Assembly (NCBI GenBank): GCA_051294375.1
Contig: CM119263.1
Coordinates: forward strand, 26,907,247 to 26,971,246
DNA length: 64,000 nucleotides
DNA from: Paraspadella gotoi
Lineage: Eukaryota; Animalia; Chaetognatha
Direction: 5' to 3'
Position numbers and translations under genes: made by a program
Shown: positions 1 to 64,000 of the stretch, piece after piece
How positions within the stretch are numbered: the stretch's first letter is position 1
Layout of the letters: each line of letters begins with the position of its first letter
Notes under the pieces: model-generated
The model's database searches: none
What the model was told of the DNA's origin: nothing
Seen by the model: the letters and a program-made list of their open reading frames with translations, nothing else

Positions 1-817
1 CAGCGCAGTTGGCGTCGACGAATCCGCGTTGAGGCCAACTTATGGCCCTTTTGGCCTCCGATGGCTCGAAGATGGGGACGCATTTGACGCCTTGGGGATT
101 CGGTGATGGAAAAGTGGGGAAGGGAACGAGGGTGGAGAAGGGCGGAGGGGAAGAGGTGAGTCGGAACGAAGAATGGATAGAGGATGAGGCAAGTGACGAA
201 GTGAAAGTCGTGAGGATGAGAAGAGTTTAAACGTGAACAATTCAAGTCTGAGATGAAAAATGTGATGACGGGAGATTTGTTGATAATATCGATAAATAAT
301 ATAGATTATAGAGTGTGAAATGCAGCGGAAAATTTTGAATGAATAAAACGATTATTTTTATTTTTAATGAGGAATTTAAAGATGTTGATGTTGTTTAAAT
401 TTAACCAAAAAAATAATAATCAACGAATTACAAATTTACGTCACGAAATGCTTGTTGTTGTAGTTGTTGTTGTTGTTATTGTTGTTAAGCGGAGAAGAGA
501 CTGACCCGAACCCAACCCGCCGAAGACTTGGAGGGAGACGGCGAGAAGAGCGATGACCACCATGGAGTCCGCAATGTAGCTGAGGAAGGGGTTGGAGGGT
601 GGGAGGGTGGAAGGGTGGTTAAGTGGAGGTGGAAACGAGAGTGGAAAATTGTAATGGTGAAAAACTGTATAATTAGAGCGGATGTGGGATAGTAGGACTT
701 GAATTATTAAATAAAATTATATTATTACCTCGAAAAGAGATCCCACCAAGGGCGAAGCGAGTCAAAGTCTCTCTCCGTTTGAACGCTTTGAAAAGCGCTC
801 GAAGTGTCGAACGACAT
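1..817 (-). CDS. LRRC8: LRRC8/VRAC-like (pannexin-like TM) gene, paralog A; 5' exons only, runs off the window edge
   Basis: Hand-spliced GT-AG exons 817-729, 579-506, 90-1 give MSFDTSSAFQSVQTERDFDSLRPWWDLFSSYIADSMVVIALLAVSLQVFGGLGSGVKCVP...QRGFVDANCA. This matches the LRRC8 N-terminal pattern (LKPWWDVF..Y...M..IA.....Q, conserved Cys, VDAVC). Confidence 0.8.
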
Positions 818-1810
818 TTTATCAGTTTAACGAGTAAAATTTACAAGGAAATTGTTATTTTGTTTATTAGCTTTTCTTGGTCAACTTTGTCATGTCTGGA
901 GCAAAGCGGAAAAAAAAAGTTTATATAAACGAATATTGATCATAAATGAAGCGGGAATAGTAAAAAAGTTTTCGGCACATTACGCATTATAACTTTTGAG
1001 TATTTCGTCAAGGCAACTAGTAATGGTTATCTATTTACAATTAGTCACATTTGCTTCGTTAAAAACTATTATAAAACTAATATTTGTAATTGTTTATAAT
1101 TGTTTATATTTTATGTCGTTTTCTGTTTCGTTTCGTCGTCGATCGTCGCATTTTCGTCCTTAAATTCCTCATTTGGTTTCGTCGCGCGAAGGCGAAGGCG
1201 AAGAGATTCCGATTGATCGCTATCTTGATTTCTATCCACCTGATGAAAGTGAATATAGGTTTTTTTTGAGTCGATATCAAAACTCGAGGTTTGATTTTTC
1301 ACACCCAATTTTCCGTTGAATATATATTAACTGGGTGATTTATTAGTAGTTAATTATGACCGATATAATTTTTTTAGATAATGCGTTTGCTAGAAATCAT
1401 ATCGCAGATAAATATCTGATTCTGTAGCTTTAAGCATAATCAATTCAAACTACAGCTCTACGCCATGGCTTACCGATTTGTTTTTGTTTTTTTTCTCATG
1501 TTAGTAATTAATAGCGATTAATGATTATGACTGAAAATGAAAAAAAATTAACGTTCTTTTAATATGTTCAGCACAGGCATTGAGACATACCAACAAAAGC
1601 ACGCGGACTAAATGCCTAAAACTTACTGCAAAGACGATTATAATTAATTGGGTGCGGAGAATTTCGAGTAATTTGCGGCAACTTGCGGCAAAAGAGTGCA
1701 AAATAAGTGAGAAAACAGCAAGAAGAGTCTCTACTGATCATCCTCGGACCCCAACAAATAAAAAGCGCCACGCCCACGAATGGACCCGGGTCGGAGGCTC
1801 AAAAAGCGCG

Positions 1811-2472
1811 TCATACGTTGCCGTCGTCGTCGTTGCTGAGTCGGCCGACCCTCTCGAACATGTTGGGATGGAGGTCGGAACTCCGGAAGGTCTTGGCGAC
1901 CCCCGCGGAGATCCCCGCCATCATCCGAGCGTCGACGCGGACTTCCTTCAGAGACGCCAGAGTCAACGCCGCCTCGTTCAGCGCCTCAAGAGGATTCCCG
2001 TCGATCCAGAGACACTTGAGGTTCAGGAGACGCCGGATCTCAACGGGGATGTCGACGATCTCGTTGTCGGAGACGTCGAGGAAGTTAAGATCCTCCAAAT
2101 GGACTAGGGGTTGGAGAGAGACGACCCCGCATCGACTGCACTTGAGGGTCTTGAGGTGACGAAGGCTGGAGAGCGGAGACAGGTCGTCCAGATTCTTGTT
2201 GAAGGACAAATCGAGCTCGACCAGGTGGTCACCGCCGATCTGGGTCAGCGCGAGAGAGTTTGGCAGGCAAAGGAGGTCTTGGTCAGCCAGGGAGAGGGTC
2301 TTCTCGCCGGCGTGCTCGCCTTGCTTCAGGCGATCTTTCAGTGCGGAGAGCGGCCAGCTGGAGGGAAGGAAGGAGGGTTAGAAAAACAACTTAAAATTAT
2401 AAGGTCTCGGTTTTTAAACAAATATTTGCATTTCATTTCTGTTAATTTTTATTTGCATATTTGTTATCTTTC

Positions 2473-2515
<43 letters not shown>

Positions 2516-5359
2516 TGATTGATTTGATTGATTTGATTGATTTGAATGATTTGATTGATTTATTTATAAAAAATAATTAATTAATTAATTAATTAATTAA
2601 TTAATTAATTAATTAATTATTTTTTATAAATAATATTTTAAATTTTTTATTTATTTCTTTCATTATTTCTGTCCGCCCTTTCTCTGTCCCTTCAACCTCC
2701 TTCTTTTCTTTTATTTCCTTTCCTTTTTTTTCTCCACCCCAACCAACCCTCACCGCTGATTAGTGACCAACGCCTCCAACTCCTCGTGGAATCCCGGATC
2801 CATAAAGTGGCAAAAGTTCTCGGCGATGTCCTTGTCCGTTTCCCTCAACAAATACAACATAAATCCGGTGTCGCTCCCTTTTTTCCGGCGAATGTTGCCG
2901 GAAAGAAAAGTAACTTGCTCATCTTTCCGGAGAAGCGGCAGGTCGTTTCCGGCCGGGGCTCCGGCGCCGAGAGTGACAACGTCGTCGAATACGTCGTCGT
3001 CGGTCGATTTCGTTTTTTTCGTCGTCGTCGTCGTCGTTTTTTCACATCCGCAGCAGTTGAGCATGACGCGACACCAGCCGAGTATTCCGTAGATGTCGGC
3101 GATGGCGAAGATGCCCACCTGGTGGTGGGATGAGGTAAAGCGAAATAAAGATTACGAAAAAAAACAAGCGAAAAATACTACTTCACTAACCAAATCAAAA
3201 TGATTCTCAGAAGAAAATTGCTGTTTAATGAATATCGAACTTGAAGCAACCAAAATCCTCTCGAACCGACTCTTTATATGCAAAGTACTAAACCCCAGTG
3301 GTCGAAAAGACCCGATCGGCCGCTGTTCCCGCATTAAAGTATTAAAGCAAGGACAAATAGGCAAATAGGCAAATAGGCAACCAGGCACTCTTGGTACTTC
3401 TTTACTATCAGTGGCTGCGCGAAGGAGCTTCCTTCTTCGTTTTTTTTTCCTCACTCTATAAAATATACTGGTTGTAACAATTTCATAATGAAAACAAAAA
3501 TGTAAATAAAATTAAGAAGAAAAACAAAAGGAATCCCGACCTCGATCAAAAATACGATCTGCAGCCACTTGGACAAGGTCGTCGTCTTGTTGACGCAGAC
3601 GTAATCCTCGGCGTCGAGGAGGTGATCATGGGACGCCGCCGGTAGATGGCAGGCGAAGAAGAAGTCGAAGTCCGACGCCGCCAAGTGCGCCACGCCCAAG
3701 ATGAACACGCCCACAACGAGGCAGAGAGACGCGAAGGATTTAATGTAGTAGGTGACGGATGAGTGAACGGACGTCTCGAGGAGGTTGGACATGGAGACCA
3801 CCTTGGATGTTGGGTGGTTGGGTGAGAGAGAGAGAGAAAGAAAGGGAATAATAGAGTAAAAAAATTAATAATAAGAAGTAAAGAAGTAAAGAATTAGAAA
3901 AAATATAAATGAGAGAAAAAACTAACGCAAATGTTCCGTTTTTGTGATTCTCATTTTTATCACAATCACCTCCTCACAAAGCGTCATCGCCTGTTCCGCT
4001 TCTTTCACGTCCATCTTCTCCTTCAACGATAACGCCTGTTATATTGAAAAGCGATCTCACAATAAGACTTTGTCAAATTGATAACATTCACAACGACAAT
4101 GTCCGTCTCACCTCGATCACGTGCTCCGATTTGGGTTCCTCTGGTTCTCCCCATCCTCTGCTCAATTTGCACTCACGACCCGATTTCCTCTCGTCCATGT
4201 ATTCCATCAGCTTCTTGACGTTTTTCCTGCGCACGGGCGTCTTGCTGCAACGTTCCACCAGATTGCCAAAGTCTTGGATCTGATCTCGGCAAACGCCCGT
4301 CCAAAGGTTGTTGACTATGACGAAGAGGATGACCTTAGGGGGGGAGAGTGGAAGGGGGAGTATATAGAGAAGAGAAGAAAAGAGAAGAAAAGAAAAGAAA
4401 AGAAAAGAAAAGAAAAGAAAAGAAAAGTAAAATAAAATAAAATACTGAGACTCTAGTCAAAATTTGTACCCCCATAAATCCATTCCTCACCTGAAAGAAT
4501 AAAAAGTAAGGAAAGTACTTTGCGTAAAGTGGCCATTGTTCGGTGCACTCTTGATTGACGAAATACATTTGCGGAGGATTGTAATCAATGGTCTTGTTGG
4601 CGGCGACGCATTGGAGGGCACCAGAACCTGAAAATTTAATTTGGGTCTAAAACTAAGGTGTTGCTTATAATATCAAAATCATTCTAATTCTCTCATTCCG
4701 TTTGTCTGTACCAGAGAATATAATAGAAATCTGATAATATTTTTGGAGATTCTCTACCGATGTATTTTGTTGATATAAAAGATTATAGATCTTTAAAATA
4801 TTTTTATAACGTCACAAATATGATTAATAAATGTGTCTCGGTATATTCACACCGCTTCACGTCCACCATCATTAGCATTCCATTGGCTCAGGGGAAACAC
4901 ACCATCCCAGGCGTTGTGTTCCATCCCACGACTTCCCTCTGCCTTGGCAAAGCGATACCGTCCTCGGGGTAACCGCGCCAATGACTGGAGGCGTCACTGA
5001 GGGTCGGACGCTCGCGAAGCAAGAGTGAGATGCCCCATCCAAATGGGCATCGTGGGCATACAAGTATCATTAAAAAAATTACATGGATTTGCAGGGAAAA
5101 GCCGGTTTGCATTATGAACGTCTTTAAACACTAGATTTTCATGAATACCCATCGCATTATGCATAATGCAAATTATATTCTGGATTAAACTAGAAACGCC
5201 ATTTTTCTAACCTTGAAAAAGATCTGCTGTGACGGAAGTGACGGATAACAACATCATGGCGTCGATGGAAAACTGTTCGACGACTTCCCACCAAGGTTTG
5301 ATGAAGTGGACAGAGTCGCCGACTTGGATCAACGACAACGCCTTCTTCATGTACGCCAT
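1811..5359 (-). CDS. LRRC8: LRRC8/VRAC-like protein, paralog B (7 exons, ~581 aa; pannexin-like TM region plus short C-terminal LRR domain)
   Basis: Phase-consistent exons 5359-5212, 4627-4491, 4333-4112, 4035-3970, 3801-3541, 3118-2754, 2357-1811. Motifs IKPWWEVV, QMYFVNQEC..LYAKYFPYFL, MDVKEAEQAMTLCEE, DTGFMLYLL..D.DIAENF and NQRWPLSALKDRL parallel LRRC8 hallmarks; the last exon has LxxLxLxxN repeats. Confidence 0.88.
4839..5051 (-). repeat. Dispersed ~220-250 bp GC-rich repeat, copy 1 (in LRRC8-like intron 1)
   Basis: Reverse complement aligns to 9022-9271 and 33991-34213 (shared ccgaccctcagtgacg, gcggttaccc, gcggtgtgaatataccg). Confidence 0.85.
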
Positions 5360-7169
5360 TGTGATGTCGTCAGCTGCCGCTTTAGCTAACGGGGAATGTG
5401 GTTGCCTTCAGCTTTTCAAAACTCTTAAGTAAGTTCGATCAAGTTTAAGTCGGGTAAGTTCTGTGTTTTTCTATTCGCTGAAAATAAGTCGTCGGACCAG
5501 TTTTTCTCATTTCGGACGAATTTAAAGAGAAAACTGGTTAAATTCGGAGCTTTTATTGACTGAATAAATTGTTAAGTAAAAAAAAAACTGTGACGATTAA
5601 CAGACTAAAGTTTTTTATATTATTAATTTATGATTTTATATGATAAATACTTCGAACGAAAAAACTTGGGTGGATTGTTTCACTTCAGCGAAAAAAAATT
5701 TTTTGATTCCAAAAAAAAAAATTCAGAATCACGAAACGATGGTGGGATTGTAGAAATGATAGAATTCAATCGAGGAAAAGTAATAAGTATAAAGGTAATA
5801 AGTTAAAATAAGAAATATTTACTTTCGTTCAGACTATAGTTTTCGTAATTTTATCCTTCTTCTGCCGGCGAGTTTCGATTGGAACCCGCATTGCGTTTGT
5901 TAGAAAATCGAAACTGCCCAGATCGCTTCTGTGGGCGAAGCATTTTAGATATCGACTTTTCAATTTTTTTTTAAATTCCCACTCGGAGAAAACTCTTGCA
6001 TAAAAAAATATTTTGGCCGGTCGCATCGGTTGCCTAATTTAATGTAATATACCGCTCTACGTTGGTCGTTGTGAACTTTTTGCGAAAGAGTGAGATAGAG
6101 AGAGAGAGAGAGAGAGAGAGTTTCGTGTCTGATCATCGTGGTTCGATCGAGTTGGAGCAAGAAAAAGCTTTATTTTGTAAGAACCTGGAAGTTGGATGAT
6201 TCATGTCGAATCTAAAGTTAACAACACGAACATTGAACGTTAAACTCTCCAAAAAAATTAAACTCCAGAAATGTTTGCACAAAAAAGTTCTTTTTATAAA
6301 CTTTCGGTTTGTAATCGTTAAAAAAACTTTTAAAGTAAACATAGATTAACTCTGTTTATTCAAGTAATTTTTTTTTATGACATTTCAAATTTTCAAATTT
6401 GAAATAAAAAAAAAACCAGCTGGTCGCCGTTGAAGTTCCGCGCATAAAATCCAAACCAGAATTCGGGTCTTTCGTGCGCGAATCTCTGGCGACAAATTTG
6501 AGGCAGGTTTGGACGAATCGGGTAGGGACGACGACGACGACGACGACGACGTCGATGACGACGACAACAACGACGACAATTTTTTTCAACTTCCTAATAA
6601 GAGAAACAGGAAAAGTTATCTAAACGTTAATTTTCTGCAACGTCTTCCGTTCTTTTTTTTTTTACTTTATTTGACATTTTTTTGCATTTTTAGTTGTTAT
6701 TAGTTAATAAATTTTGTTTTCTTTGTTTGTTTAATTTTTTGCTTGGTTTTGTTTGTTTCTTTTGTGATTGTTGTTATTTAGTTTTGTTTCTTGATTTTTT
6801 TTCCCTTTCCTTTCAATTTCTTTCCCTAACAAAACTAAAATTAAAACAAAACAACAAAATAAATCGAACTATTCTGAGTGGAATTTTGAGAGGATAAAAA
6901 ACTAATTTCATTTAACTGTTATATTTGATACAATTCAATCTCAAAAATGAAATCACAGACAGGAGTCAATAAGACAATAATTTCGAGGCAATCAATCTTA
7001 AAAATCGTATCAATCAAAAGAAACTACGGGAATAAAATTAAAACAACAAAGAGGAAAAGAGCGAACGGAAATAAAAAAGCGCTCGTTGGCAAAAATTCGA
7101 AAGAGCGTTACAACCGAAGTGTGACTTTTTCACAATTAAGCAGTGAAACAGCAACGGAGTGATTTTTCT

Positions 7170-9725
7170 TCACACTTCCACCGCCGAGCAGCACTCCTCA
7201 ACTTCCTCCGCGATCCGTAATATCGTCAACACGTGTCCTTTGTGACTCTCTGCGTCGGCAATGGCTTCGGCTGCGTCGGCAGCAGCAGCGACATAGTCTC
7301 TAGCATAGTCTCTCGCATCGGCAAAGTCTCTAGCGGCTTCGACGCGACGAGCGAAGAGTTTGAGGTCGTGAAGCCACCAATCCTCGTAGCGCCACTCGGG
7401 AAGTTTCAAGACGTTGCCGTATTGCATTTTGAAGACGACCTGCGATGAAAAAGAAGGGGCTTGATTATGAGCGGTATTATTAGTAGTAAAGTTTATATAT
7501 ATTCTTCGGCAAAATTTTTTTTTTTCTCTTTTAAAACTAAATTTTTAGTCGACTTCAATTTCATAGCAATGGAGAAAATGCCCTCTTGAATTTAAAAAAA
7601 AAATCATTTCTCATTTATTTTCTAATCTTTCTGATATATAATAAAGTATGTACGTCGTTTCTGTTAAGTACTGGATTTTTATTTTCTTGACATATTTTGG
7701 ATTCAAGAACTTCTCACCTAATCCGTCGTGTGTTGGAAAAAAATACATTATAAAAAGAAATAAAACGCTTTTTTCCCAAATTTAGGATGCAGTGTATTTA
7801 ACTTTGTTAAAACAATTAATGAGAACCTTTATATATGTTTTTTTTTAGTTATTTTGTATGAAATTGGGTTTAACCTGTTTTCTCGGCGTCAAGGAGTCAC
7901 TTTGTTCTTCGATCCAAGTGATTTCGCTGCCTTCAGATGTCGCAAGACGAACTATCAACCTAAGAGTAAAAGATAAGTCAACAAAAGAACAGTCGACTCT
8001 GTTTACTAAAATACCTACCTCAAGTGGGTCCCGTCGTCTGAATCGTATTCAAGTTGCGCGCTGGTGACTGTCAAAGGACCGAATAGGTGCACCAGCCAGC
8101 TTAGACGAGAGATACCTGGAGTAATTACGTAATTAAGTTGAATATAGAAAAAATATAGGTAACGCGCATATCATTTAATGCAAACCATATCATACAACTA
8201 TCAAGTCGCCGTTCAGTGTTCACCCTGAAAAGAGAGGAAAACCCATGGAGTCCATGTCTCCCGAGACTTCGCGCCATGTAGAGCAGACCACTTGGAGTGG
8301 ACCCATCGACGCAACTCCGCTTTCAGACTCTTGAACTGCGTTGAGAGAAGCTCGATTTGGGACACGTAGAGCGTCACTCCTGTAGGAGCAGGGAGGGTGA
8401 AGTGGCGCGGGTGGAGCGAGGAGTTAGTGGATTGAAAATAGTCAGGAATGTTGTAGTAGAATTAATAGGATTATTGAATGAATTTATGGATGGATGGGTG
8501 GTCGGATTGTTGGATAGATGAATGAATTATGATTGGATGAATTGATTGAATTAATGAATGAAGGAATAAGAGAGAGAATAGACGAGGAGATTGATTGATG
8601 GATGGATTAAAAGATGGTTTGAAGGATGAATCAATCTATGTATGGTTGAATGGAAAGATGAAATGACGGACGGATGGATAAATGGATGGACGGCCAAACG
8701 TCTCGCCTTTTTCCTCGGCGAGCGCGTAGAGGCTTTCCGCTTCTGCGACGGAGAGAGCGAGGGGATACTCGACCAACACGTGTTTCTTCGCCTTCAAGAA
8801 TCGACGGACGAGTTGAGCGTGATTGGCAGATTCTGACATCGACCAGGCAATCAAGCAATTCGAAAGTGATTACGTTAAAGACTTTAGTCGGTTCTTTTTT
8901 TTTTTTAAACTTTATTCAATCAAATATTTAATCGAAAAGTCTTTCTAAGAATTATTAATTTAATTATTGAATTACAATCAGTCAGTCAAAAAAGTTCTCG
9001 GCAAAATAAATTGGGTATTATGGCAACAGCCGGGTTGCCTGTGATGCCCATTCGGATGGGCATCACACCCGTTGGCTTTGGGGGCTTCCGACCCTCAGTG
9101 ACGCATCCAGTCACTGGCGCGGTTACCCTAGGACGGTCTCGCTTTGCCAACGCAGAGGGAAGTCGTTAGGACTGTGGATGGGACACTACACTGGGATGGT
9201 GTGTTCCCCCTCTGAGCCAATGGATTTGGCTGAAGGATGACGGACGTGAGGCGGTGTGAATATACCGCCACAGTATAATGAAAAAAAAGCTTGAACTCAA
9301 ATACATCGTCAATCAATGAAAGAGTGGACCGGAACCCTCACCCGTGGAAATGACGACTGCGTCGGTGTGATCGGCCCGTTCCACTTCCTCCAGTGAAAAC
9401 TGATCGATGCTCTCGTAGTCGGTTTGGCTTCTTCGGGACACGATTCCTTATGTACATTTATTATATTGTTTTCCCGCTCGTTAGCAAATAATTATAAAAG
9501 TCTTTTTATATAGATTCAAAGCTATATAGATTTTGCTCATCTCACTAACTCACCGGAAAGTTCGAATCCCCTCTCTTCCGCCTCGTCCGACAAGATCGCC
9601 TCCAGCCTCGAATGTCCGGCGGAACCTAGACCAATCACCGCGAAGAACAACCGACCAATTAGATTTGACGAGGAGACGTCGGATAACTCAACGTTCGAGA
9701 CGTGGTTCTCATTAACTCGAGACAT
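7170..9725 (-). CDS. BLVRA: Biliverdin reductase A-like oxidoreductase (Gfo/Idh/MocA fold), multi-exon
   Basis: Exon translations FAVIGLGSAGHSR (Rossmann), IVSRR, ESANHAQLVRRFLKAKKHVLVEYPLALSVAEAESLYALAEEKG and GFPLFSG match BLVRA motifs (GKHVLVEYP, GFPAFSG). Middle exon boundaries are approximate. Confidence 0.85.
9022..9271 (+). repeat. Dispersed GC-rich repeat, copy 2 (BLVRA-like intron), with terminal hairpins
   Basis: Homologous to copies 1 and 3; hairpins ggcaac..gttgcc, tgtgatgcccat-tcgg-atgggcatcaca and ggcggt..accgcc. Confidence 0.85.
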
Positions 9726-10267
9726 GATTCTAATTCTTTCTATTTTTTTTTTTTGGCATAAGAAATTTTCGCGAAAGAGTTGGTTCGAAATATTGTTATG
9801 ACGGTCCCTATTATTTTTGTGGTCGTTTCGTTTGAGTATTGTTTTTCGTTTGAGTTTTTTTTTTTCCGCGTCACGAAATTAATTCCATTTAATTCGATTA
9901 GTCTGATTCAAAGATTTACAATGTTATTTCTCGCATTGTCTTCGTCGCTTTCGCTTCGTCCGTAACACAAGCCCAAAAAGCAATTGACTTTTGTCATACT
10001 TTGATATTAATCGCGACCAATGAGGGTTTATCTTATCTCACTTTTCGATGCAGTTTCACGATTTATAAGCGACGAAGTTCGTGAAAACATGTTTCTTGAT
10101 TCACTTCAAAATTCTTTCACAAAACAGTTTGAAATCACGTTGACGATTGCACCGGCAGAGTTCCGTGAAGTTTATTTCATTATTTATGTATTTTTGTTAT
10201 CTTTAAAATGGGAAGTGAGCTTTCACTGTCACAACTTAAATTACTCCGAAGAGCTTAGACGAAAGTC

Positions 10268-10298
10268 AGAGAGAGAGAGAGAGGAGAGAGAGAGGAGG

Positions 10299-10370
<72 letters not shown>
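10268..10370. repeat. (AG)n microsatellite
   Basis: Direct reading. Similar tracts at ~10805-10897, 12028-12063, 24255-24337, 24934-25041, 28600-28646 and 63812-63897. Confidence 0.95.
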
Positions 10371-10376
<6 letters not shown>

Positions 10377-10803
10377 TTAATGAATGAATGAATGTATGTG
10401 TCATATCACGTAATTTTTTACTCATGGCCTAGAAATTGCAGAGTCACGTTGAAAGGTACGGTTACAGTAGCCATTTTTTTAAAAAAATTAACAATATTTT
10501 TTTCGCTTTATTTGCCAATAAAAAAGCTTGTGTTGTTATCGTAAATAAGGCGAAAATAAATGTGATCGATGAAATTACTATTTTCCGTGGCAACATTCAG
10601 ATATTTATTGAAATATAATTAAATAATTACTTGTATCGACACGCAAACACAAAATTGTAACGAAGAAAAAACATTTTTCCCGGAGCAGAAATCTTTTTAA
10701 TCATCGCACATTCATTTTTTCCTTGTTTTTGTCGATTTCTTTTTTTTTTTTGTGTGTGTAATAATTTTTATTTCACCGCGGAAAGATCGATGCGGGGCGA
10801 AGC

Positions 10804-10900
<97 letters not shown>

Positions 10901-12025
10901 AAAGAAAGAAGGAAATCACAGTTGCAACTGAAAAAGAAAGTTTAAGTAGTTCTCCAGAGATCACTGGGGTAAGGGCGAAGAAGGGGCAGAGGGAGAAAGA
11001 GAGGGAGAGGGAGAGGAAGGGGAAGAGGAAAAGAAGAAGTGCGAAGAGAAAATGAAATAAATAATAATTAATAATTAGTTAAAAAAAGAGCCGAAAAAGA
11101 GAATAAGAATAAGTATAACAGATAGGAGAAAAGAGAGTAGAATACAAAGAGGAGAAAGAGTAGAAGGAGAAGAGGTAGGAGAAGAGGAAGACGCTAGAGG
11201 ACAAGTGATAGAGGATGAGGGAGAGTTCAGAGGAGTAGAGGGAGGAGAGGAAGGAGAGTACAGAGAAGTAGAGGGAGGAGAAGATCGAAAATTGAAAAAG
11301 GACGAAAACGAAAAATCAAAGAGAAGCAAATATTTCTTCAGCTCGAGAAAAGTAACCTTCGCGCTTTATCAAGTGGTTATATATAAGTACTTTTCTGTCA
11401 AACCAATTTTCTAATAAAACGTATTAAAATGTAATAAAATTTTTTTTTAAAGGAATCAACCGAGTAAAGTATTATATTTTTTAACCTTTTGTGGAATTCA
11501 ATTATAAGTTAAACTTAAGATTCAAATTAAATTCTTTTACACGAAGGAATACGCCTCTTCTCAAAAATATATTTAGTCATAAAGGAGACATGATTCGACG
11601 AAAAAATCCCGAGTTCGAATCCCACGAATATCGGTTCTTTTATTATGAGTTTGACGATCCTAAATTTACGGGAAGCCAGGAGGCCTTCGTCAGAGGACCT
11701 AAATATTTATCGAGGACTCTTTAAGAAGAGATTTGGCGTGACGATGGCCTCTTGTAAGGACCTCGCATTCCATCTTGACTCACAAACGGAAATGATGACA
11801 ATGTGACGATCACGATGATAACTTAGCAATGTGATGTGTCGATCGGATTTACGCTCAAGATCCTCTTGTGAGAAGTGACTCTTTCTTTGAAGGAATCTCG
11901 TGACGAGAAGGGATTACCCGAATAAAAAACTGTTCTTTCAAAAATAGGACGTTTCTTAGTCCTAGAAACTTGTGTTGCAACTGCGTTAGGGCCCAACCCC
12001 TCTTTACTTAGAAAATTCTCGTGAG

Positions 12026-12068
<43 letters not shown>

Positions 12069-12394
12069 GCCCGTAGGACCTCTTAAGTCTCAAGAATGGC
12101 CTCTTTGAGTTCAAATTGTTCAAAATAAAAAACGGTTCAATTGATGGGAACAGGAAGTAGATTCATTTTAATAAAAAGCGCCAATCTTTGTATTTAAAAA
12201 ACAAACAAAAAATATATTTAGAAGAAAAAAAATTAACAAAATATAATTTAAAAAAAAATCTTATTCATACGAGAAAGTAAAAATTCAACCAGTGGTGCAC
12301 CAATACATGTAAATCGCTTTTAAGGGCTTAAACTGAACTGTTACTGCGGCACTAATAATATTTTTTTAATTTGCATCATTCTCTTTTCTTTTTA

Positions 12395-12600
12395 CTTGTA
12401 TTTTAACTTGTATCATTTTTTAAACTTCTTTATTTTTTTATCTTTATTATTTTTCCAGCTTGCATCATTTTTTTAACTTGCATCATTTTTTCAACTTACA
12501 TCGTTTTTTCATCTTGCATCATTTTTCAACTTGCATCATTTTTTCAACTCGCAACATTTTTTCAACTTGCATCCTTTTTTTGACTTGCATATTTTTTTTC
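12395..12600. repeat. Degenerate ~20-bp tandem repeat (aacttgcatcatttttt)
   Basis: Unit recurs about 9-10 times with variation. Confidence 0.8.
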
Positions 12601-13048
12601 TAATTCAATTTGCATTAAAGCGATTTACAATAATAGACGATTCTATCAAAGACTAAGAGGATATAAACGAGAGAGTCGATCTCTGTTATTTTTTTTTTTT
12701 TTTTATGGTTTGTTTTGTTCTATTTGCAAATTGAATCGAAAAGAAAAGATTGTTTACGTTGTTTTACAGATGTTTAACAGTTGAGCAGATTAGACTTTAG
12801 AGGATCTGCCTCTGCAGGTGGTAGAACAGGAAAAGGGCGCGAAATAGAATGATAAATTGATAAACTTTGATCTAGCGTTTTCTAAAAAATCAACTATATT
12901 CTCTCATTGAAAAGTTTGTTTTTATTTTTGACAAAAATAGTAACATAATCTTTTAGATTTTTAATTGCTAAGTTGTCATTAGAATAAAATTTTTCAACGA
13001 TTATGAAGAAAGAAAACATTGTAGGAAGTATAAGCAGAAGAAGAAGTG

Positions 13049-13137
13049 AATTTTCTATTACAGTCTAGCCACAATTTTCTATACATGTATTGTTTTTCAT
13101 TTTTAAAATTATATAGCTGGCTGCTACGTATCAAAGA
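13049..13137 (+). repeat. 89-bp direct repeat, left copy, flanking the LRR-kinase-KEN gene
   Basis: aattttctattacagtctagccac...ctacgtatcaaaga; matches 18375-18463 apart from one substitution. Confidence 0.95.
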
Positions 13138-13491
13138 GAATTTGATAAATGTTGTTCACCAATTTGAGATTATTTTTAAAAAAATTTATTTGAATAAAGA
13201 CAAAATTACAACAACATAAATTTACAAGAAATACAATAATGAGTCTATGAATTAACTATACCTCATCCCACATCAACATGAATACAAACATTTTAACAGG
13301 ATTTTTAAAAAAATTATTAGGTGAAATAAAAAATATTAATCGCTTTTCCATTATACTATATACTAAATATCTGAAAATCATTCATCAAATTAGCTATGAC
13401 AGAATTAATTCTAAATTATGATGCAATAATTTTTGTAATCTATATTATGGAAAAGATAACCAAACAATACCCTATCAAAAAACCAACTCCT

Positions 13492-16400
13492 CTACTCTCC
13501 AGCAAATTTTAGCTCAAATATATAATCTTGAAACGGGGTCTGCAAAATTTTTGTCCTCAAACCAATTCGTTTGCCATTGAGCAAAACTTCGGCGTCTTTC
13601 AACTTCTTTCTTGCCTTCCCAACCAAAGGCCCAACCAAAGCCTGAACGTTGTAAGTTTCCTTGAAAGGGATGACCTCGACGGAGCCATGGTCACCGACTC
13701 TAATGCGGGCTTCCGACAAAGTCATCGTCAATTTCGATTCATCAATGGTCGGCGGAAAGTTTTTCATGTCTTCGTCCAAAGATGGAAAGACAATTCCGGT
13801 TTCGTCGTCCTTGACAACCACCCTCGCCAAGTCGATGCCGGAAAAATTCTCCCGCGCGATTTCGATAAGACGCGTCTTTAGAATGGGGACGGGAATCACC
13901 GTTCGATCGTCGGGAAATTCGAGTCGTATCGTCCTCGCAGTGTGAACACCAGACGGCCTTAAGAAGCTGAGACGAAGCTCAATGGCCGAACTGCTTTGTG
14001 CCGGTTCCAAGCACGCTTCTACGAAAGCTTCCTTCTCATAGGCATCGTAGGTCGCCACGAAATCTTCGTTGGTCGACTCTACTCGGCCCATCTGCTTGAG
14101 CACGGAGAGACAGTGGCAGTAAAAGAAAGGAAAGGGGACGAGGAGGCAGTAGAAAATCTCCATTGGCAACGGATCCTTTTCTACGCTTCCGCATAATCGA
14201 CGGAAAACATCGCCGTTTCTACTTTGGTGGGCGTGATGCACCACGTTGCGCGAGAAGCGTAGCAAACCGGCGAAAGACGAGACGCGGTAGCCGCGACCGC
14301 GACTGGCGAACGTTTCCAGCAGGCGTCGGTCTATATGTTTATGCCAGGCGCCCAGTCCACCGATCACCAGTCCTGAGTTCATCTCGGCATGAACTCGTTC
14401 CCTCTCATCCGCGCCTTCAATCATCAATTCATTAAGGAGCCCAACGTCGAGGATCTTTGACGACATGCTCAAAAGCGCCGGGCAATTGAGGGCATCGCTG
14501 GCACTGAATCCTCGCTCAGTGAGGCATCTGACCAGAACTCGAATCTCAACGTTTTCAACTCGATTAGTTTCTCCGCCGGCGATGGAGATTATGACATCGC
14601 TGGAGGCAACCAAGTCAGTATTGATGTCGTCTGTTATTGGAATACTCTCGGCTGCTGAAAAATCGCATAACTTAAGCGTAAAGCTCTCACCATGAATCTG
14701 CAGGTATAAACTGTCCATGTTGACTCGATTATGGTGGATTGGAGTTTTGAGCGTATGAAGATAGTCCATGGCTAACATGAGCTGTTTGATAAGCTCAATG
14801 CGTATTGAATGTAGTTGAAGCCCATTTTTTTGAATATTGATGGACTTCACAAAATTTAGCAGACTTTGATCCGTTGCTTCAAAAAACAGATAACCGTTAT
14901 ACTCAAGAAACGGGTTCCAAGCATAAAAATACGATAACAATTTGAGAACATTCTGATGATTTAGCTCCAAATGTATTCCGAGTTCTTTCTCATATTGTCT
15001 TTTACTTGACAAGCGACGATTGAGGTCACTAGGATAGCGACGGCGTAGGTAAAGAAGATAGAAATACAAAGACAACCAAAATATTGTTATCAACACCCAG
15101 ACTGTTCCTATGGTCAATAGAATAACAGGGGACACGGTGCCTATAATCCAACATGAGTGATAAGCACTTTCAATGGAATTGTCTTTACAAGAGATTATTT
15201 GTGATCGAGACCTATGAAAGTTGTAAAGATATTCCACCAACATACAATTATCGCAGTTAAATGGATTATTGCTCAGATTCAATTTCACACCTTTTAAGTT
15301 TCGTAAGTTAATAGGAATCGTCGCTAAGTTGTTTTGATATAAGTTTAATCTTTCTAATATTTTCATTTGAGAAACGGCTTTTTCATCGATATAAGATATT
15401 TGGTTAAAGGAAACATCTAGTTGTGTAATTCGATTTAAGGAGTCCGACAATGTCAACTCGGTCAAGTTGTTGTAGGAATAACTTAGAACTGTACCAGGAA
15501 AGGGAATACANNNNNNNNNNCTACGTTTCTTCTTAAAAGCACAATTAATAAAAAGCTGTCTCTGCCATTCTTCAGCTATATGGCATTGACAACCATCTGG
15601 ACAGCAGGGCAGAATATTTTGAGTGAATAGGTAATACATGAGGTCTTTGTTTTCACAATTACATATCCATTTATTGTTATTTAATTTAATATACTGAATC
15701 ATTTTTAAAGTTTTTATATCACTTTTGGATAGCGTTTTTAAACAGTTAAACCTTAAATCAACTGATTTAGGTAATGAACCTTGGGCAAAAACAAGAAAAC
15801 CTATATTTGTTAAAAAGTTGTGTTTTAAACATAATTCATATTCACATTCTGTTTTTTCAAATTTTCCAAGGTCTGTTTCACTTATATTGTTATGGTCTAA
15901 AAAAATCCTAATGTTCGACTTAGCTTTACAATTGAAATAAACTTCACCTAAATTTTGAATTTGATTTTTACCGAGGTCGAGCCAAGTAAGCGCTAAATTT
16001 TGTTCATGAAAAGATTTCAGTCTATTTTTTCTTAAAATTAGGCTTTGTAACCATTTAGAATTAAGTGAAAAAGGAGGGATGGTTTCTATAAAATTTTTAC
16101 TTAGGTCTAACAAGTTGATATAGTTTAGATGAAGATTTAAATCAGTATAATTAGAAATGTTATTTTGACTTAAACTTAATTGGTTTAAATTTACTAATCG
16201 CACCATCCAGTTTTTAGGCATTGATGTTATTCTATTAGAATTAAGCTGGAGAATCTTCAAATTACGGGTAGTGTTGAAAACTTGTTTCGGAAGAGAAAAA
16301 AGGAAATTATTTTCTAAATTTAATATTTGCATTATATGTTGATGTTCAAATAAAGTTTCGGGAACATTTACGAGGCGATTGTGAGCCAAATTAACGTTTT

Positions 16401-17534
16401 GTAGGAATTTTAAATTGTTAAATAAAGCAGCAGATATGCTTTTTAATTGGTTATTTCGTAACAAAAGGGTTCGTAAATGGATTAACTCGACAAAAGCAAA
16501 CTTGTGGATGAAAAACAAACGATTAAAACTTAAATCCAAGTAAGTAGTGCCACCCAACCTATGAAATGTTAGGTGTTCAATTCGATTCAAATTTAAATTC
16601 TTTGTAATAATGAGTCTGAGTATAGAACGATAGGCAAAGATCCTTTCTTCAATTTTCGCCAAACAGCCTTCAATTGTAAGCGTTAACATGCGTCCAGTTT
16701 TTTTGAATGCTCCTTTGTCCAAATTCAATTGTAAACTCTTATTTTTATAAAATCGTCCGCAACCCAAGATGATTTTGAGTTCAGGTTTACGTTTACTTCG
16801 TCCTTTCATAAAGGAAAAGGCATGCTGACTTATGTTTTGAATTGGGTTACCGAGAAGCGACATAGTGTAGGTGTTTTTAAGTAGCTTGAAAGTGTTTTCA
16901 GTTATATTAGTAAGTAAATTGTTATCTGCATGTAAATTTCTCAAACTAGTTCGATTCTCAAAAGGAAATTCTAATTCTCTGATCGAATTGTTATCTAGAA
17001 TTAAATGAGGAAAATGTTTTGAAGCATTATAACGAAAAAATATTTTTGAAGTAAAATTTGTTAAATTGTTTCCGGTCAGGTCGACATAGTGTAACATAAC
17101 GTTTTTTTCAAATGCATCAATTGATATGTTTAGTTTAACATTATATAATAAAACTAGTTTTTGGAGAAACTTTAGGTTTTCGAATGTTGAAGAAGATATG
17201 TTCATCGATACATTTTCAGTAATGAAGAGATATTGTAGAGAATTAAAGTTTTTGAAAATTCCTTCATTAATTTCACTAATGTTATTATTTAATAATAAAA
17301 GACCTAAAAGATGACTTGGAGTTTTAAAAGTATTTTCTCTCACACTTGATATATTGTTATGAGCAAAAAAAATTCCCTTAAGATTTGAAAACCCTTGAGA
17401 AAAAGCGTCTTCTAGACGTTCCAGACCTAAATGTGAAAAAATCAGCGTCATCGAACTATTATGTATGTCTTTCATTTTAAATTCTTGAAGAGTAGTTGAA
17501 TCATTCATCATAGCTTGTGACAATACCGAGCAGC
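13492..17534 (-). CDS. Single-pass receptor: Toll-like LRR ectodomain + TM + degenerate kinase + KEN RNase (IRE1/RNase L-like) + possible ubiquitin-like tail; main coding exon
   Basis: 1343-aa ORF with >20 LRRs, internal Cys clusters (NNKWICNC..CPDGCQC) and juxtamembrane NPFNCDNC. TM segment WIIGTVSPVILLTIGTVWVLITIFWLSLYFYLLYL followed by RRR. Kinase remnants ELGIHLELNHQNVLKL, YLHT..IHHNR, LKLCDFS. KEN motif WHKHID...GYRVSSFAGLLRFSRNVVHH...PFP. Splice acceptor at 17535-17536; start/signal-peptide exons probably upstream (~17600-17765, uncertain). A 10-N gap lies at 15511-15520. Confidence 0.85.
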
Positions 17535-18374
17535 CTGAAAAAAAAGAAAGTGAAATCCAATATACGTATTTCGCTATTTTCTTGTGTAAATTATTGTACC
17601 TTCATTTATTAATTCAGAATGATAATGAACATATGCTTAACTGAAATAAAAATACTGAGTGGATACACGTGATAGTGAATGAATGAATGAAAGAATGAAT
17701 GAGTGAATTAATGAATTTGAAAACTTACTAAAGTGAAAAATGGTATATTTGAAAATTTTCCTCATTTTTAATTTTTTTTACTAAAATCTAATAAAATTTA
17801 TAATGGATAAAAGGTTGTCAAACATTTTAACCTGGCTTTTTTCGAAAGTTGATGTCTGGAATATTAGAGTCAGTTCTCCATCCACAGCTCCAAAGATCCA
17901 AGCTAGTGCCTTGGTCATGCAGAGGCGTATATATACAAGATATTCTACAAGAATTTTGAGCAATGTTCAAATCAGGTTCACGCATCCTAAAAATTGAAAG
18001 ATTCAAATCTAAATTGACGCTTTCTTTGTTTATCGATCTTGTTTTTAAATTACCTGATATTTTTTGAATGTAGTTTTTTCAGTGCGTCTAAGACTTCCGA
18101 AGTTTTTGAGTAAATCAAAAAGTCGAGTCCCCACGTTGTCGATAATAAAATCATTGTACCAAAAATAACGAAAAATTTTGCTGCAATTAAAGACATTTTC
18201 TCTCGTTTACAGAAGAAAGAAACAAATAGATGGAAACACTTTTTTGATCATCGCGTGATCAAGAGGCGATCTCGAAGAACGATCTCTTTCTACATTTGGG
18301 CACTCTTTTCCGAAAGCGCCTCATTTCTCTTCCTTAATCCCTGAATCGAACTTTAATTAAAGTTCGATTTTTCA

Positions 18375-18463
18375 AATTTTCTATTACAGTCTAGCCACAA
18401 TTTTCTATACATGTATTGTTTTTCATTTTTAAAATTATATAGCTGGTTGCTACGTATCAAAGA
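18375..18463 (+). repeat. 89-bp direct repeat, right copy
   Basis: Matches 13049-13137 (ggctgc versus ggttgc). Confidence 0.95.
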
Positions 18464-18518
18464 TAATTAAAATTAATAATTAAATTTAATAATTTAATAA
18501 TTAAAATTAACTCAAATA

Positions 18519-18682
18519 TTTAACCCTCAACCCATAACTCAATCATTAACTCTAATCCCTAACAATAATTTAACCCTAACTCAAAATTTAACCCCTAACC
18601 ATAAACGTTAATCATTAATCCTAATTCCTAAGCCTTGCTACTAACCTAATCCCTTATCGTAATCTCTAACCAATTAATCTTA
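18519..18682 (+). repeat. Degenerate telomere-like (CCCTAA-related) tract
   Basis: Recurrent taaccct, ccctaac, cctaat and ctctaac hexamer variants. Confidence 0.5.
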
Positions 18683-18966
18683 CTTAAAAACTAGCTTAAT
18701 TTAGAATTTTTTGTTTTATCCCTATTTCTTTGTTCCATTTTTCCGGTTTTTTCTTTTCCGTTTTAACCTTTGGACTTTACTTTCCTTCTTTTTCTTATGT
18801 AATCTATATTTTCTCTGCACGCAAAAAAAAAAAGAACATATCGCGCCATCTTTCGTGCGAAGAAGCAACGAAACTGTCGTTCTGTAAAATAAGGCATTGC
18901 GGAAATCATTTCGACAGACGGAAATATGTTGTATAGCGAATTTGAATTACAATAAAGTAACTTGCA

Positions 18967-19786
18967 ATGTCGACGTCCATTCTGCCGATAGGTTTGATCG
19001 GCCTCAGCGACATTGACGATCGCCGACCAAACTACCGACTAATGGCGGTGACGGCGCTGCTTTGCTGTTCTCCCTGCGGGTTCGTTCAATCGAAATCCAG
19101 TCCGGAAATAACGAAATCGTGACAAACATGGAGTTCTCGGTTTTAGCGAACGGAATCATAAATGTTTTGTTCGTTTGCGACCAATAGTTAAAATAGTATA
19201 TCGAGATACATACAGAAAAACACAAAAATTATAGTTATACAAATAAAAAACTATAAATAATACGTTAAAATCAAAAACCGTACAATATCTAAAATAGTAA
19301 ATATTTTTGCCTGATTTTCCACAATTTCCTGTTCAGAATCATTTCCTGCTGTTATTCCCTTATGTCTGATGCGTCGTCAGAATCAGGAAAACCAGGTGAG
19401 TCAAAAAACCTTACTCCGAAGACGCCCATTAATTGTTTCTTTACAATATTTATAGTTATTTAGTATATAAAACTGGTACAACCAATATAAAAATTATCCA
19501 TTCATTTAACTTTGGACGACAGGCTTTGGTGGTTTCAGGCCTCAATCAAAATTTACAATAATTTTACTATAAATAAAAAAATTTTTTCGATTCAAGAGGG
19601 GTGGTATTAATTATTTTAATTTTAGGAGAGGCGCGCCAACGAGGCAAGATGGCTTGCTACTGGGCAATAGCCGCTTACATCTTTACTTTCATCTTTTTAT
19701 GTGGCGCCATCTATTACGTCAAATTTCTCAAGGACGACGACGAAGAGGATGACGCAAAAGTGACGACGATGGCACCGAACGGTTGA
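18967..19786 (+). CDS. CD225/dispanin (IFITM/PRRT/SynDIG family) small membrane protein, 110 aa
   Basis: Phase-consistent exons 18967-19079, 19337-19395, 19626-19786 give ...RRPNYRLMAVTALLCCSPCGIISCCYSLMSDASSESGKPGEARQRGKMACYWAIAAYIFTFIFLCGAIYYV. This follows the CD225 pattern (NY...LLCCxPxG...YS...G...A...A + TM). Confidence 0.85.
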
Positions 19787-20106
19787 GAATCGAGCTGCTG
19801 CTTTGTATTTTTTACTGCTATATTTATGGCATTATTTTAACCAAAAATATATGAATTGCTTTCGTTTGAATATCGTGTCTGATATTTCCGGTTCGACTTT
19901 TAACACATAAAAACGTTCGTTTTTCGCTCACTAAATTTCCTTATTTGTGGTGTCTTGCGCTTTTTAACTCGTTTAATCCGTTCAATTTTTTATTAAAAAT
20001 CATTTTAAAAATGAGTTTTTTATTATATGAAATTGGTACAACTAATATAAACATTAGAAGAAGCGATACAATATTTATTCAATGAAACAGCTCAGGGTAT
20101 ATGCAA

Positions 20107-23100
20107 CTAAAGTTTAAAAAGAAGGTTAGCTGCGAGAACCAAAGCGCCATCTTCGATTTTGAGTTGATGATCTTTTATCTCGATCTTTCCGCCTTTAATG
20201 TTGGGAAGTTCAATACCCTTAGCGCCGAATCGGTTCAGAGCCGCCAACCCATATCGCTGCGCCGCCATGTTGATAAAACTGAAAGAAGGGGAAAACAAAA
20301 GGACAATATTGATTAAGCATTACGTAGATGTAAAATTTTGTAAAAACAAGATTAAGTTGGATATCTCAGAGAGAAAAAAATTGCTTAGTTATCTTTGAAT
20401 TTTAAAAATTTACTTTATTATTGTCAATTTGTAATAAAGAAAAAGAAACTAACCTTCTAATTTGTTGCTCTTTTGATTGTGAGATCGAAGGTCGAATCAG
20501 ATCAACGTTGACATTAACATTGGAGAAAGTGAAAGTGAGACGCCGCCCATCGGACGAGAGAGTCGGCATGGCGGAGATCTGGCGGGAACAAAAGGGAAAC
20601 AGGATTTAAGTAATAATCAATCATTAGTTAGAAAAATAGAACAAATAAGAGAAACTCGAGAATGATATGCCTATTGCGTACAGTAAAATCTCTCTCTTTT
20701 TATTGTCATATTTCTCATCTCAAGTTGTCCCGTTTTTGTTTTTTTTGCTCGCGGCCGTGGCCAACACGTACTATTTATTGGTCTTTGTATTTAAATTGTT
20801 TTATTTTCTTATATTTTTATGGGGATAATATTCAACAAAATCATTACGGCATTCCATTCCATGCCTTGAAAACATTGACGTTTTAATTTTTATAATAACC
20901 TTTTCTAAACACCCATGCAAAATCTTATTATCTTTATTTTTTTCAACTTTTTTAATCTCTCGCTTTTTTATCTTGTTTCATGTTTTTTGCTTCTTTCTTC
21001 CTCTCTTTCTCTCCCTTATTAACGAACCAATGTTGACCCATCCGCTCTCACCGTTGCGTTGACGACGACGCTGACCAACTCGTTCAGTCTCCCCGCGACA
21101 TCTGCGACGACTTTGACTTGAGCGCCTCTGACGTCGAGAGTGAGACCTCTGGCGGCGGAAAAGAACATCTTGGGAGCTTGGGCGACGTCGAAGTTGAAGG
21201 CGGCGGAGGCGGAGCCGCAGGAGGGGTTGCCCTGGCAGAATTGGTCTGAAGGATGGAAAGTTCGGAGGTGAAAAGGTGATTAATGGTTATTTCGTTAATT
21301 CAAGTGTTTGTTGGATTTTTTGAAATTTTTAGTCATATTTCAAAATTATATGCATGTAGCAATATCATCAGTAGTCACAGGTAACTTTTTTATTCCATCC
21401 AAAGTATGATAAAACTTTTCTTTCTTCATTAAAATAAAATCAACAAAAATAATACCAAAAAAATAAACAACCTACAAAATTAAAGAAAAACTAACATATA
21501 CCTTATAAACAAACAAAAAATAATGAATAATAACAACAAAAAACAGATGAAAACAAAAACAAACAACGAAACGACCACCAACCCCCCCCTTTTTACCGAG
21601 AAGCCTTTTGACGGACTGTTCCTTGGCGATGTCCCCCGTGGAGAAGCTCTGCCTCGCGAGGCCCTTGGAGTGCGCCGAGTAGAGGAGGGAGTTGGCAACG
21701 AAGTCGCTGATCACGAGGTAGAAGTGTTTCGACGATCCGGTGGAGGGCGTTGGGGAGACGGAGAAGGGGAAGTTGGAGACGGAGTTGGGGACGGGGTGGA
21801 CTTCGCCGCGGAACCTGGAGAAGAGAGAAAGATGGATTTGATGGATGGATAGAGAGATAGATAGGTAAATAGAGAGAGATATATATATGCACTTTATGCA
21901 GAGGGATAGAAAGGCGAGGGATAGATACTTAAATCATAGAGGGATAAATATGAAGATAGATTTATAGGTAGACAGATATATAGATTGATAAAAAGATATG
22001 CCGATAGACAGAAGGATAGATTTCTATATATAGATAGAGAGATAGACAGATTGCTATCTACATCTACAAATATGCATTTATAATCAGATAGATACGTTGA
22101 TTGATACTGGAAAATAAACAAAATTAATAATATTTAGTTGGCGTTCAATGATTGAGCCCTGATTTTCGGATCGACCCCTGACAGCCGAAAAAAAAACCTC
22201 ACCTGAGGTTGGTGAATCCGTTCCCGTACTGCGGATCGAGTAGGCCGTAGTCGGCGAGGAACTCTTGGCCTTCGATGTCGAAAGTGTCGCTCGTCTTCAT
22301 GTTGGGGAAGATGCCGGCCGACCAATCGTGGAGAGCGCGGCCGGCGGCGGAGCAGACTTGAGGCGGGATCATGGCTTCGATCTTGCCTTTGAACCGACCT
22401 GATTGGGACAAAGGATGGATCTGTTGAGATCTCTTTCAAATAATCAATAATTAGAGATATTTTTTAATGAATCATTAAGTAAATAAATAAAATAAATAGG
22501 CCAATCGATAAAACACCTTCCTATTTATGCCTGAAATAAACCGTGAAGGATTTAAATCTCCAAATCATTTATCACCTGCGATAAAGTTGTAGAGCCAAGC
22601 GAATCCCGATCCTCTAATTTTCACTTTGACGGAATCGAATTTGGCGCAATCGCTGCGCAACGCAGATGTCGGAAAAACCGCCAATTTTCCTGTAAACGAA
22701 GGCGAAATTAAATCATTTCTAAAAACAGAAATATATATACATACAATATATACAGCAGTCCCTCAGCTTAGTATCAAATTTTTACAGCGAAGCGACCCTT
22801 TTTTTTTAAATCCTGAAATGCGACTGTATACTCAAATTTTCACCCAACCCCCCGGTTCCAAACTTCCCCCCGTCCCTTACTCCCTCTCCCCCCTCAACCT
22901 TTACAACTCTCACCGTTAGTGGTCGTGGGCTTCAAGGTGGCAGCGAACCTGAGTCTTTTGGAACTCAACATCGAAATAACCGTCGTCGCTGACACGAAAC
23001 CATTTTCTTTTGTATCTGTACCACCAATCGGCGCGCATGTCCAAGTGATCGAAGCTCAGTTCCCATTGGAGACCCTGGAGACAAAGGACAAATGAAGAGT

Positions 23101-23830
23101 GAATAAGACTCAAAAAAACGTGAGATGAAAGGTTGAAAGAGACGAGAAAAAATGACGATAAATAAATAACGATAAATAACGATTAGAAAAAAAAAGTAAT
23201 AAAAATTGAACCTCGCAAATAAAATTAATTATTAACTATTAAAAGAAAATGAAAATTAAAGTTTACGAAAACAGAAACAAAATAGAAATAAACATATTCG
23301 AATAAATGTAAACAACAACATTGGTTGCTTAGTAATACCGCTGTGGTGGGAGTGATCTTCGAAGGTCCCACTACGACTCGAGTCAATCGGACGTTGGTGA
23401 CGCGATAATCCGCGTGATTTTTGTTTCCGGAAAAATTCGGGATCGACAAACTGTTTATCTGAAAATGAAACAAAAATGTTAAGTTAAAAGTGTTTTGTTT
23501 TGTTTTGTTTTTTAAATGGTAATTTTAAACAAATTTATAAATTAAGAGTGATGAACTACGAATTTTCAACCTTCTGATTAATGACGGTCTTGAGAACAGA
23601 ATTAATGTAGTTGAATCCATTCGCCGTCACTTTGGCGTGGATGGCGCCGTTGGGATTCGAACCGCTGCGCCGTGGGGAATTTTAAGTTGTTTAAATTTAA
23701 TCATATTAAAACTATTAAAACTCTTATAAGTTTTGTAGGTATTTGAGGTATTCTACCTGCAATAACCAAGCGAAAATATCACAACGATTCCAATCGCAGA
23801 GATCGCGAAAAAATGCAATTTAGTCGCCAT
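20107..23830 (-). CDS. BPI/LBP-family (TULIP) secreted lipid-binding protein, copy 1, multi-exon
   Basis: Signal peptide MATKLHFFAISAIGIVVIFSLGYC, then NPNGAIHAKVTANGFNY, LSIPNFSG, WLYNF, PPQVC, ADYGL, ISDFVANSLLYSAH, ending GIELPNI...LVLAANLLFKL*. These are typical BPI/LBP two-barrel features. Confidence 0.85.
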
Positions 23831-24250
23831 CGTGTCGAGGAGTGAATCTCTTCGAAAGTTGTGAATTCCTGTTACGTTCACGCCGATATTTAAATTCTCT
23901 ATCGAAATTTCGCGAAATCCGCGATGATTAGTTTTACATCCTCCTCCTCTTCCTCTTCCTCCTCCTCTTCCTCCTCTTTCTTTTTCTCCTTTCAGTGACG
24001 ACACTTGAGGGGGGGGGCCATAACTCGAAAACAAGGATGAACTTTGGAGCGAAAACTTTATTTAAAAAGGGTCATCAGGAACTAAAATGTTTTAAAGAAA
24101 AAAGAAAAAAAAAAACGAACCCGGATATACAAGATTGAAGGTTCAGAATGTATTTTTAGTAGCAGCAGTAAATTCAATGAAACGGCGGGAAAAACAATAT
24201 CGTGTGAATAACATTGTCGGGATGACCTGTCTATTTCCCTATCTTTACTT

Positions 24251-24318
<68 letters not shown>

Positions 24319-24335
24319 TCTCATCATCTCTCTCT

Positions 24336-27687
<3,352 letters not shown>

Positions 27688-27930
27688 TGAAATGATTTTT
27701 AGTTTAAAAGTAACAGATATTGCTCATGAAAGCTTCGGCGTGCAGTTTCAGCTACTTTTGCCCTTTTGGCTTGTTTTAAATTTTGAAAACTATTAAACAG
27801 TAATAATTTCTACAATATTGAAGGATTTAAAGATTTTTAAAAATAAATGGCATTCTTTTATAATTAAATAATTGAAGTTTTTTAATAGGAATTGTGTTAA
27901 TGAGGTTTGCGATATCTGTTAAAAACTCCA

Positions 27931-28598
27931 TCATACATGAATGAACAAGTTTTTTTTAAAGTATTGTAAGTCGTGATAATCCAGGAGAACTTTGATTTGC
28001 TGCGACGTAGCCTGTAGAAAACGAAATGAATTTTTTAAAAACAATATTCATTTATTTAAAACATCGTTCCCAAACCTGTAGGCTGAGGTAACTGTCCTCC
28101 AGATTGGCAAGTTGCGAGTTGACCAATAGACGAACTTTTTCGTTATTTCTTTTAGATTCGATGAATTGACGACCCTGAATAAGTTTCTCAATTCAATTTT
28201 CGTTTTAAAAATTGGTTGTATCTTAATATACGAATGTTATTAGAAAATACAGACTAATGATTGAGAGTCAGTTCAGTTATGCAGCAACAGTTAGTCAATC
28301 AGCCAGCCAACTCTCAAGTCTTCGATAACTTAACTCACGGTCAAACTTCTCCCGCCCTTGGACGACGCCCCGATGGAGTCCTGGAGATCCTCAATCTCTC
28401 CGTCACCGAGACGCAGGCTTCCCTTCGCGTCTCGATCGTCTGTCAACTTCGGTTCATCGTTCTCCCAACCAAGACACGGCGCTTCATAGGCGGAGTCGTA
28501 GTCGCCGAGCGAAGAAGCGTCTAGAAGGCGGGTGGATTAGGCGAAATTTAAATTCCTTTCTCTAATCTCTTCTCTCGTCTCTCTCTTCTCTCGTCTCC

Positions 28599-28646
<48 letters not shown>

Positions 28647-28992
28647 CACTTTTTCTCCTCTTTTTATCCATCTGTCACCAACAGTCCTTCTGCGACTTTA
28701 ATTAAAGATTTTTTTGTAAAAAATCCGATTAAGATTTTTCTTTACTCCATAGTATTCTAGCGATCCCCAGAATATTCTTAAATAATAAGATTGAGCAGTA
28801 CCCCGTTCCAACGTCGCTATTGCTGACTGAACGCCGGACAGCGCCGCCTGGAATCGGTTCCTCAAAGCCTCGACCGGCGTTGATTTGTCGCCGGCGCTCT
28901 CTTCCGGCGCCACGAGACGCAGACTACGCAGTCGATCGTCGACGACGTCGATCTTTTCGCGACGACGGCTCAACAACTCCGTGCGGAGGTCC
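27931..28992 (-). CDS. 3' exons of an uncharacterised helical/coiled-coil (possibly spectrin-repeat-like) protein; upstream exons lost in gaps
   Basis: Four GT-AG exons splice in frame: DLRTELLSRRREKIDVVDDRL...ALRNRFQAALSGVQSAIATLER / ...IEDLQDSIG... / GRQFIESKRNNEKVRLLVNSQLANLEDSYLSLQ / ATSQQIKVLLDY...HV*. Confidence 0.6.
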
Positions 28993-30579
28993 TGAAAGGA
29001 GGAGGAATGAAAGCATTGGCGAGGATGATAATTAGACTTGTTGAGACTTGACCCATAATGATGAGAGAAACTTAGAGAAAGCGATGAGGGGGTGAAAGTC
29101 ATGGACCAAAAGGAAGACAAAATAAAAATTAATGATTGATTTTCCTGGCCTCTTTCATCAACTGACAAATAAGTTTTTTTTTTACTTTTAAGTCGGTGCC
29201 GTTTACATTTTTGACGACTCAATCTCATCTCTAATAAAACGTTGNNNNNNNNNNNNNNNNNNNNNNNNNNNNNNNNNNNNNNNNNNNNNNNNNNNNNNNN
29301 NNNNNNNNNNNNNNNNNNNNNNNNNNNNNNNNNNNNNNNNNNNNNNNNNNNNNNNNNNNNNNNNNNNNNNNNNNNNNNNNNNNNNNNNNNNNNNNNNNNN
29401 NNNNNNNNNNNNNNNNNNNNNNNGCTGGGTTCACGTTGCTCCTTTATCAAAAATAATAGCAACGAACGAAAAAGAAAACCTTTTTTACCACAGATAACGA
29501 AAGTGATGAATAACAAAAGCNNNNNNNNNNNNNNNNNNNNNNNNNNNNNNNNNNNNNNNNNNNNNNNNNNNNNNNNNNNNNNNNNNNNNNNNNNNNNNNN
29601 NNNNNNNNNNNNNNNNNNNNNNNNNNNNNNNNNNNNNNNNNNNNNNNNNNNNNNNNNNNNNNNNNNNNNNNNNNNNNNNNNNNNNNNNNNNNNNNNNNNN
29701 NNNNNNNNNNNNNNNNNNNNNNNNNNNNNNNNNNNNNNNNNNNNNNNACAAAGTGTGGAACTTTTACTATTTGGCCTTGATTTTGATATGGGTATGGAAT
29801 TACCGGGTTTTCAAACTCTTTCTGTACTTTTCTTTAAAAAAATTATTTGAAGTAATAGAACCTTTTATTTTATAATAAAAATTGGTATCAATGTAAAATA
29901 ATGTTTCAAGAACCAAATTCATTCATTGCAATCATGAATCAATCAATGAATGGCTCTTAAGGGACCCTTTAGCAATTGCGCTCAGCTGCAATGAGCCTTG
30001 AGCTACAGCATTGATGTGTTTAGCGAAAAAATAATTGTTCGCCCAAGTTGATAGGTGTATCATTTATCTATTTCCAGCATTATATTTATTTATTGAGTCA
30101 TTAACAAATCCATAGTGCCAGGATAATTTAATAAATTGGATTTCCCCCTAGTTTTTCCTCTTTGACAAATATCCAAAAAGCAAGAATTACTCCATTAATT
30201 AATCAATAAGAAACGGAATCTCGGTGTCAAATTAAAGGCAAGACCCAACAGATTACAAATCTAAATTTATTCTNNNNNNNNNNNNNNNNNNNNNNNNNNN
30301 NNNNNNNNNNNNNNNNNNNNNNNNNNNNNNNNNNNNNNNNNNNNNNNNNNNNNNNNNNNNNNNNNNNNNNNNNNNNNNNNNNNNNNNNNNNNNNNNNNNN
30401 NNNNNNNNNNNNNNNNNNNNNNNNNNNNNNNNNNNNNNNNNNNNNNNNNNNNNNNNNNNNNNNNNNNNNNNNNNNNNNNNNNNNNNNTGGCACAAAGGTA
30501 TAGTATAGTATTAGTATAGTAATTACGCCATTAGATGAGGAAAAATAATTTTTTTAATCAACAAAGATGGTTTAATAAT

Positions 30580-30628
30580 AATCAGCGCTGATGAAGACTT
30601 GTACTGCAAAATCGAAATATGTCTGATT
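30580..30628 (+). ncRNA. Candidate minimal hammerhead-ribozyme-like motif (Penelope-like retroelement remnant)
   Basis: AATCAG-CG-CTGATGA-(imperfect stem II)-GAAA-TATGT-CTGATT has core boxes and complementary stem-I arms; a second copy lies at ~32183-32231. Confidence 0.35.
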
Positions 30629-31043
30629 TATTGTTACATAAAATTATTACGTTACATTATTGTTTTCTCAACAAGGTCACTTGTTCATGTTTGCTGTTGG
30701 ACACTTTTATGAGCATAACAACATTTCGACAATTTAAAAGACTAAAATTGGTNNNNNNNNNNNNNNNNNNNNNNNNNNNNNNNNNNNNNNNNNNNNNNNN
30801 NNNNNNNNNNNNNNNNNNNNNNNNNNNNNNNNNNNNNNNNNNNNNNNNNNNNNNNNNNNNNNNNNNNNNNNNNNNNNNNNNNNNNNNNNNNNNNNNNNNN
30901 NNNNNNNNNNNNNNNNNNNNNNNNNNNNNNNNNNNNNNNNNNNNNNNNNNNNNNNNNNNTTTTAAAAAATAAGATCATTTTTCTTGCGTTCTTTATACGA
31001 TTTTTCTGGAATCAAATGATCTCAAATTCTCTCCGGATTTCCA

Positions 31044-34000
31044 GGATATCTGACGGAATTGTTCACCGTGGTGATGTCGCAGGTAGAGCGCTCTACCGGA
31101 GGCGTCGTCGGCGAGGCGGCCTTTAAGATCGCCATGTCCATCGTCGCCTNNNNNNNNNNNNNNNNNNNNNNNNNNNNNNNNNNNNNNNNNNNNNNNNNNN
31201 NNNNNNNNNNNNNNNNNNNNNNNNNNNNNNNNNNNNNNNNNNNNNNNNNNNNNNNNNNNNNNNNNNNNNNNNNNNNNNNNNNNNNNNNNNNNNNNNNNNN
31301 NNNNNNNNNNNNNNNNNNNNNNNNNNNNNNNNNNNNNNNNNNNNNNNNNNNNNNNNNNNNNNNNNNNNNNNNNNNNNNNNNNNNNNNNNNNNNNNNNNNN
31401 NNNNNNNNNNNNNNNNNACCACCTTTCGAAAAAACATTTCCAAGTGTCCTAAAAAAACGAACCTTGCCGAGACCTGAAACCAAATTTATATAATTTATAA
31501 TTTATAACAGAAACGAAAAAAGACACATAAATTGATAAAAGCAAAAAATCATAAAACGAAAGCGAAAACAACGACGTGTCTGATGACAGACGGGATAGAG
31601 GGTATTAGAAGAGAGAGGATTTCTTATATATGCTCGACTGGCAATGAAGCCTGAGCTACAGCATTGGAATGTGTTAGCGGAAAAAATAATTGTTCGCTCC
31701 AAGTTGATAGGTGTGACTCATTTATCTATTTCCAATACATTAATATTTATTTATCTGACTTCTTAACAAATCCATAGTGCCAGGATAATTTAATAAATTG
31801 AGGATTTCCCCCCTAGTTTTTTCCTCTTTGGGAACAAATATCGCAAAAAGGAGCATCCAGGAAAATATAACTATACCTCATTATATTATATCAATATAGA
31901 ACAGGTAATGCTCTGGGTGTCAAATTAAAGGCAAGACCCCAACACGAGTAGGCAAATCTAAATATTATTCTACTGGTCTACGACTTAGTGGTTTGGATTT
32001 GGGGTCAGTTTAAAAACGTATAACTTAAAGGTCACATTTCAACTTTTCTTGCGCACAGAAAAAAATTGACGACATGGCACAAATGGTATCAGGGGTAAGT
32101 ATTTAGTATAGCTGCACACACGCCATTAGAATTGAGGTAAAAAATAATGTTTTTTAAATCAGACAAAGATGGGTTTAATAATAATCAGCCGCTGATGAAG
32201 ACTTGTCTGGCAAAATCGAAATATGCTGATTCATTGTTTACAATAAAATTATTAACGTTACATCATTTATTGTTTTTCAACAAGGTCACTTGTTCATGTT
32301 TGCTGTTTGACACTTTATGAGCATGGTGTTAAGTACCTATATACATAGCGACCCGAACTCCTCGAAGAAGAGTAAAACGATACAGTGCTACATATATATA
32401 GCGCGAAGTAGATGAACAAAAATATAATATAGAAAGCTTATATTGTTATATATACGAAGATCATTTTTACAGTATTTCCGTTGATATACGCAATCAGTAG
32501 TAATTCTGAGGAATCAATGTCTCAATTACTCTTCTCGATTCCAGGATGATCTGCGGAAATTGGTTTCGTACCGTGTGAGCCGACAGGTAGACGACGCTCA
32601 GGCTAAACCGGAGCTCGTAGGCGAGGCGGCCTTTAAGACGCCATTCCATTGGTCGATCTTCAACGGGACGGATGCGCACAAGGAGGTAGGGCAAACTGAG
32701 CTCGCGTTCTCATAAACGCGCACACGCCAACAGTATCAGGGTGAACGGGTGAAATCGAAAACGAACAACGAAAACAGACGAATTGACCAACTGACCACAT
32801 AGCGCCCAGACTACAGAACTGACACACCTTCGAAAAAACATTCTCCAAGTGTCCTAAAAAACGAACCTTCCGAGACCTAAACCAAATTTATATAATTAAT
32901 TTATAACAGAACGAAAAAAGACACATAAATTGAATAAAAGCAAAAATCATAAAACACGAAAGCGAAACAACGAAACGTGTCTGATGACAGGATGGTGATT
33001 AGTTCTCGGCTCCAGGAATCTCGTTCAAAAGCAGAACAATTGTACGGCGAAGCGGCGACCATCGCTGACGAGACCTCTCGGGCATCCCACGCGTCTGGGC
33101 TTCAACGGACAAGAGAGCGCATCTGCCTATTCGAGGACTTTGGACACGTGAGCCACGCCTCTTCGATCGCCTAGGATTCAAAATCCGGCATCTCAAGGGT
33201 AAAAAAGGGTGAAGCCACGCATTTAAACTGAATTTAGCGCTGACGGAGAGAGAGTGGACATATTAGTATAGAGTAGTTTATATATAGTTTATTATTGAGA
33301 GAATGCATTATTATGTAACGAGTTATCTATCCTTTATAGCGCCGCCGAGGGACTTGTAAATGGCGGTCCAGGTGCTGGCGATGTGGTACATGATCGCCTA
33401 TATCCATCGATCAACCGAAGACTGTAACGGAATTCGAGAGTTTTTCCTCCATCTTCGTCACTTCGGTGCTGTGAGTGTCGCGATCCGATCTTGCCTCGGG
33501 TGTCGCAGGTTTAAGAGCTCCCCCGCCCCTCGACAGGGCGGCCTAAACTTGATGTCATTCGGGAATGAACGTTGGAACAATTGCTTCGAAGTCGATCCGG
33601 CGAGAGGCGATGATCGAGAATCATCGAGACTCGAAGCCCACATCATTCCACTGGGAACTCGGGATTGCATCCGACAAAGTCGTCGGCGACATCCGCTTCC
33701 GAAGACGTCGTCTTCGCTTTATCCGACCGAGGAAGACGAGATGTCATATTACCAGGTNNNNNNNNNNNNNNNNNNNNNNNNNTCGGACGTTTCTGTTGGT
33801 TTTTAATTTTTGCTCGTGTAAAAATTGTAATGCTATGTGTTTAGTGTAACTTAACCTTCGACCAGGGCTGACGTTGAATATTGAATCTGGGAAAACTTAC
33901 GCTTTGGTGGGAGAATCGGGAAACGGAAAATCCACCGTCGTGCAACTCATCTTGAGGTCAATTTTCATAAAAAAATTTTAACAGAGATGTTATTGCAACA

Positions 34001-37000
34001 GCCGAGATGGGGCATCTCACTGTTGGCTTTGGGGGATTCCGACCCTCAGTGACGCCTCCAGTCACTGGTGCGGTTACCCTAGGACGGACTCGCTTTGCCA
34101 ACGCAGAGGAAAGTCATTAGGAATGTGGATGGAACACAACGTGTGTTCCCCCTCTGAGCCGATGGATTTGGCTGTAGGATGGTGGACGTGAGGCGGTGTG
34201 AATATACCGCCACAACGTATCGTTTAAAAATCAGAGTTTACCACAGTTGGCTTTTCACAGATTATACGATCCCGACGATGGACAAGTGACCTTGGATAAC
34301 GTCAACCTAAAAAATTTAAACGTCGATTGGTTACGAAATCAGATTGGTAACCGATGATGATTTTTTTTCGGTCGGGAGGGGAGAATATTTCTCCTCGTTG
34401 GTAATTCGTTCAGGAGTCGTCTCGCAAATGCCGACAATGTTCTCCGGCACCATTAAAGACAACATCGCTGGTAACATTGTAAATCCCAGCATGGATAAAA
34501 TCAAAGAGGCCGCAAGCATGGCCAATATTCATGAGTTCATAATGGCTCTGCCGCAAAATTACGACACAATGGTAAGTGCTATGGTAAGATCGAGTTACAA
34601 AACAGACAGAGATTAATGACAGTAATGACTATGGTGCCCGTCGAGATGGGTGAAGGTGGCGGCGGATTCTCCGGCGGCCAGAAACAAAGAATTGCTATCG
34701 CCAGAGCCTTTTTGATGCGTAATCCCAAGATTTTGTATTCTCGACGAAGCGACCAGCGCGTTGGACAACGAGAGCGAGAGGGTCGGTGCAAAAGGCACTG
34801 GAAAAAGCGAGAAAAGGTTTGCGCAATAATACTTTGCCAAATTGTTTCTTTCGTTTTCCTTCAACGAGCATTTAGCCACTATAGTTTACAAAATTGGTCT
34901 CCTGTCCCAAATGCGCTTAATATTTTTCGGTGGTGTAGCTGTTTATCTCTTCCAAAATTTCAACTAAATTAATTGCGCTTGAGGCAATCTCACTTAAAAA
35001 AAACTAAAACAGAATTATAATGCGGTTTTTTTTTGTGACTAAATAACGTATGTTATAATAGTTACAGGGAAATCAATTTTTTATAACAGGTTCTCATCTC
35101 GAGAGTCTTGATGCAAAAAAATATACTTAATTTTTTTGATGCCTTACTTTATTACTTTTTTCCCAATGAATTTTTAAAGATTAATTGTTTAATTTTTTTT
35201 TAAATTTTTTCCAAAAAATTGAAACAAAACTATATCTATACCAGTTTTTAATTTTAAAAGGGCTTTATTTAAATTTAATAATTTTTAAATATTTTAAAAT
35301 TGTAATACTTAGCTTAATGCTTCAAATTTTAATTATTTTTTGGACCTAAATGAGGCCCTTTTTTAATTTTATTGGTATTTGTTTGTTTTAAATTTGAAAA
35401 AAAGAAAAAAAAAGTAATTTAGGGCCTTAAATGATAAATTTCGAAGCAAAAATTTAATAAAAGTTATAACATTCAAAGAGCGAAAAAGTTATTAATAAAC
35501 GACACAATTATATAAGAAAGGTTTTAAAAGTCTATAATTGAATTTTGCAATGTTGTTAGGATACGGCGGAACCGCATCTAATTTAGAGTTTTTTGGGAAC
35601 CCAATTCACTCAATGTTATTTTTTTTTTTCGACAGGGCGCGTACGCACACCCTTCTATTGTATCGCTCATCGTCTCAGGCAACCATCACGAGACGCAGAT
35701 GATTATTATCGTCCGACCTTAACAACTGGGAACACATTGCGAAATGTGGAGAATCTATGACCCAACTCAATGACAAATCGAGGAATTGCTATTAACGTCC
35801 GCTGAATCTGGTGTTAGGATGTAGATACAAAAAACAATGGCCGAGGGACATACGAAAAACAAAAAATGAGAAAAATTTTTTCAACGACTCCCAGGTCAAC
35901 GTACGTGTCTCAACGAAGGCCGGACGACCCGAACGCTAGAGCAGACATCAGAAACAATATCTCCCAGACTCTGAACTTTTGCCTCAGGTACCAGCAATTG
36001 CTGAGTCCTTCGACCGTCGTATATTGGGTGATAACAGTGGGCCAAAGTCGTTTGACCACCATCGCCGAAGGATCAATAAATGATCTCCGAGAACCGGGCG
36101 GAGATATCGACGAGGAAGTCGACGAAGGTTCGACAGCCCAATCGAGGCGCGGGAAAATAAGAAAACGAAAAAAAAAACAAATGATATAATTTTCAGTTTT
36201 GCCCCGCGTGCGGAGGCCTTTGCGTAGAAAGGAAGAAACGATTCAATTAAAACAAACGATCTGATGTGTAGGATGTTGAGAATGTGCCGAGAGACGGATG
36301 CCCTTTTGACTCTCGCTCCATCTTGTTTTGTGATAATGACCTGTCGACTGCACGAACACGCCTCGTTAAACGCTCTCTTCATTTTATCCTAAATATAGGT
36401 TTGAGTGAGATGAAATTCATTTTTTTTTCCCCCTTTCTTGCTCGCATTCATCCTTGTTCAGGCCCTCTGTCCGATCCCAAAAAAAACAAGCGATTTCCCA
36501 AAGCCTCTCCTTGGATCTGGTGTCAAGGAGGATTGGCCATTGGTAGTTGCATCAGGTTTCTGGATAGCATTAATTGATAAAAGCATTTCCAGCAAGAGCC
36601 TCCTCCCACCCTACGTTTTCTACACAGCATAACCCTCTCTATCTATCTCCTGACAAAATGCTCCCAAAATCTGACGCAACGCCTCCGAAAGCTGGCCTTT
36701 CGCGCGATCATCCACCAGACACAAGAGTGGCACGACGACCCGGACCACTCCACGGCCCACGTGACTGCTGCTCTTCAGAAAGCGGGCGAGTTGGCGCCCG
36801 CCCTCGTTTTCGAATTCTTCGTTTTTATCATCGAGTCGACGAGCGTTTGTCTCTGCGCCTTCATCCTCGCCCTTGCCATCGCCTGGATGATCGGCCTTCC
36901 TTTTCTCAGTGAGTCTCTCCCTCGAAATCAAATAATGGACGAGCATGTGAATTTACCGAATGATTTTGACGAATTCCTATTTAATTAACAGTTCTCATAC

Positions 37001-38185
37001 CTTTGATTCTCGATACCGTACTTCAATAAGTCAGCACTGCGAACTGAAGTAAGACCAGCAGACCGAAACCCGCGGGTGAGGAAGTAACATCCACTTGCGG
37101 GATGCGTGATCCGAGGTTAGGTAGGAACTTAATGCTAGAAGCTTATGACAGGATGATAGAGGACTGTCATATATAGATGAGTGATGAGTGTTCTGATGAA
37201 TTCGAGTTTTAACAAACGTGTTAATATTAGGTCGCCTTAACTCAATTTTTTATATACCATGAACTACCTCGATCTTTCCCCTAATAAAACCAGAAGGCAG
37301 GAAAGTCTACGCGATCGAAACCACTTCAAAAACATAGCGAATGAGTAAGCAGTTTTGGGCTGGAGCGAATCCGTTCGCTGTCTTCGCGACATATGCAGTA
37401 AAGTCACGCCAGGAAGACAGCGAAACGATCTTTATGCAACAGCTTTGGCCTTTGCCCTGGACTACGGATTCATCGGGAAGGGTAGCGTCCGTNNNNNNNN
37501 NNNNNNNNNNNNNNNNNNNNNNNNNNNNNNNNNNNNNNNNNNNNNNNNNNNNNNNNNNNNNNNNNNNNNNNNNNNNNNNNNNNNNNNNNNNNNNNNNNNN
37601 NNNNNNNNNNNNNNNNNNNNNNNNNNNNNNNNNNNNNNNNNNNNNNNNNNNNNNNNNNNNNNNNNNNNNNNNNNNNNNNNNNNNNNNNNNNNNNNNNNNN
37701 NNNNNNNNNNNNTGTTGTAACAGTGATGTCCATAACCTGTCCAAGGTCAGGGACAAGATAGCTCGTTTTAAAACGAATGGATAATTTTTATATTGGTTGT
37801 ATCAATTTCATAAAGCCAATTAGTCCCTGTACATATATATTATGGTATCAGCTATGGTCGGCGCCGGATACTACATGACCGACATGAGCTACAAGCTTCC
37901 GCCATACTCTGAGGTCAAANNNNNNNNNNNNNNNNNNNNNNNNNNNNNNNNNNNNNNNNNNNNNNNNNNNNNNNNNNNNNNNNNNNNNNNNNNNNNNNNN
38001 NNNNNNNNNNNNNNNNNNNNNNNNNNNNNNNNNNNNNNNNNNNNNNNNNNNNNNNNNNNNNNNNNNNNNNNNNNNNNNNNNNNNNNNNNNNNNNNNNNNN
38101 NNNNNNNNNNNNNNNNNNNNGGATTCATTGACAGCGACCCGACGCCTGACCTTGCGAGTGAAAACTTCCTGCCAGGTATTATGAA

Positions 38186-38229
<44 letters not shown>

Positions 38230-40200
38230 AATTAGTGAGAAACAAACACAAAAGAAAAAAAAGAGACGATACCAAACAACGCCACGCAGATTCGGTGGAT
38301 GGCGCCGTCAAATTCGAGCACGTGGCCTTTCGCTACCCGTGTCGTCGTTTGGCGCGGGTCATTGATGACTTCCACGTCGANNNNNNNNNNNNNNNNNNNN
38401 NNNNNNNNNNNNNNNNNNNNNNNNNNNNNNNNNNNNNNNNNNNNNNNNNNNNNNGCTCCACCCCTCTTCATCATGCTTGATTATGGTGCTCTTCCCGCCT
38501 CCGCTGGCGCCGGCACCAACGCCAGCGTCTGGCGCCGGCGTCCTTCGCACGTGGAAGTCATCAATGAACCGCGGCAGGGGAGCTTTACAAAATGAACCTC
38601 ATCATTATCAATCAATAAATATATACATTTTATAGATTTATATAATAAAATCTAACTTTAGATTCTACGAACCTATCAAGGGAAGGATTCTTCTTGATGG
38701 AACGGACGTGAAAAAGTTGGACGTGAAGTGGCTTCGATCTAACATCGGCCTCGTATCACAGGTGAAAAACAATATTTATTTGCAAATGCAGTTCCTTATA
38801 TTAATAAAGCCAGAAAAGTCCCATAAGGCATAACCTTACTACAACACTTTTTTTAATTAGGACCCGATTCTGTTCACTGGTTCTATTTTAGAAAATATTA
38901 CATTCGGCGAAGGTGGAGAGAAATATTCAATGGACCAAATCGTAGAGTCAGGTGCGTGTCTCTCTCATTCTCTCCCTATCCACCCCCATAATACTAAATC
39001 GGAATCTATGAAGAAATCAATTCCGATAATCAGCTTCGGAGGCAAACTGTCACAACTTCATAAAACGGACTCTCCCGCTTGTCATACGAGCAAAATGTCG
39101 GCTTATAAGCGGAGGATCCCTTTTCGGGCTGTAAAATTACGCATTTTTCGCTGTCAATCGCTCAGTAAGCAGGTTAGCAGCTGCCGCTGTAGGTCCACGC
39201 TTTATTCGACCCAAACAGCAGAGAGAAGATATAAGAACTCGCGAACGTTTTTTCATAACTTCCTCCTAAAGGAGAAGACCAATGCCATCTTCCGTCACAT
39301 GCGTCCCTCTTTTGCAGAGGTTCCAAAAGCAGCGCCTCTGCATCGCCAGCAGCCCTCCTTTCGCACACCGATCATTCTTCTCCTTGACGAGGCCACGAGT
39401 TGCCCTCGCGTGAATTGACTGGCGCTCCGTTGGGGTCCAATGGAATAAATTTGGTATACAATGCTAATGTCTTCTCTCCGCCCTCAAAGATTCTCAGAGC
39501 GAGCAAGGTCGTGCTTCAAGCCGGCTTTCCTAGGACCAAAGTGATAGAAGGCCAGCAACCGTACATCACCATCGCAGCTAGGGCTTTCGACGACTCGTCC
39601 GGCGCAAAACAAAATAGCAGTCGGTGGGTCACGGGTAAAGCCTGACGGTATTTGTTGCCATTGTTCTGTTTACCTTTGAAAACCTAGTACTTTGTCAGTA
39701 TAAGTCACTTTCTCTTTTAGTCGGCTCGGCTCGTCTGTGCCCACATTACCGTTAAAAAATCCGCCATATAATGATAATTTCCGCTATAATGGTCATTGTA
39801 AGAGAGGAAAGACTACCTCAAAATCTAAGTGACTGCTAGGCGCCGCCTTCACCGACATCCTAAATCTATAACACTCATAGCGATAAGCGCAGATAAAGCT
39901 TAATTTTGTTATGCAGTGCTTTATCATTACATAAAGTTTTTTAGTCATGGTCACGTTCATTATGCCCTTGATAAAAAGGAAATACACGTGCAAAATGAAG
40001 TCACTGCGGCGGCAACACATTGGAATGAACCGATCTGTTTGACAAAAAATCCTCTTTTCTGTATTTTTTCAGGTCGAATTCCTTTTGAAATCCGGCGTAA
40101 CCATAAGCTAGCTTAATCGCCAATGAAGGGAGTTTTTATTACGGACTTCACCGCGCATTCTCAGTCTGCAGCCCGGAGGCGGCAGGGGCCGGATTAACTT
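31044..40200 (+). CDS. ABCB1: ABCB1/MDR (P-glycoprotein)-like full ABC transporter; fragmented by gaps and indels
   Basis: NBD1 [77 protein letters not shown]2 [46 protein letters not shown]. Frameshifts look like sequencing noise; boundaries approximate. Confidence 0.8.
33991..34213 (+). repeat. Dispersed GC-rich repeat, copy 3 (ABCB intron)
   Basis: Homologous to 9022-9271 with internal deletions. Confidence 0.85.
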
Positions 40201-43200
40201 AACAGCGGCGAATTAGTCGCAAGTCTAGATTAAAATGATTATCCCACTGTGTGATGAATATCTTTAAATTAAACGAGAGCTTAACTATAACGACTAATTC
40301 GAATACATAACTAAGGTATTTGGCTTAGACAGGTGTAGTTGGCTTGGTAAGAGGCCAAATTTAATACTTTCCCTCTAACTCTGTACTTTTTGAAAGGTAT
40401 ATTTTTGGTACTGGCCCTTTAATTTTTGTTATCGCGGATTTATCTATCGGATTGGGTTCGTCGTTAAAATTACGGAAAAAAATGGAAAAGCAAAACACAG
40501 GCGAAAAAAGTCATTTTTCCTCACCCCCCTCCCACCACCCCCCCCCAAAAAAAAAATTACTTCAACCTTTTTCATCGTTGACTTCGCTAGACGACGACGA
40601 AGACAAAAGTTCGAAGTTTCTCGACGGATAGATTCCATCTCCGCCAACCCAGGGTTCGTTGCTCTGAAAGGTTTTTATAAGCAAAATAGGCTACAATAAG
40701 TGGTAAAGTACAGTAAAACTTTATGCTAAACAACCTGAGATATGCGTCTGTCGTAAGCGGGCCCATTTCTGCGACCGCGTTGGAAAGTCGTTTTCAGGCT
40801 TGGGAGCTCCCACTCTCCTCCGTACGAGATCCCCTCCTCCCCTGATTTTTGAACAAAAAAACCAAAGTTAAAAAGGAACCTCTCAAAAAAATTCGGTTCT
40901 GCTTTGGCGACATGAAAGAAACTCACTCTGCCGTGATCACCCGGCGACGTCCTTTTCCGAGGCCTTCTTGCATCCCCAGAGGACGAAGTGGACTTTTCTG
41001 GACACCGGAGGAAAGATTCCTTGACCGGCCGGAAACCTTGTTTCGCCCCTCCCCGACTTTGAACGGCGGCCTCTTCAGGATCCTGAAAGACACCGCGACA
41101 GGATTCCGAAGCTCCCCGAATCAGAAAGGCAGACCCAAAAACTACCGCGCTTTAACCAGGGCATCATTCTTGGTTTTTGTTTAGTAGTGTTTTTTAATTT
41201 CGAATAGCCCCGTGTGGCGATTTTAAACCGGACTAGCTGAATAAAAATATTACTACGTTATAAAACACAATCGTCAAAATTCGCCTGTTCGCCAAAAAGC
41301 TGGCCAAAAAGAACCCCAAAAAAAAGGAAGGAAAAAACTAGAAAAGGACCGAAAGTCCAAAACCTTTGATCACGATAGCTCCTATTTTTGTTTATATCTC
41401 CATTCCCCACCCTAGTGCGTTGTTAAAATGAACCTAAAAGTGACTAAAATTAATAATACAGAATAAACATAATAAAAAAACAAACAACCCAAAAAAAACC
41501 ACACAATTTACCTCCGATCGTGCTCCGCATTTTTCTGAACAGACTTCAATCGACTCACCCCTTTTCACATCCCTTAAACTTTTCTGACTTTGAACAACAT
41601 GGATGACACCCACTTGGTAGGCCGAACTTAGATAGTATCTATGATATGGATTAGTATGCACAACAGTCAGCCTAAACGAAATTAATAAAAGTTACTTGTG
41701 TAATTTTATAGGATCCCATTGATCTAAGTTATTTTTTTGAAACGAATGAAGACCCTTCTGACTAATAACATCGGCTTACACCTATTTCAACACTGAACAG
41801 CTTTGAGTGCGGCCATCCGGACTGCCTCGCCCGTATAGAGACAAATAGATTGTACGTTTTTCAACGTTTACAATCAGCTTGTCCAAAAGCGGATGAGGAT
41901 TTTCTAAAACGAAGCTCAAACTAGTCATTTTTTTAAAAATCTGATGAAATTGATTTTTCTAAACACTCAAGGAATCAATACACCAACCTTTATAGCCGTC
42001 TTGGATTTCTCGAGTGCTGCAATCTCTTGGGCGCCACTTTTTTGAGGACTTTTTCAAGTACGCGACGAGATCCCTCCAACACGGCGGTTGCTGCCTGCTA
42101 TCACCTCGTCAAGGAGCTTCTTAAGAATTTTAAGATGAAATTTCTTTTCACGAAGGAAAATATTTAGGGAACCACTTGAGCAACTTAGCAGAAGATATAC
42201 AAGGTGATAACGAACAACCCCCGCGCTAGAAAAACAATCAGTGAACGATTCTCTAATCCTTGGAAACATTTTTTTTATAGTAAAAACCAAATCATCTTAT
42301 TTATATATCCAAATATTCATATTTGATTTGTTATGATTTTGACTTGGATATGAGCCCGGCGAAAAAGTTTGCTTTAAAACGTCTTTCATTTCTTTTTTTT
42401 AAAATACTTTACATCAACAAACGCGTGATCAAAATTAATAATATTCTTTTCTGAAAGCTCTTGGAAAATTTTTGAAAAAATTAACATATTTAAAAAATAT
42501 TATAAAAATGAAAATAAACTAAACCAGGCCTTTAATCAACCTCACTCAAATTAATAATAATTAAAATCCTTAAAACACTGTATTACCTATTAAAATTCAT
42601 CTGACCTACTTTTCCCATTGTAATGATCTAACCAATTATTACTATATAAGTTCATTCTAAAAAAGAACTAAAACTCAAATCTACATTATGGCTAACAATA
42701 ATTTTAATAATTATTAAAAACTGCTTTTTACGGGAATTTTTACATTTAATAATTGCTTAATTTTTTGATAATCCTTTTTAAAAGCTGGATGAAACTAATT
42801 TTTATATTATAATATTTTTAATTGTACCCATTACTCTTCATAGTTTTTCTAAAAGGTATTTTTTAAAACGATATTAATATTGATACCATTTTATATAATT
42901 TAATATTTTTTTCTATATGAAAAATTAAAAAATCAGATTTTGATTTATGAAAAAAATCCTTTTCAGATTAAAAAAATATTCACAAGTTTGCAAATGACGA
43001 TTTTTTCTTTGCCAAGCGGCGGCCGGTGTCGTGTGTCCCACCTCGTATTTTCAGTAAAAACAAAAGTCGACAATGGCGAGCGTGTGCACACCGGGAAGTA
43101 CCTGGTTACTTGTTCAAGCAGCCTCCTTCTTGTCTCGAGGTCCTCTACGGAGAGGCCCCGACTCTTCCCTTTGCGGACATTCTCCGGCCCGATTAAGCCA

Positions 43201-46200
43201 TCGCCAGTAAATGCGTTCGACTCCGATTGAACGCTCCACAGAAGTGAGAGGGCTATTGTCTCCAAGTCGCGACGAGCACTCGAGACAGTTACGTCGGCAA
43301 CGAGACTCATCATTCTGAAGTAGCAACAAATTTGATACTAGATATAATAAAGGCACCGGATATATACACACGCAGGTTCAGGCTCTAACTTGGGGCTACC
43401 TATATATGCTTTATCAGGACTACCAAATAACTCGGTTTATGATAATAAGAAAAGCCCCACTGAGCACTCTATATTATGGAAACTAAACTTAATTCTCTTT
43501 TGATCGATATCAAAAATTACAGTCCCACAATCAGAGCATGATTTTAATTGCATACTTTTTGCATAACATGTTATCTTTTTCTGGCGCCCGTTCGCCTTTA
43601 TTGAAAATTTTGCAAAATTTTCGGCAAAAACAAGGTTGAAGAAAGTAGTTCTCTTACTATTTTCACGATTTGCAGTTTCTCTGACTGCAATTCCCCCTGT
43701 CAATTCATTGAATAAGCCTATTAGATCCAGAATCGCGTCCTTCCAATCTGCTCCACGCCATCCCGTGATCGCAGTATACCTGGTACCGTCATTTACAAGA
43801 GACGCAGCCGACGTCTTATAGTGGCAGGAATGCTAGTATTCCTAACGCGCTGCGGTCACAAAAAGCATTATGCCGCAGCTTTGTGCGTAATCACAGTCTT
43901 TCAAGCTCGAAAAGGTCATGCGTTAGCGCGCAAATGAGGAGATTCTCATAGAGAGAGTTTTAACAAGCATCGTGTATATTGCGGTATACCATGTATAATG
44001 CGTTTATAGCATCCTATTTCTTTACATATGTACCACATTTTTTCATATAATATCACCTAATCACCTTATCTTCTATTACCAACTCATTATCTCCAACACT
44101 GCCTCCTCTCTCGGACTTTTAAGAGCTTTCATCCCCACAAGACGCTGGATCCTCTTCTCCTTATACCGTCTAATATCGTCTCAGCTAATGTTATTGAAAA
44201 TATATATACAAAAATACTGACTGGTTTTCTTTTCTTTTCATTGTTATTTAAGGAGAATAGACTTCAAACACATTACAAAATACGCGTTTTTTTACTTCAA
44301 TATATACACGACTGGCATCTTTCTTCTTTTTTCTCAGTCATCCCAGACTCTGACGGTCCATTTATCTGCTCGCTCTCGCTGCTTTACTATCCGTTCTGTA
44401 GAAAAACGTCAAAGGAACCTTGTTGTGCCGTAAAGGTCAAATGTGGCTCTCCGAGCATCTCTTCATCAACTTAACTCGTCGGTAATCAAAAAAGATAGGA
44501 AGATTTAAAAACAAATTATACTTCTGAGAGTGAAATTGGCGTTAAAATGATTACGCCTTCTCTCTCTTAGAGCTATATTTAACGGTAAGGTGACTAGATT
44601 AGTGTCAGTAGTGGAAAGAAAGCTGATTTTATTATACTTATTATCGCAATATATTATCTCTTGTCCTCTCTCGATTTTCTGTGACTTGGACAGGTCCTTT
44701 GCGGTGGCTCTCTCAGATCGGTCCTGCCATTCTACTCTCTTACACACAGACTCCTGACATCAGACAGAGATTCCCTGCACAGAGGCTTCAACTCAAGACA
44801 TAACACTTAATGCTCTCATCAATCTGTATGTCGCGCTCCCAGGCTCACTGGCTTGTCTTCCCTATCATTTACATGCGAGTGCGGTGCCCGCCTGCTATAA
44901 CTGTTTCAAAGTTTAGCGGGCGGGCAAACGCCGGCGCGTGATTTCAACTGTATGAGACGCAAATAGCACTCAGGCATTCAAAAGTAGCACGTACGTGAAA
45001 TATATATATAAATCTGATTGAAAGTATTAAAGTGGAGATTTCGATGTCCTCATATAAGATCTCGGCTGTGCTACTCAGATTTTATATCAACCTCTAGCTC
45101 CAGCGTACTGTGGTTAGTGCCGTGATTAGCGGTGCAGTACCAACTATCAATTTATCCGTTCTTCCGGTCTAGACAACAACCTCTCAAGGCGCTGGTGTCT
45201 TTTTCCTCACTGTATGAACGCTTCTTCGAGCAATCGTAATGGATCCCTACACTTCATATTGAGATTTAGGGAAGCCCGCGCATTACGTAGCATCTATGTC
45301 CGGTGAGCGTGATAATCAGCTTGAGGACTGTTGAGAGTATCCTTGATGGAAAAGCTTGCAGGGATCTCTGCTTTAGATACTCTAGCATGAATCATTTCTT
45401 CATGTGTAATTAGGCACTGCCTCAGACAGGCCTTAAAACTTAACAAAGCCTCTTCATCACATCATAATAGTCCCTTTATCTCCTATAACATTTATTTAGG
45501 TAAAATAATAGACACCTAGTTATACAGTGAACTTAATATATTTAAGTAATAAGAAATAAAATTCATCCCGTGTCTCAAAATATAAAGAAGTAGATTTGTC
45601 ATCCTTTATTTTTATAAGCATAAGAAACACTGCTCCCTGATTGGTGTGATACATAACAGCTCTTATTTACAAATTCTGATATTATATATTATTGTTATAG
45701 ATTTAGCAATTTATTTGATATGTCGTATCTGAATCACAATGCGGATCTCAGTCTGTAACTAAGAATATATTTCTAATCATATACTTGTATAAATTTATTT
45801 TTATATCAATCGAAACTAAAAATAGATTGAGATACTGTGCACTTTATATATACCACACATATGCCTACAATTTTCTTTTATAATATAACCTTTGAGCAAC
45901 TTTCTCTCGAAAAATTGTGTTTATAAAGGAAAAAAGGGTTAATAGTATAAGAGAGAAACTAAGGTACACCCTTAAAGAGTGTACGCATAATCGACATTAG
46001 TCGTTATCAAATCGGACGTACGAAGATTTTCAGCTTATCAATAACTACTTTTATACGAAATAATACTCTCGAGCCAATCAATTAAGAACAAACTTTATGT
46101 AAATATAATATAAGTATAGCCAGGAAACACATCTTAGACTCAGCATGATTAATAATAAAGTGTGATCTAATATCTTAGTGATTTCATCTTTCAAACGTGA

Positions 46201-49200
46201 TTTTCTCTGATATGTTATTAATTACTACTGACTTATTTCTCTATCAACATCTTTCATATTAGTCTTACTCTGCAGACTCGTTCGGGCGACATAAGATATG
46301 CCTTTGCTTTATAATAAACATTGTTACTAGATTGACCATATCATGATATCTTAGGAACTATAGTACGAACATACTGTGATATATGGTTTTTGAAGCATTT
46401 TAACATCTGCTACGTCTCGAGCCAATAAAAGAGTGTCTCTCTGATAAGTGTAGTTCAGGTGGTTATTCGTTACAGGTATATTTTAAGAACTGCTTAAAAA
46501 ATTTTTCATTAGTTAAATTATCGAGAGAGCCTGCGGAACTGAAAAAATAAAAATTATAAACAGTCATCCTAAAATAAAGGATAAAATATACTCTTAGTGT
46601 ATCGCGTTTGTTTTTTCTTTCATGTGAACCCATGCGACGAACATTGTAGTCCGATACAACCTAACAGAGAGCAATTATCGATATGTACGGACTCTCTGAT
46701 CTTTTCCACCTATTCTCTATGGTTATTTTGCGCCTCGGGTTCGACGCCTCTCTCTCTCGTTTGCTCCCCAGCACCATTCTCCTGCATCCTCGTGTGTTTA
46801 TGAATAATATATATAATTAATCAAACTTTTCCTCGACATACTGAACTAAATCTCATAAATATACCTTATATACTCTAAACAATAACAATATGTAATTTAT
46901 ATAAATTCTCGTTGTAGGCTCTCAGTTGTAGCGTATGCATTACTCTTACAATATCTCATTAATGGGGCTCATTCTCTCGTAAAAGTGCTCTCTCATTCTT
47001 CGTGTCATCAAACATTCCCACGACAAAATTCCCGAGGCGACAATGCTCTCATCCTAGCTGTCAATCTATTCCTCTCCTGGATTACCCAGAATAATCAGAT
47101 ATCCCATGCATTTTATAGATTTTCGCTACTGACTAAACACAATAAAACAAATTTTATATTTTTCCAAGGGCTATGATTTCATGGTTTTCCTCCCGACGGA
47201 CTCCATCCCGGCGTTCTTTCTGTTTGGCGGGATGTTAAGAACTCACGCGACAACGACAACTCCTGCTGGGATCAGGGTGCGTACATTGACTTCGTGTCTT
47301 TGACGTCGACCACAATTCTCAGGAACTCTCACCCTGGCGGCGATGCAGGGCGGTGACAGATATCTTCTTGATTTAAACTACAGCGGCGTTGATCCTCGCA
47401 ACTCTCTGCTCACCAGGAGATTAGACACATTGTGATATAAATCAAAGTTAACCTAAAGCGGTTCAGAAGGTCGTAAATGAACTTCGAAACGATTTAGACT
47501 GAGAATGACTATTGTAACGATTAAGTGGTGTTCTCCGCTGTGAGTCGACAATAAACTTAGCTTTTGACTTTTCTGTGACACAGTACTCTTTGCCTGATAA
47601 AAGCCGAACTCTAAAGAATTCGATTTATTTCTCAAAAATCTTCTCGTATAAGCCTCTTTTACGGTGCTTTCTTGGACACAATTGTCGGTGTACAGAGGGC
47701 GCTACCCAGCGCTCGACGCCACGCCAACACTCCTCCGTCTCCTCGTGGTCTCTCTTGGACTCGAAACCGCGAAATTTTCGGCCCACCTCATTCCAGCATA
47801 TTGACTACGCTCTTTTGCCCCGATCAGGAACGATACGGGGACTACATTTCACCGAAGTGTCTCTCTCCACTACTGTCTACCAGTGTACGATCGCGGTCTG
47901 TTTTTAAAAATCATTATAAGTCAGTCTTGAAATGAGTCCGCTACTTTTTCATCCAGTACAGTTTAGTATTTACAGGGCGTGGACCCTATATCGCAGACAA
48001 AACTTAACGTCCTTCCTTGTCTGAACGGATTATAGATACAATAATAAACATGTGTGGCAAAAAGTTTTTCTGTGCCCTTTTCTTTTTATATACAATGAAA
48101 ACAAAATAAAATTTTTACAGTAACAAGGCGTCAGCCGTTCGACAAGGACGACTGGCCAAGCTACCAGCTGGACATGCTTTTGTCAAGGTTAACTTTTCTC
48201 TCGTTTTTCTTCGCGCGTGTGTTGCCATACATTAAAAGCCATACTTGCTTACAATTATTTCTTCCTCTTGTCGCCTGCAAGTCCGCTCTCCTCTTTTCCA
48301 TATGAACAAGCATAAATATTACAAAGCATATATACTCCAATCCATGCTGCCTCTCCTCAAAATTAAAAGCCTCACTTCTTTTTTACTTTTTGTAATCTAT
48401 TCTCATCTTTCAACTCCTGGCTACAGTTCATCAATATCTTTTAACGTACATATGTCTTAAATCGTTTCTCTCTAATTCCTTTTTACACGTATTCTCTATC
48501 TACTATTTCTGTACCTCTCTTTCTCTCTTTACGCCATTATTCACACGCACATAGTATTGACCTTGCCTAGAGAATCTAATTTCTAATTATCGTGCCGACA
48601 AGAGATGATTCGAGTAGATAAATTTCTTTTCCGCACTAGTACAAACGTTCGAAGCTTTTAATTAAAAATTTCTGTCACAACATTCACTGCTCGACGTCAA
48701 ATGCACAGTAAATGAACACGCAGTAACATTTAGCACCGTCCCGAGCACAAACTGCCGGATATACACAAGAGAGATCTTCTGTATCTTTTTAAGCAAGCAA
48801 CACTACCTCAAGAGTTTCAATGGGTTGGCTACTCGCTTGCCAAGCACGAGCAAGTCCACTTCCAACCCGACGCCGATTATTACTATAAACTAAGTCACTT
48901 CCAAAAAATGGAGGTGCCGTATTCATGTTATCTAGAACTGGATACAGCGTACACAAACCAACAATACGTACTCATCGAGAACTTTTTCAAACTTCTTCTC
49001 GTATCAAAAGCGCCCGCGGAGAAACGACTACCAAGAGCCTCAATGAGTCTCCGCGCCTTCGCAAGCTGTGCTATAATAGTCAGGAAAAGAGAATCAGATG
49101 CTTCCTTGCAATATATTAAGAAAATCTTACATCAAATAAAAAAACGCCCAATTAGAACGTAACCCTTTAATACTCACTGCGTAAAAGCGCTACGAGAGAG

Positions 49201-49669
49201 TATCCAGTTCGCACCTATTCGGAGTAACTACTAATATTCCGACTCATGATTTAAAAAATCGCAGACAATTAAACGCCCTCTCACGTACCACACCACCCTA
49301 CCCGTAGTCAGAGATACATGGATTTTTTAAAAAGGTGTTGGTGTGTCTGGCTCCCAAGTGATAATGCGAGCCACTCCGAAGCTACCACCTGTGCAGACTG
49401 ATCGCACAGTACTGTTAATCCCACTGCAAGACTCGTATATACGAGCGGCGGCCTGATATAGGCCTCGATTATGCTTCGCAGTGGTATTCTCGGGAGGAGG
49501 TTAATGTTAGCGTGGTTTAGAATACCCATAAGAAAGTTTCTCTCTCTCTCTCTTANNNNNNNNNNNNNNNNNNNNNNNNNGGTTATAAGGGAGGATCCCT
49601 TTCGGGTAAAATCGATTTTTAGTGAGTAGCACGCGATGTAGGCCTTTTCGAAAAAAAAAAAAAGAGAGA

Positions 49670-50905
49670 GATCTGTTCACATGGTTCTATTTTAAAAATA
49701 TTACATTCGGCGAAGGTGAGAAAATATCCAATGGACCAAATCGTAGAGTCAGGTGCGTGTCTCTCTCATCTCTCTCCTTCTCTCCATCCACCCATAAATA
49801 ACTAAATGGAATCTAGAAGAAATCATTCCGATAATCAGCTTCGGAGGCAAACTGTCACAACTTCATAACGACTCTCCGCTGTCATACGAGAACAAATGTC
49901 GGTTATAAGGGAGGATCCCTTTCGGGTAAAATCGGATTTTTAGTGATAGCACGCGATGTAGGCCTTTCGAAAAAAAAAAGAAACCTCAGCGAAAGTTTTT
50001 TAAAAAAGAAGAAGACAATGCCATTGTCAATGGCCCTCTTTTGCAGGAGGTCAAAAGCAGCGCCTCTGCATCGCCAGAGCCCTCCTTCCGCAAACCGATG
50101 ATTCTTCTCCTTGACGAGGCCACTAGTGCTCTCGGTGAATTGACTGGGCTCGTTGGGGTTAATTAATAAATTTGTATACAATGCTAATCTTCTTCTGTCT
50201 CAAAGATCTCAAGAGCGAGAAGTCGTCAAAGCGGCTCTGGACAAAGTGATAGAAGGCAGAACCGTCATCACCATCGCCCATAGGCTTTCGACGATCGTCG
50301 GCGCAAACAAAATAGCAGTCGTGGGTCAGGTAAAGCCCGACGTATTGGTGCCATTGTTCTGTTTACTTTGAAAACCTTTAGTAATTGTAGTATAAGTCAC
50401 TTTTGGTCGGTCGTCGATTCCTGTCGTCGGTCTGTGCACTAACGTTAAAAATGTATATATAATTATAATTCGCATTAATTGGTTGCTCATTTGTTAAGAA
50501 GAAAATACCTCAAATCTAAGTGACTGCGAGCGCCGGCTTCAGGATCATAAAACTATAAACTATAGGATAAGGAATAAAAGACTAATTTGATGCGGTGCAT
50601 TTCATAATAAAGTTTTTTTAGTCATGTCATACTGTGATAAAATGGAAAATACACGTGAAAATTAAGTCACTGCGGCGCAACACATTGGATGAACCGATCT
50701 TGTTTGACAAAAATCGTCTTTTCTGTATTTTTCAGGGTCGAATCCTTGAAATCGGAAACCATAACGAGTTATTGCAATGAAGGGAGTTTATTACGGACTT
50801 CACCGCGCTTCTAAATCTGAGCCCGAGGGCGGCAGGGCGGAACTTAACAGACGAATTAGTCGAGGCTTGATTAAAATGATTTATCACTGTGATGATATCT
50901 TTTAA
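49670..50905 (+). CDS. ABCB1: Second, cleaner copy of the ABCB1-like 3' exons (NBD2 end)
   Basis: [76 protein letters not shown]; colinear with ~38870-40260. Confidence 0.7.
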
Positions 50906-51179
50906 ATAAACGAGAGTTATATATAAACGGATAATCAAATAATAACTAAGTATTGTTGAGACAGCTGAGTTGGTTGTAATGAGGCAATTTAATATTCCCT
51001 CTAATCTGTACTTTTGAAAGTATATTTTTGTTACTTGGTTTAATTTTTGTTATCGGATTATCTATCGGATTGGATCGTGTCAAAATTAGAAAAAAAAAAT
51101 AGGAAAAGAAAAACTAAGCGAAAAAGTAATTTTTCCTCACACCCCCCCCACCAACCCTACCCCCCCCAAAAAAAAATTA

Positions 51180-51758
51180 TTACTTCAACTTTTTCATCGT
51201 TGGCTCCGAAGACGACGACGAAGACAAAGTTCGAAGTTTCTCGAGGGAAGATTCCATCTCCGCCAACAAGGTCGTTGCTCTGAAGTTTTTATAAGCAAAA
51301 TAGGCGCTACAATAAGTGGTAATTATAAAAATAATTTTTCAACCCCCTACAATGAAAAGGAAAGAAAAAAAAAACAGAAGTAAAACTTTATGTTAAACAA
51401 CCTGAGATATGCGTCGTCGTAACGGCCCATTTCTGCGACGCGTTGGAAGTCGTTTTCAAGGCTGGAGTCCANNNNNNNNNNNNNNNNNNNNNNNNNCTTG
51501 TCCGTAGAGATCCTCCATCGCCCTGATTTTTAAAAAGAACCTCTCAAAAAAATTCTTTCTCTTTTGGCGACATGAAAGAAACTCACTTGGTGATCATGGC
51601 GACGTCCTCTTCGAGCTTCTTGCATCCAGAGGACGAAGTGGACTCTTTGACACGGAGGAAAGATTCCTTGACGGCGGAAACTTTGGGTTCGCCCTCCGAC
51701 TTGACGCGCCTCTTCAGATCCTGAAAGACGCGACGGATCGAAGCTCGAATCCAGAAAG
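51180..51758 (-). CDS. 3' exons of an uncharacterised protein convergent with ABCB (noisy copy at ~40555-41130)
   Basis: Spliced exons FWIRASIRRVFQDLKRRVKSEGEPK...EEDVAMITK / AMEDLYGQ..SSLENDFQRVAEMGRYDDAYLR / ATTLLAEMESSLEKLRTL...KKLK*. Confidence 0.55.
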
Positions 51759-51866
51759 CAGACAAAAATACGGTTTAACAGCATATTCTGGTTTTTTAGT
51801 TGTGTTTTATTTTCGAATGCCGTGCGAATTTAAACTAGTGAATAAAAAATTTATCGTTATAACAAT

Positions 51867-52431
51867 TAAAATCTTGAAAGTAGAGTTCCGATAACCGTTA
51901 AAAGTTAACGGTTATTAACGGTTAATTATAATTTTAATTTAACTGTTAATATATTTATTTTAACTGTTAAATTCGGTTAATTTTCAAATACAATTTTTGT
52001 TTTTATTTGTTAGAAAATCTTTGATTTTTTAAAAGAAAAGTTTTTTTTTCCGTACTCTCTTATTCTCCTCTCCCTTTTTCACCATATTTTCCTCCCTCTC
52101 TCTCTTCTCCATTTTTTCAATGTTTTTTTCCCTTTTTCTATTATCAAACCCAATCTTTTTTCTATCCTAATCTCTCTTATTCTTTCTTCCCCTAACTTTA
52201 TACCCTTATTTTTCTTTTTTTTTCTTTCTCTCTTTTCCCCTCCTTCTTTCCCCTCTTTCTTTTCTCTCCTTTTTTTCTGCCCTTCCAGTTTTTTTTTTAC
52301 TTTCTCCCATTTTTTTTTCGTTTTTCCTTACAACTAATTTTATGCATTTACATCTTAGAGACAAGTTTGAAATAATTTGCAATAACGATTTATTTTCAAG
52401 ATGAAAACGTACACGTTTCGGCTTTTTTACA

Positions 52432-52480
<49 letters not shown>

Positions 52481-53611
52481 CAGAGAGAGGGCAAAGTTTC
52501 TCTTTTTCTCTCTCTCTCTCTTTCCCCCCATCTTTTACACAAAATCTGTCTAGTAATTTCACAAACTAAATTGACGCTCAAGATTACAAGAAGGCTTGTA
52601 AAAAAGCCGAAACATCTACGTTTTCATCTTGAAAATAAATTGTTGTTGCCAATTATTTCAAACTCTGTCTCTCATTTCTAATCACAACGAAAGAAAGGAT
52701 TACATAACACAATTCATTTACATCAAAGAATATTTTGAATTATAATATATATGCAAATACATACATTTTCTTACAAATTTTTACATGAAAAACTTTTTAT
52801 TCTATTTTGTTATTAAAAAAATAAATAATATCTTTGTTTTCTCTCCTTTTCTTTCCCTCTTTAGAACGAACAAAGAAGCAAATGAAATAAAACCGAATGA
52901 ATGAAAAAAATTAATAAAAAAATTATTTTAAAAAATTTAAGAATTAATAATAGAAGAAAGGAATCTTTAAAAAGACATTAAGGCTAACTAAAAATATCCT
53001 TCAATGATGATATACTTTTTAATAAAACGAAAAAAATTATTAATCAATAAATCTTTTGATCAATAGCTCAATCAAATAAACCATTCAATCAATAAACTAA
53101 TATTTATATTTATAATTATGGTCATGGTTTATGAAAGACTAACAACTAGAAAAATAATGAGGAAGAGAAATAGAGAAAAAAAAGAGAAGCGAAAGAGAGA
53201 AAGAGAGAGAATGAGAATCTTAATATAAAATTAGAAATTACATTGTGCTTTTTTCTTTTTTGACTTTTTTTATATTTTGTATTATGCTTAAGGCAAAAGA
53301 AAAAACTTGCATGCAAGATTTATCATGATGATATTATTTGTTTAGCTGATAAGCTCAATTATCATGGGTAATTTCGAGATAGTTTTCTCAACACAATTTT
53401 TTCTTTTACTAACTATGTGTACCTCATCTATCTGAAATAGAAGATAAAGAAGATTCAGGAGCCAGAGTTAAAGAGAAAATACCATTAAACTTTTGTTTGT
53501 TTTAAATATTAGTATTTTAAATTTAAAGTTAATATAAAAATTAACCGATTTTAACGGTTAAAGCGAATTTCCTGAAAAATTAACAGTTAACGAAACTGTA
53601 CTTGGAAAGTA
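51867..53611. mobile_element. Non-autonomous TIR DNA transposon with ~8-bp target-site duplication (hAT-like)
   Basis: Imperfect subterminal IRs aagtagagttccgataaccgttaa (51878-51901) and ttaacagttaacgaaactgtactt (53580-53603), with repeated ttaacggttaa/ttaactgttaa motifs. Flanks are ataacaat and ataacgat. The element is absent from the homologous block at ~41255-41310. Confidence 0.65.
52357..52672. repeat. Nested ~77-bp inverted repeat pair enclosing an AG/CT tract
   Basis: 52357-52433 is the reverse complement of ~52595-52672 with few mismatches. Confidence 0.85.
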
Positions 53612-53696
53612 ATAACGATCGTCTACTTCGGTTCGCAAAAAGCTGGCAAAAAGAACCGAAAAAAATCCTTAAAAGGCATAAGGATCGATCCTGCTT

Positions 53697-53910
53697 TCAA
53701 TGGTAACCAAATATTAATGCGATGATAACCAAATATTGATGCGATGATAACCAAATATTGATGCAATGATAACCAAATGATTGATGCGACGATAACCAAA
53801 TGATTAATGCGATAATAACCAAATGATGGATGCGATGATAGTCATTCATTGATGCGATAATAATCATTCATTGATGCGATGATGGTCATTCATTGATGCG
53901 ATGATAGTCA
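53697..53910. repeat. ~22-23 bp tandem repeat (gatgcgatgataaccaaatatt drifting to gatgcgatgatagtcattcatt)
   Basis: About 9 consecutive units with a gradient of variants. Confidence 0.9.
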
Positions 53911-56668
53911 GAGAGAGAGAGAGACAGAGAGAGAGATAGAAAGAGAGACAGAGAGAGACAGAGAAAGCTGGACAGCCGCTGGAAGGCCGCTGTACAGTCA
54001 CTGCAGAACTCCTGAACTCATTTTTAAACGATTCAGAAAAGGCATTATATACTATATCGTGGGAAGATGCGACATTGTTTGCTCAAACTTGTTTTTCATT
54101 TAATAGGCCATTTCTCTTGTTATCTCGACTTACATTTGTCACCGATTTTGTATTAAAAAAAAGCGCGGAATAAATGGCGATAATAAGAGTTTTAGAAGAA
54201 AAAAAATAATCAGAATTTTTATTAAAAAAACCGCGAAAATCTCGGATGTAAATTTGGGATTTTGTATTGAGAAAAAAGCGAGGAATAAATCGCAAAAATA
54301 AAAGTTTTTAGAAGGAAAAAAATAATCAGAGAGAGAGAGAGAGAGAGAGAGAAAGATAGAGAGAAGCTGGACAGCCGCTGGACCGCCGCTGCAGAGCTGA
54401 ACTCGTTTTCTGACAAATCTGAGTCGGGTCAAACTCTTTTCCTTTCTATAAATAAATATTAAAAAAAAAATATTTGGATATAGAGCCATATAAAAAATTT
54501 TTTGTACATTGAAAGTATACTTAAAAATGCATAAATTTTCATTTGAGCATGTTCCCATACTAAATTGGACGTGACGTGACGTAACGCCGACGATAACGAC
54601 GACGACGACTACTACGTCACAAAGGAGCTCAACCGAAACAAAATCGAGCCTGGACCGGCTTCGCCGGCAGGCTCGATAAAAAGATGTAAATTTTAACTGT
54701 TTGAACTCCCAATTACTCCGAGATTACAATTGCCTTTTAAGTTTTACGACTGGCATTCCAAAGGATGAACTTTTGACTGGACGAACAATATTTTTAAAAT
54801 TCAAAAATTCTATTTCATGTTCTTACATTTGATGTTACCCGCATGTTGTCTGATAATTTCAAAGATTAGTTTACATTTGTTTGAAAGTTTATTATATAAA
54901 CCCTATTTAATTTAATTGTCATATTCTAATAATATCAGATAATTATTTAGTTTTTTTTCAAGATCCAACTCACTATGTCAAATAAACGACCTCAACAACG
55001 TTTTGACATAAAAATTGTCATGAAAGTTTTTATAATTACAAACAAAATATTAAAACTAGCAGCTCTTGGTATTTACGTTTTTGGTATGATTGACGCTATT
55101 AATCTGTATTAAATTTAAAGCAAACATATGACGAGCCTTTTTTTATTTTATATTGTCTAAAGCGACACCTCAATTTTGTGTAAATTGTAAGAAGCGAAGA
55201 TTAATCCTTGAAAACAAAAGAACAAAGTCCGGTTTTTTCAATTTGAACAGTTTATTCTATTTCAATATTGTATTCAGAACATAAAGAAACCTTTTCTTTA
55301 AACAAGCCAAACTAAAATGTAATTATGGTTAGTTAAATCTTTTAATTGACTAACATACGTATAACATAATAATAAAAATTCGAATATAAAAGTCGTTCGC
55401 AGTCAATTTATTTTTCGTCACCGCCTGGAGCCTCGAGCCTCCTTCTCGTTTCGGCACAATATCACGTTTTGCGTTTATCGCTGAGCTCAGTCCCCCACAT
55501 CCCATTTCTCCGACTCCTTTCCAAGTCCCCAGCCTACGAATCTGTCTTCCTCCCGAGATTTCTCCGACCCGCTCACATGGCTGTCTCTTCAAATATCCTT
55601 TGCTGCCCCCAACAGCCATCACGTCCTCATTGTCTTCGTGAGAATCTTATCTTGCCCACTGGACTCACGCCAACCCTCTCGCCCCTTCACGTCTATGGCA
55701 TTATCTAGCTCCTTCACTACGTTTCACATTTCATAACCCCTCTCACACTTTTTTTCCCTTCGCATCTTCGCATCTTTTTGTGTATGGAATCTATGGATTT
55801 TTTTTCTCCAGATTTTCACACATTCTATTTCGTTCATCTCGCATTTGTAATTTATTGATCTCTCTCTCTCTGCGTCTCTCTCTCTCTCTCTCTGCTCTCT
55901 CTCTCAGTCTCTCGCTCTCCTCTCTCTCTCTTCGTCCCTCTATAAGAGATAGTCATGATATGGGGTGCGAGAAAGAAAGAGAAAGAGAGAGAAAGAGAAA
56001 AGATACCATAGAAAAGGGTGCGAGAAAGTAGAAAGAGAAAGAAGATACCGAGAAAGAGGTGCCGAATGATGGAAGGCCTTGTTGTGTCACGTAAGGACAA
56101 GAATCAAAAAACGCATGTATCAAATCTCTAAAGGTCTTCCTTTCTCCTTTAAAGGTTTCCTCAACGGTCGACGTGACCCGCTCATTATTTTCGATCGGGC
56201 AGTTATATAGATTTATAATCTCTCGTATTTCGTGTTAAAATGTTGTTCTGTAGGCAGAAATAATTTGTGGTTTCATTTTAAATGAGATGAAGTTAACGAT
56301 ATCAAGTAAATAATGTAATTAACGCGCTTTTGCTTCTTTCTTGCGTCAGTTAATCTTAAATTAGATATTAGTTTCATAAAGACATTATCAGGTACAGAGT
56401 AGCAATAATAGATAAATAATAATAATAATAATTAATTATTAGTTGCCCCCCGTTAAAGTTCTAAGCAATGTGTAAGCTCTGGTGAGTAGAATAAAATCTT
56501 TAAGCATCGTCACGGACAAAAAATATTCATCAATGTACTGAGAATTTTTATTAAGATTTTAGAGTGAAATTTTAAACAATAAATTTTCAATGCTTTTTAG
56601 TATATTTTTTATTTGGTTAAAACTCTTTAAAGGTTGTTAAGTGTCATGCTCATGCAGCGAGTAGTTTG

Positions 56669-57285
56669 ATAAAGAAAAACATCGATTTGGGGAAACGTGC
56701 TAATTTATTTTAGACCATGCATTCAAAGCATTTAGCGTTATTATTCAGGCCAGAGAAAATTGTGGTGAGGTAAAACAAGCAACATCGAGAAGCATTGCGA
56801 TGCCGCGCTTTCATCTGGAAGCGCTGAAATGCAATCTCTACAGCCAACGAAATCAAAAACCAAAGAATTGCTCGCAAAGGCACCTATCTAAGAGTGTGAA
56901 GAAGCTCTTTGGATTCGTCATTTGATTGTGACGGCAGGCAAAAGGGCTCAAGGAAAGACAAAGGAGGCATACGTGGAAAACAAGATTTGCGCATGGCAAG
57001 GCCAATCCCTGGACCACCTACAATCCCGGACGAAGAACAAGGGGGGGAGGGGATGAGGGATTAATGCGCCTTTTTGGTTTGAAAAGTGTTTCTCTCTCGT
57101 GCGTCTGGCTCTTCGTCTCTCTCTGAGTCTCCTCCTCTTCCTCTCACCTCTCTTATTTGTAAAATAATTTTTTTACCGTCACCACAATTTCTCTGGCGCT
57201 TGAAATTAATGAACGCAGCTAAATGGTTTGAATGCAGGTCTAAATAAAAATTAGCACTGTTTCCCAAATCGATGTTTTTCTTTTT
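56669..57285. mobile_element. MITE-like element with ~105-bp TIRs (noisy copy)
   Basis: aaagaaaaacatcgatttgggg...ttgtggtga pairs with tcaccacaa...cccaaatcgatgtttttcttt. Confidence 0.65.
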
Positions 57286-57809
57286 ATCTTTGTTAAAGGT
57301 TAAAATGAGAAAAATTCGAGATTTATGCCAAACAATTGGAGATGTTTTGCGCATCGTTATCGATCGCGGCGCCAGTCAACGCGTCGCGTAATCGTTGCTC
57401 TTTTGTCTCACATTGTTGCGCTTAGATTGTCGGGCCGCCCTCTTCCGCTACGGCATTCTACAAAGGGACTCTCTGTTAAGTTCACCTCGGTAATGCTGGG
57501 GCCACTTCCATTCAAGTGGCCTCTTTTCTTTTCTCTCTCTCTCTCGTGCTCACTCTTTTATTCCTTCTTCCTTTAAACCGTTTCTCCTGGTCTTTTCGTT
57601 GATCTTTCCTTGTTCTCTTTGTTCTCTTGTTCTGTCTATTCTCTTCTCAGCTGTTCTCTTCTCTTTCTTCTCTAAGCCGTTCTCTTTCGCTTTTCTCGTC
57701 TAGCCGTTGCTTGTTCTCTTTCTTTCTGCTTCTCATCCATAACTCTCTCCTCACTCCCGCTCTGCTTCTCTTTCGTCTCGTTCACTATTAATCTACTCCC
57801 TCTAACTCC

Positions 57810-58370
57810 GACGTCGCAATCGTCCGCCCCAGGACATCGCACTCCGACCCCAGGACATCGCACATCCGCCCCCGCAGGACATCGCAGCTCCTTCCCCCAG
57901 GACATCGCAACTCTCCCCAGGACATCGCACTCCCCCGAGAGACACTCCTCGCGACATCCACCCCCAGGACATCGCACTCCGCCCCAGGACACTCCCCCAG
58001 GATCGGCATTTCCCCTCCAGACATCCACTCCCGCCTCAGGACATCGCAGCTGGCCCCCCAGGAACATCGGCACTCCCCCCAGGGACATCGTCACTCCCCC
58101 CGCAGGACATCGCACTTCGCCCCAAGAGCATCTGCAACTGCCCCCGTCAGGACATTGAACTCGCAGCAATCGGCACCCGAGGACAAATCGCAGCTCCCCC
58201 CAGGACATTCGCACTCCCCCCGGACACGACTCCCCCCGGACATCGCACCTGCCCCGCGCCGAGGAAATCGCCAGCTCCCGCCCGCAGGGACATCGCACTC
58301 CCCCTCAGGACATCGCACTCCTCCGCCCAGGATATTCGCATCGTCCCCAGGACAATCGCACTTCCCCCAA
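57810..58370. repeat. ~20-bp GC-rich minisatellite (caggacatcgcactcccccc), noisy copy
   Basis: Direct tandem repetition; source of the spurious 'ECDVLGG' ORFs. Confidence 0.9.
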
Positions 58371-60691
58371 GGTCCCACCCCCCTGCTAATTGCGTCACGT
58401 CGTCATTGGCGCAATGACGCAGCGTTTGGCGGCCGAATTTGCGTCACGTGATGGCGCCGGATTTAACGACGTCGGTAAAGAAGACGTTTTAAACGGATTA
58501 AGCCTTTTGCCGCCCTGCTGTTGTTGCGATTGAAGCTGCCCCTGGCGGATGCAGCTGATGCTAGAATGCAGCAGGCCTGGCTGTTTCAGGAGAGACACGA
58601 ACGATCTTGTAGACTGAAATGCGAGAAAATCTACGAAAGTGTATAAATTTTGCCCTAGACTGAAATTGGCACAATCCAAAAAAAAAAAAAAATCCCTCGC
58701 ATTCAGCTGATTCAAGGATAAATAAATTTATCTGGCCCTAGTAACTGCAGCCAGGTCTTCATCTTGGCAAGATAACAAAGTAGCGGACTGCTGCAAGGCT
58801 TTCAATCAAAGACTCACAGAGTAATTTGGGCTTTTCCTATGCAGGAGCTGGGTATGTTTCTTTTCCCTTCATTTTACTTGTGGTCTGCAGTTAGATGTAT
58901 TTCACTTGATGTTTATTTCAAACAATTTCTTTATTCAATAGTCGTTTCTCTTTGTTTTCTTTGAATTTTCATACTCTTTTTTTGCTTTTCTAATTTCTCT
59001 TTATTCTCTTTTGTTCTTTCGGTTCCATTCTCTTCTTTTCCTCCATTTCCTGCTTTCTTTGCTCCTTTCCCCTTCCTCATTTTCATTTCCATTTTGCTTG
59101 CCTTCGTTCTCGACAAATTAAATTGTATAGGGATCTCGTCTTTCTTTTTTCGACGGACGACGACAACAACAACACCAATCAAATCACCAAACAACATCAA
59201 GAAGACATCTCTCGATTTCGGGTCAAAAGAGAAGAGAAAAAAGAAGAAACGAAAGAGAAGGAAATCGTTCGGTCAAAGAACAAGAACTAAGAACAAGAAG
59301 CAGAGAACAAGAGAAAAACGGAAACAGAAGGAATCGTCGGTCGTTAAAAGTTTTAATTTAGACTCAACCTCACCATGCTTACTCACCGCTCTCTTAATCT
59401 GTCCACTTACTCTCTCCCCTTTCCCTACATCAATTGATTGCCCGGATAGCCAATACGGCGCGTCCATTGAAATGCTGTTCCATTCTAATTCCGATCAGGA
59501 CATTAATCACTTCCGCCCCGCCGCCCCCGCCCCCGTTTCTTTCTAGCCTCGAGCGTGACCAGCCAGGAGTCGCCCATGGATTCGGCCTTCTTTGTCCTCC
59601 CCTTCCTCCTCCTGCCCTCCTCACTCGCTCTCCTCCTCCTGGCCATCCCTGCATTAGGGAAAATCTAATCTCGAAAGATAAAAAGGTCTTTGCTCGTGCT
59701 TGAGATCTTTGCGGACTCGATATTTTCAGCGAATCGCCATTGAAGCTTCCATCGTGAGTATTCCCTCGCGTTTGCAGGAATCGTAAATGACCCAAACTTG
59801 TTCAGCGCCAATGACAAGTGGACAATGGGAACGAATAGACAATGTCTTTCAGACGATCGAATTCTCTCTTTGTCACATACAGTTCTCAATTATTTATCCT
59901 TTCTTTGTCTCCTCGACAAACTATGATTCGCTTAAAGAAATGTCGCCGAATTTTTTCTTTTTTAAATACAATTGTATCCAATCTATCCATGTAATAGAAT
60001 AGATTAATGAATAAAAACAAACATCTGTAGGTTTATCACGATGTCTATTTAGAAGTGAGATGATAACAATGAATCGATGAGCAAAGAAGTGCGACGAAGT
60101 TTAAAATGCCGTCTAGCAACCTTGTTTATGTTTTAAATAACGGCACTTTAATGATTAAAAAAAAGAAGAAAGCAAATCGAGCCATTAACAAAGACCCGGT
60201 AATGGTTTGTTCTCCNNNNNNNNNNNNNNNNNNNNNNNNNTCTCTCTCTCTCTCTCTCTCTCTCTTCTATAAGAGTCAGATATGGGGTGCGAGAAAGAAA
60301 GAGAAAGAGAGAGAAAGAGAAAGATACCTAGAAAGAGGTGCCGAGAAAGAGAAAGAGAAAGATACCGAGAAAGAGGTGCCGAGATGAAGCCTTGTTGTGT
60401 CACGTACGAAAGAAGTCAAAAACGCATGTATCAAATCTCTCAGGTCTTCCTTTCTCCTTTAAAGGTTTCCTCAACGGTCGACGTGACCCGCTCATTTATT
60501 TTCGATCGCAGTTATAAATTTATAATCTCTCGTATTTCGTTTAAATTGTTCTGTAGCAGAATAATTTGTGGTTCATTTTAAATGAGATTGAAGTTAACGA
60601 TACAATAAATAATGTAATTAACCGCTTTTGCTTCTTTCTCTCAGTTAATCTTATTAGATATTATTTCATAAACATTATCAGGTACAATAGC

Positions 60692-60723
<32 letters not shown>

Positions 60724-60947
60724 TTAGATGCCCCCCGTTAAAGTTCTAAGCAATTTAAGCTCTGTGAGTAGCAATAAAAATCTTTAGCATCGTCACGGAC
60801 AAAAAATATTCATCAATGTTACTAGAATTTTATTAAATTTTAGAGTAAATTTTACAATAAATTTTCAATGCTTTTTATATATTTTTTATTTGGTTAAAAC
60901 TCTTTTAAAGGTTGTTAAGTGTCATCTCATGCACCGAGTAGTGTTTG

Positions 60948-61559
60948 ATAAAGAAAAACATCGATTTGGGGAAACGTGCTAATTTATTTTAGACCATGCA
61001 TTCAAACGCTTTACTGTTCATTATTCAAGGCCAGAGAAATTGTGGCTGAGGTAAAACAACAACATCGAGAGCATTGCGATGCCCCTTTCATCTGGGAACG
61101 CTGAAATGCAATCTCTCGCAGCCTAACGAATCAAAAAGCAAAGAATGGCTGCCAAGCGACCATCTAAGAGTGGAAGAAGCTCTTTGGATTCGTCATTTGA
61201 TTGTGACGCAGGGCAAAAGGGCTCAACGGAAGACAAAGGAGGCAGTACGTTGGGAAAAAAACAGGATTTGCGGGCATGGCAAGGCCAATCCTGGGACCAT
61301 CCTACATCCCGGACGAAGAAACAAGGGGGGGAGGGGGATGAGGGATTAATCGCCTTTTTGGTTGAAAGTTTCTCTCTCTCTCTCTCCTTTCTCTCTCTCT
61401 GAGTCTCCTCCTCTTCCTCTCACCTTCTCTTATTTGTAAATAATTTTTTACCATCACCACAATTTCTCTGGCCTTGAATAATGAACCAGCTAAATGGTTT
61501 GAATGCATGGTCTAAATAAAAAATTAGCACTGTTTTCCCAAATCGATGTTTTTCTTTAT
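60948..61559. mobile_element. MITE-like element with ~105-bp TIRs, TA-bounded (cleaner copy)
   Basis: ataaagaaaaacatcgatttggggaaac...gtaaaa (60948-61056) is the inverted partner of ttttacc...cccaaatcgatgtttttctttat (~61447-61559). Confidence 0.7.
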
Positions 61560-62077
61560 TATCTTTTAAAGGTTAAAATGAAAAAATGTCGAATTTATCC
61601 AACAATTGGAATGTTTGCCAATGCGTTATCGATCGCGGCGCCATCAACCGTCGCGTAATCGTTGCTCTTTTGTCTCACATTGTTCCGCATTAATTGTCGC
61701 GCCGCCCTCTTCCGCCTACGCGATTCTACAAAGGGACTCTCTTTAAGTTCACCTCGATAATCTGGGGCCACTTCCATTCAATGGCCTCGTTTTCTTTTCT
61801 CTCTCTCTCTCTCTCACTCTTTTATTTCCTTCTTCCTTTAACGTTTCTCCTGGTCTTTTCGTTCGACCTATCTTGTTCCTTTTCTTTTCTTTGCTTCTCT
61901 TTTCTTCTATTCTCTTCTCAGGCTGTTCTCTTCTCTTTCTTTCTCTAACCGTTCTCTTCGCTTTTCTTCTCTATCCGTTCTTGTTCCTCTTTCTTTCTCT
62001 TCTCATCCATAACTCTCTCTCACTCCCGCTCTCTTCTCTTTCCTCGTTCACTAATTAATCTACTCCCTCTAACTCCG

Positions 62078-62600
62078 ACGTCGCACTCTCCCCCCAGGAC
62101 ATCGCACTCCCCCGCCAGGACATCGCACTCCCCCCCAGGACATCGCACTCCCTCCCCCAGGACATCGCACTCTCCCCAGGACATCGCAACTCCCCCAGGA
62201 CATCGCACTCCCCCCAGGACATCGCACTCCCCCAGGACATCCACTCCCCCAGCGACATCGCATTCCCCTCCAGGACATCGCACTCCCCCTCAGGACATCG
62301 CACTGCCCCCCAGGACATCGCACTCCCCCCAGGACATCGCACTCCCCCCCAGGACATCGGCACTTCCCGCCCAGAACATCGCACTCCCCCTCAGGACATT
62401 GCAACTCCCCAGTGACATCGCACTCCCCCCCAGGACATCGCAGCTCCCCCAGGACATCGCACTCCCCCCCCAGGACATCGCACTCTCCCCCGGCCAGGAC
62501 ATCGGCACTTCCCGCCCGCAGGACATCGCACGTCCCCCCAGGACATCGCACTCCCCCCCAGGATATCGCACTCTCCCCCAGGACATCGCACTTCCCCCCA
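62078..62600. repeat. ~20-bp GC-rich minisatellite (caggacatcgcactcccccc), about 25 units
   Basis: Direct tandem repetition with variable C-run length. Confidence 0.95.
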
Positions 62601-63825
62601 GCGTCCCACCCCCCTCAATTGCGTCACGTCGTCATTGGCGCAATGACGCAGCGTTTGGCGCCGAATTCGTCACGTGATGGCGCCGGATTTAACGACGTCG
62701 GTAAAAGAAGACGTTTAAACGGATTAACCTTTTGCCGCCCTGCTGTTTTGCGAATTGCTGCCCCTGGCGGATGCAGTGATCTAGAATGCAGCAGGGCACT
62801 GCTGTCAGATAGACACGAACGATCTTGTATGACTGAAATGCAGAAAATCTACAAAGTGTATAAATTTTCCCCTAGACTGAAATTGGCACAAATCAAAAAA
62901 AAAAAAAAATCCTCCATTCACTATTCAAATAAATAAATTATCTTGCCCTAGTAACTCAGCCAGGTCTTCATCTTGCAAGATAACAAAGTAGCAGGACTCT
63001 GCAAGCTTTCAATCAAGACTCACAGAGTAATTGGCTTTTCCTATCAGAGTGGTATGTTTCTTTTTCCCTCATTTACTTTGTCTGCAGTTAGATGTATTTC
63101 ACTTGATGTTTATTTCAACAATTTCTTTATTCAATATCGTTTCTCTTTGTTTTCTTGAATTTTCATCTCTTTTTTCTTTTCTAATTTCCTCTTTATTCTC
63201 TTTTTCTTTCCGGTTCCAATTCTTCCTTTCCTCCATTCCTCTTTCTTTGCTCCTTTNNNNNNNNNNNNNNNNNNNNNNNNNNNNNNNNNNNNNNNNNNNN
63301 NNNNNNNNNNNNNNNNNNNNNNNNNNNNNNNNNNNNNNNNNNNNNNNNNNNNNNNNNNNNNNNNNNNNNNNNNNNNNNNNNNNNNNNNNNNNNNNNNNNN
63401 NNNNNNNNNNNNNNNNNNNNNNNNNNNNNNNNNNNNNNNNNNNNNNNCACCAACAACATCAAGAAGACATCTCTCGATTTCGGGGTCAAAAGAGAGAAAA
63501 AAGAAGAAACGAAAGAGAAGGAATCGTCGGTCAAGAACAAGAACAAGAACAAGAACAAGAACAAAGAACAAACGAAACAGAAGGAATCGTCGGTCGTTAA
63601 AGTTTTATTTAGACTCACCTCACCATCTACTCACCCTCTCTTAATCCTCCACTTACTCTCTCCCCTTTCCCTACATCAATTGATGCCCGATACCAAAACC
63701 GCCGTCCATTGAAATGAAAAAAAGAGAGAGATAGCGCATCATACAGTTAAATTAAATTTTTTAAATAATTGCGAAAACAAAAAAAACAAGCCTAGATTTA
63801 TTAGTAGGAGCAGAGAGAGAGAGAG

Positions 63826-63905
<80 letters not shown>

Positions 63906-64000
63906 GGGGCGGAAAGAGCAAAAGTTTGCTTTATTCTCTCTATTCACTGAAGCACACACCCCCACTCAAAAAAACGGTTGGCAAAAAAAAATGGGGCGCA

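What the first reader, a model, noticed from the sequence alone, without database searches (positions are those of the whole stretch)
13492..17534. Toll-like LRR receptor fused to an RNase L/IRE1-type pseudokinase-KEN ribonuclease
Seen: one reading frame encodes a long LRR ectodomain with an internal Cys-cluster pair, a TM helix with a basic stop-transfer, a kinase-like domain, and WHKHID...GYRVSSFAGLLRFSRNVVHH...PFP. Known: the internal LRRCT-LRRNT pair is the multiple-cysteine-cluster layout of Drosophila-type Tolls, which signal through TIR domains. Kinase-KEN modules are known from IRE1 (ER luminal sensor; RTY..SVRDLLRAMRNKKHH) and RNase L (ankyrin sensor; FYQNTVGDLLKFIRNLGEH), both activated by dimerisation. 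The Tyr, Arg-Asn and His RNase residues appear retained. Inference: a pattern-recognition receptor whose ligand-induced dimerisation directly switches on cytoplasmic RNA cleavage, replacing TIR signalling. I do not know a characterised protein with this architecture.
Basis: partly seen in the sequence, partly recalled or inferred. Interest (0 to 1): 0.95.

Follow-up and report, generated by a model that had tools for sequence, protein, structure and literature searches.

The report
Toll-like receptor with RNA-cutting tail
An animal gene encodes a membrane protein with a Toll-style leucine-rich outer part and, inside the cell, a degenerate kinase, an IRE1-type ribonuclease domain and a ubiquitin-like tail where Toll receptors have their signalling domain; distant relatives share this layout, so it likely represents a family of receptors that would cut RNA directly when their outer part is engaged.

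Summary
Confirmed and extended. Pfam Ribonuc_2-5A passes its cut-off. An alignment-based model (pLDDT 85.6) matches IRE1 (Z 17.7) and RNase L (Z 16.4). Tyr, Arg, Asn and His sit at yeast Ire1's catalytic spacing. A 10-N gap interrupts the ectodomain, but a 24%-identical relative aligns across it in register, and LRR-TM-kinase-KEN also lies wholly on one side of the gap. A search of 1.84 billion proteins gave 22 unnamed relatives. Two are full-length LRR-TM-pseudokinase-KEN proteins; one cluster member carries the same cassette behind an LRR-Roc module. No TIR was found. It is not a Toll, IRE1 or RNase L. Eight literature searches found no description. RNase activity, ligand, dimer gating and immune role are inferred, not shown; no full-length transcript was seen.

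The parts
18054..18196 (-). Exon 1: start codon and predicted signal peptide
   Evidence: Hydropathy peak at residues 1-19 and GT donor; a same-species contig covers 18053-18219
17832..17986 (-). Exon 2: Cys/Trp-containing N-terminal cap
   Evidence: AG/GT ends with consistent phases; weak positional match to the N-terminus of P0007, 11 of 37 identical, E 0.07
17535..17831 (-). Intron 2 (297 nt)
   Evidence: Spliced joint with CT..AC ends in one contig of run X1, depth 2.9
13492..17534 (-). Exon 3: 4,043-nt exon holding ectodomain, TM and the whole cytoplasmic part
   Evidence: Open frame; gene model of 1,446 aa
15679..17390 (-). Long LRR block (approximate limits)
   Evidence: Pfam LRR_8 E 7e-42, 14 stretches
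15601..15678 (-). Internal, shortened LRR C-terminal cysteine cluster
   Evidence: Sequence; same shortened form in P0007
15502..15603 (-). Internal LRR N-terminal cysteine cluster, containing the assembly gap
   Evidence: Cys-to-Cys spacing across the gap equals that of P0007
15511..15520 (.). 10-N assembly gap
15271..15501 (-). Short second LRR block (3-4 repeats)
   Evidence: Pfam LRR_8 E 1.6e-6; motif scan
15151..15270 (-). Juxtamembrane four-cysteine LRR C-terminal cluster
15049..15150 (-). Single transmembrane helix, followed by a basic stop-transfer
   Evidence: Hydropathy up to 2.29 over 19 residues
14455..15015 (-). Truncated pseudokinase (no glycine loop, no catalytic Asp, no DFG Gly, no activation segment)
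   Evidence: Pfam matches profile positions 41-153 of 263 only; motif table; structural alignment starts at human IRE1 residue 587
14020..14454 (-). KEN (Ribonuc_2-5A) RNase domain
   Evidence: Pfam above cut-off; profile hits to IRE1; fold match
14233..14289 (-). Predicted active site: Tyr 14287-14289, Arg 14248-14250, Asn 14245-14247, His 14233-14235
   Evidence: Spacing 0/+13/+14/+18, plus Arg at -4, equals yeast Ire1 Y1043/R1056/N1057/H1061 and R1039
13735..13992 (-). First ubiquitin-like domain (predicted; not searched on its own)
   Evidence: Strand-helix pattern in the model; 179-column Foldseek match to di-ubiquitin-like ISG15, E 2e-6, rmsd 12.2
13495..13722 (-). Second ubiquitin-like domain, no C-terminal diglycine
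   Evidence: Z 10.7, rmsd 2.2 over 73 residues to the parkin Ubl; relatives hit Pfam ubiquitin weakly
13049..13142 (.). 94-bp direct repeat, downstream copy
   Evidence: 98% identical to 18375-18468
18375..18468 (.). 94-bp direct repeat, upstream copy; the gene lies between the two copies

Best explanation
The gene encodes a single-pass membrane protein with a Toll-style LRR ectodomain and a cytoplasmic pseudokinase-KEN-ubiquitin-like cassette, and it likely works as a defence receptor whose ligand-driven clustering would pair two KEN domains and switch on RNA cleavage without TIR signalling. Shown here: the architecture, the KEN fold, the catalytic residues, their conservation across a family at about 25-35% identity, and splicing of intron 2. 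Inferred: (1) the ectodomain faces the outside or an endosomal/ER lumen and binds a ligand; (2) clustering builds the two-protomer RNase site, as in Ire1; (3) the pseudokinase is a nucleotide-independent spacer or scaffold, so the ectodomain, not ATP or phosphorylation, is the switch; (4) cleavage of host or pathogen RNA arrests translation or kills the cell; (5) the ubiquitin-like tail restrains the enzyme, recruits partners or sets its turnover.
For: KEN passes the Pfam cut-off. The family profile's 15 PDB hits at E<=0.01 are all IRE1. The model matches IRE1 at Z 17.7 (rmsd 3.9, 294 aligned) and RNase L at Z 16.4, with the next fold at 12.6. Among the 19 family rows that cover the motif, window included, Arg-Asn is found in 19, His in 18 and Tyr in 14 (the scan looked for Arg-Asn), while the catalytic-loop Asp survives in 1 of 11 rows that cover it: the RNase site is kept and the kinase site is not. 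P0004 and P0007 repeat LRR-TM-kinase-KEN in single ORFs, and P0007 aligns over residues 75-1184 in one HSP (24%, E 1e-74). Ire1's RNA-binding surface is composite across two protomers (PMC3149027, passages); RNase L's pseudokinase is thought to scaffold dimerisation (PMC4718504, passages). Circumstantial for immunity: LBP/BPI-family genes lie directly upstream, the family is highly divergent, and the same cassette follows an LRR-Roc module in P0046.
Against: No activity, ligand, localisation or infection data exist. The kinase N-lobe is degenerate and poorly predicted (pLDDT under 50 at residues 1-16 and 43-58); in IRE1 this lobe helps form the active dimer (recalled), so gating may differ. 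The window protein has Gly where 14 of 19 rows have Asp/Glu before the LLR motif, and it sits on a long branch (1.67). Tyr is replaced by His or Gln in 5 of 19 rows, including P0007. Tolls also act in development (recalled), so the layout does not prove an immune role. Ectodomain hits in the PDB are not Toll-specific. Neighbourhood is a single locus; none of the relatives' DNA could be fetched.
Confidence: 0.52

Rival explanations
1. Same receptor-gated RNase, but a signalling or housekeeping one: it senses an endogenous ligand (developmental, or luminal stress) and cuts selected transcripts, as IRE1 does in splicing and regulated decay, not bulk RNA in defence.
For: By sequence the KEN is nearer IRE1 (E 3.7e-5) than RNase L (E 0.32). 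IRE1 has the same topology: luminal sensor, one TM, kinase-KEN. The window keeps an Arg at the position of Ire1's RNA-binding R1039.
Against: That Arg/Lys is present in only 3 of 19 rows. High divergence, repeated modules (P0006, P0008) and sensor swapping (P0046) fit conflict systems better than a conserved pathway (inference).
Confidence: 0.25
2. The KEN domain is weak or inactive and the receptor signals as a scaffold through the pseudokinase and the ubiquitin-like tail, for example by recruiting ubiquitin-binding partners.
For: The tail is kept in several relatives. Tyr varies in 5 of 19 rows. P0006 and P0008 carry extra degenerate modules with no RNase motif.
Against: His is kept in 18 of 19 rows at 25-35% overall identity. 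In Ire1 this His accounts for at least a 3e5-fold rate gain, the Tyr only about tenfold.
Confidence: 0.13
3. This copy is an assembly chimera or a decaying pseudogene.
For: The frame crosses a 10-N gap. GC at fourfold sites is 0.24 (48 of 199) before the gap and 0.61 (91 of 149) in KEN plus tail (P 4e-12). A 94-bp direct repeat flanks the gene.
Against: LRR-TM-kinase-KEN lies on one side of the gap. GC rises gradually (0.24, 0.38, 0.49, 0.47, 0.65, 0.58). P0007 has the same cysteine spacing across the gap. No stop in 1,339 codons; intron 2 is spliced. Independent proteins share the architecture.
Confidence: 0.07

Closest known systems
IRE1 / ERN1 (human 6w3k, yeast 3fbv, 2rio)
   Same: Single-pass topology; kinase-fold domain followed by KEN; Tyr/Arg/Asn/His at the same spacing; best sequence-profile and structure match.
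   Different: LRR ectodomain in place of the luminal domain; kinase lacks glycine loop, catalytic Asp, DFG Gly and activation segment; ubiquitin-like tail added; 17% identity in the structural alignment.
RNase L (4o1o, 4o1p, 4oav)
   Same: Repeat sensor plus pseudokinase plus KEN; Z 16.0-16.4.
   Different: RNase L is cytosolic, has ankyrin repeats binding 2-5A, binds ATP canonically (PMC4718504) and is confined to jawed vertebrates (PMC10400998). Here: membrane-bound, LRR, no ankyrin, nucleotide motifs lost.
Multiple-cysteine-cluster Toll-like receptors (Drosophila Toll type)
   Same: Signal peptide, long LRR block, internal C-terminal then N-terminal cysteine cluster, short LRR block, juxtamembrane cluster, one TM (definition in PMC6224433).
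   Different: No TIR domain; the internal C-terminal cluster is shortened; relative P0004 has no internal pair; descent from a Toll is not tested.
Other KEN fusions in the HEPN survey (PMC3710099)
   Same: KEN expansions and fusions outside IRE1 are known: ankyrin, CCCH, UBI, BRCT, and solo KEN expansions in Oikopleura and monocots.
   Different: No LRR or LRR-TM partner is listed for KEN in the passages read; solo KENs lack the kinase.
ISG15 / OASL tandem ubiquitin-like domains
   Same: Ubiquitin-like fold in the tail; Foldseek match to ISG15 over 179 columns. OASL ends in two such domains (PMC10400998).
   Different: 8-18% identity, no C-terminal diglycine, and fused behind an RNase.

Membership tests
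KEN / Ribonuc_2-5A domain | Pfam PF06479 at or above the gathering score | tested here: met
   25.5 and 27.6 bits against 23.3
KEN / Ribonuc_2-5A domain | KEN fold packed on a kinase C-lobe | tested here: met
   Predicted model aligns to IRE1 587-963, Z 17.7
KEN / Ribonuc_2-5A domain | Catalytic Tyr, Arg, Asn, His (Rx4-6H motif) | tested here: met
   Spacing equals yeast Ire1
KEN / Ribonuc_2-5A domain | Metal-independent, dimer-dependent RNA cleavage | not testable with these tools
   Needs an assay
IRE1 | Type-I membrane topology with cytoplasmic kinase-KEN | tested here: met
IRE1 | IRE1 luminal unfolded-protein sensor domain | tested here: not met
   The ectodomain is LRR from cap to membrane
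IRE1 | Active Ser/Thr kinase motifs | tested here: not met
   No catalytic Asp, DFG reads DFS, profile positions 1-40 and 154-263 unmatched
RNase L | N-terminal ankyrin repeats, cytosolic | tested here: not met
   No ankyrin hit; signal peptide and TM present
RNase L | Pseudokinase that still binds ATP through conserved residues | tested here: inconclusive
   Glycine loop and several motifs are absent by sequence, but the N-lobe model is low-confidence and binding was not measured
RNase L | KEN falls in the RNase L clade | not tested
   No tree with IRE1 or RNase L rows was built; profile scores favour IRE1
mccTLR (Toll type) | Two or more C-terminal cysteine clusters and an internal N-terminal cluster in an LRR ectodomain | tested here: met
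   against the definition; the internal C-terminal cluster is shortened
mccTLR (Toll type) | Single TM helix | tested here: met
mccTLR (Toll type) | Cytoplasmic TIR domain | tested here: not met
   No TIR hit in the window protein or in any of 23 aligned rows; the cytoplasmic part is accounted for by kinase-KEN and Ubl folds
mccTLR (Toll type) | Ectodomain descends from a Toll | tested here: inconclusive
   PDB hits are generic LRR proteins, with a Toll-like receptor entry at rank 14 of 148; no tree was built

The most novel reading that the evidence does not exclude
A previously undescribed class of animal pattern-recognition receptors in which a mobile pseudokinase-KEN-ubiquitin-like effector cassette has replaced TIR on Toll-type ectodomains and has also been attached to an LRR-Roc sensor. 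An extracellular or luminal ligand would trigger RNA destruction directly, a one-protein equivalent of the OAS-2-5A-RNase L pathway with no second messenger.
Probability: 0.45. Interest if true: 0.95.

Novelty: new variant of a known kind. Interest (0 to 1): 0.86.

Why it matters
Animal Toll receptors are known to signal through TIR adaptors, and KEN RNases are known to be gated by ER stress (IRE1) or by 2-5A (RNase L). A Toll-type ectodomain wired straight to a KEN RNase would be a direct receptor-to-effector route in animal immunity. It would show that the kinase-KEN module was recruited to new sensors more than once, as PMC10400998 argues for RNase L's ankyrin repeats, and it offers an answer to how invertebrates without RNase L might use RNA decay in defence. 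It is directly testable in the published yeast growth-arrest assay, and it is a natural template for ligand-gated RNases.

Tried and rejected
No whole genome is held for this window, so paralogues could not be counted. Word-based protein searches found nothing: full-length range, kinase-KEN against longer proteins, family alignment; the family appeared only in the exhaustive HMMER search. Metagenome locus scans gave no relative (could not form a pattern). Single-sequence AlphaFold failed (pLDDT 34.5). The KEN alone found no PDB sequence. The Atlas gave no hit for the tail and only sub-0.9 LRR-kinase clusters without KEN for the post-gap protein. The homodimer prediction returned no answer (score 0.00, alignment not used): neither for nor against. 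No RNA holder was listed for the gene; most of exon 3 had no cover in run X1, which is no evidence on expression, and only 8 of 472 contig pieces were printed. The viral structure library gave only generic ubiquitin and kinase matches. Nine of the 31 HMMER hits were dropped as unrelated: P0009 (a repeat protein), P0022 and P0028-P0034 (ordinary kinases; P0034 judged from its sequence, not scanned with Pfam). The tree of 16 rows (7 left out for low coverage; no outgroup) did not place the window protein. Rejected: a recent local fusion as the cause of the GC shift, because 24-25% identical relatives have the same domain order.
Full report
Observation. The minus strand holds one stop-free frame from 17601 to 13492. 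It crosses a 10-base N gap at 15511-15520. Before the gap, Pfam finds LRR_8 at E 7e-42. After the gap, 672 codons give LRR_8 (E 1.6e-6), Pkinase (E 9e-9) and Ribonuc_2-5A (E 2.3e-5), the last two above their curated cut-offs. So LRR-TM-kinase-KEN does not depend on the gap. The longest open run in 2,000 shuffles of that stretch was 217 codons.

Gene model. Position 17534 is a splice acceptor. Two upstream exons (18196-18054 and 17986-17832) join with GT-AG ends and consistent phases into a 1,446-aa protein with a hydrophobic N-terminus and one TM helix. Run X1 (same species label; RNA by the tool's guess; contigs only) shows one contig spliced across intron 2 (depth 2.9) and one on exon 1; intron 1 was not seen spliced. 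Two further joints at depth 16.6 link 17407, 14869-14921 and 14133 in order, at 80% likeness, with sides of 33 and 29 letters and unknown letters between. I read them as a possible diverged paralogue transcript spanning LRR start, kinase and KEN end, but one contig is not shown and the tool warns that such joints can be false. No transcript spanning this gene was seen.

Organism. An animal, by inference from GT-AG introns and from LRRC8-like and LBP/BPI neighbours. LRRC8 genes are reported from chordates and one cnidarian (PMC9399500, one passage); the pannexin-like hit here is below cut-off (E 1e-4), so the lineage is not determined.

Family. phmmer of the cytoplasmic part against 1.84 billion representatives gave 31 hits at E<=1e-3. 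I kept 22 as family; 9 were ordinary kinases or a repeat protein. Of the 23 aligned rows, window included, 19 match Ribonuc_2-5A at E<=0.05, 9 Pkinase, 2 LRR_8, 2 ubiquitin and none TIR. P0004 (1,393 aa, E 3e-25) and P0007 (1,457 aa, E 2e-19) are complete or nearly complete LRR-TM-kinase-KEN-tail proteins. P0006 starts with an LRR remnant, a cysteine cluster and a TM helix, though Pfam did not call its LRR. The other 19 are fragments or start within or just before the kinase, so their sensors are not seen. P0007 aligns to the window protein in one HSP over residues 75-1184 (24%, E 1e-74), has the same shortened internal cysteine pair and the same Cys-to-Cys spacing across the N gap. I looked up 19 of the 22: sources are ENA, Logan and JGI/IMG contigs of 1-6.6 kb, nearly all unnamed; one (P0020) is filed in a bacterial MAG on a 1.2-kb contig, probably a binning contaminant (inference). 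A member of P0019's cluster, P0046 (1,599 aa, one contig), puts the same cassette behind LRR and Roc domains and two hydrophobic helices.

Fold. With the 23-row alignment, AlphaFold2 gave mean pLDDT 85.6 and pTM 0.81; residues 1-16 and 43-58 are under 50. Foldseek's listed rows to rank 47 are all IRE1 (best E 5.5e-9), then ISG15. VIA-align gives IRE1 Z 17.7 (rmsd 3.9, 294 residues), RNase L Z 16.4 (rmsd 4.0, 286) and the next fold 12.6; in the wide search the two tie at 16.4 and 16.0 above 10.9. Residues 447-520 match ubiquitin-like domains (Z 10.7, rmsd 2.2, 73 residues). A first ubiquitin-like domain at about 355-440 is predicted from the model and the ISG15 match but was not searched alone. 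By sequence profile the family hits only IRE1 at E<=0.01 (15 of 15); RNase L scores E 0.32.

Active sites. Yeast Ire1 uses H1061 and Y1043 as acid-base pair, R1056 and N1057 for the phosphate and R1039 for RNA binding, across a composite dimer surface (PMC3149027, passages). The window has Arg, Tyr, Arg, Asn, His at -4, 0, +13, +14, +18, the same offsets. In 19 rows covering the motif: Arg-Asn 19, His 18, Tyr 14, Arg/Lys at -4 only 3. The kinase matches Pfam positions 41-153 of 263; the catalytic-loop Asp is present in 1 of 11 rows covering it, and no row reads DFG. The family therefore keeps the RNase site and has lost the kinase site. RNase L's pseudokinase still binds ATP through conserved residues (PMC4718504, passages); this one probably does not (inference).

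Ectodomain. It meets the cysteine-cluster definition of multiple-cysteine-cluster TLRs (PMC6224433, passages) but not the family definition, which needs TIR. PDB sequence hits are generic (LRRC15, IGFALS, LGR4/5, TLR entries from rank 14). P0004 lacks the internal pair. 'Toll-like' is a statement of layout, not of proven descent.

Mechanism. Most likely the ectodomain binds a ligand, clusters, and pairs two KEN domains, which then cut RNA. This is inferred from IRE1 and RNase L. An immune role rests on the Toll-type layout, adjacent LBP/BPI-family genes, high divergence and sensor swapping. Rivals are an IRE1-like selective signalling RNase (0.25), an inactive scaffold (0.13) and an artefact or pseudogene (0.07). 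Against my reading: the N-lobe is degenerate, the window copy has an unusual Gly in the KEN helix and a long branch, and fourfold-site GC differs sharply between ectodomain (0.24) and KEN plus tail (0.61), with most neighbour exons higher still. The GC contrast is unexplained.

Prior description. Eight full-text searches bore on novelty: searches returned no paper; one search returned 4 and one search returned 6, none on this architecture by title and abstract start; one search returned 86, of which I saw the 25 listed; one search returned only the HEPN survey. In that survey (PMC3710099; passages and one supplementary file; figures not seen) KEN partners are kinase, ankyrin, CCCH, UBI and BRCT. 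In PMC10400998 I read parts 1-2 of 6 and searched the main text: no LRR, leucine or transmembrane. Its Fig. 2 draws architectures that I could not see and its supplement was unreadable, so an LRR-bearing KEN could be drawn there. The library lacks most subscription papers. Earlier scan notes report other sensor-KEN fusions in protists (AI notes, untested here); none matched this sequence.

Verdict. The feature is real and belongs to a divergent, unannotated family. It works most like IRE1 or RNase L with a Toll-type sensor but is a member of none of the three families. New variant of a known kind; interest 0.86.

Noticed in passing
window 13049-13142 and 18375-18468: A 94-bp direct repeat (98% identical, 5,326 bp apart) brackets the whole gene, with a 26-bp palindrome at 18344-18369 just inside. 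No third copy in the window. May mark an insertion or duplication of the gene unit.
   Followed up: partly
window 13495-17511: GC at fourfold sites rises from 0.24 in the long LRR block to 0.58-0.65 in KEN and tail; neighbour exons are mostly 0.8-0.9, some near 0.5. Unexplained.
   Followed up: partly
window about 20100-27000, minus strand: Apparently two tandem LBP/BPI-family genes directly upstream; Pfam LBP_BPI_CETP_C on one exon; the nearer gene is spliced in run X1 at depth 42.7. The second copy is read by eye.
   Followed up: partly
P0046 (cluster of P0019): LRR-Roc protein with two hydrophobic helices around a Thr-rich loop, followed by the same pseudokinase-KEN-Ubl cassette. P0043 and P0019 break from it at the same junction, consistent with an intron or a frameshift there.
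   Followed up: partly
P0006 and P0008: Relatives with repeated, degenerate kinase/helical modules ahead of a single motif-bearing KEN.
   Followed up: no
window about 1850-5350, minus strand: LRRC8-like gene: weak Pannexin_like hit on the first exon and a short LRR exon.
   Followed up: partly
window about 8550-9900, minus strand: Gfo/Idh/MocA oxidoreductase exon (E 5e-12); resembles biliverdin reductase A (label recalled, not tested).
   Followed up: no
window about 34500-39400, plus strand: Fragmented ABC-transporter exons among several N gaps.
   Followed up: no
window 19393-19976: A small spliced transcript on the plus strand (GT..AG joint 19393-19624, depth 2.2) between the receptor and the LBP/BPI gene.
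   Followed up: no
window 28698-29810, minus strand: Weak CIS_tube Pfam hit (19.5 bits, below cut-off 27) on an ORF that is largely N gaps; probably spurious.
   Followed up: no
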